A stretch of 63,160 nt of DNA, the filler included, from Lenisia limosa (lineage: Eukaryota > Protista > Breviatea): NCBI GenBank assembly GCA_001655205.1. It is 17 parts of 17 records of this genome, joined end to end, with 100 filler letters (N's around TTAATTAATTAA, not from the genome) between each part and the next. Parts side by side here need not be neighbours in the genome. Positions count along the whole stretch, not along the records: positions 50,215 to 58,770 come from LPNZ01001648.1; 16 more parts are not named here. One strand, written 5' to 3'. How positions within the stretch are numbered: position 1 is the first letter of the stretch; each line of letters starts with the position of its first letter. The notes under the pieces were generated by a model that saw only the letters and a list, made by a program, of their open reading frames with translations, was not told the DNA's origin and made no database searches. Shown in pieces: positions 1 to 63,160 of the stretch. Both the position numbers and the translations under genes were made by a program.

Positions 1-97
1 GGTACGGGGGGGTAGGGGGCTCTCTTCATATATTGCTTCGTCATCCAAAATATTTTAAATATTTCTTCAAGTTGTAGTATGTGGTGTTCAACATTTA

Positions 98-231
98 TAT
101 ATATTTATTCATCCCTCTTTGAAACATCGCTAGATTTTGATGACATTTCAATATTATCTCCTTGACAATATCTGCCTCATTCTCTTCATTTTCTAATTCT
201 GTTAGAGGAGGAAAGTGCAACCGTCTTGCTG
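98..231 (-). CDS. Possible terminal exon of an unknown protein
   Basis: aaaacag acceptor followed by an open frame ARRLHFPPLTELENEENEADIVKEIILKCHQNLAMFQRGMNKYI*. It is a single exon with no family support. Confidence 0.3.
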
Positions 232-584
232 TTTTGTAGAGTATTGTGGAATGCAGGATGTATAATATGTAAATCAAATTCTTGACCTAAAGTGTAACCA
301 TATTATGGGGGTATGTGATAAATCAAATCAGTAGGTACAAAATGTATGCTGGGGAGGCACGCAGAAAGTGTGCATAGAGTTGTAAGGCAAATGATTGGGT
401 GAATTAATATTATACTATTCTCCAATATCTCTTATTAAGCGTAATGGTGTGGACGGCTTCGGCCAGATACATCCTTATTTTTTATTTCTCATTGCTCTAA
501 TATCTCATATAATCTGGGGCGCCATCCTCTAGGATATATTATAAAATTGCATGTATCAAATAAATCAAATCAGTCCTGGAGCGG

Positions 585-2027
585 CTAGTATCGCTGCTGC
601 ATTTGAGCCTGTTGAGCCTGTTTTTGCATCTGCAGCTGTTGCTGGGCTCCCTAAAACGTCAAAAGAAAATTATTATTGAGAAATAAACCGATACAGATTT
701 CGATAAATTTGTATTCTCAAAATTTTGGATTTGATATGCATTTCTATCTATTATGCTATTATGTGGTTTGACAGTAAAGAAGCCCTAGATAACAGTCCAT
801 TAAATCCCCCACTCACGTATCTTCGGGGATCAGGTTGAGAGTATGAGAGGCCCTGAGAGGTTAAGCCGCTTGATATTAAAATATGACTATGTTTTTGAAC
901 AAATGGTAAATATACCCCCTTTCCCACACACAAAAGATATGTGCCAACTCTCCATCCCTTTATTGTGGAACATACGACCCCCTCAATCACATTCCTCCAT
1001 TTAACCCTCTTTATACCACAGAGTTGATTTTGGGGTTTTTTTTGTTTCAGAAATTTTCAAATTTTACTNNNNNNNNNNNNNNNNNNNNNNNNNNNNNNNN
1101 NNNNNNNNNNNNNNNNNNNNNNNNNNNNNNNNNNNNNNNNNNNNNNNNNNNNNNNNNNNNNNNNNNNNNNNNNNNNNNNNNNNNNNNNNNNNNNNNNNNN
1201 NNNNNNNNNNNNNNNNNNNNNAAAAAGACTACAATATCGATAGTTTTCGAGGATTTATCAAGAAATTCAGTCTTTTTGGACCGAAGTGAAGCCCTACAGA
1301 CAAATTTAAATTCACTCCCTCCCGCTACCTGCTGCTGGGGTTGCTGCGTTCGATAGTTGAGAGCCCTCTGCTGTTTACTCGGTATAGGCATGCCCTGCGG
1401 CCCTGCCTGTCTCTTTAGCATTCCGGCCGTGTTTAGCTGAGNNNNNNNNNNNNNNNNNNNNNNNNNNNNNNNNNNNNNNNNNNNNNNNNNNNNNNNNNNN
1501 NNNNNTTGGCTGAATTATGAGGGTTGAAAACAACAAAACAAAGTCAGAAAATGGATTCTGAAGCACCATATCCCATCACTCCAACAAACAAAGCCAGACA
1601 GATTTTGCAGCAGCACCCCCCCCCCCAACTGGATGAGGTTGTTGCTGCTGCTGTTGTTGTTGACTTTGCTGTGCTTGTTGTTGCTGCTAAAGAGTCAAAC
1701 GAGGTATTTCAACCAATCATTTGCAAACGAGGAATATGATATAATATGTGATGATACTATTAATATTAATCTCTACAATAAACACAATAATACAAATCAC
1801 ATGAATTAATATTAATAATAATTGCTCGGAGCTCTAATAGGTTCGCTTTAAGCCCACTTTCCTCTAAACAAAATGCTAACGAAAAACCCCTTCCCTCACG
1901 TGCTGCTGTTGATGCTGCTGCTGCTTAAGCTGGATGTTGCGCTGCTGCTGCACCTTGGCCTTTTGCTTTTCTAAGTTGATGGTGTTCTGTCGGGCTGTTG
2001 ACAGTGGAGGCTTCGGACACGTCAACT
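585..2027 (-). CDS. Multi-exon glutamine-rich protein, C-terminal part
   Basis: Phase-compatible GT-AG exons 1900-2027 (LTCPKPPLSTARQNTINLEKQKAKVQQQRNIQLKQQQHQQQH), 1630-1686, 1329-1436 (LNTAGMLKRQAGPQGMP...), 817-852 (GLSYSQPDPRRY) and 585-650 (GAQQQLQMQKQAQQAQMQQRY*). Further upstream exons are possible near 2765-3026. No family recognised. Confidence 0.7.
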
Positions 2028-3126
2028 CTGATGTTTTATTAATTGGGTTTGAAAAAGACCAGAAAGTTAACTCACGTCAAATCGGAAGTATTCTTACATA
2101 GGGTCCACTCTGACCCCTCCCCCTCACACGACAACACACGTTTTTCCAACTTTACCCCCCCCCNNNNNNNNNNNNNNNNNNNNNNNNNNNNNNNNNNNNN
2201 NNNNNNNNNNNNNNNNNNNNNNNNNNNNNNNNNNNNNNNNNNNNNNNNNNNNNNNNNNNNNNNNCTGCTCTTCGATACTATTGCGGTTAATGGTGATAAT
2301 CGCAGGGTCAGTAATGATGATTGCATTGTATTTGCAGGGTTGATTGGTATTTCATTCCTTGCATCGATAGGATCATTTTAGCAGGTTCCATGTAATTGCA
2401 ACGTTTCGATACAACATGGTAATCGCAAGTAGGGCTTCACTTCGGTTCGAAGAAAATGAATTTTCGATAAATTCCCGAAAACTGTCGATATTTTACCCGA
2501 CTGAAGCGAAGCCCTAATTGCAAGGCTCATTGGGTTATTATTATTATGTGGTTAGGGTTTCACTTCGGTTCGAACAAAAAAACTCTGAATTTCTCGATAA
2601 ATCCTCGAAAACAGACGATATTTTGACGGTCTTTTTTGAACCGAAGTGAAGCCCAAGATATGGTCATTGAATCCCACGTTTCACTGCAATTGCTAGGTGA
2701 ATAAGATTAATAAGAGTGATGACATTATTGATGATGAGAATAGTAAATCGAATAGCGTTTCACACGCTGTTTCAGAGGATCCAATTCGAAGGGTTTCCAT
2801 ACGGTCCCAGAAGAGACTGAATTATTCGATTAATCCTCGATAAATATGGTAATTTTGACAGTCTTTATCGTACCATAGGGAAGCCCTACTTATCAGATAT
2901 AGTAGCATTGATGACGTTATTGTTAAAAAGAAATAGTGCTTACCCCTGATTTCGGAAGAAGATGGAGTGGCGTGGATTTGTAGTGCGAGATCGTGGCTTG
3001 GATGTCACTATTACGCTTCTTGACTTNNNNNNNNNNNNNNNNNNNNNNNNNNNNNNNNNNNNNNNNNNNNTTAATTAATTAANNNNNNNNNNNNNNNNNN
3101 NNNNNNNNNNNNNNNNNNNNNNNNNN

Positions 3127-4373
3127 TCCAGCACCGGGCAGGCGTCAGCCCATATACATCATCTCTCGATTTAGCATAGACCTGTGTTTTTGTTAAACAG
3201 TTGCTTGGATCTGTTCTCTGCGGCCGGAATTAGCTCTAAACCTATTCCGGCATCCCTTCTCGCGAACTTACGGGATCATTTTGCCGAGTTCCTTAACGAT
3301 AGTTTTCTCGCTCGCCTTAGTATTCTCTACTCTCCCACCTGTGTCGGTTCTCGGTACAGGCACCTTTCATCTCAATAGAAGCTTTTCTTGACAGTGTGAA
3401 ATCAGCTACTTCGTTACTTATTTTTCACTCCCCATCGTAGCCCAGAATTGTTAAAACGGATTTTCCTATCTTAACTCCCTCACTACTTGGACACACATTT
3501 CCAATCGTGTGCTTAGCCTATCCTACTGTGTCACTCCATCTTTCAAACAATGATCGGTGGTACAGGAATCTTTACCTGTTGTCCATCGCCTACGACTTTC
3601 GTCCTCGGCTTAGGCCCTGACTTACCCTGAGAGGACGATCCTTCCTCAGGAAACCTTGGGTATTCGGCGGGCAGGATTCTCACCTGCCTTGCGCTACTTA
3701 TGCCAACATTCTCTCTTGTATGCAGTCCACCACGCCTTTCGGTATAGCTTCAATCCGCATACAATGCTCCCCTACCCCTGATACATAGTATCAAGCCGTA
3801 GNNNNNNNNNNNNNNNNNNNNNNNNNNNNNNNNNNNNNNNNNNNNNNNNNNNNNNNNNNNNNNNNNNNNNNNNNNNNTTTGGGACCTTAGCTGACGGTCT
3901 GGGCTGTTTCCCTCTCGACCATGAATCTTATCATACATAGTCTGACTCCTAAATATAAGTATACGGCATTCGGAGTTTGATAACCCTTGGTAGGCGGTGA
4001 AGCCCCCGCAGGTATTCAGTGCTCTACCTCCGTTACTCTAAATTTAAGGCTAGCCCTAAAGCTATTTCGGGGAGAACCAGCTATCTCCGGGTTCGATTGG
4101 AATTTCTCCGCTATCCACAAGTCATCCCAACCTTTTTCAACAGATATGGGTTCGGGCCTCCACGAAATTTTACTTTCGCTTCACCCTGCTCATGGATAGG
4201 TCACCCGGTTTCGGGTCTACACCACGTAACTCAGTCGCCCTATTAAGACTCGGTTTCCCTGCGGCTCCAGTGCTTAACACCTTAACCTTGCTACGTAGCG
4301 TAACTCGTTGGCCCGTTCTACAAAAAGTACATGGTCGTCCATTCAAAGACTTCCACTGCTTGTAAACATGCGG
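3127..4373 (-). rRNA. rrl: Bacterial 23S rRNA, partial (roughly domains II-IV), on its own contig
   Basis: Reverse complement of conserved 23S segments, e.g. GGGGAGAACCAGCTATCTCCGGGTTCGATTGGAATTTCTCCGCT, GGGACCTTAGCTGACGGTCTGGGCTGTTTCCCT and CCAGCACCGGGCAGGCGTCAGC. Bounded by linkers, with none of the host repeats. Confidence 0.97.
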
Positions 4374-4663
4374 NNNNNNNNNNNNNNNNNNNNNNNNNNN
4401 NNNNNNNNNNNNNNNNNTTAATTAATTAANNNNNNNNNNNNNNNNNNNNNNNNNNNNNNNNNNNNNNNNNNNNGAAGAAGTATGAGAGTAAAAACAGCCC
4501 AAAAATATATACTATGTTACTTCACTCTTGCTTGTATTTATTATCATACTGTTGCTATTCGCCTTATTGTCTATTGATACCACATTCATAAATTTATTGC
4601 TTTCCTATTTTGATACATCCTTATTTTTTATATTTATTTTTTTGACTTTATTCTCACCATGTA

Positions 4664-5753
4664 GGTACCCCCACCAAACCCCAGGTCTCACAGGTAGGCA
4701 GACTTGGCTTCTCGATAAATAAGAGTTTGGAATATTTCATTTTTAAAAATAACAAAACAAAGAAAAATGAAAGTTTTATGACCATATGTAGCTTTTCATA
4801 ATATAGGAATCTTTTTTCCCCATACACCCCCATGTTTTAATATGTAGCCCGCCCCCCAGTCCGAAAAAGAGGCTCTCTCAGGCTACTTCCGTAATGTACT
4901 CAAAACCTCAAAGAACGACAATGCCCCCCAGGTACTTTCATTATATTTGTGCGGCCTGATACTCCATAGTATATTTGTATCTCTTTGTTTTACTTTTCTC
5001 TTCCACGGCTATCGTATATCTCATCATCATCCTCTTCTCTACCATTTCCAAAACTTTCCTCCCACCAGCACTTCTGCATTTCACCTTTATAAAAGCATTT
5101 TATTATAAACATAAGAAAATAATAGTTGTGATTGAGTGACGTTAGTTTTTTAATACCTTGTTGTAACACCTTTACAGTGCACTTCCTTGCTTTTTTTTTT
5201 TTCTTTTTTTTTTTTTTNNNNNNNNNNNNNNNNNNNNNNNNNNNNNNNNNNNNNNNNNNNNNNNNNNNNNNNNNNNNNNNNNNNNNNNNNNNNNNNNNNN
5301 NNNNNNNNNNNNNNNNNNNNNNNNNNNNNNNNNNNNNNNNNNNNNNNNNNNNNNNNNNNNNNNCCCCGCGTCCGACCAATCCGGCTGCAAAATCAAATTT
5401 GGTGAGACGGGAGGGGGCTACACTTACATAATAGTGTGCTGGAGGAGGCACACAGAAAGCTGTGTACACAGAGTTGTAAGGATTTGGTGAATTACTATTT
5501 ACTATAATCCAATATATCTTCTTAGCGTGATGATGTGGACGGCTTCGGCTAGATTTTTTTTATTTCTCATTGCTTTATATAATAGTATATGATACTGGTC
5601 TTCAAAAATAAACTTACAAAAAATTATTAACATTTTCACGAAATTCACTGTATTCACCATATTCACAGGATCGCTTGCGTAACGCCAAGATGCGCCTGCG
5701 CGCGAAAAAGGCAGGAGAGGCACCCCCGCCCTCAACCTCTGCCCCCCCTAGCT
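4664..5753 (+). CDS. Hypothetical protein, C-terminal exons
   Basis: Candidate exons ~4860-4930 (SEKEALSGYFRNVLKTSKNDNAPQ), ~5364-5401 and ~5669-5753 (DRLRNAKMRLRAKKAGEAPPPSTSAPPS*), with GT/AG boundaries. No family recognised. Confidence 0.45.
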
Positions 5754-7152
5754 AAATTAACTGGTTTCTAACTGTGTGGTTCTAATATAATTGTAATTGT
5801 TTTAAAAGTAGTCCTGTGAGACCCCCCTCAGGGGGATTCTATTTCTCGAATCAATTACTGCATATCTGTCTATCTAGAAATAGATGGTTAGGATTGGCGG
5901 TGATGTCCGGTGTGGTGGAGCTTCGTATGCTGCGGAGTTTAGATTATAACATAGAAAGACCAACCCTCCTCCCTCCTCATAAACGGAGGTACGTCGGCAT
6001 TTTATCGGCAGTCACAAACTACTGTTATGGTGGTTACTCAAATTTGGTATGGATACTTAGGAAGAGTATAAGTCCCAATGAATCCTTAATTTCTTATATA
6101 AATAAGGAATATCTTCGAAAAGTTTAATTGATGAGCAGCGTATTTCGATAGAGCATATGAAAAAAACAGTTTTTAATTCCCCTTTAGTGTTGTCCTTTTC
6201 GTGTCACAAAATTGACCTAATAATCACGTAATACATTCATCAGATATTTAGTTCATCCAGCGCTCAGTAGCTCCCCAGGATTCTAAAATATAAAATATGA
6301 GAAGTTGATCAACTTAATAAAACAAGTGAATGGTGGAGAGGGTGGTAATTGGGGACCTATTAATTGTCGGTACTCGTTTAAGCAAATATGTATTGGTACA
6401 TTTTTTAGGATTCGGCTCATCTTCGGCTCATGTACAAGAATAGTTTGCTTTCTAAGTTAACAAGTAACTATATTATTAAATACACATCAAGATGCCAATG
6501 TTGCTGATCTTGGCACAGCGACACCCTGTCATAGTTTCAGGAAAATTGTGGAAGAAATATATGAGTTAAATGTGATTCAGCAAATACTCTCAATTCGCGA
6601 CAGTTTAAAATTCATTAAAGATGCTTTCATTTCAGTGGCCCTGCTGAGACTGAAAATAAAACTTCACTATCACATGAGAGTGCGTATTCCATGATTCAAC
6701 TTGGACTACTTAAACAGATGTTGAAATTTAACTCCGGGGCCAATCTTATAAAGGTATTTTACAATCCACTGCCGGATCTTACCACTCAATGTAATTTGGC
6801 TTCCCGAAATATTCTAGAATTCATTCAGATACAAATGGAGTTCCTATCTTAACACCTATTGGTTATACACTAACTTTAGGACGAGAAGGTGTCAATATTA
6901 CTACCTGTCCTTGCCTCGCTAAATAGGGCAGAAATCCTGGATGCTATGATAAGGGTGCAACATTTTTTAGGTACCAAATTCCCCCATAACTCCTTAAAAA
7001 GTCGCCCCACCTGTTCAACATATTCAGCCAAGGAGGCGGCAAGATATCGGATCGGGACGTCGGAAGTTCGAATCGCTCCGGTCGGCTCTGTTACTTCAAG
7101 GTCCGCTAGGATGGCCTTCAACTCACAACGCAATGATATCTGGGGGGTGAGA

Positions 7153-7300
7153 AACTACATTGTGCTACTTCAAAAATTTACCTTGATAACTACATTGTGC
7201 TACTTCAAAAATTTACCTTAAACCACACTCAAACAACAGCTACAATATTACACGACAGGTTAAGGTGTAATATTGTAGCTGTTGCTTGAGAGTGGATTAA
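7153..7300. repeat. 35-bp direct repeat pair followed by a TTAA-flanked ~31-bp-stem hairpin
   Basis: AACTACATTGTGCTACTTCAAAAATTTACCTT at 7153 and 7188. Arms 7223-7253 and 7265-7295, with TTAA at 7218-7221 and 7297-7300. Confidence 0.85.
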
Positions 7301-7480
7301 ATTTTTAGATACATCCAATATTATTTATATACTACTATATACATACATGTGTATATATGTAANNNNNNNNNNNNNNNNNNNNNNNNNNNNNNNNNNNNNN
7401 NNNNNNTTAATTAATTAANNNNNNNNNNNNNNNNNNNNNNNNNNNNNNNNNNNNNNNNNNNNTTCCCCCCCCCCCCCTAC

Positions 7481-8937
7481 CAGGTATCGAGAGCTTCACC
7501 CTCGGTGTTAGGAATGACCAGGCTTTCAACTGAAGCTTTACCTATGTAGAAATTAACAAATTGAGAGGAAATAGACTAATCAGATGGTTTGGTATGTTAA
7601 GAAATACTGGGTACCGAGAGACTGGACTTAAGAGCTAAAGAGTCATTTTCAGAACAATTTAGATATAATCGCCCCGTCTATTCTTCGTTAATTAATCTGC
7701 TATCCAAGAAAACTGTCCAATTTGAAACATAGGATACAAGTGAACTAATTTGAGAAACCTGGGTATTAAAAACCATTAACTTCAAATAGCCAAAGTCTGA
7801 AGTGAAACCTATGAAAGATTGATAATAAACCCATAAATGACAAATAGAGAGAAACAAGCAGAGTAATTAGAAATTCAATTAAAGACCTAATCTGTGGAAT
7901 ACATATGAGAGAGGAGATCCATATGTGTGAAGAGGCCCAAAGGAATTAATTATTTGAAGGGCTTCACTCGGTTCGAAAAAGACCAGTAATTTTCGATAAT
8001 TTTCAAGGATTTATCGAGAATTTCAGTCTTTTTTTTCGAACCGAAGAAATATGGGGGCGGGTCAAGTGTTGGTGTTGAACTACCCGTTTCCACACAGTAA
8101 TCTGATACCGCATAACCACTCGGAAAGAATTGACTGATAAGTTTCAATGATACTCTGATAGATATCTGAAGATATGGGTCAAAATTTGATTGTAGAAATA
8201 ATATATTATACAAATTATATAATATCAAATATGTAATAAACATTTCCTTCACAAACAAAAAGAACATTTGGCCTCACTCCTAGTCAAATATTGATCAGTA
8301 TCAAATATTTATAGGGAAATTCAGTATTAATGTGAATAATGGGGTTCGCAGCTATTTCATCAGAGTTCCAAGTTGAATATAGTATTAACATCATTACAAG
8401 TAAGAAGTAGACGTTCCATTCATATTAAAATACTTGAAAGTTCCTGGTATTTCATCAGTCCTAAAAGCCATGAAACTCAATAAAAATAATTAATGGAGCG
8501 AAAGGACAACAACATTATCAATATAAAAAAAATGTCTCAAGAGAGTAACTTGCCGTTGCTAGATCAATGGAAATCCAAAAGCCCACTTACCTAAACACTT
8601 GTGAGAGAAGCTCCCTTTGTCGAAAATCTTGAAGTCTACCTTCATTGTTGATGAAACCGGACTGAATGGGTGAGGGGCGAAGGGGGGAAGAGCAAACTGG
8701 TAGGACTTACAGTTCAAATTGCTTAGCCCAGACTGGGGTGATGGCTTTCTTGCACACTGCGGTCTTGTGAATATTTGATGATGATCCTGGCGAGGTAGAA
8801 ACGACGACATAGCAGTTTGAAGGCTTCCCATCCTTGGATAGGTTGCTTGCGGAGAGTACTAAGGGAAAGTAAGGGGATAAGTTGACTATCGGCGTAATAT
8901 TAGCAGTACCTGAGACCACGAGAAGGCGAATAGCCAT
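7481..8937 (-). CDS. C2-domain protein, N-terminal exons
   Basis: Exons 8910-8937, 8711-8858, 8591-8661 and 7481-7541 join in phase to MAIRLLVVSVLSASNLSKDGKPSNCYVVV...HKTAVCKKAITPVWAKQFELPVSSTMKVDFKIFDKGSFSHKCLGKASVESLVIPNTEGEALDTW, a typical C2 pattern. Confidence 0.85.
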
Positions 8938-10770
8938 TGCTGCTACGGGGAAACTTGTAACTCTCGAGGTAATTTCTAACTCGGGTGTTTCCCTGGTTTT
9001 ATATTCTTCTTTTTATAATAATAAATAAGTCCAATGTAAACGAAACTCAAGTTTTCATTTCGTTTTTGACACCACTGATCATAACGATCATCTCATGATG
9101 GAGTCACGTACTGTTCCCTAAACAGTAGTTACTGACCAGTCATTGCAGAATCATTGACTAATACAAGACTACTAATAACTAACGGATGCAAAACAGCTGT
9201 AAAATTGTGGTACAATAGTACAATAACATTCTCTTTGAGTGCACTTGTCTTGTCTTCCAGTCTTCCAAGCAAAGATCTGCCTTGGCAAAGATTGGCTTAG
9301 GCAAAAAAAAAAGCCCAAACGCACATCTTCATATATTCATTTGCCTATAGCAAACTTATATCATCAATATCACTAATATCTCAAACCACAATCCCATTTT
9401 TAGATTAGCTTAGATACAATCCATTACTCCTCCAATAACAGCAAAAACAAACCCCAGGGTCCACACGCGGGTACAAAACCGTATAAACACCAGATAGAAG
9501 CGCTTATTTGAGGTATCGCAGGATTTTGCGTGAATGCGCAGACCTGGGGGGTGACAGGAAAATGAAAGGGGTATTTAACCGAAAATAAATGTCAAAGATA
9601 ACAATACCCCCTCCCAGACTTGCTGTTTACCCCCTCTTCTGAACTCTTCGCCCCCCCCCCCNNNNNNNNNNNNNNNNNNNNNNNNNNNNNNNNNNNNNNN
9701 NNNNNTTAATTAATTAANNNNNNNNNNNNNNNNNNNNNNNNNNNNNNNNNNNNNNNNNNNNGTGGGCTATTATACACACCCCATATAATACATGCTATAT
9801 AGTTTGGTATCGTTATGATCCTAGTTTCAATTGAGATTTTCCTTCAAACAACCAATACCATTCCTGGCTAGTGGTCCTATAATACCCATTTTCTTTTTAT
9901 TTAAACTAATACCCAATTTCCCTTATTCTCTAGGACCACCCGTCACTGCCAATGCATACACCATCAAACCCGCCGTAAGAGGTTTTGCAGTAATTCTCAT
10001 GGTTACATGTATAAAGGTCTCTCTCCCCCCCCCCCNNNNNNNNNNNNNNNNNNNNNNNNNNNNNNNNNNNNNNNNNNNNNNNNNNNNNNNNNNNNNNNNN
10101 NNNNNNNNNNNNNNNNNNNNNNNNNNNNNNNNNNNNNNNNNNNNNNNNNNNNNNNNNNNNNNNNNNNNNNNNNNNNNNNNNNNNNNNNNNNNNNNNNNNN
10201 NNNNNNNNNNNNNNNNNNNNNNNNNNNNNNNNNNNNNNNNNNNNNNNNNNNNNNNNNNNNCAGAGCCCGGTGAACAGGGTGACAGGAATCGCGCCAGTGA
10301 AAACAAAATCCTCCCGAGGGTGGACGCTTATGTCGAAGAAGGGCTGAATGGTACGTTTCACTGGGGGATTAGTTCAGGCTTGGGGATAACGAAGGTGACC
10401 TTTACGCTGCATGTTATTTTATGTGTTTCGCGAGGGAAAGGTCGCAATGATCCTACTGGAACCCAGTACTCTAATTTAAGTATAATATGATATATGATGG
10501 TATGTATATGTGATATGTGATACAGTGACCGTGTTAAATAGTGACCGAAATGTGTCATTTGTATAGGGAAACCGGATTTTTGACTTCTTTATTATTTCAA
10601 ATGTGCATTTAGATGCTTTTGACCCAACATTTATATTTCCAGAGAAATTTTTATTTTTTTTTGAATTTAGTGAATGGACTCACTAAATTATGAAAAATGT
10701 ACCAATTTAACACATCAATAGGGTTTTTATAGAGATAGTATTTTTTTTTTTGTTTTTTAAAAGCGCCAAA

Positions 10771-10897
10771 TATTCCACTTGATCTGAATTTCACTCAAAT
10801 TGGTATTCCATCTGAATTTCACTCAAATTGGTATTCCACTTGATCTGAATTTCACTCAAATTGGTATTCCACTTGATCTGAATTTCAATCAAATTGG
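10771..10897. repeat. Minisatellite, 4 x ~33 bp (TATTCCACTTGATCTGAATTTCACTCAAATTGG)
   Basis: Directly adjacent units, one with a 5-bp deletion. Confidence 0.92.
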
Positions 10898-11300
10898 TAC
10901 ATTTTACATAATTTAGTGAATCCATTCACTTAATTCATAAATAATCAAAATTTTAACATAAATGTAGGGTCTATAGCATCTAAACGCACTTTCAAAAAGG
11001 TCTAAAATCCAATTTCCCTCCAGGAATGACATTTCGGTCACTTTAACACGGTCATATAAGTTTGATACATATTTTACCAAATTATTCCACCAAGCATCAA
11101 TTATCTTGTGCTTCATTTTGGCTCAAAAGACCATCATATCACTGATTCTCCCATATTCAGTCTTGCATCCATTATGACTAGGGTTTCCTTTCCGTCCCAA
11201 AAAAAACAATCTCTCTCTAAATCCTTGATAAATGCCGATATTTTCATAGTCTTTCTTTGGACCGTAGGGAAGCCCTAATTTTAACGTCTTTCACGCCTAG

Positions 11301-12221
11301 GCATGGCCACCTGTGAACAGAGAGCCGAAGCCCGAGAAAAGCGTATGGAATTCTGGTCCACTTTTGTCCGACCGTCTACTAAGATCGTCAAGGCCTCTGA
11401 GGAGCCGGCTCAAAGCAAGAAGGTTGGGCTCCAATGGCCTAAAACAAAGCTGAATTCCTCGAAATTCCTTATAAAACCTCGATAAAACCTCGAAATTCCT
11501 TGATAACACCTCTTTCAAACCTCTATAAAACCTCGATAAAACCTAGGAAAGGACCGTTATTTTGTGGTTACAAAGACCACTTTCCTCTACCCAGTCCTTT
11601 TTAGACCTTGTCTTGTTGACAGTATTCGCATCTTCTCATTTCATTTTTATTTTACGATTTTCAGACTCCTCCCATCACTACCCTCTTTGAACCCAATAAA
11701 GAAGGTTTGTAGGTGCCTATCATGGGTGAGGGTTTTTTCCTTGATGGTGTTGGAGAACTTCATCACAGATATACATATAATAGTATAATATTACAAATTA
11801 TGTATACAACGATATATTATACATATCATATAATTACTATATCATAGTATAATATGATATATTCTACTATATGCATAATATACAGTGACCTTGATAAGTC
11901 TTAACCAATAACTCTTAATTTCCCAAGGAAAATAGGTCAAGAATTATCCCGGTCTCATATCCTAGTACATATTTTTGATCGTATCAGAACACTTTGTTAA
12001 GATCCAGGGAAGACACGATATGATACAGAGTAGTCCCGTGCCTGACCTCCATAGATACCGAGGAAAAGCCCAAGAGAACCTGGAAGGCTGACAACGACAA
12101 TGATGCCTGGGGACTTAAGGTTGGGGGCGAGTGAAGGGGGCTTGAGATCTTCCCTTAACTCACGGTTTAGCTTCCAAAGGATCCCGTGAAGTATGACGAA
12201 GCAATGGGCGTTCTAATCTCG
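11301..12221 (+). CDS. Hypothetical multi-exon protein fragment
   Basis: GT-AG bounded open exons GMATCEQRAEAREKRMEFWSTFVRPSTK..., DTEEKPKRTWKADNDNDAWGLK and LPKDPVKYDEAMGVLIS. No family recognised. Confidence 0.45.
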
Positions 12222-13434
12222 GTATGTCTTGGACCGGTATATAATAGCAACTAATAATATTTAATTTTTTTCTTCAGTAAAACCAAAAAACACCAAAGGA
12301 GGATTTTTGGGAGAGAAGGGACCCCCTCTCCTTATTGCTAAAAAACTACAGCAGCTATATTGCAATCCAATATCTCTTATACTGTGATGGTGTTGAAAGC
12401 TTTGGTCAGATACAACCGTGATCTCTATGTGTATATATGATATGTTATACTTTATGATATGGTATGATATATTATCATATAATAGTACATACAAATATGT
12501 ATTCAAAAGGAACTAAACTCGTTATTTATGCTGTATATACAACAACTCATCGAAACAGTCTGTGAACTACATACAAACGCTGACCGAATTAGTCTGTGAG
12601 ATACCGGGCATTGCCAAGGACGCTCACATTAAGACAGAGCCTCGAAGTCGTCTTAGGAAGCCAATACGAAAACAGTGGGCTGTTGTTTGATTTGGGTGTT
12701 TTCTTTGCTACTGCTCAACCGCCAGATCATTATGATCCTAGTTTCAATAAAGACTTTTCTGCAAAATAATTGTGTTTCATGAAGTGGCAGAGATATAGTC
12801 CTTCTCTTGTCTGCTATTCGAGCTGGGTACTGTTGGTTCATGTCGAAATATCGCAGGGATTTAGGGGGTGGGAATTGTTCTGGAAAACCCAAAATTGATA
12901 CCTCCACAGCTCTTCTCACTAGCGGAGGAATCATGTCCCAAATCAACACGGAACCTGGAAGAAGCTATAATGGTCGAGTTTCTGCAATAGCTGCTGTGGG
13001 AGGAGTGGGAGTGAAGTGGGAAATTATCAGAGGGTGAGGGAAGGTGGGAAGATATGATAATCATGCTGACGATATAGGTGTGGAGTATGCTTTCTGAGAT
13101 TGTCCCCCTTAGTTCGTCCTTGATGCTCTACAATAGAGTTCACCCCGACTTGCACTCAAACTCAGTGTAGGCTTGCCTATCGTGTTTATCAAGCTATACA
13201 GATATGATACTCTAGGTTAATCAACCAATGTACTCTTTGTATCATGTCACATAATTCACTCTTTTTTTTCTTGCGATCTAGCTTGTCCGATGATAGATAT
13301 GGAGTTTTAGTTGTATTGTGATATTTTCGAAAAATGTCAATAAATTACCTGAAAAAACCCGAGTGGTCATCCGAGACAAGCGGGACTCGGTTTCTTTTGA
13401 TAGTTAACCGTTGACTTTTCTATTTACCAATGAC

Positions 13435-14817
13435 AGTGTTTCGCTATTCGGTCCCAAGCATTTCAGAGACAAGGTATTTCGGAGGCTGCTATATGGTATC
13501 GAATGAAAATATAAAAAAAATTAAGACAAATGTGTCAATTCATGTAGCATCAATCCTAAAAATAGTCTGAAATTATCATTAAATCCTCGATAACTTCTCA
13601 TTAAATCCTCAATAAATCCTCCATAACTTTCTCGAGAAATGTCACGGGAGTGAAGCCTTGTAAAAATGAAGTGTACATGTTTGACAGAATGTGCTTCAAT
13701 GCTCTTCTACCTTCATTGACTATTCAGACTGACGACAACGAGACCGTTTGGGAGAAGGTTCTGGAGTTCAAGCGGCATTTTACCCATGAATTCAAATACA
13801 AACGTGAGCCTTGAATCAAGAGAGAATCTCAGCATTTATACATGATTTGGGATGGATTGGAATACGCCCGAATTGAAACCCTGTGCTTTCTCAGAGTAAG
13901 AGCTATACGGATACCCGTTGCCCCCCCCCCCCTAATTTGGATAATCATATTCCTCCTGCCTTCAACCAATTCACCTCACTTCGGTGAATTGGTTATTTCT
14001 ATCCAAATATACACCATAACGTATTAGTAGACCGCTTTGTCCATATAAACGTATTAGTGGACGACCTTGGTCAAATACCCCTTGATGTTTCATATTTCCC
14101 CATACTCGACTTCCTCTAACTCTGTAGTCAAGACCACCTGGGTAAGCTGATGGCTGATGTGCGTCTTTGCCGGATAACCCTCAAGTTTCTTGTAACAGTT
14201 TTTTTTTTGTTTTTTTTTTTTTTTNNNNNNNNNNNNNNNNNNNNNNNNNNNNNNNNNNNNNNNNNNNNNNNNNNNNNNNNNNNNNNNNNNNNNNNNNCAC
14301 GTCCCTTCTCCCTCGAGCCATGACCTGTACTTTTTTGTTGATCTACTTTTTTGATATATTCTCAACTGTTAGCCAAGCAAGAGGTGTTCTTCTGTGTTTC
14401 ATAAGTTTGCCTTTTTCCACATTAATTGATTTTGGGTCTTTTTTTGGTTTCTTTCTCACACATAGCCAACATAATCGATTTTGGGTCTTTTTTTTTGTTT
14501 CATAATTTTACCTTTTTCACCCCCCCCCCCCCNNNNNNNNNNNNNNNNNNNNNNNNNNNNNNNNNNNNNNNNNNNNCACATTGAGGGCTCCGAGTACAAG
14601 GGACAACAGGTTGGGGATGTGTTAGAAATGCAATTCCATTTGGTCTCAGTGATCGGATGTGGTGTGGTGCTGCAAGCGACTGGCCTTTGTTTTTTTTTTT
14701 TTTTNNNNNNNNNNNNNNNNNNNNNNNNNNNNNNNNNNNNNNNNNNNNNNNNNNNNNNNNNNNNNNNTACCCCCTCATTTCTGTAGTACGTGTTACACAA
14801 GGGACGCAGCTCAAAGG
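13435..14817 (+). CDS. Hypothetical protein, possibly with a CBM20-like beta-sandwich
   Basis: In-phase exons VFRYSVPSISETR and MCFNALLPSLTIQTDDNETVWEKVLEFKRHFTHEFKYK (W...EFKYK resembles the CBM20 end). Later exons HIEGSEYKGQQ and YVLHKGRSSK. N gaps prevent a full join. Confidence 0.4.
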
Positions 14818-15037
14818 TAGGTGTAGACTGTAAATGATATGGAAATAAGGTACCTATTAGGCTTGTAAGCCACGTTTCCAAGACTATTCTCCGATTTGTT
14901 ACAGATAAATCCGAAATATGTTCTTTGTCTACAACGTAAGAAAGCACTATTTTATTCTGAATATTGGGTGGTAAAGACAAGAGTGGTGGAATGACGTTTG
15001 TGTTGAAAGTCGCATTGTAGAATATATATACATATAG

Positions 15038-15175
15038 CAATGAAATAAAAAATAAGGATGTATCTGGCTGAAGCCGTCCACACCATCACGCATATAAGAG
15101 ATATTGGATTATAGTATCATAATAATTCACCCAATCATTTGCCTTACAACTCTGTGCACACAGCTTTCTGCGTAG
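15038..15175. repeat. Family B: ~150-bp unclassified interspersed repeat (reference copy)
   Basis: GCAATGAGAAATAAAAAATAAGG.TGTATCTGGCCGAAGCCGTCCACACCATCACGC...AATCATTTGCCTTACAACTCTGTG.ACACAGCTTTCTGCGTGCCTCCCCAGCATAC. Copies at 345-497, 5432-5575, 20418-20620, 20858-20950, 25888-26010, 35906-35985, 38661-38822, 47045-47255, 54268-54730 (interrupted) and 54805-54900. Confidence 0.9.
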
Positions 15176-16316
15176 CGTATTGTAGAATAGCAAGCCTTAA
15201 TTAGGGCTTCACTTCGGTTCAAAAAAAGACAAAATTTCTCAATAAATCCTTGAGAACTAGCGAATTTTTTTACCGGTTTTTTTTTGAACCGAAGTGAAGC
15301 CCAAGCCAGCTTTGTTTTGCGTTCTATTTTCTCAAGTTTCCTCATTACTTACACTTCAGATCAACGCAAACGAACACTGCATTTGTAAGAGGACGGTCAC
15401 ATTTATTTTTGGAATTGTCCCTGTAATGACAGTGGCTATGTCATATGTAGTATGTGTACAGTGATCGTAATAAGTCATGACCGATTTTCCTTGGGAAATC
15501 ACACAGCAAATCGGTCAAGACTTTTCCCAGCCATTGTATGATATAAAAATAAGCAGTGGTGTGGACGGCTAGACATCATAACTATTTCTCCTTTGCCGTG
15601 AGTTCATTCACATTCTCACAACTCCAGACCTATGTCTCACAGTGAATAAGAATTATCATTTGAAAGTGAGAGGTTGTGTCATTGTTTGTTTCTCTCTTTT
15701 GCTTTTCTCTTTCTCTCTTTCTCTTTCTCTCTTTCTCTTTCTTTCTTGTTTTCTTTTATTGCAATAGATGTTTTTTTGAGATGATGCTCTGCTTCAATAC
15801 AACTTCAATACAACTACCCCACCCCCCAGATACAGCAAATATGATATTATATGTACATCATCATATATGCTTGAGGTCCTAAACGATGTCTTTAATTCGA
15901 ATTATTGTCGTTATTCAATTTTCGGTGACTGTCTCTTTTTCATGTTACGGTCAACTTCACAACAATTTAACTCGTAAAAAAGGACATATGAGAAAAATGC
16001 GAGCGCATAAACTGAAAAAAATTGCGCGAGTGTGGCGCTAAAAAAATTAAATTTCCACGATAAAGTGCTGATCTTGCAACAAAATAATTGATAGGTTATA
16101 TTATTCTTGTTTTCCTTCATAAACAAATTAAGTGTGTAAATCTCAGAAATATATTACTGTTTTGAAGGGGAATAGCTGATTTGGCGACCGTAAATAATTN
16201 NNNNNNNNNNNNNNNNNNNNNNNNNNNNNNNNNNNNNNNNNNNTTAATTAATTAANNNNNNNNNNNNNNNNNNNNNNNNNNNNNNNNNNNNNNNNNNNNC
16301 CCCCCCCCCTCCCCAG

Positions 16317-17750
16317 TTCAAGGCAGACGGAGTGGTGATCCATGAGTTAGTTGCCGACACCAAAGAGGCCTTTGGCGATTGCGACGATGCCGTTTGGACA
16401 GCCTACTTAGAGCACGTTGACGGCTTTGTCCTTGGTGAGCTAAGGGCTAAGTGATTTTGCGGTGGGAATGGAACTGTTATGTAGACGTTTTCGTACTTGG
16501 TGATTTCATGTTTTTTTTTAAGAGCAAGAAATAAAATTAAACCGAGAACCGGAGCCGGAACCGGAACCGGAACCGGCGGGAGTGAAGCGTTAAATAATAT
16601 AAGGGCTCAGTGCAATTAATTTTTTGAGGATATTTATTGACAAAATTAGAAATTATAGTGTCAGAGTAGGGTTCTCGTTACAGTATGTTCCACGTCAGAT
16701 TTTGAAATTAATTTTACAATTAATTGCTCTGAGCCCTAATAATTTGCTCAGATCATTAATTCGATTTAATCTGATTTTTGGGTGTTTTGTTAGAACTGGA
16801 GAATAAGTCAATATCTCCGTTACGCCATATTCTTCATCGAAAATTCCATTGTTTTCCCGTTACGTCAATATTCTTCATTGAAATGTCCTTCGTATACAAG
16901 CATAGTTGATTGGGGCTTTTTGTTTTCATCAATTTTCCAATTTTAATCTTTTTCACCGAAATTTTCCAATTTTACTNNNNNNNNNNNNNNNNNNNNNNNN
17001 NNNNNNNNNNNNNNNNNNNNNNNNNNNNNNNNNNNNNNNNNNNNNNNNNNNNNNNNNNNNNNNNNNNNCCGACTGCATGGCTGGCGTGTTTAAGGAGGGA
17101 GACGAGCCGGAACCCCCACTTATCCAGGTGTGTTCGGTTGTAGTGGGGGTAAGCTTATCTACACCTTTCATATAGTATCTGACATTTGTTATCTCTGACA
17201 TTTGTTTTATCTCTGACATTTGTTATCTCTGACATTTGTTATCTCTGACATTTGTCATCTCTGACATTTCTTCTGACATTTCNNNNNNNNNNNNNNNNNN
17301 NNNNNNNNNNNNNNNNNNNNNNNNNNNNNNNNNNNNNNNNNNNNNNNNNNNNNNNNNNNNNNNNNNNNNNNNNNNNNNNNNNNNNNNNNNNNNNNNNNNN
17401 NNNNNNNNNNNNNNNNNNNNNNNNNNNNNNNNNNNNNNNNNNNNNNNNNNNNNNNNNNNNNNNNNNNNNNNNNNNNNNNNNNNNNNNNNNNNNNNNNNNN
17501 NNNNNNNNNNNNNNNNNNNNNNNNNNNNNNNNNNNNNNNNNNNNNNNGAGTGATGGGATGCAGTGCTGCAGAAGCGACTGGTCTGGGTTTGTTTTGTTGT
17601 TATCAATCCTCTTGCTGTTAGGCAGCAGAGTTTATTTTGGGCATTTTTTGTTGCCAATACATCCGCTGACGCTCCAGGTCTGGTAGCTACTCTGGAGAAC
17701 CTTATCACACAAGTTTTCAACCTCTCTGCTGTTCTCCCACGAATCTGCCC
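16317..17750 (+). CDS. Axonemal-type dynein heavy chain, tail (DHC_N1-region) fragment
   Basis: Exons 16317-16434 (FKADGVVIHELVADTKEAFGDCDDAVWTAYLEHVDGFVL), ~17069-17127 (DCMAGVFKEGDEPEPPLIQ) and 17678-17750 (GLVATLENLITQVFNLSAVLPRIC). These match, in order, the W..Y..YVD..V, PLF and LI.DIF..A.LIPRL segments of outer-arm DHC tails. Confidence 0.7.
17180..17282. repeat. Minisatellite, ~16-18 bp unit (TCTGACATTTGTTATC), running into an N gap
   Basis: At least 6 visible tandem units. Confidence 0.9.
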
Positions 17751-18044
17751 GTAAGCCCCTCTCCCTGCGNNNNNNNNNNNNNNNNNNNNNNNNNNNNNNN
17801 NNNNNNNNNNNNNTTAATTAATTAANNNNNNNNNNNNNNNNNNNNNNNNNNNNNNNNNNNNNNNNNNNNAAACACCGCATCCCACCACTTGGGGAGGTGG
17901 GGTAAAATGCAGGAAAGTGGAAGGGGTGAAAAGGGTGAATGGGGTTTTTTGAATGAAATAGAGGAAGGGGTGATGGGGTGATGGTACAAGAGTATTATAC
18001 CGTACAAAGAAATTTCCATTCTTTATCAAGCCGAAAGTTCTCAC

Positions 18045-20178
18045 CAAAGCAGCTCTTCGCCAGCCAGAAACATTCTTTTGCCGTCCTCAGTGAAACGAAG
18101 GCAGGAGAGTGAGGTTTTCAGCCTGATGCTGTCTAAAGAAACGTATCAGAGTGTTCAGCATTTGACAAGTTGCATATCATAGTATTAATATGATGTGTTG
18201 AAAACAATAGGAATGCGTCCGCGGGTATGATGTATGTGACATCTCTTTGTAATTCATTTTGTGGCTTTTGTCACATAAATTATTAGCTACCCATATGACA
18301 TTTACATATCATATTTTATATGATATATAATTACATAAAAGCACTGATATTATGCCATAATCATACTAAGACAGTCTTCTCACTTATCGGAGTAGTTCCT
18401 GTCCGAGGGTCAAACAGGTGTACGGTTCCGCCCATATCACAGGAGGCAAACATGTCGCTAGGATAACTGTTGCATAAGAAGGGATTCAGTGAATATTCTT
18501 GTCAGTCAAAAATACACCTGTACTTTCAGTTAGCCGATAAAAATATCGATATTTATCGTGCATTTTTGCACCTTCATTCTTTGGAAGAGAGACAATAAAT
18601 GAGAAGTCTGGCGAATACCTTCGCTCTGCATCCATTGAGACAGCATTTTTCAGAGGTTTTCGATACTCCGTCATCAATATTGCACAAGTCATTTCCACCC
18701 AAAATGAAGCCCAGGAAGATAGCAGACAACCCAAAGGCATAGAAACGCAGGAACATCCCAGGCGGTTTGCTTCAATTTTTTTTTGTGACATTTCAATGTA
18801 TTATGTTGTATCTGTAGATTTTTTTGCTATCACGCCGCCCACCCCCCTACTTTCTCCAGAAGTCCACCCTATGAACAGGTGTCCTGTGCCCCGTGTACTC
18901 TGTGGAATCTGGGGGAGGGGTGGAGTAAATTATTGTACATTAAGATGAAGAAAAGTTACATGTCACAAGTACAAAGTAAAGAAAGAACAAGAAAAGAAGC
19001 AGGGTGGGAGGGGCACAGGGTTATTCCAAAGTACAAAAGGCCAACTATTGCGGCATATAATGATGAACAAAAGTTAAGACTACTTAATAGGGCAAAACTA
19101 ATCCTATTTTGTTGACTAGATAAGGAAATTTTGGGATGTTATTAAGTGAAAGAAAAGCTGAATATGATATTATTTTGGCCGGCTGGTTTGTTTTATAATA
19201 CTGACACAACTAGTCCCCCTCTACCTCCTGTCTCAATGTTATGGGTAAAGACTCTCCCGTCCCTAGATTGTCAAAATACTGACATTTCATTTCACTTAAG
19301 TGAAATGTTTACTTATTGGATTCAATAAGAATTCAAAAGAACACCCCCCACAGTCCTGAACTTGCTACGAGGCTGTCGTTGTCATTAAAGCTAAGGCAAA
19401 ACACGTTGTTCTTGAATTATGAATTGTGGAAGTAAGGGAAACATGCATACATATTTAAAAAACATGCGCACAGAGTGATCATGGCAGTTTTGATCGATTC
19501 TGTACAAATATGGCTTTGTCGGTTATGCCTACTACTGCCATTCTATGATATCTTCAGTATAATGATTTCATATGTCAAAATAAGAAATGAAAAAAAGTAC
19601 TATCACATTTATATTTATCATAGTATTTAGAAATAGAAAGAACAAGAAGCCACTACCGCGTCCTGACATGCGTGTACATTTATATGAAAAACACCCCCCC
19701 CCCCACAGTATGTCCACGGAACTTCCTCAAAATCTTTGGTTNNNNNNNNNNNNNNNNNNNNNNNNNNNNNNNNNNNNNNNNNNNNNNNNNNNNNNNNNNN
19801 NNNNNNNNNNNNNNNNNNNNNNNNNNNNNNNNNNNTCGCCACCTGAGGAGAGTGAATGATGGTGTTTTCTGGCCATGGATACAGAGGTGAAGGTGGGGAA
19901 GACTTCCAGAAGTAATTTTCTTTTGGGAGGCGTAAGGGTAAGGTGGTTGTCCTAGCGAATTCGGCATCATGGAACAGGTATTGGTCTTTACATCAATATA
20001 ATATATGATATAGTATATAGAGTAATATATTTCTCACATGTACAAAGAGACCAAGGGGACGGACATATGTAGATAAAAAAAAAAATAGAGCGGGAACGAT
20101 ACGCAAGAAATTGTGGCGTACCTGACGCCAACTTCGACGCGCAATGAGAGATCTTGATAGCATTGACGCAACCCCCAT
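18045..20178 (-). CDS. WD40-repeat protein
   Basis: Phase-compatible exons 18851-18899, 18384-18466 and 18045-18132 give EYTGHRTPVHRVDFWRNYPSDMFASCDMGGTVHLFDPRTGTTPINSIRLKTSLSCLRFTEDGKRMFLAGEELLW. Upstream exons include FNDNDSLVASSG. Confidence 0.75.
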
Positions 20179-22156
20179 GATCTAGTGATCTGAATCACGT
20201 TAACGCAGGTATGTTACCCGATAGTCTGACTCGGATGTTGTCAACTTTCACGCCATTTCCGGTTACGAAAAGAAAAATGATGCCGAAATGCTATATAAAA
20301 CATTGAAAGTCAAACTGTGCTTTTGGACCAGATCAATATTGGTGACACGAAATAGAACGACTAACGCGGTTTCCTTATTCCTTGATCATCCCTCTTCATT
20401 TATATATGTAGCTATATGCAATGAGAAATAAAAAATAAGGCTGTATCTGGCCGAAGCCATCCACACTATCACGCTGAGAAGAGATATTGGATTATAATAT
20501 AGTATTAATTCACCCAATCAGCTTTCTGCGTGCCTCCCCAGCATACCTACACCCAGTTAGGTCCTCCTAAATCCGTCTTATGCTACAGATTCAGGAGTTG
20601 CCAGACACCTGCATGTACACTCTGCTAAATTTCCACACGCCATCCCCCCACTTTAATCCATCATCCCATACCCCCCTACAAATTCCGTACCCCCCTCCCA
20701 CTTTGAATAATGCAGGCCTTCCTTGAACCGAAGAAACGAGATTGAGTCTTCAACGTTATCCCTGAGGAGGGGCTGAGGGCGGGGTCAGAAGGGGCTGACT
20801 TGAGAAAGAGCTGAACCATAGTCCGCACTTATTCACTACATCATACTACATATGTATATGGATGAGAAGTAAAACAAGGCTGAACCTGGCCGACGCCGTC
20901 TACACCATCACGCTGAGAAGAGATATTGAAATATAGAAAAATATTAATTCTTGCCTTGTCCGCACTTATTCAATAAAATACATCAAAGTCCGCACTAATA
21001 AGGTGTCAGAGACAATGCTCGGCCTGGGGTATTTCAATCAGACAGCAGGAGAGTGGTAAGTCTTAACCCAATGTTCCGAAGCAACTTGATCCGTCATTCA
21101 AGATTTAACACAGTCACAGTCACATTTTACTCCTCACCGAATATTGAACACATAATACTAAAAAACAGGAAGAGAAGGTTGGCTTATATAACAGGCAACT
21201 GTATAAAAATGGGGCTAACGATGTAATTTGAATAATGTTGCCGAAAATTCCTATACTTACGTTATTCTGCCTCAGAAGAGAGAACATCGGCGAGTGTGCC
21301 TTGCCTCTGTGTGACTTCTGAGAAGAGAAAGTGCACTGCAAATCAATGAAACGTTCTTCTTGTCAATATTCAAAATTAAAATCAATATACAACAACAATA
21401 AATGTACTAACAAACAAGACCAGAGGCAGAGGGTTGCTTTTATCTTAATAAGTTACATTAGTTACATCACTTCAAAACAAGTTTGTGTTTTTTCCCCCAT
21501 TTTTTCCATTTCCCCCTTTTTGCTTCATTTCTCAACAAATCAAGCATAGTTGTTTTAACACTTCTTTCACAAGGTATTTTAGCAGACTTTGAGATTTACC
21601 AAGGGGCAAGCCCCTCTGGTATGTGATCCCTTCGCTTGCCAAGAAGATTTTCCTCATCAGCGTGTCCAGTATTGTTATAGGTCAGCTTAGTTCAAGATAG
21701 ATGAAGGACAAATGCTTTTTCTCCATCACCAATGTCTTCTTCTGCCGCTAAGAACTGGTGTTTGGAGCAATCAAGTTCATTGAATCTTTAAATCTCTTTT
21801 TTGTGGTCGTTTATCCCCCTTTGTGGTCCTTTCAAACCCCACACCCCTCGTGGAATGTATCTTCTCTGAACTATTAGTCTCACTCATCATTTTGTATTTT
21901 CATTTCCACACATGTGAATATTGGTTGGATTGTCCATACACTTCACCAGTACCGTATTGAACCAGCATATACACCCTTCTTGCACTTTTCTATCCCACAA
22001 TACCTCCTGGGTTTTGATTGTTTTGTTGTTATCAACCGTCGTGCNNNNNNNNNNNNNNNNNNNNNNNNNNNNNNNNNNNNNNNNNNNNTTAATTAATTAA
22101 NNNNNNNNNNNNNNNNNNNNNNNNNNNNNNNNNNNNNNNNNNNNGAGCTTACAAAC

Positions 22157-25100
22157 CTGGGGGACCGAAGAGTAGGATGCCTTTGGGGGGTGGTACGCCT
22201 GAGAGTAAGATATTGGGAGTATATACAGCCTCTATTGAAACTAGAGCTTCACTATTAGTTCCAAAAAAGACAGAATCCTCGATAAATCCTCGATAAGTAT
22301 CAACATTTTATGGTACCGTGATTGAAACTAGGATCATAAATCTGGTGAGTCAGTAAGGTCTCTTTAAAATTTAGGATCAAAGAATTAAAGATAGTGAGAT
22401 TATGACAAATGTTTTTTGTTGAGAGGCAGAATAAGATATTAATTAAAATCTAGGGAAACAAATCAATAGCCAAGTCTCTTGTGAAACAAGGGTCATAAAG
22501 ATAAAATCTCTATTGAAACAAGGGTCATAAAGAGTATAGTCTCAATTGAAACAAGGATCATAGAGTAAAGTCTCTTTTGAAACAAGGATCATAGAGTAAA
22601 GTCTCTTTTGAAACAAGGATCATAAAGAGTCAAGTCTCTTTTGAAACAAGGATCATAGAGATAAAGTCTCTTTTAAAACAAGGATCATTGAGATGGCGAG
22701 ATTATTGTAAAGCCTCAAGAAAACTATGAGTCCTCACCAAGAGCACAGAAAGTCTCGGGTTTCAACAGGGGTAATTCAATAGCGTTTCGGACCGTTTTGA
22801 GCTAAATCGTCACACTGTGTGGTAGTTTAGGTTTACCAACATTTCTCAACCCAAACCCCCTCTCTATCCAAAAAACTAACTTCAGATTTCTCAACCCCTC
22901 TCCCCAAGGTCTAATGGCCAACCAGATATTCGTTGGTCCACCTGCAATCTTCTGCAGTATATTAATTGATATGGAATGTTCCCCCAACAACTTTAAATNN
23001 NNNNNNNNNNNNNNNNNNNNNNNNNNNNNNNNNNNNNNNNNNNNNNNNNNNNNNNNNNNNATACCGTCCAAACCGACCTCATTGTCAAGCCCCCCGATAT
23101 CGGCGTAAGAAACAGCTGGCACCTATATGAGGTCAGCAAGAGGGAAGAAGGGGGGTAGATTTGGAAAATTTATGAAAAACAAAAAAACTGGACGGAGGGA
23201 AGGGGTAGAGAGATAAGTTTGAAAGAAAACAAACCCAAATCAAAATTGGGGTACAGAAGGACAGGAATTATGAAACAAAAAAAAAAAAACTCACAAAAAT
23301 GGTTTTTTACCCTATTGACCAAAAAGGTCAAGAAAGAGTGAAAGTTTAAAGCAGAGGAAGCTGTTTCGTACCTTTTGAGTGTCTTCTTTTTCCTCAGCCT
23401 TTTGTTTCAGCGACACGAGGGTTCTCGCAGTGATACGGAACACTTGTAGGAATCTGGAGGGTTTATTTGAGTAAAAGAAACCAAAAGACATTAGTTGGAG
23501 GAATCTCTGCTAATAATATGTTACAGTTAATATGAAATATGATATGGAATATAGTAGTAGTTATTATTTAGAGATGAAGAAATACAGGTCTTATAGTTAT
23601 AATATTTGATCCTACTTTCCCAGTTTTTTAGTCTGCACTTCAGCTTTGACGGTAATAGAAACCTCATGGCCGGACATAACCGTTGTGATACGCTGATTGT
23701 CGAGAACTAGGCGGCCAACTAGGGAGGTAAGTAAATTGGAAAATTTATGAAACAAAAAATAAAGCCCAAATCAACTCTGTTGGCTNNNNNNNNNNNNNNN
23801 NNNNNNNNNNNNNNNNNNNNNNNNNNNNNNNNNNNNNNNAGTTATTTCTGCGGCCCGCATTTCACCACTCCAGCGTACAAAGGAAATTCATGGGGGAGTG
23901 ATAAACACTGGGGTGGTGATTTGAGCTTCTCAACTCTCATACATATCCCCCACCGAGGTCGGCATGAAGAACTGAACTGACGAGGGGGCTGATCACAAGA
24001 TCGAGGCGTTTTGGCACTTCCACAACGCATTTGACGAGGTCAGTTACGGCGGCGCGGGACCAGAAGTCCTGATATGCGTGAGAAAACACGTTATAATGTA
24101 TGTTCAAAAGGGAGTCTAAATTTGTGTTGAAAAAGAGAAGACAAAAGGGGTTAAATTATGCATGTAAAGAAGCTAAAGTGTCAGATAAAAACAATGAAAA
24201 TACCGATTAAAATGAGAGACAATAAGGGATAACGTGTGATTAAAACTGTGAGAATACGGAATAAGAGATGACTCAGAAATCCTGACATATGCGTGCTTTT
24301 GGGAGAATTTGAGAGAAATGATGCGTAGCACTTAAAAATGATCATACTGAAAAGAAAAATTACGATAAAATGGAAAACATCGATAAGACTGAGTGAAAAT
24401 AAATGGTAAAATTCAAAATAAGGGTGCAGCTACTGCCAAAAAAATATAAATAAACACACAAAAAACAACGAACCTTGTCAATGGAAACAGTTTCGCCTTG
24501 GGTCCGGATATTCACTGGGCCTCTAGGCCACTGGACCGGTCTGAGCACCATATCAGGGACTTCGGAGTAATTGCGACTAATCTGGATGGATGGTGGAATT
24601 CCAGCAACTAAAATGTCAGTGTGGCCATATGATCCAAGTCGAAATGTTGAGCCATATCCACTAGGGATAAGATGATATGTCCGACTCCAAGTCGAAATGT
24701 TGCTTTGTGGTGGAAAGCTGCAGTACTAATATGTCCTATTGCTTTTAATGAGAAAATATCGATATACATGTATTTTGACAGTTAACCGATCTTTTTCGAA
24801 CCAAGCCCAACATATCAATTCAACTTTGATATCTTATCTTATGATGTTAAAGAATATTGCATAATTCTAAGAAATCATAAAATGATTTTATTCTATTATT
24901 ATACCCTTGTATAATATGCATATGTATATGTTTTTGTTTCACTAGACGTTATTTAAACCAATAGGTCCAAAAGATAAAGTACAATGTCCATGTCAGGACT
25001 TATCGCCGTGCCACACACCCATTGGCGGCAATTTCGAGTCCGCCCAGGTCGTGAAAACATTACATTCCGAAGGTTCCGGAACCCAGGGTGTACCCGGGTA

Positions 25101-25519
25101 CCTGAAGGGGTCAGCTCTACATACTTACTAAAATCGGAAGACCTCTTATCAATGTGTAATATTACAATTCTAAGAAAAAAAAAAAGTGAATACCACCTCC
25201 ACGATGATTAATAGAGGGTTTATCGAGGGTGTATCTACTCTACCCCCAGCATTATCATTCCGCCCCTACCACTCTCCAAAAAATTGACTTACACCGGCCT
25301 GGGCTTCGGTTCGAAAGAAACCAGGTAGAATATCGATAGTTTTCGAGGATTTATCGAGAAATTCCGTCTTTTTCGAACCAAAGTGAAACTCTACCTACAC
25401 CCCACCTCCTAACAACACACATCCCACCTCCAAGTCACAACTGTATCTCCGCCAGCAAGACTCAGGCCACGCATTGTACCAGGGTTGAGGAACAACCTGC
25501 CTGTGTCTTCAGCTCTTTC
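22157..25519 (-). CDS. CDC48-family AAA+ ATPase (AFG2/SPATA5-like), N-domain to first Walker A
   Basis: Exons encode ERAEDTGRLFLNPGTMRGLSLAGGDTVVTW (25428-25519), several N-domain exons, VPAVSYADIGGLDNE (~23078-23122), LKTVRNAIELPLLKPETFCALG (22737-22802) and VPPPKGILLFGPPG (22157-22197). Confidence 0.9.
22472..22688. repeat. Minisatellite, 7 x 31-33 bp (GTCTCTTTTGAAACAAGGATCATAGAGTAAA)
   Basis: Tandem units inside an AAA-ATPase intron. The unit resembles the dispersed motif ATTGAAACTAGGATCATAA (22321; reverse at ~9815 and ~12735). Confidence 0.9.
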
Positions 25520-25706
25520 CTATGGGGGGGAGGGGTAAAAGGAAAATTACTGAAACAAAAAGAGCCCAAAATCAATTCAGTTGGCACGAGGGTTGATAAC
25601 AACAAAACAAATAACGCCCAGGCCAGTCGCTTCTGATCACTCCGTGGTTCGAAGAAGAGGCTGTGGGAAGGGAATGGATAGCGGGTAAATTGAAGGGATG
25701 TTTGAT

Positions 25707-25787
25707 GAAGACTATTGGTTCAAGTATACTTCTCACCCCCTTCAGATTATTCGGTTCATGAGAAGTATACTTGAACCAATAGTCTTC
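25707..25787. repeat. Perfect 29-bp inverted repeat with a 23-bp loop at a contig end
   Basis: GAAGACTATTGGTTCAAGTATACTTCTCA (25707-25735) and its exact reverse complement (25759-25787). Confidence 0.95.
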
Positions 25788-26343
25788 NNNNNNNNNNNNN
25801 NNNNNNNNNNNNNNNNNNNNNNNNNNNNNNNTTAATTAATTAANNNNNNNNNNNNNNNNNNNNNNNNNNNNNNNNNNNNNNNNNNNNTGAGAAATAAAAA
25901 TAAGGTTGTATCCGGCCAAAGCCATCCACACCATCACGCTTATAAGAGATGATGGATTATAGTATTGAGTTATTGTATCCACTCAATCATTTGCCTTACA
26001 ACTCCGTGTACACAGCTTTTACTACGCGTATAATATACTATGTATACTGTTGTACGATAAAGAGTAATGCAGTCTAGCGTGATTGGTATTAAGCTCTCAG
26101 GATTCCCAACGGTCCCAAAAGAATACAAAATTTCTCGATAAATCCTAGATAAATATCAATAATTGACCGGTCTATTTCGACAGTTAGGAAGCCCTTGTTA
26201 TAAGAAAGCCCCCCCCCCCCAAGAGTTTGTTTCGTCACCTAAAAATGCCTAAAAACATGAAAATATATACTATGTAGCTATTTAAGTGAAAATACATGGG
26301 CTACTTTTTTTGCTTATCAAATTTGCCCAAATATGGCCCATAC

Positions 26344-27211
26344 CAGAGTCGGAATTATTCCATGCTTTGGCCTGCTCAAGGGTTGAGAAAGGAGGACGCT
26401 TCCGAAGCGGGGTTGTACGTGACTGTGACGTCACTGAGGTTTTCGAGGAAACAGAGTGGGGAGAAGAGGGCTTTAGCGGGAGCGGGTTTGGCTTTGACGA
26501 CTTTGTGACTGGTTGGCTAGGACGTTCGCAGGAGGCCATTGTGGAGAGTGCCAAGAGGGTCAATAAGGGGGTCGAGATCAGGGACGCCGATGGGGATCTC
26601 TGGGGGGGGGGGNNNNNNNNNNNNNNNNNNNNNNNNNNNNNNNNNNNNNNNNNNNNNNNNNNNNNNNNNNNNNNNTGATAACACACATAACAACAAAACA
26701 AACAAAGTCCAGTCCAGAAATCTATATTTTACTGGTATTTTTCGAACCGAAGTGAAGCCCTACTTCCAACCTTCAAAAGGCTTACACTCGGTTTGTCTTG
26801 TAGAGTCGCCGTGAAGTCTAAGTCGGCTGAATCTGTCATATTTTGATCTTGGTATTACCAAATGAACAGATAGCGCAAGTATCAACCAATAATCTAAGCA
26901 TGAACCAATAATCTAAGCATTAACCTATAATCTAAGCATGAACCATCTAGGCCTTAACCTACAATCTAGGCATGAACCTATAATCTAGGCATTATCTAAG
27001 ACCTCCATTCATATCCAATATTAATGTTACTGTATTAACCATGGAACACCCTCCTTACCAAAAGAGGAAACACCTTTGACATCTGGCGGGCACTTTTCGG
27101 GCATCCGAGGCTCTCTAATCGCCTGATTTGAAGACTGGTGTTCTAAAACCCGAGACCCTTTTGCCGGCTGATTTGACGACTGGAGGACCGGCGGCGGGGT
27201 GACCGTTAGGC
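26344..27211 (-). CDS. Hypothetical Ser/Pro/Thr-rich protein fragment
   Basis: Three phase-compatible GT-AG exons: 27074-27211, 26786-26832 and 26344-26599. Confidence 0.6.
26883..27000. repeat. Minisatellite, ~19 bp unit (AACC(A/T)ATAATCTA(A/G)GCATG)
   Basis: About 6 degenerate tandem units in an intron. Confidence 0.85.
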
Positions 27212-27405
27212 NNNNNNNNNNNNNNNNNNNNNNNNNNNNNNNNNNNNNNNNNNNNTTAATTAATTAANNNNNNNNNNNNNNNNNNNNNNNNNNNNNNNNN
27301 NNNNNNNNNNNTGTTGTTATCAACCCTTGTGTGTTGTCAGTCAACAGAGTTGATTTTGGGCTTTTTTGTTTCATAAATTTTCCAGTTTTACTCACCCCCC
27401 CTTAG

Positions 27406-29790
27406 GATTATACTCTTGTCGAGTACAAAAACGATCTTGAAGAAAAAGTATTCAACCTTGCCCGTGACTATCTAGTCGAATCTCTTAGGTGCGACGCTGT
27501 CCTATGGAATTTTTCATCAATCTACTTTGTCACATACAGTGACCGGGGTAAGTCTTGACCTATTTCACATAGCAAATTGGTCAAGGCTTATGACGGTCAT
27601 GTAGTGATGAATTCTCTTGAATAAGGCTTGAATTTTATCATCTTATTTGAACCGATGTGAAGCTTCAATGATTATTGTCGATATTTTGTTGGTTACACCC
27701 CTCCCAGGTACCCCCGGGAGCTCCTAGATGTCAAGTACGATCCTGATTTTGCCATTCGAGGTTTAGGCTTTGACAGCTCTCGCGGCTTCCTCATGCGTCT
27801 TGATATGGTATCCTGGTGATATACATGTATACCTATGATATCATTTCATATCATATGTATGTACAATGTGTATGTACATACAGTGACCCGGATAAGTCTT
27901 TTATTATTCACATCATCTAGGCTAACAACTTCAACCCGAGGAACATCTTTTTCGGTCTCAGACGAGCCCCTCTTGACCTCATTGAAACGTCCTACAGCAA
28001 CCTGACACATGTNNNNNNNNNNNNNNNNNNNNNNNNNNNNNNNNNNNNNNNNNNNNNNNNNNNNNNNNNNNNNNNNNNNNNNNNNNNNNNNNNNNNNNNN
28101 NNNNNNNNNNNNNNNNNNNNNNNNNNNGATAGATTATTGGGCAAAGGGCTGACTCAATTTGGAGTGACAGGAGTGAATTGGCCCTGTGAATATCAATATT
28201 TTGCTTGTCTTGTGAATATCAATTTTTGCTGGTCTTTTTTTCGAAAGTGAAACCCAACTTCATACATTCATGATGATAAAGATTTTTTTTTGTCAGAAGC
28301 TAGAATGATGATCCTAAATAGCCAAGTCTATACAGTACCCTCATTAAAAGTTGCTGCATCATCCCCCTATTCCCTGTTATTAACCAACTTTTTAGGTTGG
28401 AGAGTATCAAATGTCGTCTTTCTACGATATCTTCGATTTGGTGAGGGGGTACTAGAAGGCTGGGAGTCAGTTTTGAAAGCCGGGAGTTGTTTCATCATTT
28501 TCTATGGATGCGGTGCTGCAGTTTTTAAACTACATTTTTTGGAGTNNNNNNNNNNNNNNNNNNNNNNNNNNNNNNNNNNNNNNNNNNNNNNNNNNNNNNN
28601 NNNNNNNNNNNNNNNNNNNNNNNNNNNNNNNNNNNNNNNNNNNNNNNNNNNNNNNNNNNNNNNNNNNNNNNNNNNNNNNNNNNNNNNNNNNNNNNNNNNN
28701 NNNNNNNNNNNNNNNNNNNNNNNNNNNNNNNNNNNNNNNNNNNNNNNNNNNNNNNNNNNNNNNNNNNNNNNNNNNNNNNNNNNNNNNNNNNNNNNNNNNN
28801 NNNNNNNNNNNNNNNNNNNNNTCTCAACGAGTGGTATCGAGTTCCGCCCAGCGTACGTCTATGAGGATGTTGTGTCCTCGGTTCGCCACATTCATCTCAG
28901 GTGCGGGGGAAGGGGTGTTTGGTTTGTGGGTCCACGTCACTGACTCTTTATTCCCTGTTAACACATTGCACCGTCCCCTCTATTTCCTGTTAACCTCCCA
29001 GTGGAATGCTGCACCGAGCGGTTCTCAATGACCTCAAAAGTTATGTTCAACGTTCGTCAAGCATGCTAGAGTTTATGCTTAGGCTCAAACGAGCCAACAA
29101 GAAGACTTTCTTACTCACTAACTCGTGAGGAGAGGTCACCTTTACGCATTATCCCCCTCATCATCCTCTCACAGTTGTTCTTATATTGTCTTGAAAATTC
29201 ATAATTTGTCGAGTTGATTTGGGCTTTTTTGTTTCATAATTTTTCCAATAACTGGAGTGGTGGATGTGGTGCTGCAGAATCGACTGGTCTGGGCTTTGTT
29301 AATTTTGTTGTTATCAACCCTTGTGTGTTNNNNNNNNNNNNNNNNNNNNNNNNNNNNNNNNNNNNNNNNNNNNNNNNNNNNNNNNNNNNNNNNNNNNNNN
29401 NNNNNNNNNNNNNNNNNNNNNNNNNNNNNNNNNNNNNNNNNNNNNNNGCGATTCCTCTTCCACTCCCTCCTGCCGCACAGTATGGCTGGGCTGGTTGAGT
29501 ACTCAGCGTGTATCCTGGAGAAATTTCCATATTTTACCAGCTTTTAGAAAGTTTTTTTTGGCAATAATGAACATCATTTTGCAAGACTGTTACGGACCAT
29601 ATACATTTGATAACTATTGTCTCTTTCAAGACGGTAAAGAATCCCTAGTCATCACAAGCCTTGGAAAAATGTTTTAATTATTATTTTTTTTGTGTGTGTT
29701 TTTTGTTTTATTATCCCCTTTGGTCGTAACTTTTCAGATATGAAGTCTTGGCGTGATCTCTTCGATGTTATCGTTGTTCAAGCTGGCAAG
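27406..29790 (+). CDS. HAD-superfamily 5'-nucleotidase (NT5DC/NT5C2-like) fragment
   Basis: Exons encode DYTLVEYKNDLEEKVFNLARDYLVESLR, YPRELLDVKYDPDFAIRGLGFDSSRGFLMRLD, YVYEDVVSSVRHIHLSGMLHRAVLNDL...KKTFLLTNS and SWRDLFDVIVVQAGK, all conserved 5_nucleotid family motifs in order. Confidence 0.92.
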
Positions 29791-30543
29791 GTTGGACTGC
29801 AATGAATTCTTATCCCCTCCCCCNNNNNNNNNNNNNNNNNNNNNNNNNNNNNNNNNNNNNNNNNNNNTTAATTAATTAANNNNNNNNNNNNNNNNNNNNN
29901 NNNNNNNNNNNNNNNNNNNNNNNGCATTTGCTGGATCGACTCGGTAGCGTTTTTGTTGAAGGGATGGAGAAGATTGGCAACGTATGAAGCTAAATCCAAT
30001 AAAAAGTTATACCTAGGGCTTCACTTCGGTTCGAAAAAAGATGGTATTTCTCGATAAATCTTCGAAAACTATCAATATTTAAGCCGTCTCTTTCAAACCG
30101 AAGTGAAGCCCTAATTGAGATGCTAAAGAGGGACATATTATAAGAAACCGTTTCAGACAATTCATAAAATATTAATGTCCTGTTTTGTTCAGTAAACACA
30201 ATTAATACCAAACCGCAAACCCGGAGAGGGGACATTGGGAAGGACCACCCATCTATTGCTTTCATCTGAATCCGTTGGAGCAAATTAAATGGTAAGGTGG
30301 TTCAGTCATTTTATTATTTATGCGTAACTGATTATAATGACCCTTCGGGAAAATAAACAATAGCCTTGATTTTCAAGAATCCCAACCCACAAACCCAAAA
30401 ACATCACATTCTTGGTACATTTCGATGATCTAAAATGTAAATTGTTTCACAAAGATGTAAATACTCATGGGTTTAGGTCAAAGGATTTCTGCGTGCCTTC
30501 CCATCATATAAAGTCATCCTATAATTTGCCAAGCAACTCTTAA

Positions 30544-30912
30544 AGCGGGAGTCCAATTAAATTTTTATCACCTAGTTTATACGATTTGGGGCCTGGGGTG
30601 GACAATTGTATATTTTTTGAGTTTAATCGTTTCCGTGAGATTTTTAGCTGAATTCCTTTATAGGGCACAGTGATGTCAATGTTTTACACCACTTTGTGAA
30701 ATCATCATCTAAATTAATGGAATTTAACACTTTCTATGGGTGGTTTCACCAATATGTCAGGAAAAGTTAATACCCAGAAATCGACAAAATATTAATGTTA
30801 TCCAATACTCTTGGAGTTGACTCAGAGAGGAATATTACTTGCAATATTCCACTGAAAAGCGGGCGAAATTCCAAAAAAAACATTGTTTTCGCAATATAAG
30901 TGGACTCCGGCT
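30544..30912. mobile_element. Family E: TTAA-flanked non-autonomous DNA transposon (Kolobok-like termini), copy 1
   Basis: TTAA|AGCGGGAGTCCA...TGGACTCCGGCT|TTAA. The internal sequence aligns with the copy at 54354-54662. Confidence 0.8.
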
Positions 30913-31189
30913 TTAAATAGTCGTTTTCTAATTGTGTGTGTTTTCTTTGCGAGATCAACCGCCGGATCTTTATTTCAACAGAGCCTTTTCTGCAAACAAA
31001 AAACGTAGCTTCGCGTACCTAACTTGAGGGCCATCGTTTCTGGTGATTGAGTCATATGGTTCCAAGAGGTTAACGTGGAAGCACTGTGTGTTTGAGTCAT
31101 CTGAACGTAAATCAAAGCATGACTAAGTCAGTAATTCTTATTCAGTTTAATTCTAACAGTTTATCGCGAACACACATATACGTTCCAAT

Positions 31190-31288
31190 TAGAGCTTCAC
31201 TTCCGTTCGAAAAAGACCGGTAAAGTATCGATGGTTTTCGAGGATTTATCGAGAAATTCAGTCTTTTTTCGCACCGAAGTGAAGCCAA
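31190..31288. mobile_element. Family A: ~100-bp hAT-type MITE (reference copy)
   Basis: TIR TAG(G/A)GCTTCACTTCGGTTCGAA...TTCGAACCGAAGTGAAGCCCTA with a perfect 8-bp TSD GTTCCAAT here. TSDs also at 22242-22320 (ATTGAAAC, 8/8), 2430-2516 (7/8), 44222-44317 (7/8) and 47308-47406 (7/8). Roughly 30 full or partial copies, e.g. 2553-2656, 7958-8045, 11180-11278, 15202-15304, 30013-30113, 34854-34953, 36686-36817, 44101-44200, 52572-52671. Confidence 0.92.
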
Positions 31289-32699
31289 GTTCCAATGTCT
31301 CTATTATTTCTTAAATCACCACTATTCATCAAGAGATTATCGAATTTTTTTGATTGATTTTGGACCTGGCAGTTAAGCATTGTATGATGATTCTCCAATT
31401 ATAATTACAACTACAGAGAAGGTCATGTACCGAATAAACCAACATACTCGTTTGTACGGAAAAAATAGCATATGGCCACTCAATATGGGTCAAAATTTGA
31501 AGAATTTCCAAGGCGTGTCCTTCAGCATCCCGCAATATTTCACTAGACGTGTGAGTTAACTAGTTACCCGATGAGACGAAATATAATGAATCTGTCTGAA
31601 ATATCACTTTTATATGGTATTATTCATTACAGACAATTATAATAATCATCTTACTCAAAAGGACGATAAGTAATATCATTTGGAGTACCACTTAGCTAAA
31701 AACAACAAGCACCCATACAAGGCTTGTTATGCAAGCAGGTAACATCAATCCCATAGTAACGAAGAAAATATCAAGCAGATCAATTGCAAAACTACTGTGG
31801 TGCAAATAGAGTAGGTATGTCCTTAGAAGTAACACATCAACACTTTCACCCAGATCTTGGGTTACAATCAATTTTCCTTTCCTTGACAAAATCATTGACC
31901 CACTTACTTCGACGTAATGAAGGTTGTAACTTGATTTTGAAGGTTTAACTCACGAAGAAGAAAGGCTACAAATGAAAAAATACTTTGGGAATCAAGAAGC
32001 AACGTGAAAATTAGAGCTTCAATGTCAGTTCCAGAAGACTCTTAAAATATCAATATTTATAGAAAATATTTTCAGTCTTCTTGGAAACCGAAAGTAAACC
32101 TCAAGGAACATAAAAAATAAAATTTTATAAGTCTGTACCCCNNNNNNNNNNNNNNNNNNNNNNNNNNNNNNNNNNNNNNNNNNNNNNNNNNNNNNNNNNC
32201 TCAAATAAGTTGATGCTTGTAAAAGCTCTTAAATCAAAATAAAATATGCATCAAAGGTCAATGTACTGAAATTATTTTCTCGCCAACGATCAACCCTCTT
32301 CTCAGGTATGAGTATCTCTACCCATGCTTCTGCATAATTGGAGGATAACAGGTGTATTATTAATAAATTATCACGCGTACTGCCCTCAACACTCATTCAG
32401 CAAATTTACGCTGGAAAATGTTACTCTACCACCCCAGGTAAATATTGTATTTTCTGGGTACCCAACCTCTATCCTGGAGGATATAAGAAGAGGGGGTTAT
32501 ATATAAAAGATATATATTATGTAGATATCGATGTATATAATATATATAAATATAAAGGAACCCTTCTGGGATCGAACCCACCCTCTCCAAATGTAATAAA
32601 AGAACAAACATGGGAAAGGGTCGGATACTTCCAAAAACAAGGTGCCCTTCGTGGAATCGAACCCACTTTATCCAACAAACACACCTTGTTTTCTGAAAT

Positions 32700-33390
32700 T
32701 GACTATTCAAGGCGATCAACTCCAAGGCCATTCCCCTTGTCGCGGACCCCAAGGCGCTCACAACCCTCATCACGGCCTGGCGCGCTGTCGCCTTGGGTGC
32801 CTCGTCTGTCGTTGCCATCAACAGCCTCCTTGAGGACGGGCAGACAGGCACCGCATAGACTAAGGTATGAATGATGCGATCACTTATTCGGTTTCAACTC
32901 TAACCCATCAAGGTGGACGCCACCCCGTCAGTTGACAGGAGCCATCAAACGATGCCATTCTTCGGCTCAACCGCCAAGAAGTCCCAATACGGGGGAATCA
33001 TATCATCCTGATTTACACCCTTTACCTTCTGTTATAACATGTTAGGGAAGCCCCCAGGCAGATCTGCCCCCTTTACAACTCTGACGCTGGCTGCAGCAGG
33101 TCACGTTTGCACTGCTACTCCAAGCTCGGGAAGCAGGGCCGTGTCTGCCCCCAAGCCTGGAGACAGCAAAGTACTGTAGTAATTGTTGTACTGATGCATT
33201 GTGTCTCATTATGTCTTGTATCATCCAACTAATATAGGGCCATGAGGTGAGAATGACCGATCATTGTATGTATCCATCGCGGACTACGATGCTTTTCACA
33301 GAAGTAATGGCCGCCTGAAGCCCAACCCGGATGAAGCTGAACAACTTGGAACCTGCAGCTTGCCCCATCACCGATGTTGATAAAATTTCT
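32700..33390 (-). CDS. Unassigned coding exons (strand and frame uncertain)
   Basis: GC-richer blocks with open frames such as ARQAVMRVVSALGSATRGMALELIALNSQFQK and EILSTSVMGQAAGSKLFSFIRVGLQAAITSVKSI. Plus-strand frames are also partly open. Confidence 0.3.
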
Positions 33391-36300
33391 CTAAAGCACT
33401 GTCATCCAACATAGTTGTTCTCCTGACACTGTAAATTATGGTTAAACGAATATCCACTGGTGGTGACAGCTTGAAATGGTATTCATGGAGTGCACACATG
33501 GGAGGTGAAATAAAAGATACTGTTGAGGACATGTTTGTACAAATTAACATATAAAAAAAAGAAAAAAATGCGAGTAAATGGAGTAATACTATACACAGAG
33601 CACATTCCCACAATAAATGCCCTGAACTCACTTTTGTTAAATCAGCTTACTCCGGACTCGATCCAAGCTAACCCCTCGACTATCTTAAAATACAATAGGG
33701 TTTCAGTAGAAAGGGAACTCTGCTTTCATAACCCAAGTTCAGTTCAGCTCAGCTCAAAAATATACGATATTATTTCAATGCTTCACTCTTAAAGAGGGGA
33801 TCAAGGCATACATTTTGGTAAAATTTCCACAAATTTTAGTCAAAATTGGGACACATTCAGGTTGGTGTTCGCACTCATAAAATTATGTATATATATTCCA
33901 TTAAACAATGAAAGTCGATAAAGTATAATAAAAATGTATGATAAAATGATAGTTGAAAATTATATAACTTTGCTTCCCAATGTTTCTCCACTGCCATCTA
34001 AGATCGGACCAGAATCCGACTAATTACATTTCAAAACTCCGACTTTGGATTCTGATCTGGTCCTATTACCGCGTCTTTGAAATATTTCATCCATAACATC
34101 CCAATTACAGCTTATGTAATATTACTATCAATCAAAAGATTCAAAGTAGGGATACCCAGTGTTATATAGATAGTATCATGTCACATAAATATACAGTTTA
34201 TGAAGACTAAAGTGGGTTTAAGTATTCTATGTTTAATATAGTACTAAAAAATATAATATTCTGTATAATACATGTGTAGTCTATCATAAATATGCCAAAT
34301 TTGCTTCTAATACCCAAAAGTATTTGCTGAAATCCCTAAAACAATTTACTTCATTCCCCTACAGTCAAAAAAAAGCATCAAAAAAGCCTACAATTGCCAG
34401 TTGTCTCTTCGTTTATGCGTATAGTCCCGCAAATCATGAATGGATACGCGAAGGAGCAGTTCCGTCCGTCGCTGTTCAGGCTTGAGTAGATCAACTGCCC
34501 TCGGCGAAAGAGCTGAACAGTATTGTTTTGAACTAAAATGTGTAAAGGATGGTTGATTCCTATCAAGAAAAACATGGTTCACTACATTTATTATGATTTT
34601 CGGAAGAAGGAAGGTTGATCAGAAGGGGGCTTAAGATGTTTTTATCCCGGACTGCCGATACTGAGATACAGGATCAAATACGGCATAATTTTCAGATAAA
34701 TGGTCCTGCATACATNNNNNNNNNNNNNNNNNNNNNNNNNNNNNNNNNNNNNNNNNNNNTTAATTAATTAANNNNNNNNNNNNNNNNNNNNNNNNNNNNN
34801 NNNNNNNNNNNNNNNATGTATGTATATGATATATATACACATGTCATATACTATAGGGTTTCACTTCGATTCGAAAAAATCCAGTAAAATATCAATAGTT
34901 TTCGAGGATTTATCGAGAGTTTCAGTATATTTTCGAACTGAAGTGAAGCCCTAGTCGTGTTGCTATTACAATAACTACTATTTCACACTGCACACAATCA
35001 AAAGTAGGCATCGAAGGGGATAGAGCACGATATGATCTTGGGTCTTTTATGTATTATTACTATACATGATACGTAGACTGTCCACTGACCGCGATAAGTC
35101 CTGTCATATTGAGCTTGGTCTTTTTAGTCAATCATATCAGGACTTTTCGCGGTCAGTGCATATTCAAGTGAAATTCTGATGCCCTTTCTCCACAACTCTT
35201 TTACTCGGCGGTAACTTCGCAGTTGAAATGACGGACATTCCCGATGTTGACGACAATGTGGCTAAACTGGAAAATGCCCTCGCGGCTCTGAGATCGCGGA
35301 ATGCTCCGAGGAGAAAGGTCATTGAAGTGGGTTGGAAAAAGGGGGTGGGGGAGGTCAAAATGGGGCTCATCTAAAAATGGGGGCAGCGTTAGTGGAAAAA
35401 TATAAAGTGATAGCGGTGGTTTTTAATGGAAAAATTACAATTAATAAAAGGTCGATTTTTGCAACTACATACGTTTTTTTAAAAAGCCACCACATTTTTA
35501 GACAAGCTTGGAGTGAGGAGATGGAGGGAGTGATTCTATTAGTAATAAATGGAGGGAGACGATGTCGCCGCCAACTTTAGATCCTCTAATAAAAGATTGG
35601 TGCTTGAAGCTCCTTATCATCCCATATTTTGTCAAACTAAATTGAAAAAAGTCAAGGGCCTCCCTACGGTCTTACTATAAGACAAGTTAATTTTTGACAT
35701 TTATCTCATATTATGTCAAGAAATTCAGTTTTTGTTGAGACCACAAGGAATCTAATCAAATACCTCTCACGTTGTAGAATATGCGACTTTCAATAAGAAG
35801 TCAAAATTCAACCCCCCAGCAAACCCCAATAGCCTCTCGAAGCCATACAATCTCCGCTNNNNNNNNNNNNNNNNNNNNNNNNNNNNNNNNNNNNNNNNNN
35901 NNATAAAGCAATGAGAAATAAAATAAGTATCTGGCCGTAGCCGTCCCCACACACCATCACGCTTGAATTATAGAATAATATTAATTTAATATCAGCTTGT
36001 CACTTCGGTTCGGTTCAATTTTTTTTTTTTTTTCTCTCTGCTCTTGGCTTTTTTAAAATGTTATGGTATCAAATATCATTTGAGATGTATACAATGCTGG
36101 TGGAATCTTGGAAGATTGTCCTTCAGAAATTATTGAGTAAATCAGTCAAGACTTATCATGGTCAGTGCAAATGTATGCTAGATGATGGATTATTATGGCA
36201 TGAAACATTTGTCCAATCGATTACCAATGTCGAAGTTTTTACTGTGCTCTCATGATATTTTAGTGAAACAGCCGTTTCTCCAAAACCAGCACTTTCTTCC

Positions 36301-36473
36301 CCAGTGCAACAGGTTTGATTGGGTATTGGACAACAAAATACCAGATGTAAAAAAATTGAAGCTTTAACCGGTTCGTCTCAATAACTTCTCGATAATTTCA
36401 TTGTTCGATACAATAGAATACTTATGCTTTTTGGGTAAATACATTTGCCTTGATGATTAGGATCAGACAATAG

Positions 36474-39400
36474 TACCTTTTCTCCATGTACTCACCAACC
36501 AAGTCCCCAACACAAACGGGCCAATCTTCGGCCCTTCTCTCACCAGGCCGACCGCCGCAATATCCGTCAAGTGACACGTCATCCACATCGGGTCGGAAAC
36601 AGAAGGTTCCTAAGGTTCAGCCAACTGTGGGTGTGGTGGATCGATCATGTTTGGCTCACGCTTTGCCTCCCCATTTGGTGTATAAAAGAGCTTCACCTTC
36701 GATTTCAAAAAAACTGAATTCGTGATAAATTCTCGATAATTATCGATATTTCACACGATAAAATCAGGAAAAATATCGATATTTTACATGTCTTTTGGAA
36801 CCAAAAGTGAAACCCTACGATAATAGCAGTACTGAGACAAGCACTTACCATATTAGGCAACTGCGACTGACCAAAGCCGCATCCAAGCCGACCTCGCATG
36901 GGAAAACCGCTTTATGGACGAGGAAGAGGAGAGTGATGATGGGCGAAACTCCACCTCTGACTCGACGTGGGTAGCTGGCCAATTGGCTCGGTTGAGCCAG
37001 AGTCCGAATAAAGGGCCGGAGAAGCCGCCGCCGGTCCCGATCCAAGTTGGCCCGTCACCCATTCCGGAATCTCCCCCCGGACAGCCCGATGGCATTTCGC
37101 AAGAAGCCCGGCACGTGGAACGCATCAGTGCCTCAGCCTCAGAAACATCATCAAGGGAGGACCCCGAAATCCAGGGGCTCAAGGAAGATATTGCTAAAAC
37201 CTCGGCCCGAGCGTTGGCGGCGGAAAATGAGCGACTTGCGCTTGAGGCTGATTTGGCCAGGGAAGAACGAGACCTTGCTAACCGACGGTCCAAGTCGAGC
37301 AGTAACATCCACATGGCCTCCTACGATGACACGTCATCAATTGCATCATCACGTGATGTAAGAATCAGAAACAACACCCAAAAAATGTCAGAACTTCAAG
37401 AGGCGAGTCAAGAACTCTCTGAAGCTACACGCAAAGCTGAGCGCGAAAAACGTAAGATTGAGCGTCTGCGCCAACGACGTGCCGCGCTCACTGCGCAGCG
37501 TCAAGAATTGGACCGAAAGGAGGCGGAAGCATTATCGGAAGCTCGTCGGAAGCAAGATGAGCAAAAGGCCCGTCAACGAGCTGAGGAAGCAGCAATTGAA
37601 AGGGAGATTCGGGAGCAGGAGCTAGAAATCCAGCGTACAAAGGCAAGAATCCAAGCCGACCTCGAAAAAAGCCAGCTTACAGACCCCGAGCCTGAACAAA
37701 ACTTCTCTGAACCCCCAGCATACATACCCGTACCCCCTTCAAGCCAGCATTCCAGCTCAAGCCACACTTCCCGTACACCAAATGGTTCCGATGACGTCAG
37801 CAGACTTCAGACTCTCCGAACCCGAAGGATCGCTATGGAGCAAGAACTGCTTAATGCTGTGCAGGAACGCAAACATGAATTGGAAATGAGGGAAATTGAG
37901 CACCAACGCGCTGCAGCTGCGCGTGCTGAGCTTTTAAAAACCCAGAAACTTAGAGCAGCGGAAGTGAAGTCTGAAAGAATCTCGGCTGAAAACGACCGTT
38001 TCAGTATGACCCGCACAGTGCCCCCACCACTCTCGCCTTCCCTCAGTCCAATGAGCCTCGAAAACTCGTCGAAAGCTCTCGAAAAGGCTATTCAGGCTAC
38101 CGAAGCGTTTTTATCGCATGGCTCTAAGCCCACAGTTATTCCAGCACCGCATCCACGACCAACACCGGTGGTCCCCCAGTATCCAACTAATTTATTCCGG
38201 CCCCCGAGCCCGCATAATCCCATCGTCGTTTCAGTCATTCCAATGATCAGGTCGCATTTGGAAGTTTCACCCCTTCTCTTCAGTGCGCGCCAAGAAACTG
38301 ACGCCGCAATCCAGTCAATTCCCACGGTTGACGCGGCTACCAATGGACTAACTTCGGATATTGCCGCACTACATGATCGAATTGATCAGGTTCTGCGCGG
38401 CCTAGCTCGTCCCGATGATCCGACAGCTGCGGCTGCGGTCAGTCAGACTGATGCGTGTATCGAGAGGTTGGGATGTTTTTGTGGGAATTTCATGTTTTGT
38501 GGTTGAAGTGCTATCAATACCATCAAAAGTAATGTGATTTTCTTAGGTGTGCTGAAACCTTGGACCAATTTGAGCCAAAATTTGAGGAGTCTAAGGAGCT
38601 CTTGGAGCTCACACGACTCATAAACGAGGTATTCGGATGGTTTGTTTTTGAAAATGAACTGGTGAGGCACGCAGAAAGCTGTATGCACAGAGTTGTATGG
38701 CAAATGATTGGTGAATTAATATGATATAGATCAGAGATACTATAATTCAATATCTCTAATAACCATGATGGTGTGACGGCTTTGGCGTGATACAACCTTG
38801 TTTTTAATTTCTTATTGCTCTATATTGAAACAACTTTCCTCCTGAGGTTTTTTATTTGCTCCTTTGCTTTTTTTTTAAAAAAAAATATTATCAGATTCAA
38901 CCTATTTCTTTTTTTTTTCATTTCTACATACATATCATATATTCAAAAATCTCACGGCTGAATTGCACTCCTAGGCCTTCAAGGACCAAGAGTATTTTTT
39001 TTCCTGGAAATGAGCAAACACCTGAAAAATGACTTAAAATGTGATACCCAAAACCACACCCAAAGTATATTGCAGTATCTCAGGACTAATATAGTGTCAT
39101 CTAAACAATGAGCTGGCGATGAGGAGGATTGTATTGGAGGTTCTGTTTCAACTAGCGCTCCAATTACTTGTTGTCTGAACATATTATGTAATATGTCTTT
39201 TGCCAAATAGAATTGCCAAATAGAAGTTGCAAACTTCCTGTCAGTTGTAATTCTGGAGCCTGTAAGACAAGTTCATGCGCTGTAAGGGCAAGAGGAAACA
39301 GTAACACACTGTGTTTTCCGGTTGAGATGGTCAACGAGGCCAAATAGGTGGCTCTATTAAAGGAGCTATCTTAACTTTAAGGGGGAAAATAACATGGTTG

Positions 39401-42400
39401 CATACGATTTGTTGACATCAAAACCAGATTGTTTGAAACGTAGATTTACATTGGAAATCTATGGCCTGCGTCAACAATTCCACAAATGAGTGTACAGTTT
39501 TCACCTGCGAGAACACTCTCTCCACCTCAGCCTCTGTGACGGTCTCATGGAAAATGGTCATAGTATAATGCGCAAAGGGGCATCCAAGAGTCTCGCGACC
39601 TTCCCAAAATTTCAAAACCTGGGGTGTATAAATTTTATGATGAAGTTAGAACCCACTTGTTCAACATTCAAGGGATGCATAAATGTCCTGCATTTTGACC
39701 CACTCTCTGTAGAATTATTCGAGATCTAATAGAACCACATTCAAAGCCCTCCAAACAAAGAGGAGATTTCTCTTCGCCTTAATCTTCTTCAGTTTATCAG
39801 AAAGCGTCGGTGCAACAAAGACATGGATCAGCAAGCCTTTGGCAATCAATGTCTTCCTTGTTGTGTCCAGGCATTTGAGAGCTAGCTCATTGTTGATCGT
39901 TAGTACCAGTGGCCGACAGAAAATGGGTGATAAAGATAGCATCTTGTTAGAGAAAATACTAACCCCGATGAAGGATAATAGAAGTGTATATGTGCCACCC
40001 GAAATGAAATAGGTCTGTAACTTTCTTGTTAATACCAGAAAAAACAAAAAAAGTCTTGACGGCCCAAAAGCGATTTCAGCATCATAGTCATCAATGATTT
40101 GCTTCTCCTCAACCGACGCATTTTGCTTTCCAACAATCACATAAGCTCGAAGGCGACTTCCATCCGACCTGTAACGTGAAACAAGACGATATATTTTTTG
40201 TCAAAGATCATTATGAATCAACCACTCACATGCCTCCTCCCATCAATTTAGTGGCTCGATTTTCCCCAAAGATTTGGTAAACCCATCACAATTTCCATAC
40301 TTTAAGACTTTGTCATTAAAAGTTTCGTCAGCATTTACTATTAGCAGAGAATTGACATCATATTTTTAATAGTTTTAAAGAGTTCACTAGAATATTGCTG
40401 CAACTTGGCAGGAAGGTCATCGAACATATAAGTGGATTCAACACATCTTGCGGTCTGTGTTAAAACAGTAAAACATACTCCAAATTTGATGTCCATATCC
40501 CTATTTCTTTCCATGAAGCCATCAAACATCTTTCATTGAAATCAGGTACTTTCAAATGCGGCCTAAAGATTTATTAATGATGCCAGAAAACCTTTTCAAT
40601 GATGTCAGATTTGGTAACATCAGCATAATTGAAAAAATCAGTCAAAATATGAGACACCAAATTCAACCCTTCACCATCACTCAAAATTTGTTGTCCTCCA
40701 CTTTATTTGGGTGAAATTCCAGACTCCAACTATAAGTACTTTGAAATAGTCGCTTGACTTAAACCAAAAAGAAAAGAGAGCTTTTGCTGCGAAAACAATT
40801 CACCATTAGGTCCAACAATTGAACTAAAAGTTGATTTGTCTTATTTTATTGTGTACCTTATTAAGATTTAATATTTATATTTCTTTATCACCTTTCAGAC
40901 CAAAGATGAACTCAAATGCTTGAAAGAAGAAACAGAAAAGGCAGTAGAAGTCAGACGAGAGGAAGAAGAACAGAGGCTGGTGCGCCTGGAGGAGGAAGAA
41001 GAAACTCGCCGCATTGCACAGGAAGAAAAGGAAGCCCTTTTACTTGAAATCAAGTTAGAGGAACAGAGAATCGCGGAAGAGGCACTGGAGGAAGAGAGAA
41101 GGAGGATTGAAGAAGAGGAAAGGCTTGAACGGGAGGAAGAATGGAGGAAGGAGGAAGAGCAAAAAAGATTACAAGAGGAAGCACAGAAAAGGAAAGAGGA
41201 AAAGGAGAGAAAGCAGAAAGAGGAAGAAGAAAGGAAACGCCAAGAAGAAGAAGAGAGAAGAAGAAAAGAAGAGATCGAAAGAGCCAAAGAGGAAGAAGAG
41301 AAAAAAAGAAGACAAGAAGAGATGGAGAGAGAAAGAATAAAACTAGAAGAGAAGGAGAGGAAAGAAAAAGAAAGAAAAGAACGGGAACAAAAGAAGGGGG
41401 AAGAGAAGAAGCGACAAGAAGAAGAGGCATTACGAAGGGAGCAAATTGAGTCAATCAGAGCTGAAGCGGAAGAAAACAAAAAGAAGCAAGAAGAAGAGCT
41501 TGCCCGTCTTCGCGATGAAATGCGTGCAAAAGAGGAGAAGTGGCAGCAGGAACGTGAGTTCGTCACCCAGGAGACCCTTGCAAAATCGAGGGCAATTGAA
41601 GAGGAGAAAGCAAGACTGAGGGAAGAGGAGGAAAGAGCCGTACGGGAGGAGGCTGAAAAAGCTGAGAGGCTCAGAAAGGAGAAGGAACAGGCACAGGAGC
41701 AACTCAGGATGGTTGAAGCGGAGAACGAGAGAATCAAAAGGGCACAGGAAGAGGAGTTAAGGAAGGCACGTGGCGATATGGAGGAAAACCAGCGCCGATC
41801 CAGGGAGGAAAGTGCAGCGCTTGGCAAGCAGTATCAAGAAATGATGATGCAATTGCGTGAGCAGCAAGTGTCACGTGATGCGGCCGAGCAGGATGCTCGT
41901 TTGGAGCTCCAGCGAATGGAAGCTGAACGCCAGCGCCAAGAAACTGCGCGTCGTGACGCCATTCGTCTTGCTGATGAGCGTAAATTGCGTGAAGAGGCGG
42001 AAGCGGAGCAGAGGCGAGCCGAAGAAGCAAAACAGCTTGAAATGGCACTGTTGGCGGAAGAGGAGGCTCGAAGGGAGGAAGAGGCCTTGGTAAAGGAAAG
42101 AGAGCAGGAGGCACGTGACCAGATCTTGCGCCAGCGCGAAATGGATTTGATGCGTCGCGAGCAGGACTTGGCGTTTCAGCGAGATGAACTGGAGGCGGAA
42201 ATCGCCGCCGGTACNNNNNNNNNNNNNNNNNNNNNNNNNNNNNNNNNNNNNNNNNNNNNNNNNNNNNNNNNNNNNNNNNNNNNNNNNNNNNNNNNNNNNN
42301 NNNNNNNNNNNNNNNNNNNNNNNNNNNNNNNNNNNNNNNNNNNNNNNNNNNNNNNNNNNNNNNNNNNNNNNNNNNNNNNNNNNNNNNNNGTTGTTCGCAA

Positions 42401-42549
42401 ATGCATTAATCCAACAGGGTTGCTTTGTTTTGGTTGGTTTATTTGTTTTTTTTATTTATAAAGTTGTCCATCTTTACCCTCTCCCAGATGATGAAATTGA
42501 GGAGCCCCAGATCCAGCCGTTGGCTGTTTCTAGTCCTGTTGCTTCCAGA
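36474..42549 (+). CDS. Large E/K/R/Q-rich coiled-coil protein (trichohyalin-like composition)
   Basis: Exons 36474-36614, 36857-38454, 38547-38628, 40899-~42211 and 42489-42549 join in phase across GT-AG introns. They include the 530-aa and 513-aa ORFs in the track. Probable upstream exons near 35222-35317 and 35780-35858. Confidence 0.88.
39420..40830 (-). pseudogene. Decayed DNA-transposase sequence inside intron 38629-40898 (pogo/Tc5-like 5' part, hAT-like 3' part)
   Basis: HTH-like SQQKLSFLFGLSQATISKYL, WFDGFMERN-like segment, LLIVNADET (40322-40345) and SDGSRLRAYVIVGK. These are followed by GGT...SFIGVSI...LIHVFVA...ALNVVLLD and FW...TEAEVERVFSQVKTVH (39490-39615). Many stops and frameshifts. 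Confidence 0.65.
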
Positions 42550-42794
42550 GGTAATAGGAGGGGGGTATGAACTAAGAGTGGGGTATTGAAACTGGAAATG
42601 AGTGTAACTGGAAGTGAGTGTCGGAACTGGAAGTGAGTGTCGGAACTGGTGACAGCTGAAAAACGAGGNNNNNNNNNNNNNNNNNNNNNNNNNNNNNNNN
42701 NNNNNNNNNNNNTTAATTAATTAANNNNNNNNNNNNNNNNNNNNNNNNNNNNNNNNNNNNNNNNNNNNGGGGGGGGGGGGGTTGGTATTATATC

Positions 42795-42871
42795 CAGTGA
42801 CCGGGATATGTCTTGACCTATTTGCTATGTGATCTCTCAGGAATATTGGTCAAGACTTATCCCGGGCACTG
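42795..42871. mobile_element. Family D: ~75-bp Tc1/mariner-type MITE
   Basis: Palindromic CAGTGACCGGGATA(A/T)GTCTTGACC...GGTCAAGACTTATCCCGG(G/T)CACTG. TA flanks in copies 11883-11957, 15459-15536 and 27537-27601. Other copies at 10524-10561, 27881-27900 and 35083-35158. Confidence 0.85.
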
Positions 42872-43070
42872 TATATGAAAAGTCTAGGAAATCAAGTAAA
42901 TATACATAGGGCTACCATAGGGAATATTATTATACTTCCGCGCCCGCGCTACACGCTCCTTGGCGTACGTCCCCCTCCCTGAAAATACCTTCTCTTTCTT
43001 CTGATCGAAAAAGCCACAATATTTATAAAATCCCCCCCTTTGTTCTTTTCGAAATTTTTAATAGTTGCAG

Positions 43071-44902
43071 GGAAAGCAGAAGCAGCAGAAGCGGACCAAC
43101 ACCTTCTTCGAGTTCTGTAACGCCACCAAGGTACCCGGGGGTATTTGTGCTCCCCGGGAGTATTTGGTGATAAAAGGGGGGGGGGNNNNNNNNNNNNNNN
43201 NNNNNNNNNNNNNNNNNNNNNNNNNNNNNNNNNNNNNNNNNNNNNNNNNNNNNNNNNNNNNNNNNNNNNNNNNNNNNNNNNNNNNNGGGCTTTTTTGTTG
43301 ATTAAATTTTCCAATTTACCCCCCCCCCCAGGGCACGCTGTTCTGCACGGACGTAGCTGCGAGAGGTCTTGATATCCCCGATGTTGATTGGATCATCCAG
43401 TACGACCCTCCTGATGACCCCAGGGTGCGGCGCTTTTTATTCTGATAAGGGGACTAATTTTTTCTCCTTTTCCAAACATCAAACAATCAATTCGCCCTTC
43501 TTTTTCTCCTCTTATCCAGCTTTTCTTCTTTTCCTACCATATTAGTAATTTACCCACCTTTGTCTTGAGTTACCGAATTCACCGCTCTTTACTTGCTGTA
43601 TTAGGAGTGCACCATTTTCTTTACTTACCATATGTTAGGAATACATCCATCGTGTCGGCCGTACCGCTCGTGCCGGCGGCAAGGGTCGCGCCCTTCTTTT
43701 CCTCCTTCCCGAAGAAATGAACTTCCTCAAATATCTCTACAAAGTTGGGGATTTGATTTTTTGAAAATTTTATCGTATCTTTTCATATCATATATACCAT
43801 ATAGGAGTAATATGTAGAGCTCCGTGCAGTTTATTGAACAAATAATTGCAAAATTTGAAGTGCGACACATTGTAATGTCAACTCCATTTGAGACACTTTA
43901 CTTTCAAATTTTGTCAATTTAGTTCTTCAAAAAATTAATTGCACGAAGCCCTAGTAATATGATTATGTGTCATGTTGAAGCAGTTAAAGCTGCGCGCTTT
44001 CTGGAATTCTTATTCTGTAGTACAAGGTCACTCTGAATGAATACGAGTTCGGGAGGGAAAAGCTCATCAACGTCCAAGCCCAGGTGGCGGGGGGTGTAGT
44101 TAGAGCTTCACTTCGGCTCGAAAAAAGACGGAATTTCTCGATAACTCCTCGAAAACTATCGATATTTTACCGGTCTTTTTCGAACCGAATCGAAGCCCTA
44201 TGTATGGTAGTGGGATTGAAGTAGAGCTTCACTTCGGTTCGGAAAATACCGACAATATCGATATTTATGGAAGATTTATCGAGAAAGTCAGTTGTTTTTC
44301 GAACCAAAATGAACTTAGATGGAAGGTTGTCTGAAGTGTTATTAGCCAACAGAGTTGACTTGGGCTTTTTTGTTTCATAAATTTTCCAATTTTACCCCCC
44401 CCCCCCTCAGTTGGAGAAGCTGGTTGACACAACACACTACCTCTACACCTCAGCCAAGGAAGGAATGAGATCGTATCTTCAGGCCTACTCCACCCACCAG
44501 CTGAAGGTCAGGCTTACACCACGATTCATCTTGCGATTCTTATGAAGAAACCTTTTTTTTTATATAATATTATATAATATCCATTCTTCCACCCTTCTTT
44601 CTATTCCCTTCCGACTACCCCCCTCTCACTGGTTCGTAATATTTGATACGTTGTGTTTCCGTCTTTTTTTTTAGCAAATCAAAAACACTATTTCACGAGT
44701 TGATCCCGGTTTACTTGGTTTTCATTTGTTTTTTTTTTGTTTGGAGTTTCAGATTATTCGGTTCGTGATTCTTCATCAATATTTCCTTCGCCCCTTCTAA
44801 ACCCCCTAGGATGTCTTCAACGTACACCTGCTGAGCCACGCCCGCGTAGCCCGAGCTTTCGGCTTCCAGCGCCCTCCAAAGATCCAACTTCGCAACCTCT
44901 AG
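43071..44902 (+). CDS. DDX18: DEAD-box RNA helicase DDX18/HAS1, C-terminal half
   Basis: Exons 43071-43130, 43332-43424, 43639-43743, 44021-44083, 44411-44506 and 44810-44902 give [64 protein letters not shown]...[10 protein letters not shown]...[38 protein letters not shown]...[15 protein letters not shown]. Confidence 0.97.
43815..43953. mobile_element. Family F: ~140-bp hAT-type MITE
   Basis: TAGAGCTCCGTGCA...TGCACGAAGCCCTA with a perfect 8-bp TSD GTAATATG. Second copy at 16601-16738; partial copies near 1800-1835, 53425-53500, 55160-55188 and 55580-55690. Confidence 0.88.
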
Positions 44903-45905
44903 GTCTCTTTCGTCATTTATTTTCATCATGGTTTCTTATGGGCAAGAAATTTTTACTCATGGGGGCTCACAGATAGGGGGAGTCAAGGGTAGCGCAATAT
45001 TTTTGACTTTTGTGGATGAGCAGCCGCACTTTTGTTGGTAAAAGAGTAGAGATAGTCTTCCATTCTTGATTTCCCCTGAGGAATTTCATTGCTGCTAGGA
45101 GTATGTAGAGAGGAGAAATAAAACGGTGGTACCATCTACAAGGGTTCTGAAATTCGCTCCAATTCCACTCCAATTCCAGTCACATTGTTTTTGGTTATAG
45201 GGAGAACATAGTAATAAATTTTGAAGTATCTGATTGTCTGAATAGGGAGTCTGCAAAACAGGGTTATTTTGAAAGGGAAACAAAAAAATAATAATAAAAA
45301 AATCCGTATTTTTCCCTGGGCGCTAAACCAACTATTTCACCGCAAGTCATTCGTTCCTCTCTTTGCGTAATGTGCGGCTCTCGTGCTCAAAAGAGGAATA
45401 TGTCATGTTTTTCCACACCTTTTCGGAAAAACCCATCATATTTTCTCGCCAGCATGAGTCGTGATTCTACTCATCAAGCCGAGGTTTGCAATGTTCTTGG
45501 CTAATCCCTTGAGCAAATTCGCTTAACCTGACTCATTTTGTCAAAACGAGTAAGATTTCATTAAAATTCCCCAAAAAAATTATCTATGTTGTTGTACTAT
45601 GTGTTTTATAATGGTTTTAGGACCTTCATCCCTCAAGATAGTTGCTCATTTTTTATCGTTCTCTGTGGAAACTGTGAAACTAGCGGATTTCTTTTGCACC
45701 CCAGACACTCCGATCCCACTGGTGTCTCATACATTCAAGATTTATCGCAAGCGCCGCCACCAAGGAGCTCAGGGTGCACCCCAGAGACAAGCAGTAATGA
45801 ACTACCTGACTTGAAATCATTAAAAACCGTTATTTTTTAACCATATTGCCAAATTATAATTCACAGAGAATCCCCGATTCCACTAAAGCAACATACATCA
45901 TCACC

Positions 45906-46024
45906 TTAGACAAGCTTCTTAGACCTGAAGAAGCGACGAAGGTAAATGAACTGCCAGGCGCCTGAGGCAAGTACAAAGACCATGGAGATGATACTCAGCA
46001 TCATAACGCGGAAGTTGGTGGATT
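45906..46024 (-). CDS. TMED10: p24/emp24 cargo receptor (TMED10-like), last exon
   Basis: ESTNFRVMMLSIISMVFVLASGAWQFIYLRRFFRSKKLV*, with the family ESTN.RV, TM helix and YLRRFF..KKL motifs. Confidence 0.9.
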
Positions 46025-46426
46025 CTGCGGGGGGAGGGTGAAAAAAAAAACAAGAACATTCGGAAATAAGGAAGCCCACAGTTAACTGTGTTGGCTAACA
46101 ACACAAAAGGGTTGAAAAAATAACAAACAAAATGCCAGTTGCTTNNNNNNNNNNNNNNNNNNNNNNNNNNNNNNNNNNNNNNNNNNNNTTAATTAATTAA
46201 NNNNNNNNNNNNNNNNNNNNNNNNNNNNNNNNNNNNNNNNNNNNATAATATACTTTTATAATTTACAGTGAGATAAGTAATGGTACCACAATAGGGCAAA
46301 TCTGGACTTTGTGCAAAATATCTTTTACACATCTAAACAGGGACTTCCCAACTTGAATATCTTTGCACTTCACCTTGATAATTCTGGATAGCGACGGTTC
46401 AATTTTCTAAAAATTTGACGTTGTAG

Positions 46427-48660
46427 TTCAAAGCTACTCCAATGTCGCTAGTGAAATTCTCCCAAATGGAGTTGTGATGGATGCGTCCTCCTTTGCTGAA
46501 GATCTGACCGTCAAGGTGAGTAACGATTAACTTGCGATAAAGAGGAAAAGTCTGATTCGTCTTTGGATATTGATTTTGCCCAGATGTCGCCCATCCACCC
46601 ACTTGGCCCGAAGGTTACGAGTACTCTTGCGGCGCACTCCACCCACACTGTTGAGGTTGAACCTTGTTCTGTTAGCGCTATTCAAGTGGGAAGCCTATCA
46701 GTTATTCATCTGATTTATTATTATCAAGCCATTCCTTGGTCTTGTTCTTATGTTATACACTGTTTAGGTTTGCAACTTAGCAACTTGTGGCTCACCTGAG
46801 GTGCACACCACTCCCGCCCCTGGTAGGCCTAAGTTATACTGTTTTACTTTTTGAGTGATTGGGCACTTAATATTTATATTTATTGAGTATTAATCACAAC
46901 GGCATACCTCATATAGAGGGTAAAACAAAGGAAATATAGAATACGAGTTTGTGATGGAATTAAGTATAGCATATAAAAATGGCAGTTTGATGGCATTTTG
47001 AAAGCTGTGGATTTGGTGATTGGTATTATGTGTCTGCAATTCCAACTCTCTGGCACCTCTTGAATCTGTGGCACAAGACGGATTTAGGAGGCCCTACCTG
47101 GGTTATGATGTAGGAGATTTTGTCTATTCATGAATCTAATCCTTTTAGGTATGTTGGGGAGGCACGCAGAAAGCTGTGTACACAGAGTTGTTAGGCAAAT
47201 GATTGGAATACTATAATTCAATATCTATATCTCTTATAAATATTTCCTTGTTTTATTTCCCATCTTTACCAATTATTTTTGATATTATGTTATGTAGCTA
47301 TACTACTTAAGGCTTCTCTGTGGTCCAAAAAAACTGGTAGAATATCGATTTTTTTCGAGGATTTATCGAGAAATTCAGTCTTTTTGGGACCGAAGGGAAG
47401 CCCCAAATACTACATATCATATGAGATTCTTTACTGGTAGTATATGATCTACATATGATGTAAGGTAAGAGCTTGTCTCGATGATTGAGCAGCTCTTTTC
47501 TTAACAATTTGCAGGGATGGTTGCATTGGAAACATCACAGTTCAATGACATCACGAAGACAATCCATTTTAATTCATCTTGGACTGCTCAGGTTTGCTAA
47601 AGCTGTTATTGAATTTTTCTTTGCCACGGTGAAATTGCTCCTCATAATTCCAATAACCCGCTTCAGTTTCACTACAAGCCTGGAACTGTTAAATCTGGAG
47701 TCTACCGCCACCTTTTTTCTGTTCAAAAAGTTAATAAAACTCCTAGTATGCTACTTGGTCATCTTCTGTATTATGAATGGCAGTTTTCACTTACATTTCA
47801 GCCACCTATGACTTCTTTATTCGCGATAATGAAGCCTACCCTGTACGGGGGTGTTGATAATTATCAAGATATCACTTTTTTTATCACCATGATGACACTG
47901 ATTGCACACTGCTTTGTTTTGATTCACACCCGTTTAGAACGCTGAACTGTTCATCATGAACAGTTTCAAGTTTGAAGGAATGCAATTCGGTATGTCTTCG
48001 TCCAAAGGCTACTGCCCAATCTTAGCTGTGCGAGTTTGTTAACCATTCAGCTACTGGGGTTTGGAACGATATTATTGTATCCTACAACCACGTGTCTGGA
48101 GAAGTCACTCTATACGTGAATGGAGCCACTGCCTCAGTGGTGGCTACCGAAGATATCTTCTCTGAGGGTGACTATGTGAGTGACCTTTTGGTATACCGCA
48201 TGACCCCCCTAGATGTTCAATATTGGAGGACATTTCAGTTCTTCAACGTACCAAGGGTTGAGTCATTCAATGGGTGCTGGCCACGCCTTTAACTTTGTGG
48301 GGGGGGGGGTTGTTTGACAGTTTTTGTTTCGCAAAATTGACAACCAACAGTTCCGAGTGTTTGATGGGGCCACCACGGACTTTGCAGCTCTGGTCGCCGC
48401 ACCACACCACCACCCGTTGACCAAGGTCGGTTTGCTTCTCCACCATTCCTTCATTCACCCCTTCGAGTTAAACAGTTATCTTGTAAAACTGTTGCAATGT
48501 TGCCGTTATTTCTAATTTGGTGCACAAAGTTACCTCTTACACCCCTTCCCCAGGTTCCAGCAGGTTCAGGAGTAAATGCCTTGAATTATGAGTTTTTCAT
48601 GAACCATCTTTCAGTAGCATCCTTTGGCAACTACTTCAGGCTAGGGTACAGCTATGATGA
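46427..48660 (+). CDS. Multi-exon protein with a LamG/concanavalin A-like domain
   Basis: Exons include TGVWNDIIVSYNHVSGEVTLYVNGATASVVATEDIFSEGDY, MFNIGGHFSSSTYQGLSHSMGAGHAFNF and FRVFDGATTDF (LamG-like W.H..Y..G..LYVNG / IGG / FRV.D pattern). Further exons probably continue to ~49975. Confidence 0.65.
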
Positions 48661-50214
48661 GTGTAATGTTTAGTTTCTCTGTAGTTGTCTTGAATGATAT
48701 CATATTATATATTATTTTTTCGTCATAGTTTCAAACGACCTTCATTCACATCAAAACACAGTATTAGTTCTCAAGCAAATCTTCAACCTGAGGGATAAAT
48801 GGGAATGGAAATTTTACCAGTTTACAATCGAATAGGGTGGACATACCTTCTCCTCTTTCATTGGTGTGTATTTGGTCCGGCCGCGACCCTTGACTTCTTC
48901 ACCATGTTTTCTTGAGCGTAAAGCATGATAATGTTAGCTCTGTTGCATGCAATACAAAAGTTTACAGCAAGTACGACCCCCCCCCCCCCCNNNNNNNNNN
49001 NNNNNNNNNNNNNNNNNNNNNNNNNNNNNNNNNNNNNNNNNNNNNNNNNNNNNNNNNNNNNNNNNNNNNNNNNNNNNNNNNNNGCTCATTCCTATCCCTG
49101 CTGTTGTCTCTTCTGTCACGACGGACTGACTTGTTACAATTGCCAAAATATGACAGAAGATGATTTGTTAAAAAAGCCAACAGATGACAGATCAAGAAGG
49201 GTGACGTAACTCACCCTCTCTACGCCCTTGGCCCCTGTTATCTCTTTGGAAGCCTCCTTTATGGGGTGCTGACATTGTTAAGAGAATCTATCAACAACAC
49301 AAACATGATGCCAACCTCTCTCGTGACTTGTTCTGTTGTAAGAGTCGCGATTACGATTGACTTCGAGGACTGCAAAATGACAACAGTAGCACTGTATTTG
49401 TATAGTCTTATATAATATCTTTATTGATGGTAATTTGCCATTTTTGTTTCAGTACGTCATCCCCCACCCCCCCACATTTGTTGTAATAAGAGAACTTCTT
49501 TTTTGTTGATCCGGTACCAAGAGTGAGCTTCACATCGCCCATTGTAGCTTGACGCATCTGAATGGTCAGCGTGGTCATTAATATATCAAAATCACCCCCT
49601 TTCTGACCAATAGTTGAGAAAGAGACTTCTCATTGTCAACAAGTGGTTTTGAAATGTACCAAACACCCTCGATCACTAAAAAGGAACGTGAGGAACAAGT
49701 TGTTCACGAACGGAAGTTCAAGTTTAATTTATATCATATACTCTAAATAAATAATACTACCGAGATAAATTTTAGTTTGTAATACACTCATCCTGCTTTT
49801 ATATTTTTATCATATTATTACTCGCTATCAACTCAATACCACGCACTTGAAGCTTCTTCGGGCTTCCTCGCACTAAACAGTAAAAAGGTAATATTTATAT
49901 TTCAGGCAATACTTACCGGAAGAAGGACATCTACGACAACCTTACCTTGACTTGCCACGGTAAACTGGCTCTGTAGGGGCAACAGGAATCGTTAGTTTCA
50001 TGGCTAGTACAGGGTTAGAATTGCTCTTATTTCAAAACGCTCTTTCTTTACATAATATAGTATAATACAAATGTACATAGCTAAAAACATGTATTATATA
50101 TATATATATATCTANNNNNNNNNNNNNNNNNNNNNNNNNNNNNNNNNNNNNNNNNNNNTTAATTAATTAANNNNNNNNNNNNNNNNNNNNNNNNNNNNNN
50201 NNNNNNNNNNNNNN

Positions 50215-50412
50215 CATCACCATCATCATCATCCACTATCATCCACTATCATTATCATCATCATCATTACCACCATCATCATCATTATACACATCATCAT
50301 CATCATCATCATCATCATCCACTATCATTATCATCATCATCATTACCATCATCATCATCATCATCACCATCACCATCGTCATCTACTATCATTATCTTAT
50401 TCGTCATCATTA
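50215..50412. repeat. (CAT)n-type microsatellite
   Basis: About 200 bp of imperfect CAT/CAC/TAT triplets at a contig start. Confidence 0.95.
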
Positions 50413-51289
50413 TGACACCATTAGATACGGGAGCATCAACTTCGATCTGAATTTGCCAAGTTTGCCATACCCGCCTACCCCCAATCGTGAGTGAAAATTT
50501 GGTCGTTTTCCACTTTTTTTTTCTTCCGGTTTTTCTTTTAAAAAGCCTTATTTTTTTTCAAAAAATTGTCTTGCTTTTTCGATAAACAGATATTCTCCTG
50601 GACATTTCCAGACCATCCTCAAATTGTAACACCCCAGGCAAGACCCCATGTCGTTTACCAGCCATGCGGTACCCCCAAAACCCCTCAAGTTTGTGGTGAC
50701 GTTAAATTTTGGATTTTTTTATTATTGTTATGATATTTTTTTATGGTTTCTCTTCATTATTATAACATTACTATTGCAACTGCAGACATTTGTTAAAATA
50801 CTACCCTGTTTTTAGACAACCATAATAAAATGTCTTGTGAAAATAGGCATCTTAGTTGGCTCATAAAAATAAGCATCTATTTGCCTCATAAATATATGCA
50901 TTAAAGCTTCTGAATTTCTCGATAAATCATCCGAAGTGAAGCCATAATAGGCATCCAATGGAGTCATCTGGTTTTGACCCCCTAGTTTTTTAGTTTTTTT
51001 TCAGTTTTTTTTTTTCAATTTTACTCCGCCAGTGTATCAGACCTGAAAGTGGCCCCGCCGGTATTCAAAACCTCGCACCCGGCTCCACTCCGCTCTGTTT
51101 TTAGGCGGTAACCGTCACCCCTCCCTCCCCTCTTCTATCCCAAAAAACCCGTTACTCTAGGTAAGCTATGATGGGATGCGGTGTCGCAGTCGACTGGTCT
51201 GGGCTTTGTTTGTTTTCTTGTTATTGTCCAATTTTAATCCTCAGGTTAAAATCCACATATCGTCAAACGATGGCGGTGAACTACTGAAG
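50412..51289 (+). CDS. Unassigned small exons
   Basis: Several GT/GC-AG bounded blocks (e.g. 50662-50700, 51033-51107 and the exon starting 51245). The reading frame is not uniquely resolved. Confidence 0.3.
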
Positions 51290-51771
51290 GTATTTGTACA
51301 TTAGTATTAGTTGTAGTAGTTGTGTTTTTTTTTTGTTTTGTAGGTTAATGTGAATGTTCGCTTTGTTATTGAAATTGTACTATTACAAGGAGGGGATAGG
51401 TCAAATCTCAAATTAGTTTATTTTCATCAATATCTCTTATACGCGACTCTTGAAAAAAGTCCTAGTGATTCATGGGTCTTTGGGTCTTTGGGTAAGTTTT
51501 GACCTATCTTTTGAAGGAAAATCACTGTATGATAAAGGGAAAGGGTAGAGACGTAGTATTTGACACCTGTGATGTTCAGATCTACCATTTATCAAATCAA
51601 GAATCATCAAACCCATCAACAAGATTCAGAGTGGTAACAATAAAACCGGAAATACAGAACACAACTCCGATCAATGCTAGGATAGGGCTGAGAGAATGCT
51701 GGAGCGGTTAGTCAGAGATTACATCAGGACGCATAATATCTAGGAAACTATATTACAAAGAACGATTACAA

Positions 51772-51917
51772 CACTGCGGCGCATGGACTTGGGATTCCCT
51801 AATGTTATTTGTGAATCCCGTGGATTTCTTCGGATTTCTGTAAAATTCCATGGGATTCCCATGTAAAACTTGGGAATTCCAACGTGTTCAAGAATCCTAA
51901 GTCAATGCGCAGTAGTG
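51772..51917. mobile_element. Small foldback element with CACT(A/G) termini (CACTA/EnSpm-like MITE)
   Basis: CACTGCGGCGCATGGACTTGGGATTC...GAATCCTAAGTCAATGCGCAGTAGTG. A related copy starts CACTACTGTGCAATGACTTGGG at 52263. The TSD is not clean. Confidence 0.6.
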
Positions 51918-52087
51918 CAGTACGAACTTGTCTTACCAACATGAACTTGCTTTACCATTTTTTCAAATCAATTATTCCTAACAACAGTTCAAAATAGAAA
52001 CCTTTTACACAGAGATATTTTATGTTTTTGTAACTTTGGAAAAAATATTTAAAAATTTGAAAAAAAATACCCACAAACTTTTTTCCC

Positions 52088-55000
52088 CGATTCCTTCTTG
52101 GTAATAACATAGTACATCAATCCTAGACAATAAAAAAGGACATAATCAAAAGAATTACAAAACAATACAACCTACCTGGAAAAATATACACAATAAAAGT
52201 ACCAAAGAGAGAACCATTGTAGGCAATAACGTTTTCAATTTCTAAAACAATAAAAAATACGACACTACTGTGCAATGACTTGGGATTTCTGTGAAAAAGT
52301 TGGAATTCCCATCTTTTTCATGGGAATTCTATGAAATTGTATGTAAATCTGAAGAAATGTTTGGGAATATCAAATATTACAAGTCGATGTGCCTGTGGAG
52401 AGGAGGGGGTCAAAAACAAATCACCAAAACAACCCAGCCCACTCTTGTTAGCAAAGGCAATTGAGACGAGAGTGAATATTCCGAGGAAAGTTGTAAAGAA
52501 GTTTCTCGTTTTACTACACGCTTTTCCACCAAAAAACAGCGCTTCAAACTAAAAAATGAATCCAACAAAAGTATGGATTCACTTCAGCTCGAAAAATGAC
52601 TGAATTTCTTGATAAATCCTCGAAAACTATCGATATTTTACCAGTATTTTCCAAACCGAAGTGAAGCCTTAATGAGTCTGGGTATAACGCAATTCACATG
52701 GAAAAACATAAATAGGCAAGAAAAGATTGACCAATCTTCCCTCTTTCATTTGAGCGAATAGCATGGAAAACGAGGGGGAAAGTGAAGAGAATAGCTGCAG
52801 ACAAGCCAACGCGGGAGAAAAGAGCAAGATCATCATCACTACACGATTATGAAAGTTGACACAAAAAGAAAGGGGGAAACAAAATCACAGTAAGTTCCAA
52901 ATGTCAAGCATACTTGCTGAAATTGTTGAAAATATCACCCTCAGTTTCAGAACCGAACAAAAGGTATCCAGTAATTGCCTGCAGGATAAGTATTTGTAAC
53001 ACTTTGATATTATTTTAAAACAATACAATCTTAAATGCGGTAATATGTTTATATTTGAATATCAGGTAAAGAAAGTACGTGAGCAACATAATATATCACA
53101 TACTACATATATTTTGGGAAATTCCTCTTTTGAATTACTTACATACTTTCATTAGCAGCTTTCATTAAAAATACACACAATGAAAAACTGAAAAATATGA
53201 GACTCGGTTATTATTGCGTTATGAATCTGGTTTGACACCTGTTTGACAAATAAGCTTTAATCGTCTGATTTCCTTCTGTGTTGGAGTTAACTCCTTTGAC
53301 ACCCCCCTCATACAATGATAATATATAGACTGGTACAAATAATTGAAGAGAAGTAAATGACCTTGGCCATTTGTGAAGTACTACGCTTCTGAAAAAAAGT
53401 AAGCAACCTGTCCATAAAAGTATAGCTCTGTGCAGTTAATTATTTAAAGAAATTAAATTTCAAATTTAATGTGTCTGAAATGGCGTTTCCATGACAATAG
53501 GTCTCACTTCAAATTTGGTAATTGTTTTTCAATATTACACGAGGCCCTGATATAAAAACAAAAAAACAAAATTCAACATACCTTCAAGGTTTGGTAAAGG
53601 GCTGGCACATTGTAATGACATGTAAATGCCACAGACATCAGAGGAATGGCCATAAATACGTTCCAATTTCCACTGAAAACGTAGTTTACATCCTATAGTT
53701 ATCAGAATCGTGAAACTGAACCTCATGTTTCAGGAGGTGAAGAATGTCTTCAATCTTTGTAAATGGTTGGGGAGTATTCTGGATACAATTTTTCAAAAGA
53801 TAAAAACAATAGTTTCAACAAACTTAAATCACACGAAAAGTTAGAAAACAATGAAGGGAACCTGAAATGTCCTAGCTGTGTCTCGAGCTTTGTACTCTGT
53901 CTCTCCGCAACATACTGTTATATTTTAAGTATGGCTTCATTTAGGTTCAAAAAATACCAGTAAAATATCGAGGATCGATGATTTATCGGAAAATTATGTC
54001 GTTTTTCGAAAAAAATAAGTAAAGCCCTAATTTGAATGTAATAACTCAAAGAAGTGAAGGAAGCAGATACTCCCTATGATGTTTCCTTGAAGACAAAAAT
54101 TCCTTCCCGCTTCCACTACCCACCTCTCCAATGCCATTCTCATTAAAGCGGAAGCCAACAACAAAGACTGAGAAGAGAACAAAAATCAGGGAGAAGAATG
54201 ACGTGAACCTGAGACGATTCATGTCTGCAATAATAACAAAAAAATAAGGATTTTATTAATATTATAGCAACGAGAAATACAAAATAAGATTGTCTCTGGC
54301 AAAGCCGTCCCACCAACGCTTATAAGAGATTGTGAATGATAGTATAATATTCAAGCCGGAGTCCACTTAAACCAAAATTATACAATTATTGTTCTGGGGT
54401 GAACAAATGTATAATTTTGAGTTTCATCGTTTCCGTGAGATTATTAGCTGAATTCCTTAATAGCGCACAGCAATATCTCTGTTTTACACCATTTTGTGAA
54501 ATTATCTAAATTAATGAAATTTAGCACTTTCTATAGCGGATTTTAGACTTAGAAAATAGTATTATTTTCCAATTCTCTTGGAGTTGACTCAGAAAAGTGC
54601 ATATTTCTTGCAATGTTTCGCGAAAAATCGGGCAAAATTCCAAACAACAGTAGACTCCGGCTTTAATTCACCAAGTCATTTGACTTACAACTCTGTGCAC
54701 ACAACTTTCTGTGTGCCTCCCCAGCATATACAATATACTATGTAATATTGTATCCAACAAATGATATTCCTCCTCATCATCCTCTCATAATACTATATAT
54801 AGAGAGGAGAAGTATAACAAGGTTGTATCTGGTCGAAGCCGTCCACACCATCACCCTGTAGAGTATAATATTAATCCATTTGCCATACAACTCTGTATTT
54901 AGAACCTTCTACATGCATCCAAAGCATACCTCTCATAATACAAAGAGGCATGAGAATGAAAAGGGCGCTAGCATACAACATGAAGCCGCGGTTAGCAAGG

Positions 55001-56336
55001 ATGGTACCGGGAGCAAATTGGTCAAAAATCATAGGGAAAAAGTCACCTACAGTATAACAGTAAATGTTGGGATGAGAAATAGCAGTTTCGTTTGTGAATG
55101 AATTGACAAAATCAGAAATTGAAGTGTCAGAAATGGTGTTCTTGTTACAATATATCCGTTAATTTCTTAATTAATTGCATGGAGCTCTCACCAAGAAGGA
55201 CACTGAAAGCAATGCAAACACCGGATGTGTAGACCATAACCATGAATTGGACAAACGTGGCAATTTTAGGTCCCCATGCGGCTCTGGCAAGTCCGAGGTA
55301 CGAAAACGTCCCGGTACGTTCACCTGAAAACGCAGTAAAGACAGTGTGTACTCTGATATAAGTTTGTACTTGCTATTGTAATATAAGATTGTACTCTGAC
55401 GTAATTTTTATCCAAATACAAAAAAGGGTGACAATAAGCGAGGCAAAAACGACCCTTCCTTACACATTTCGACAATTGCTTTCATAGAGAAAAGCGAAAC
55501 AATGCAAACAAATAAAAGAAGCTAAGAGGTTAGAACCTATAAGAAATTCGAGTTAAGCTGAAATATATGGCTTGCTTGACTCTGTGCAATTAATTGATTT
55601 AAGAAATTAATTGAAAAATAATTCAGTGTCTGAAAAAGGGTTCTGGTTACGTTTAACTTTACAATTCAAAATAGAAAATCAATTACATGAATTTCTATTT
55701 TGCTTACTCCAAGTCCAACTGAAAGCCCACTGCCTCTGAGAGCAAAAGGGAGAGTCAAAATCCCACTAGATAGCATCAGTTACAGAAAAACATCTAAATG
55801 AAGCAGAAGAAAGTAACTAAACCTGAAGTACAAACATCAAAATTATAAGAGCATTGTAAAGCATAATGACCAATACTATCACATATTTTCAACCTAGTAA
55901 GATTTATTTCAACCTATTAGATAGATTCTGCTGTCCTAACATACAAAAAAAGGTAAGCACCACACATATAGCTTTGGTACCAAAAGAGTATAAATCTTCG
56001 ATCAATATCGATATGCTGCGGATCTTTTGGACAAAAGTGAAGCTCTACTACCCTTTAACAAGTTGATATTTTATCGGTCTTTTTCGAACCGAAGTGAAGC
56101 TTAATAATACCCTCAACTCATAAATGACCAAATACCCAAAAGAGTCTTCTGAAAATATTTTTAACATATTGAAATGATGCATCAACTCTTGATAAAAAAT
56201 GGTTTCACCATCACAACCAAAGAGCATAACCCCTCTCAGCCTACACGCCTATGATAGTATTCGATAAATTGAATGTGGCAGACGCAACTGTAGCATTGGA
56301 AGGTTCGTCAACAGGTTCCTCGGGGGGGATCATGTC
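52088..56336 (-). CDS. Amino-acid transporter, Aa_trans/SLC38 family
   Basis: Exons in order encode ATFNLSNTIIGVGILTLPFALRGSG, FSYLGLARAAWGPK, GDFFPM...LMPLCIMRDMNRLRFTSFFSL, AIPLMSVAFTCHYNVPALYQTLK, AITGYLLFGSETEGDIFNNF, LFSRVGLSAAILFTFPLVFHAIR and VIAYNGSLFGTFIVYIFP. Confidence 0.93.
54354..54662. mobile_element. Family E copy 2, nested in a family B element
   Basis: TTCA|AGCCGGAGTCCAC...GTAGACTCCGGCT|TTAA. It splits a B copy at its internal TATTAATTC site. Confidence 0.8.
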
Positions 56337-57595
56337 CTGAGGAGAGTTTAGAAGTTAAGGTCATTTGAACTTAAGGTTCAGTCTTTTGTTTTATTTTGGA
56401 AAAAAAGTGGTAAGAATAAAGGACTGAACTACCTTANNNNNNNNNNNNNNNNNNNNNNNNNNNNNNNNNNNNNNNNNNNNNNNNNNNNNNNNNNNNNNNN
56501 NNNNNNNNNNNNNNNNNNNNNNNNNNNNNNNNNNNNNNNNNNNNNNNNNNNNNNNNNNNNNNNNNNNNNNNNNNNNNNNNNNNNNNNNNTCTCCAGTTCT
56601 TCCTCCTGTGGCTCCCAAAAAGCAGCAAGAAATATGCAATTCTACAGGAAACACCCCTGAAGAGGTTAGTGAATGTCTGTTGAACGAAATATAATAATAA
56701 CATAAAAATCCGTCCCAATGTCTCCTTGTGCAAGTATTGCCTTTCACAACAGCCACTTATTATTTTATTAATTTAGGCTTCCAATTAATTGCAAATTTTG
56801 AAGTGAGACCTATTGTCATGGGAACTCCGTTTCAACTCCCCCTCTTACAATTAAAATTTATTCATGGCACAGAAGGCATCCAGAGCAGTAGTACACATTT
56901 TATTTCAGGCGGGTCACACGATCACAAGGAGGTTCACATCGGTCGGTCACATGGTTACAGGACCATTCAAGTTAAGTGTTTCCTCAAAACTACCCGATCT
57001 ATTGACGTGTGTGTATTTTCGTGGTCACAATCGTTTGTGGTGAATACTTGGTGAAAGACTCCTGTTAATGTTTCTGTCAATTTCCTAATGCATTATTCTG
57101 TTTTTGGGTTGACCGGGATCTTTACGATCTAGTTTTAAGCAATAATAATAATAAAACAAACAAGGGAACGAAAGCGTTAAAGATATTAAGGAACAGTTGA
57201 GTATTAGCAGTTGGAGATTTTATACATACAGAGCCAGTCTTGATTAGATCAGGCACCTTACAAGAAGAAAAAGCCAGTTTTTTGCGGCCCCGATGGCCCA
57301 ACAGTGAGTTTAATGCTTGAAAATACCATAATTAACATAAACAGGCACAGAATCCACGCGTCACCTGTCGCGCAGCACCGAAAGAAGGAAGAACTTTGGT
57401 TCGCGAGGTCAACTCTTCTGTCTTTCTCTTCGGAAACATGCTAATATCTTAGGGGAATCATTGAAAACGCCATTCACACGATCCATGCTCAAAAAATTTC
57501 GACTCTCTCTTTTGAGGAAATCTATAGATGCGGTTTTGACTTGGTATCCCAGAAGGTTTGCTTGTGATAATAGCGGTTTATGATAGTGTTCTTTT

Positions 57596-58728
57596 ATATG
57601 GATTGGAACAAGGGTGCGGGAGAGGTTGTTGCTCTTTTCCTCAGAGTTCTGTCACATGTATATTGGGATAAAATCAGTGCAAGAAACATTGGGTTTTGAT
57701 GAGCTGAGCTATACCTTTGTGGAGGTGGGGGGTGGGGTGTTCTGTGAGGTTTTTAGAATGTTGTAAAGTACTTGGTGCTAGGGTTGCTCTTGGAGTGGCC
57801 GAAATGCGGTCCTGATATGACAGCGTGTACTAAGTTGGTACATTGCAGGGGGTTGGAAATGTTGTCACTCAAAAAGTTTTACGACTTTGTGTCAAGGAAA
57901 AGGATGCATAAAGAGGTTTTGTCTTCTTTGTTAGTTAAACTTTTTTTATTGTATAATTCATATGTTCCCCCTTTAGCTTCATTTATACCCATTTTCTTGA
58001 AGCAAAGTCGTCAAACTTTTTTGGTCCAAACATTTCCAACCCTCAAAGTTTCCCTATCTTGTGACAATATTGGAGTTAATCAAGAAATTCTTCCTAATAG
58101 ATATTCCTTTTGTTTTTTTAGCCTTTTTAAAAGACCGCATACCAGAATCCCCCTTCTTGATAGTCTGAAAATAGTAGAACTGTATATAGCATCCATGTTT
58201 CATATCTCTATCCTCTTGAAAACTCCCTTTTTTCCTCATTTATTCATTTATAACATCATTTTGTTTTCACCTCTTTACAGCACTCCGATTATCTGAGGGA
58301 TAATTTGAACCGTGTCACCCATCGACGCTGTGAAGACATCGCGAAAAAGGTGGGATTGTGTTTTGACAATACAGGGAGAAAAGATCGGTTTATATATCAA
58401 AGATAATTATCGATCTTTGACCCTACCCCCTTATTTTGAGTTCTTTTTTTATTTCAGAAATTTCCAATTTTACTTGTACGCTCGAGTGATGAGATGCGGT
58501 GCTGTAGAAGCGACTGGCCTTTGTTTTGTTGTTATTAACCCTCGTGTGTTGTCAGCCAACAGAGCTGATTTGGGCTTTTTGTTTAACAAATTTTCAAATC
58601 TGACCCCCACCCCCACGCAGTTTTCAGAGACGACCGATACTGGCCCGGCCTTTTTGAGCTTTGTGCACCAGCAATGGAGCCAGTACCATATCGCGTCTTC
58701 GCTCACACGTGATATGATGCTTTATATG
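57596..58728 (+). CDS. Cullin-like protein, N-terminal fragment
   Basis: Exons 58281-58349 and 58621-58728 give HSDYLRDNLNRVTHRRCEDIAKKFSETTDTGPAFLSFVHQQWSQYHIASSLTRDMMLYM, matching cullin FL......W..Y......RDI.MYM. Upstream exons are less certain. Confidence 0.6.
58476..58620 (+). repeat. Family C: ~140-bp intron-shaped repeat that forms 3' splice sites (complete reference copy)
   Basis: GTACGCTCGAGTGATGAGATGCGGTGCTGTAGAAGCGACTGG...GTTGTCAGCCAACAGAGCTGATTTGGGCTTTTTGTTT...CTGACCCCCACCCCCACGCAG|exon. Other copies or parts: 1437-1600(-), 14405-14532, 14648-14779, 16900-16976, 17548-17677, 17870-17910(-), 23719-23878(-), 25520-25643(-), 26600-26715(-), 27312-27405, 29205-29329, 43287-43331, 44335-44410, 46025-46144(-), 51161-51244, 61027-61065, 61347-61380. 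Antisense exception at 1022-1068. Confidence 0.9.
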
Positions 58729-58870
58729 GTAGGTAGCTCTGTGTGTTGTTGCTTTATATGGAAGGTAGCTNNNNNNNNNNNNNNNNNNNNNNNNNNNNNN
58801 NNNNNNNNNNNNNNTTAATTAATTAANNNNNNNNNNNNNNNNNNNNNNNNNNNNNNNNNNNNNNNNNNNN

Positions 58871-61721
58871 AGAGCCTTTCCACTGTGGAACTAACGATCT
58901 CATGATCTGTCTCAAAGACGGCCAGGCCTTCCAGCACGGAGACTACATCACTACGGTACGGGGAGAGTGAGATATTTTATTGGTCATCTAAAAAGAGGGT
59001 AGCATTGTCCGTAGTTAAACAATAAAAAGTGATTAAAAATAATAAAAGGTTAAATTTTGCAACAGACATTTTTTTAAAGAGCCATCCCATTTTATTGCTC
59101 ATTGTATTGCGTGGATTATATTGTGATGACCGACTTTCGAGTTGAAATGTTAAGCTGATCTTGACCCCCGCTAGGCCTACTCAATTGAAGACAAGAACAA
59201 TCTGCAGTTGGTCGTTGTCACCACCGTTCCTCTCTCGGACTTCACCCAGAAAGTGGGGGGAGTAATGTGTATCATAGTATAATTATATGATTTTTATACA
59301 TATAAAGCTATACATGTATATATATGTGTGTGTATCGATTGACTCCATATGATATACTATATATCATAGAATATATATTATAGACTTCGCTTCGGTGACT
59401 AAAAATGAATTCTCTATAAATCCTCGATAAATATCATATTTTACGGGTCTTTTTGGGCCAATTTTACTCTTCCCCCCACAGTTGATTGAAGAACATGATA
59501 AGTTATCAGAGACCCTGTCTGATGACCGTGAACGTAACGTCATCTTTTCTTGTGAGTTGTTTGCCTAGTAATTTTCTTTCTTCAATTAATAAGTTCTTCT
59601 GTGGTAATGGCTGGATTTATTTATCAAACCTTGTTTTTTTTTCTCAACTCTTTGTCCAGCTTCTTAAACTCCCCCAGTTATTTGGCTGATAATTTGCCTC
59701 ACAATTCCCCAGTTATTTGGCTGATAATTTGCCTCGCAATCATGTCGTACGTTACACTCCTCATCACTCGGCCACTTCATTCGATCACGCAAAAGCTGAT
59801 CAAGCTATCCAAGTTCGACTTTGGAGGAATGCAGAGGTATGGACTCACCTATAGTATAGTTTTATGGTTATTTTACTTCCTTATATGGTATTTTTTAGGT
59901 CTATTCTTATATGGTAATTTTATGTTTCTATATGGTAATTTTATGGTTTTAGAACCGAATCGCAGCAGTCCCACACCCACCTCCAAGAAATCCACACCCT
60001 GCAGAGCTCCTTCCGTCACATGCACAGGAATATGACTTCTTTCTCGAGGTATGATGGGACGCTAATTCGATATATTATCAAAATGAGAACATTTTATCAA
60101 TTTCGCGATTATACTAAATTCGTTGAATGGCATTGATACTACCTTTTTTCGATGTTTCTCATTTTTAACTTCTAGTTGAAAAGCAGAGAAAATAATACAA
60201 TTTTTACTTCAACTAAAATAAATAAAAATCAATCGTGGCCTTATCCCAGTTACTGTATGTAACTCTATGCATATTTTCATAAACCTCTGCATTGACAGCC
60301 ACTTGATAGATAGTCCTCACATTTCGCAGATATGTTCCCTCCAATGTCGTCACACTTCTGAGTGAGGCCGGACAGGCGGCGGAGGTGAGGGGTTATATTC
60401 TGTTTCTCTTTTGTCTATTGATTCAAAAACAGTATTTTACTCCCGCTCCCCCCTAATGAAACAGTCTTCTTACACGGCCTCCACATATTTCCTTTCTAAG
60501 ATCCTGCTCTTTTTACTCCCGCCCACCCCCAGATTGGAGTGGTACCGCGGAATGTGACCATTTTTTTCAGTGATATTGAGGGCTTCACCGCCATTGCTGA
60601 GCGCCTTGCTCCCAACGAACTTATGGACGTAGGAGAGGGGTGTATTATTTTTTTTTCTTGTTTTCTTATTATTTTTTTTGTATTTATTTTGGATATAATT
60701 TACATGCCATAATAGGTAACATTTTGTAATAAACCATTTTGCTGTACTTACCATATTAGGTACTGTCGATGTATTTGACAGAAATGAGCCGAATTATTAT
60801 GTACAAAGATGGCACTGTTGGAGAGTTTATTGGAGAGTATGCCGGGGGGGGGGGTGTAGAAAGAAGCAAATTGAGGATTTTCACCCTAGATTATTTCTTT
60901 TGAGCNNNNNNNNNNNNNNNNNNNNNNNNNNNNNNNNNNNNNNNNNNNNNNNNNNNNNNNNNNNNNNNNNNNNNNNNNNNNNNNNNNNNNNNNNNNNNNN
61001 NNNNNNNNNNNNNNNNNNNNNNNNNNTGATTTGGCTTTGTTAGTTTCATAAATTTTCCAATTGATCCCATTTTTATTTATGATCTTAGTGCCATTTTAAC
61101 ACAAATTATTTACGATTTTAGCGCGATCATGGCCTTTTGGAACGCGCCATTTGAGGTTAAGAATCACGCGCAAATTGCGTGTAGCGCCACTCTTGAAATG
61201 ATTGAAGCCACCGCTAGTATCAGTGCCGGAATAAAGGTGGGGTCATACATACATAACCCAAATCAACTCTCGTCACACATACCCCCAATAGAGTTCATTC
61301 GGTTGTTTTGTTTCATTAGTTTTCCATAATCACCCTAACCCCCCGCCGCTGGAGTGATGGGATGCGGCGCTGCAGAAGCGNNNNNNNNNNNNNNNNNNNN
61401 NNNNNNNNNNNNNNNNNNNNNNNNNNNNNNNNNNNNNNNNNNNNNNNNNNNNNNNNNNNNNNNNNNNNNNNNNNNNNNNNNNNNNNNNNNNNNNNNNNNN
61501 NNNNNNNNNNNNNNNNNNNNNNNNNNNNNNNNNNNNNNNNNNNNNNNNNNNNNNNNNNNNNNNNNNNNNNNNNNNNNNNNNAAAAAGACCGAAAATATCG
61601 ATATTTAAACGGTCTTTTTTCCTAAGTACCATATAACCCCCCCAGGACGACATTCCGGAATGCGGTGATTTGCACATCCGGTGCGGCTTGGTCACCGGCA
61701 GGACTCTCTGTGGTAATATTG
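58871..61721 (+). CDS. Membrane class III nucleotidyl cyclase (TM-HAMP-cyclase), probably guanylyl-type; partial
   Basis: Ten in-phase exons (58871-58955, 59175-59252, 59482-59551, 59713-59836, 59953-60048, 60330-60384, 60533-60628, 60760-60836, 61122-61236, 61646-61721). They encode a TM helix, ITRPLHSITQKL...EIHTLQSSFRHM (HAMP), YVPSNVV, VTIFFSDIEGFT, GTVGEFIGDAIMAFWNAP and HIRCGLVTGRTLCGNIG. Confidence 0.93.
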
Positions 61722-62204
61722 GTATGTGGGGGTACCTATATAATAATAATCATAATAGTGATAATAATAACGGTGTTTTGGGTGGTATAATGGAGTGCCC
61801 CCCCNNNNNNNNNNNNNNNNNNNNNNNNNNNNNNNNNNNNNNNNNNNNTTAATTAATTAANNNNNNNNNNNNNNNNNNNNNNNNNNNNNNNNNNNNNNNN
61901 NNNNCATGTCCACGGTTTCCGCTATATATATGATATGATATACTATATAATATGGTTTGCTCAGATATTTCGTTATATACACCATCTATTTCAATCAAAT
62001 ACTAAAAGATATTAACCTATCATCTGTTATTTTATAGGATGGGAAACAAACAGCGAAATAACAAATATCATTGGTCGCACCTTTAGTGCCGCAACAACTT
62101 CATGGATCTTCAAAATATGAGACTGGTACATGGTTAGCCGAGTTTTGGCCAGACTACTGATGACCTATATTTATTTAGCTATAGTACTTCACAATTTTTG
62201 ATTT

Positions 62205-63160
62205 TACAGTAATCTCTCGATCAGACATTGGAAGGGACGCCTTGAAATTGCAAATAGACTGTGAAGGCATAGGCGATCAGTGAGACGCGTTGGTGTCTGC
62301 GGCTGCGAATGGCATTGAAGGTTATGAACCATGTGGCTGTGAATGGCATTGAAGGTCATGAACCATGTGGCTGGAGAGAAGTTGCGTTGATCCTTGTCAA
62401 GCTGGACCTCCATCAGGTTGATGAAGTCTGGCATTGTTCGGGGAGCAATTTCAATGTGATCTATAGTATTAGAAAGGTGTGCATTAAAGATTTGGAAATG
62501 AAAAGCAAAGTGAACGTTATTGGAGATAGGCAGAGCCCTTCCAAACATTTGAGAGAAATGGAGGAGAGTGACTCTCTTAGAAGGTCGGGGTTCTTCTTGA
62601 GCTCATCAGTGTCAGGCAGCTCCATATCAGCCTATGAGATGAAGCGGCTGATTTGTTTCTCTGGACAGTAATATAATAAATGATTATCCTTACTCAGACG
62701 TTGGTGGACCCGGCGCTCCACAAAGACTCGCATGCGCTCCGTTAACGACTCCTTCTCGCGTCGTTTGACCCTAAGCTCGTTACAAATAATCTTAGCAGGT
62801 ATGGCGTTATTCAAACTTTTTTCTTCTGAAAAAAACAAAAAAAAAATCATTAAAGCCCAACTTCCAAGATTCTCTCCTCTTGAGTCAAAACTCCACGCAG
62901 CACTCCAGGGTAAGCTTGTCAAAGCCGAACAAACGCTATATAGTAAAGCGAAATGTGGAGTAAATAAAGACAGTTTACATAGATTACAAGATTGTACATA
63001 TAAGAGACACGAGAGCAGGTGTGTTGATGGGGTGATGTCAACGCGCTTCTTTTTAGGAGAAGTAGTCTCGTAGACAGTCACAATCTTGATACAGCTGTAT
63101 TTGGCCCAAGGGAGGGTGTCACGGTCAGCAAGGAAAAGTTCGACTTCAGCAGCAGTGAGT
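62205..63160 (-). CDS. Hypothetical multi-exon protein fragment
   Basis: Open, splice-site-bounded blocks: LTAAEVELFLADRDTLPWAKYS, VKRREKESLTERMRVFVERRVHQRL, ADMELPDTDELKKNPDLLRESLSSISLKCLEG and DHIEIAPRTMPDFINLMEVQLDKDQRNFSP. Joins are not all verified. Confidence 0.45.

Follow-up and report, generated by a model that had tools for sequence, protein, structure and literature searches.

Does a repeat of about 140 bases, here termed family C, supply the 3' splice sites of introns in unrelated genes, and is such a repeat a mobile intron module or an element whose insertion is directed to 3' splice sites? This question is raised by a copy of the repeat that lies at the end of an intron in Lenisia limosa, a tiny-intron eukaryote. 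The window (the whole stretch of DNA that was analysed, 63,160 nt in 17 joined parts) includes positions 50215-58770, which come from record LPNZ01001648.1. This part, called the piece below, is covered by the in-sequence checks. Two public runs contain the piece: X1, which is DNA-like and comprises 71 Mb of contigs, and X2, which represents polyA RNA.

Comparison of the flagged copy at 58476-58620 (plus strand) with the family model revealed a full-length unit matching model positions 2-140 (nhmmer; E 4e-40). The unit reads GTACGCTCGAGTGATGAGATGCGG ... AAATTTTCAAATCTGAC-CCCCACCCCC-ACGCAG and consists of a head (GTACGCTCGAGTGATGAGATGCGG), a core, a tail (AAATTTTCAAATCTGAC), a C tract at 58605-58614 and the acceptor AG at 58619-58620. 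It forms the 3' 145 nt of a 271-nt intron at 58350-58620 (plus strand, GT..AG, phase 0). A 2100-nt polyA-RNA contig of X2 joins 58349 to 58621, and the terminal AG of the unit is the acceptor of this intron, as the RNA contig restarts at 58621. The GTACGCT at 58476 had been termed donor-like in a preliminary description of this DNA. It is not the donor of this intron, since the RNA puts the donor at 58350 (GTGGGA) and the GTACGCT of the unit is internal to the intron. The exons delimited by the RNA contig on the plus strand, 58279-58349 on the 5' side (ending at a codon boundary, phase 0) and 58621-58729 downstream of the family-supplied acceptor (translation FSETTDTGPAFLSF...), match the Pfam Cullin profile at positions 3-34 and 69-97.

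The cullin intron contains more than one unit. An older, 5'-truncated tail at 58440-58475 (plus strand; TTTTTTTATTTCAGAAATTTCCAATTTTAC plus TT), with an exact CCAATTTTAC at 58464-58473, runs straight into the full unit's head, creating a tail-to-head junction. An X1 contig (...TTTTTTTCAC followed by 58476) displays the same join in the window's own genome. A still older tail end with a C tract may lie at 58419-58435 (plus strand; TTTGACCCTACCCCC), where a weak likeness to 58599-58614 was noted by eye and carries no statistics. The other introns of the cullin gene, which are 41 nt (57304-57344) and 54 nt (57399-57452) long, contain no family C sequence. The tail is therefore no splice signal common to the organism's introns.

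A second gene in the piece carries a short copy that constitutes one complete intron of 84 nt (51161-51244, plus strand; GTAAGCT...CCAATTTTAATCCTCAG). In this copy, the head (GTAAGCTATGATGGGATGCGGTG..CGACTGG) is fused to the tail (TGTCCAATTTTAATCCTCAG) and the core is deleted. Alignment with the flagged copy covered 59 nt at 86% identity (E 1e-12), and both copies have the start GTA(C/A)GCT and a C/T-rich end plus AG in common. A 308-nt X2 contig (record 9) runs through 50449-50486, 50638-50688, 51033-51158 and 51243-51297 without a gap, and its join 51158|51243 is equivalent to 51160|51245 after a 2-nt AG ambiguity is taken into account. RNA joins thus bear out two statements of the preliminary description, namely, that the family's 3' end supplies the used acceptor in unrelated genes (58349|58621 and 51160|51245) and that the full unit reads GT...TTTTAC-Cn-AG, 51161-51244 being an entire intron by RNA.

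Two further introns of the second gene end in tail-like sequence. The intron at 50689-51032, verified by the RNA join 50688|51033, ends in ...TCAATTTTACTCCGCCAG; its tail-like 3' end (50995-51032, plus strand) comprises a T run, TCAATTTTAC (1 mismatch), CTCCGCC and AG. The tail match at 51015-51024 alone is not significant (a 10-mer with at most 1 mismatch has three occurrences in the piece versus 1.3 expected) and is meaningful only through the family context. The intron at 50487-50637 (RNA join 50486|50638) has a degenerate tail-like end at 50619-50637 (plus strand; TCAAATTGTAACACCCCAG), recognised by eye only. The RNA verifies 7 introns in the piece, all of them GT-AG; 4 to 5 of these have tail-like ends. 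A minus-strand gene at 52.4-56.4 kb, which gave a weak Aa_trans match in Pfam, carries no family C copy. Other high-copy small repeats were seen in the same introns, with X1 depth peaks at 52420-52819, 54620-55019 and 56020-56219.

Analysis of the X1 contigs revealed 3001 that match 58488-58633 at 90% identity or more. The summed X1 word depth in 58488-58560 was about 294,000, compared to 38 in unique flanks (about 7,700-fold). These values indicate that family C copies number in the thousands, the depth not being an exact copy number. The tail consensus derived from X1 contigs extending beyond 58580 was TTTTTCATAAATTTTCCAATTTTACCCCCC, identical to the one given in the preliminary description.

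A set of copies for comparison was obtained by searching the translated element (positions 58474-58620 of the window) against protein representatives. The protein library yielded 196 matches, which represent open reading frames passing through copies. Twelve matches were looked up, and all were located in ENA assembly ERZ3820729, giving loci L014 to L025 (129.5 kb in total; the related contigs). An iterated nhmmer search with the family C model over 138 kb (the piece plus the related contigs) returned 89 matches, i.e., 87 copies beyond the two in the piece. The related contigs have a GC content of 42% versus 36% in the piece, and the two have family C and a second repeat (with CGAACCGAAGTGAAGC ends) in common. 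Judged by these features, the related contigs may derive from the piece's organism or a close relative, and a different strain or species is possible. Other searches gave no further comparison material: a metagenome scan with a 21-mer of the tail returned only 13 chance matches in unrelated bacterial- or phage-like contigs (L001 to L013), and a search of other assemblies for the orthologous cullin locus retrieved only other family C copies. Words of the family C consensus were absent from the supplements of PMC9860276 and from the searchable literature, and a search with the assembly accession likewise gave no relevant match.

The full consensus of the family reads GTACGCTGGAGTGATGGGATGCGGTGCTGCAGAAGCGACTGGCCTGGG-TTTGTTTTGTTGTTATCAACCCTCGTGTGTTGTCAGCCAACAGAGTTGATTTGGGC-TTTTTTGTTTCATAAATTTTCCAATTTTAC-C(n) (nhmmer), where the GTACG before model position 1 was added from junction read-outs. 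The 3' end (TTTTAC plus C run) is kept in 76 of the 89 matches, 75 of the 89 ending in the last bin of model positions, and the 5' end (GTACGCTGG) is kept in 34. Start positions in the model are spread over 1-110 while the ends are constant, which corresponds to a constant 3' end with 5' truncation. Full-length heads start exactly at GTACGCTGG. Conservation extends to the head and core, which are devoid of splice signals (80-90% over about 100 nt). With respect to splicing, TTTTAC fits the yUnAy branch consensus, and the pyrimidine tract is provided by the C run. For 77 tails, the median distance from the alignment end to the next AG is 8 nt, and this AG comes within 20 nt in 67 cases. In these 77 tails, the stretch between tail and AG is 80% pyrimidine, and a G directly follows the AG in 40% of cases, compared to 25% in controls. 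The 60 nt after the AG have a GC content of 51%, compared to 42.7% after random AGs. The short distance between tail and AG, the pyrimidines, the GC-richer, exon-like sequence and the G after the AG together represent the signature of real acceptors.

The orientation of the copies was compared with that of their host genes. In the piece, all family C copies are sense to RNA-defined genes. The called "genes" of the ENA contigs were rejected as strand evidence: every read-through stop in these calls was TGA, which was apparently read as a sense codon (e.g., table 4), and the calls are not real proteins. The donor-motif marker GT(N)G>=8 was therefore taken for strand instead. Relative to the seed copy, 82 of the 89 matches have the same orientation and 7 have the opposite one; these counts, like the density of copies, are biased because the related contigs had been chosen via open reading frames with sense copies. 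In the same biased sample, copy orientation agrees with the independent strand marker in 36 of 40 cases, the significance of which is overstated as copies inside one gene are not independent. Locus L014 contains two genes in opposite orientation with sense copies in each. Exons in the related contigs match kinesin and integrin-type EGF repeats (Pfam), and one exon was read by eye as valyl-tRNA synthetase, for which Pfam gave no confirmation. The cullin, kinesin, integrin-type EGF and ValRS-like hosts indicate that family C sits in unrelated genes. The 3001 X1 contigs, the sense copies in the piece and the agreement with the marker confirm that the family is real, high-copy and sense-oriented, as the preliminary description had stated.

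Inspection of the junctions between units revealed stacking. Of the 34 full-length heads, 8 directly follow CCAATTTTAC plus 0 to 3 pyrimidines in a strict test (1.2% expected), and about half do so by eye; the flagged copy is one of these tail-preceded heads (58464-58475). Units that are 5' truncated also start right behind the TTTTAC or C run of the previous unit, as at L016 3038, L016 4380 and L015 14642. Three units are stacked at L019 3527-3880 and about five at L025 9322-9658 (four detected by nhmmer and the first by eye). In the latter stack, the first head (GTAAGCTGGA, L025 9322) lies behind a CAG resembling an exon end and, by sequence, is likely the donor of the stacked intron. Together with the one RNA-verified case (51161-51244), this candidate brings whole-intron copies to a small minority. 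Among 13 pairs of adjacent units, the one on the acceptor side scores higher against the consensus in 11 (bits per nt; p 0.02). Units 1 and 2 of the L019 stack have a common internal deletion and a TTTATAAA variant, and the common deletion indicates that local DNA duplication contributes to the arrays. A head-head duplication was found at L024 9984.

Features of known mobile elements were then sought in the unit. No inverted repeat joins the unit's ends, and the longest common flank word averages 4.01 nt, compared to 3.97 nt in shuffled pairs. The earlier statement that the unit has no terminal inverted repeats (TIRs) or target site duplications (TSDs) thus agrees with the present results at the unit's ends and flanks; a TSD inside the C run would escape notice. 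The predicted folds were no better than those of shuffled sequences (minimum free energy of -28.3 kcal/mol versus a mean of -32.4, z +1.14, and -12.8 versus -15.9, z +1.26). Neither a tRNA-like part (ARAGORN) nor an Rfam match was detected in the element. The sense strand of family C carries runs of four or more T's, which would stop RNA polymerase III. Among the long open frames of the 138-kb sample, inspected by eye over their first 90 residues, no reverse-transcriptase partner or transposon protein was recognised.

Two other origins were considered for the unit and rejected. A repeat derived from a box C/D snoRNA would have a C box (RUGAUGA) near the 5' end, a D box (CUGA) near the 3' end and a terminal stem. 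The head of the unit contains GTGATGA; CTGA occurs only in the 58476 copy, the consensus there being TTTTAC, and neither an Rfam match nor a terminal stem was found. Lariat read-through as the main route predicts a branch A directly before the GT. The junctions have TTTTAC, TTTTACC, TTTTACT, TTTTACTT or CAT before GTACGC. This route is also countered by some of the downstream units, which are themselves truncated, a state that a rolling circle cannot yield.

Family C is abundant and sense-oriented in introns, its end is the acceptor that is used, and one copy is a complete intron. Our preferred explanation, to which we assign a probability of roughly 55%, is that family C is an introner-like mobile element without autonomy of its own. 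It would mainly be added to the 3' ends of introns, probably by 3'-primed RNA copying, and would occasionally make up a whole intron. According to this explanation, the unit would span the 5' splice-site sequence (GTACGCTGGAG...) to the branch-site-like CCAATTTTAC and the C run, and the unit end plus a nearby AG would serve as branch site, pyrimidine tract and acceptor. New units would mostly be added in sense orientation, often 5' truncated, at the TTTTAC/C-tract end of introns with an older copy and not into exons. As units would be added next to the acceptor, introns would grow by accretion, and the functions of branch site and pyrimidine tract would pass to the newest unit. In rare cases, an exon would receive a full unit and a new intron would thereby be founded; the copy at 51161-51244 and probably that at L025 9322 look like such cases. 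The preliminary description had left the choice between a mobile intron module and an element targeting 3' splice sites. The targeting reading fits better than the notion that each copy is a new intron: most full-length heads lie directly behind older tails, many units are 5' truncated and 3' complete, and stacking takes place at the acceptor end.

An RNA intermediate would fit the unvarying 3' end, the variation at the 5' end, the start at GT even where this GT is unused, and the lack of TIRs and TSDs. This RNA could be an intron, either excised or still unspliced, from which a reverse transcriptase primed at the C/G tract makes a copy, the primer possibly being a bottom-strand G run on the C run of the intron RNA. 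Several observations stand against the preferred explanation. Only one whole-intron copy is verified by RNA. Classical target-primed insertion usually leaves a TSD, and none was found for family C. The reverse-transcriptase partner is lacking in the 138 kb inspected, a sample far too small for exclusion. Furthermore, the better-conserved 3' ends and acceptor-side units need not reflect age or truncation and could instead result from selection that maintains splice signals.

Such selection also figures in the account of family C as a classical introner, in which each copy would be a full exon insertion creating its own intron. The 3'-biased fragments would then be remnants left by deletion and decay in a tiny-intron genome, with the branch site and the pyrimidine tract kept by selection, and the mobilising mechanism could be DNA-based. 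Deletion pressure is plausible because normal introns measure 41-54 nt, and the account accommodates the whole intron with an internal deletion at 51161-51244, the apparent family donor at L025 9322 and the tail-like ends of most of the introns verified by RNA (4 to 5 of 7). However, the left breakpoints recur at the TTTTAC or C run of the previous unit rather than at random, full heads that are unused as donors sit behind older tails, and the acceptor-side unit is usually the youngest. We consider this account unlikely. Improbable as well is an ordinary SINE- or MITE-like repeat that lands anywhere, loses its antisense and exonic copies by purging and has its C-rich end co-opted as an acceptor. 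The unit begins exactly at GT, has no TIRs, no TSDs and no tRNA-like part, and contains T runs at which RNA polymerase III would terminate. In addition, the position of 67 of 77 tails within 20 nt of an AG that is followed by exon-like sequence is far too regular for random landing. The other high-copy small repeats in the same introns (X1 depth peaks) and the low number of antisense copies (7 of 89) are what this account would lead one to expect.

The local duplications described above, i.e., the common internal deletion and TTTATAAA variant of L019 units 1 and 2 and the head-head duplication at L024 9984, are in line with arrays that form through processes acting on DNA (tandem duplication, unequal exchange or gene conversion) and have their seed in the T/C-rich tail, most units arising without transposition. 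Homologous exchange cannot, however, make the first tail-to-head or tail-to-mid-unit junctions. Copies also occur in thousands of unlinked introns, and the unit starts vary (model positions 5, 30, 49, 54, 76, 83 and 101) while the ends are constant, which makes DNA-level arrays a quite improbable main source of the units. Finally, the tails might not be homologous at all and might represent an unusually long, species-specific 3' splice signal under selection, given that TTTTAC fits yUnAy and the C run corresponds to a pyrimidine tract. This is highly improbable: the head and core are 80-90% conserved over about 100 nt without carrying a splice signal, and the 41-nt and 54-nt introns of the cullin gene have no tail.

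Introners have been defined as groups of introns with similarity reaching near both splice boundaries; they create introns de novo by insertion into exons, are enriched in genes and are co-oriented with their host (Gozashti et al. 2022, PMC9860276). Signatures of DNA transposition, in the form of TSDs and/or TIRs, are present in most introner families; ascomycete families without these signatures have been interpreted as RNA-based, and introners are rare in animals (PMC9860276). In family C, similarity to both splice boundaries is found in 51161-51244 and probably in the first unit at L025 9322, and it mostly concerns the 3' boundary only. Like the introners of Micromonas, Aureococcus and dinoflagellates (PMC9860276, PMC12130899), family C is multi-copy, lies sense in genes, carries splice signals, has unit ends at splice sites and includes a whole-intron copy. 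Those introners are whole introns, mostly with TSDs or TIRs, whereas family C units have neither, are mostly 5' truncated and pile up towards the acceptor, each behind an earlier copy. The fungal introner-like elements of ascomycetes, as portrayed in PMC3609843 and PMC9860276, resemble family C in having no TSDs or TIRs, a strong gene bias and a proposed RNA-based spread. The elements described in PMC3609843 are whole introns with stable predicted folds; family C differs from them in that its fold is no better than that of shuffled sequences and its units accrete at the C tract. From a DNA-transposon-type introner or a MITE, both TIRs and TSDs would be expected, and family C has neither.

Site-specific non-LTR retroposons and SINEs that use target-primed reverse transcription (R2 or Tx1 type) combine a constant 3' end, variable 5' truncation, one insertion context and nesting in earlier copies. 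Family C resembles them in its constant 3' end, 5' truncation, recurrent context and nesting. It differs in that it has no TSD, no polymerase III promoter and no partner found in the 138-kb sample, in that its tail is a C run rather than A-rich or a simple repeat, and in that it starts at a 5' splice site. In primate Alu-derived 3' splice sites, a homopolymer-plus-AG end likewise serves as pyrimidine tract and acceptor; these sites are antisense and mostly belong to alternative exons. The homopolymer-AG end is used in the same manner in family C, while family C is sense and supplies constitutive acceptors of conserved exons. The larvacean Fritillaria borealis reportedly has MITE-derived introns (ascribed to Henriet et al. 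in 2019) that are non-canonical and bounded by inverted repeats. That case is similar in that a repeat family shapes many introns of a small-genome eukaryote, but the 7 RNA-verified introns of the piece are all GT-AG, and family C has no inverted repeats. Family C works like an introner, yet it has no TIRs or TSDs of the DNA type, no promoter or TSD of a SINE and no stable fold of the fungal type.

The origin of new spliceosomal introns, and any RNA-based spread of them, is an old open question. Family C also illustrates how a single repeat may end up providing many of a genome's introns, a large share of the total, with their 3' splice signals, and its features (high abundance, no TIRs or TSDs, the GT start, the end with branch motif and C tract, and the apparent accretion at the acceptor end) make a 3'-primed RNA-copy mechanism directly testable. 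Tentatively, and with some doubt, family C might even be a spliceosomal intron that propagates as RNA. It would be reverse transcribed from a genomic C/G-tract primer and re-inserted just upstream of acceptors and occasionally into exons, so that introns would be founded and then lengthened by 3'-anchored, 5'-truncated copies of themselves. If true, this would be the first anatomy-level evidence of RNA-mediated intron transposition outside fungi, possibly, judging from the integrin-type EGF exons of one related contig, in a holozoan or animal.

The related contigs contain 154 runs of 8 or more G's or C's, with a length mode of 12. Of these runs, 46 consist of GT(N) plus a G run and were read as putative intron 5' ends from their sequence context. 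The C runs precede acceptors. The sequence after the donor-type G runs is not family C, and antisense tails were rejected as a source of these donors, as the 12 nt after the G runs are unlike the reverse-complemented tail. No GT-G-run donor is present in the piece. The G/C-run ends may belong to a second module, may arise as a side effect of the chemistry of insertion or may be peculiar to that assembly. Many introns of the related contigs would read GT-G12 ... C12-AG, and the two ends of such introns could pair.

Tiny introns are the default for this organism. Two RNA-verified introns of the cullin gene, the plus-strand host of a copy of family C (the sense-oriented intronic repeat of about 140 bp at intron acceptors), measure just 41 nt (window 57304-57344) and 54 nt (57399-57452). 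Introns bearing a repeat of any kind are 84 to 723 nt long. Within the cullin intron at 57556-58278 lies a 54-nt inverted repeat (57850-57903 and 57989-58042), the arms of which are 81% complementary and 85 nt apart. This element is a putative MITE-like insert of the hairpin type.

Analysis of the related ENA contigs (L014 to L025; assembly ERZ3820729) revealed many putative introns, read from the sequence, with a 5' end of the form GT(N) followed by 10 to 15 G and a 3' end of 10 to 15 C followed by (N)AG. Examples are found in L015 (4166-4180, 4886-4901, and 5729-5742), L021 (3423-3964), and L019 (3356-3883). These 129 kb contain 154 G or C runs of at least 8 nt, the most common length being 12. 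The G-run and C-run ends of the putative introns are complementary and could pair within the pre-mRNA. The sequence downstream of the donor-type G runs in these contigs did not correspond to family C, and no GT(N)-plus-G-run donors were present in the analyzed piece of the window (50215-58770). A full family C unit at L016 2005-2195 is flanked on the left by ATTGACAC and a C-rich run and on the right by a C-rich run and ATTGACAC. This pair was the sole 8-nt flank repeat detected and could be either a coincidence or one of the few target duplications that can be seen.

A second small repeat, with ...CGAACCGAAGTGAAGC ends arranged as inverted pairs, is very abundant and looks MITE-like from its sequence. 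It is common to the window piece (52566-52677, 53930-53971, 56065-56100, and 50910-50945) and the ENA contigs (L015 6240-6375 and L017 300-735). Its depth of contig words in X1, a DNA-like public run, was 42,000 to 53,000 at 52420-52819 and 14,700 at 56020-56219. A third high-copy repeat (54620-55019; X1 depth of 26,000 to 32,000) contains an internal 52-nt direct repeat (54677-54728 and 54877-54928) and is located within the minus-strand transporter-like gene. An 85-nt inverted repeat (51806-51890 and 52292-52376; 76% complementary, with 401 nt between the arms) contains short sub-repeats of the TGGGATTCCC type. Its microRNA-precursor-like Rfam scores were weak, far under the threshold.

The first two exons of the amino-acid-transporter-like gene (55700-56340, minus strand) read ...SATFNLSNTIIG / SGILTLPFALRGSGL... 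and had no RNA coverage. Joining them in frame via a canonical GT-AG intron is impossible; a non-canonical intron or a micro-exon may account for this, or the gene may be damaged. The edge of the piece (50215-50400) is occupied by an imperfect array of CAT/CAC trinucleotides, whose plus-strand translation is rich in His and whose minus-strand translation is rich in Asp/Met.

In the genes called on L014 to L025, the read-through stops were exclusively TGA (2 to 8 per ORF), which suggests that the gene caller took TGA as a sense codon (e.g., table 4) on eukaryotic DNA. Public protein collections contain these "proteins," many of which are translated repeats.
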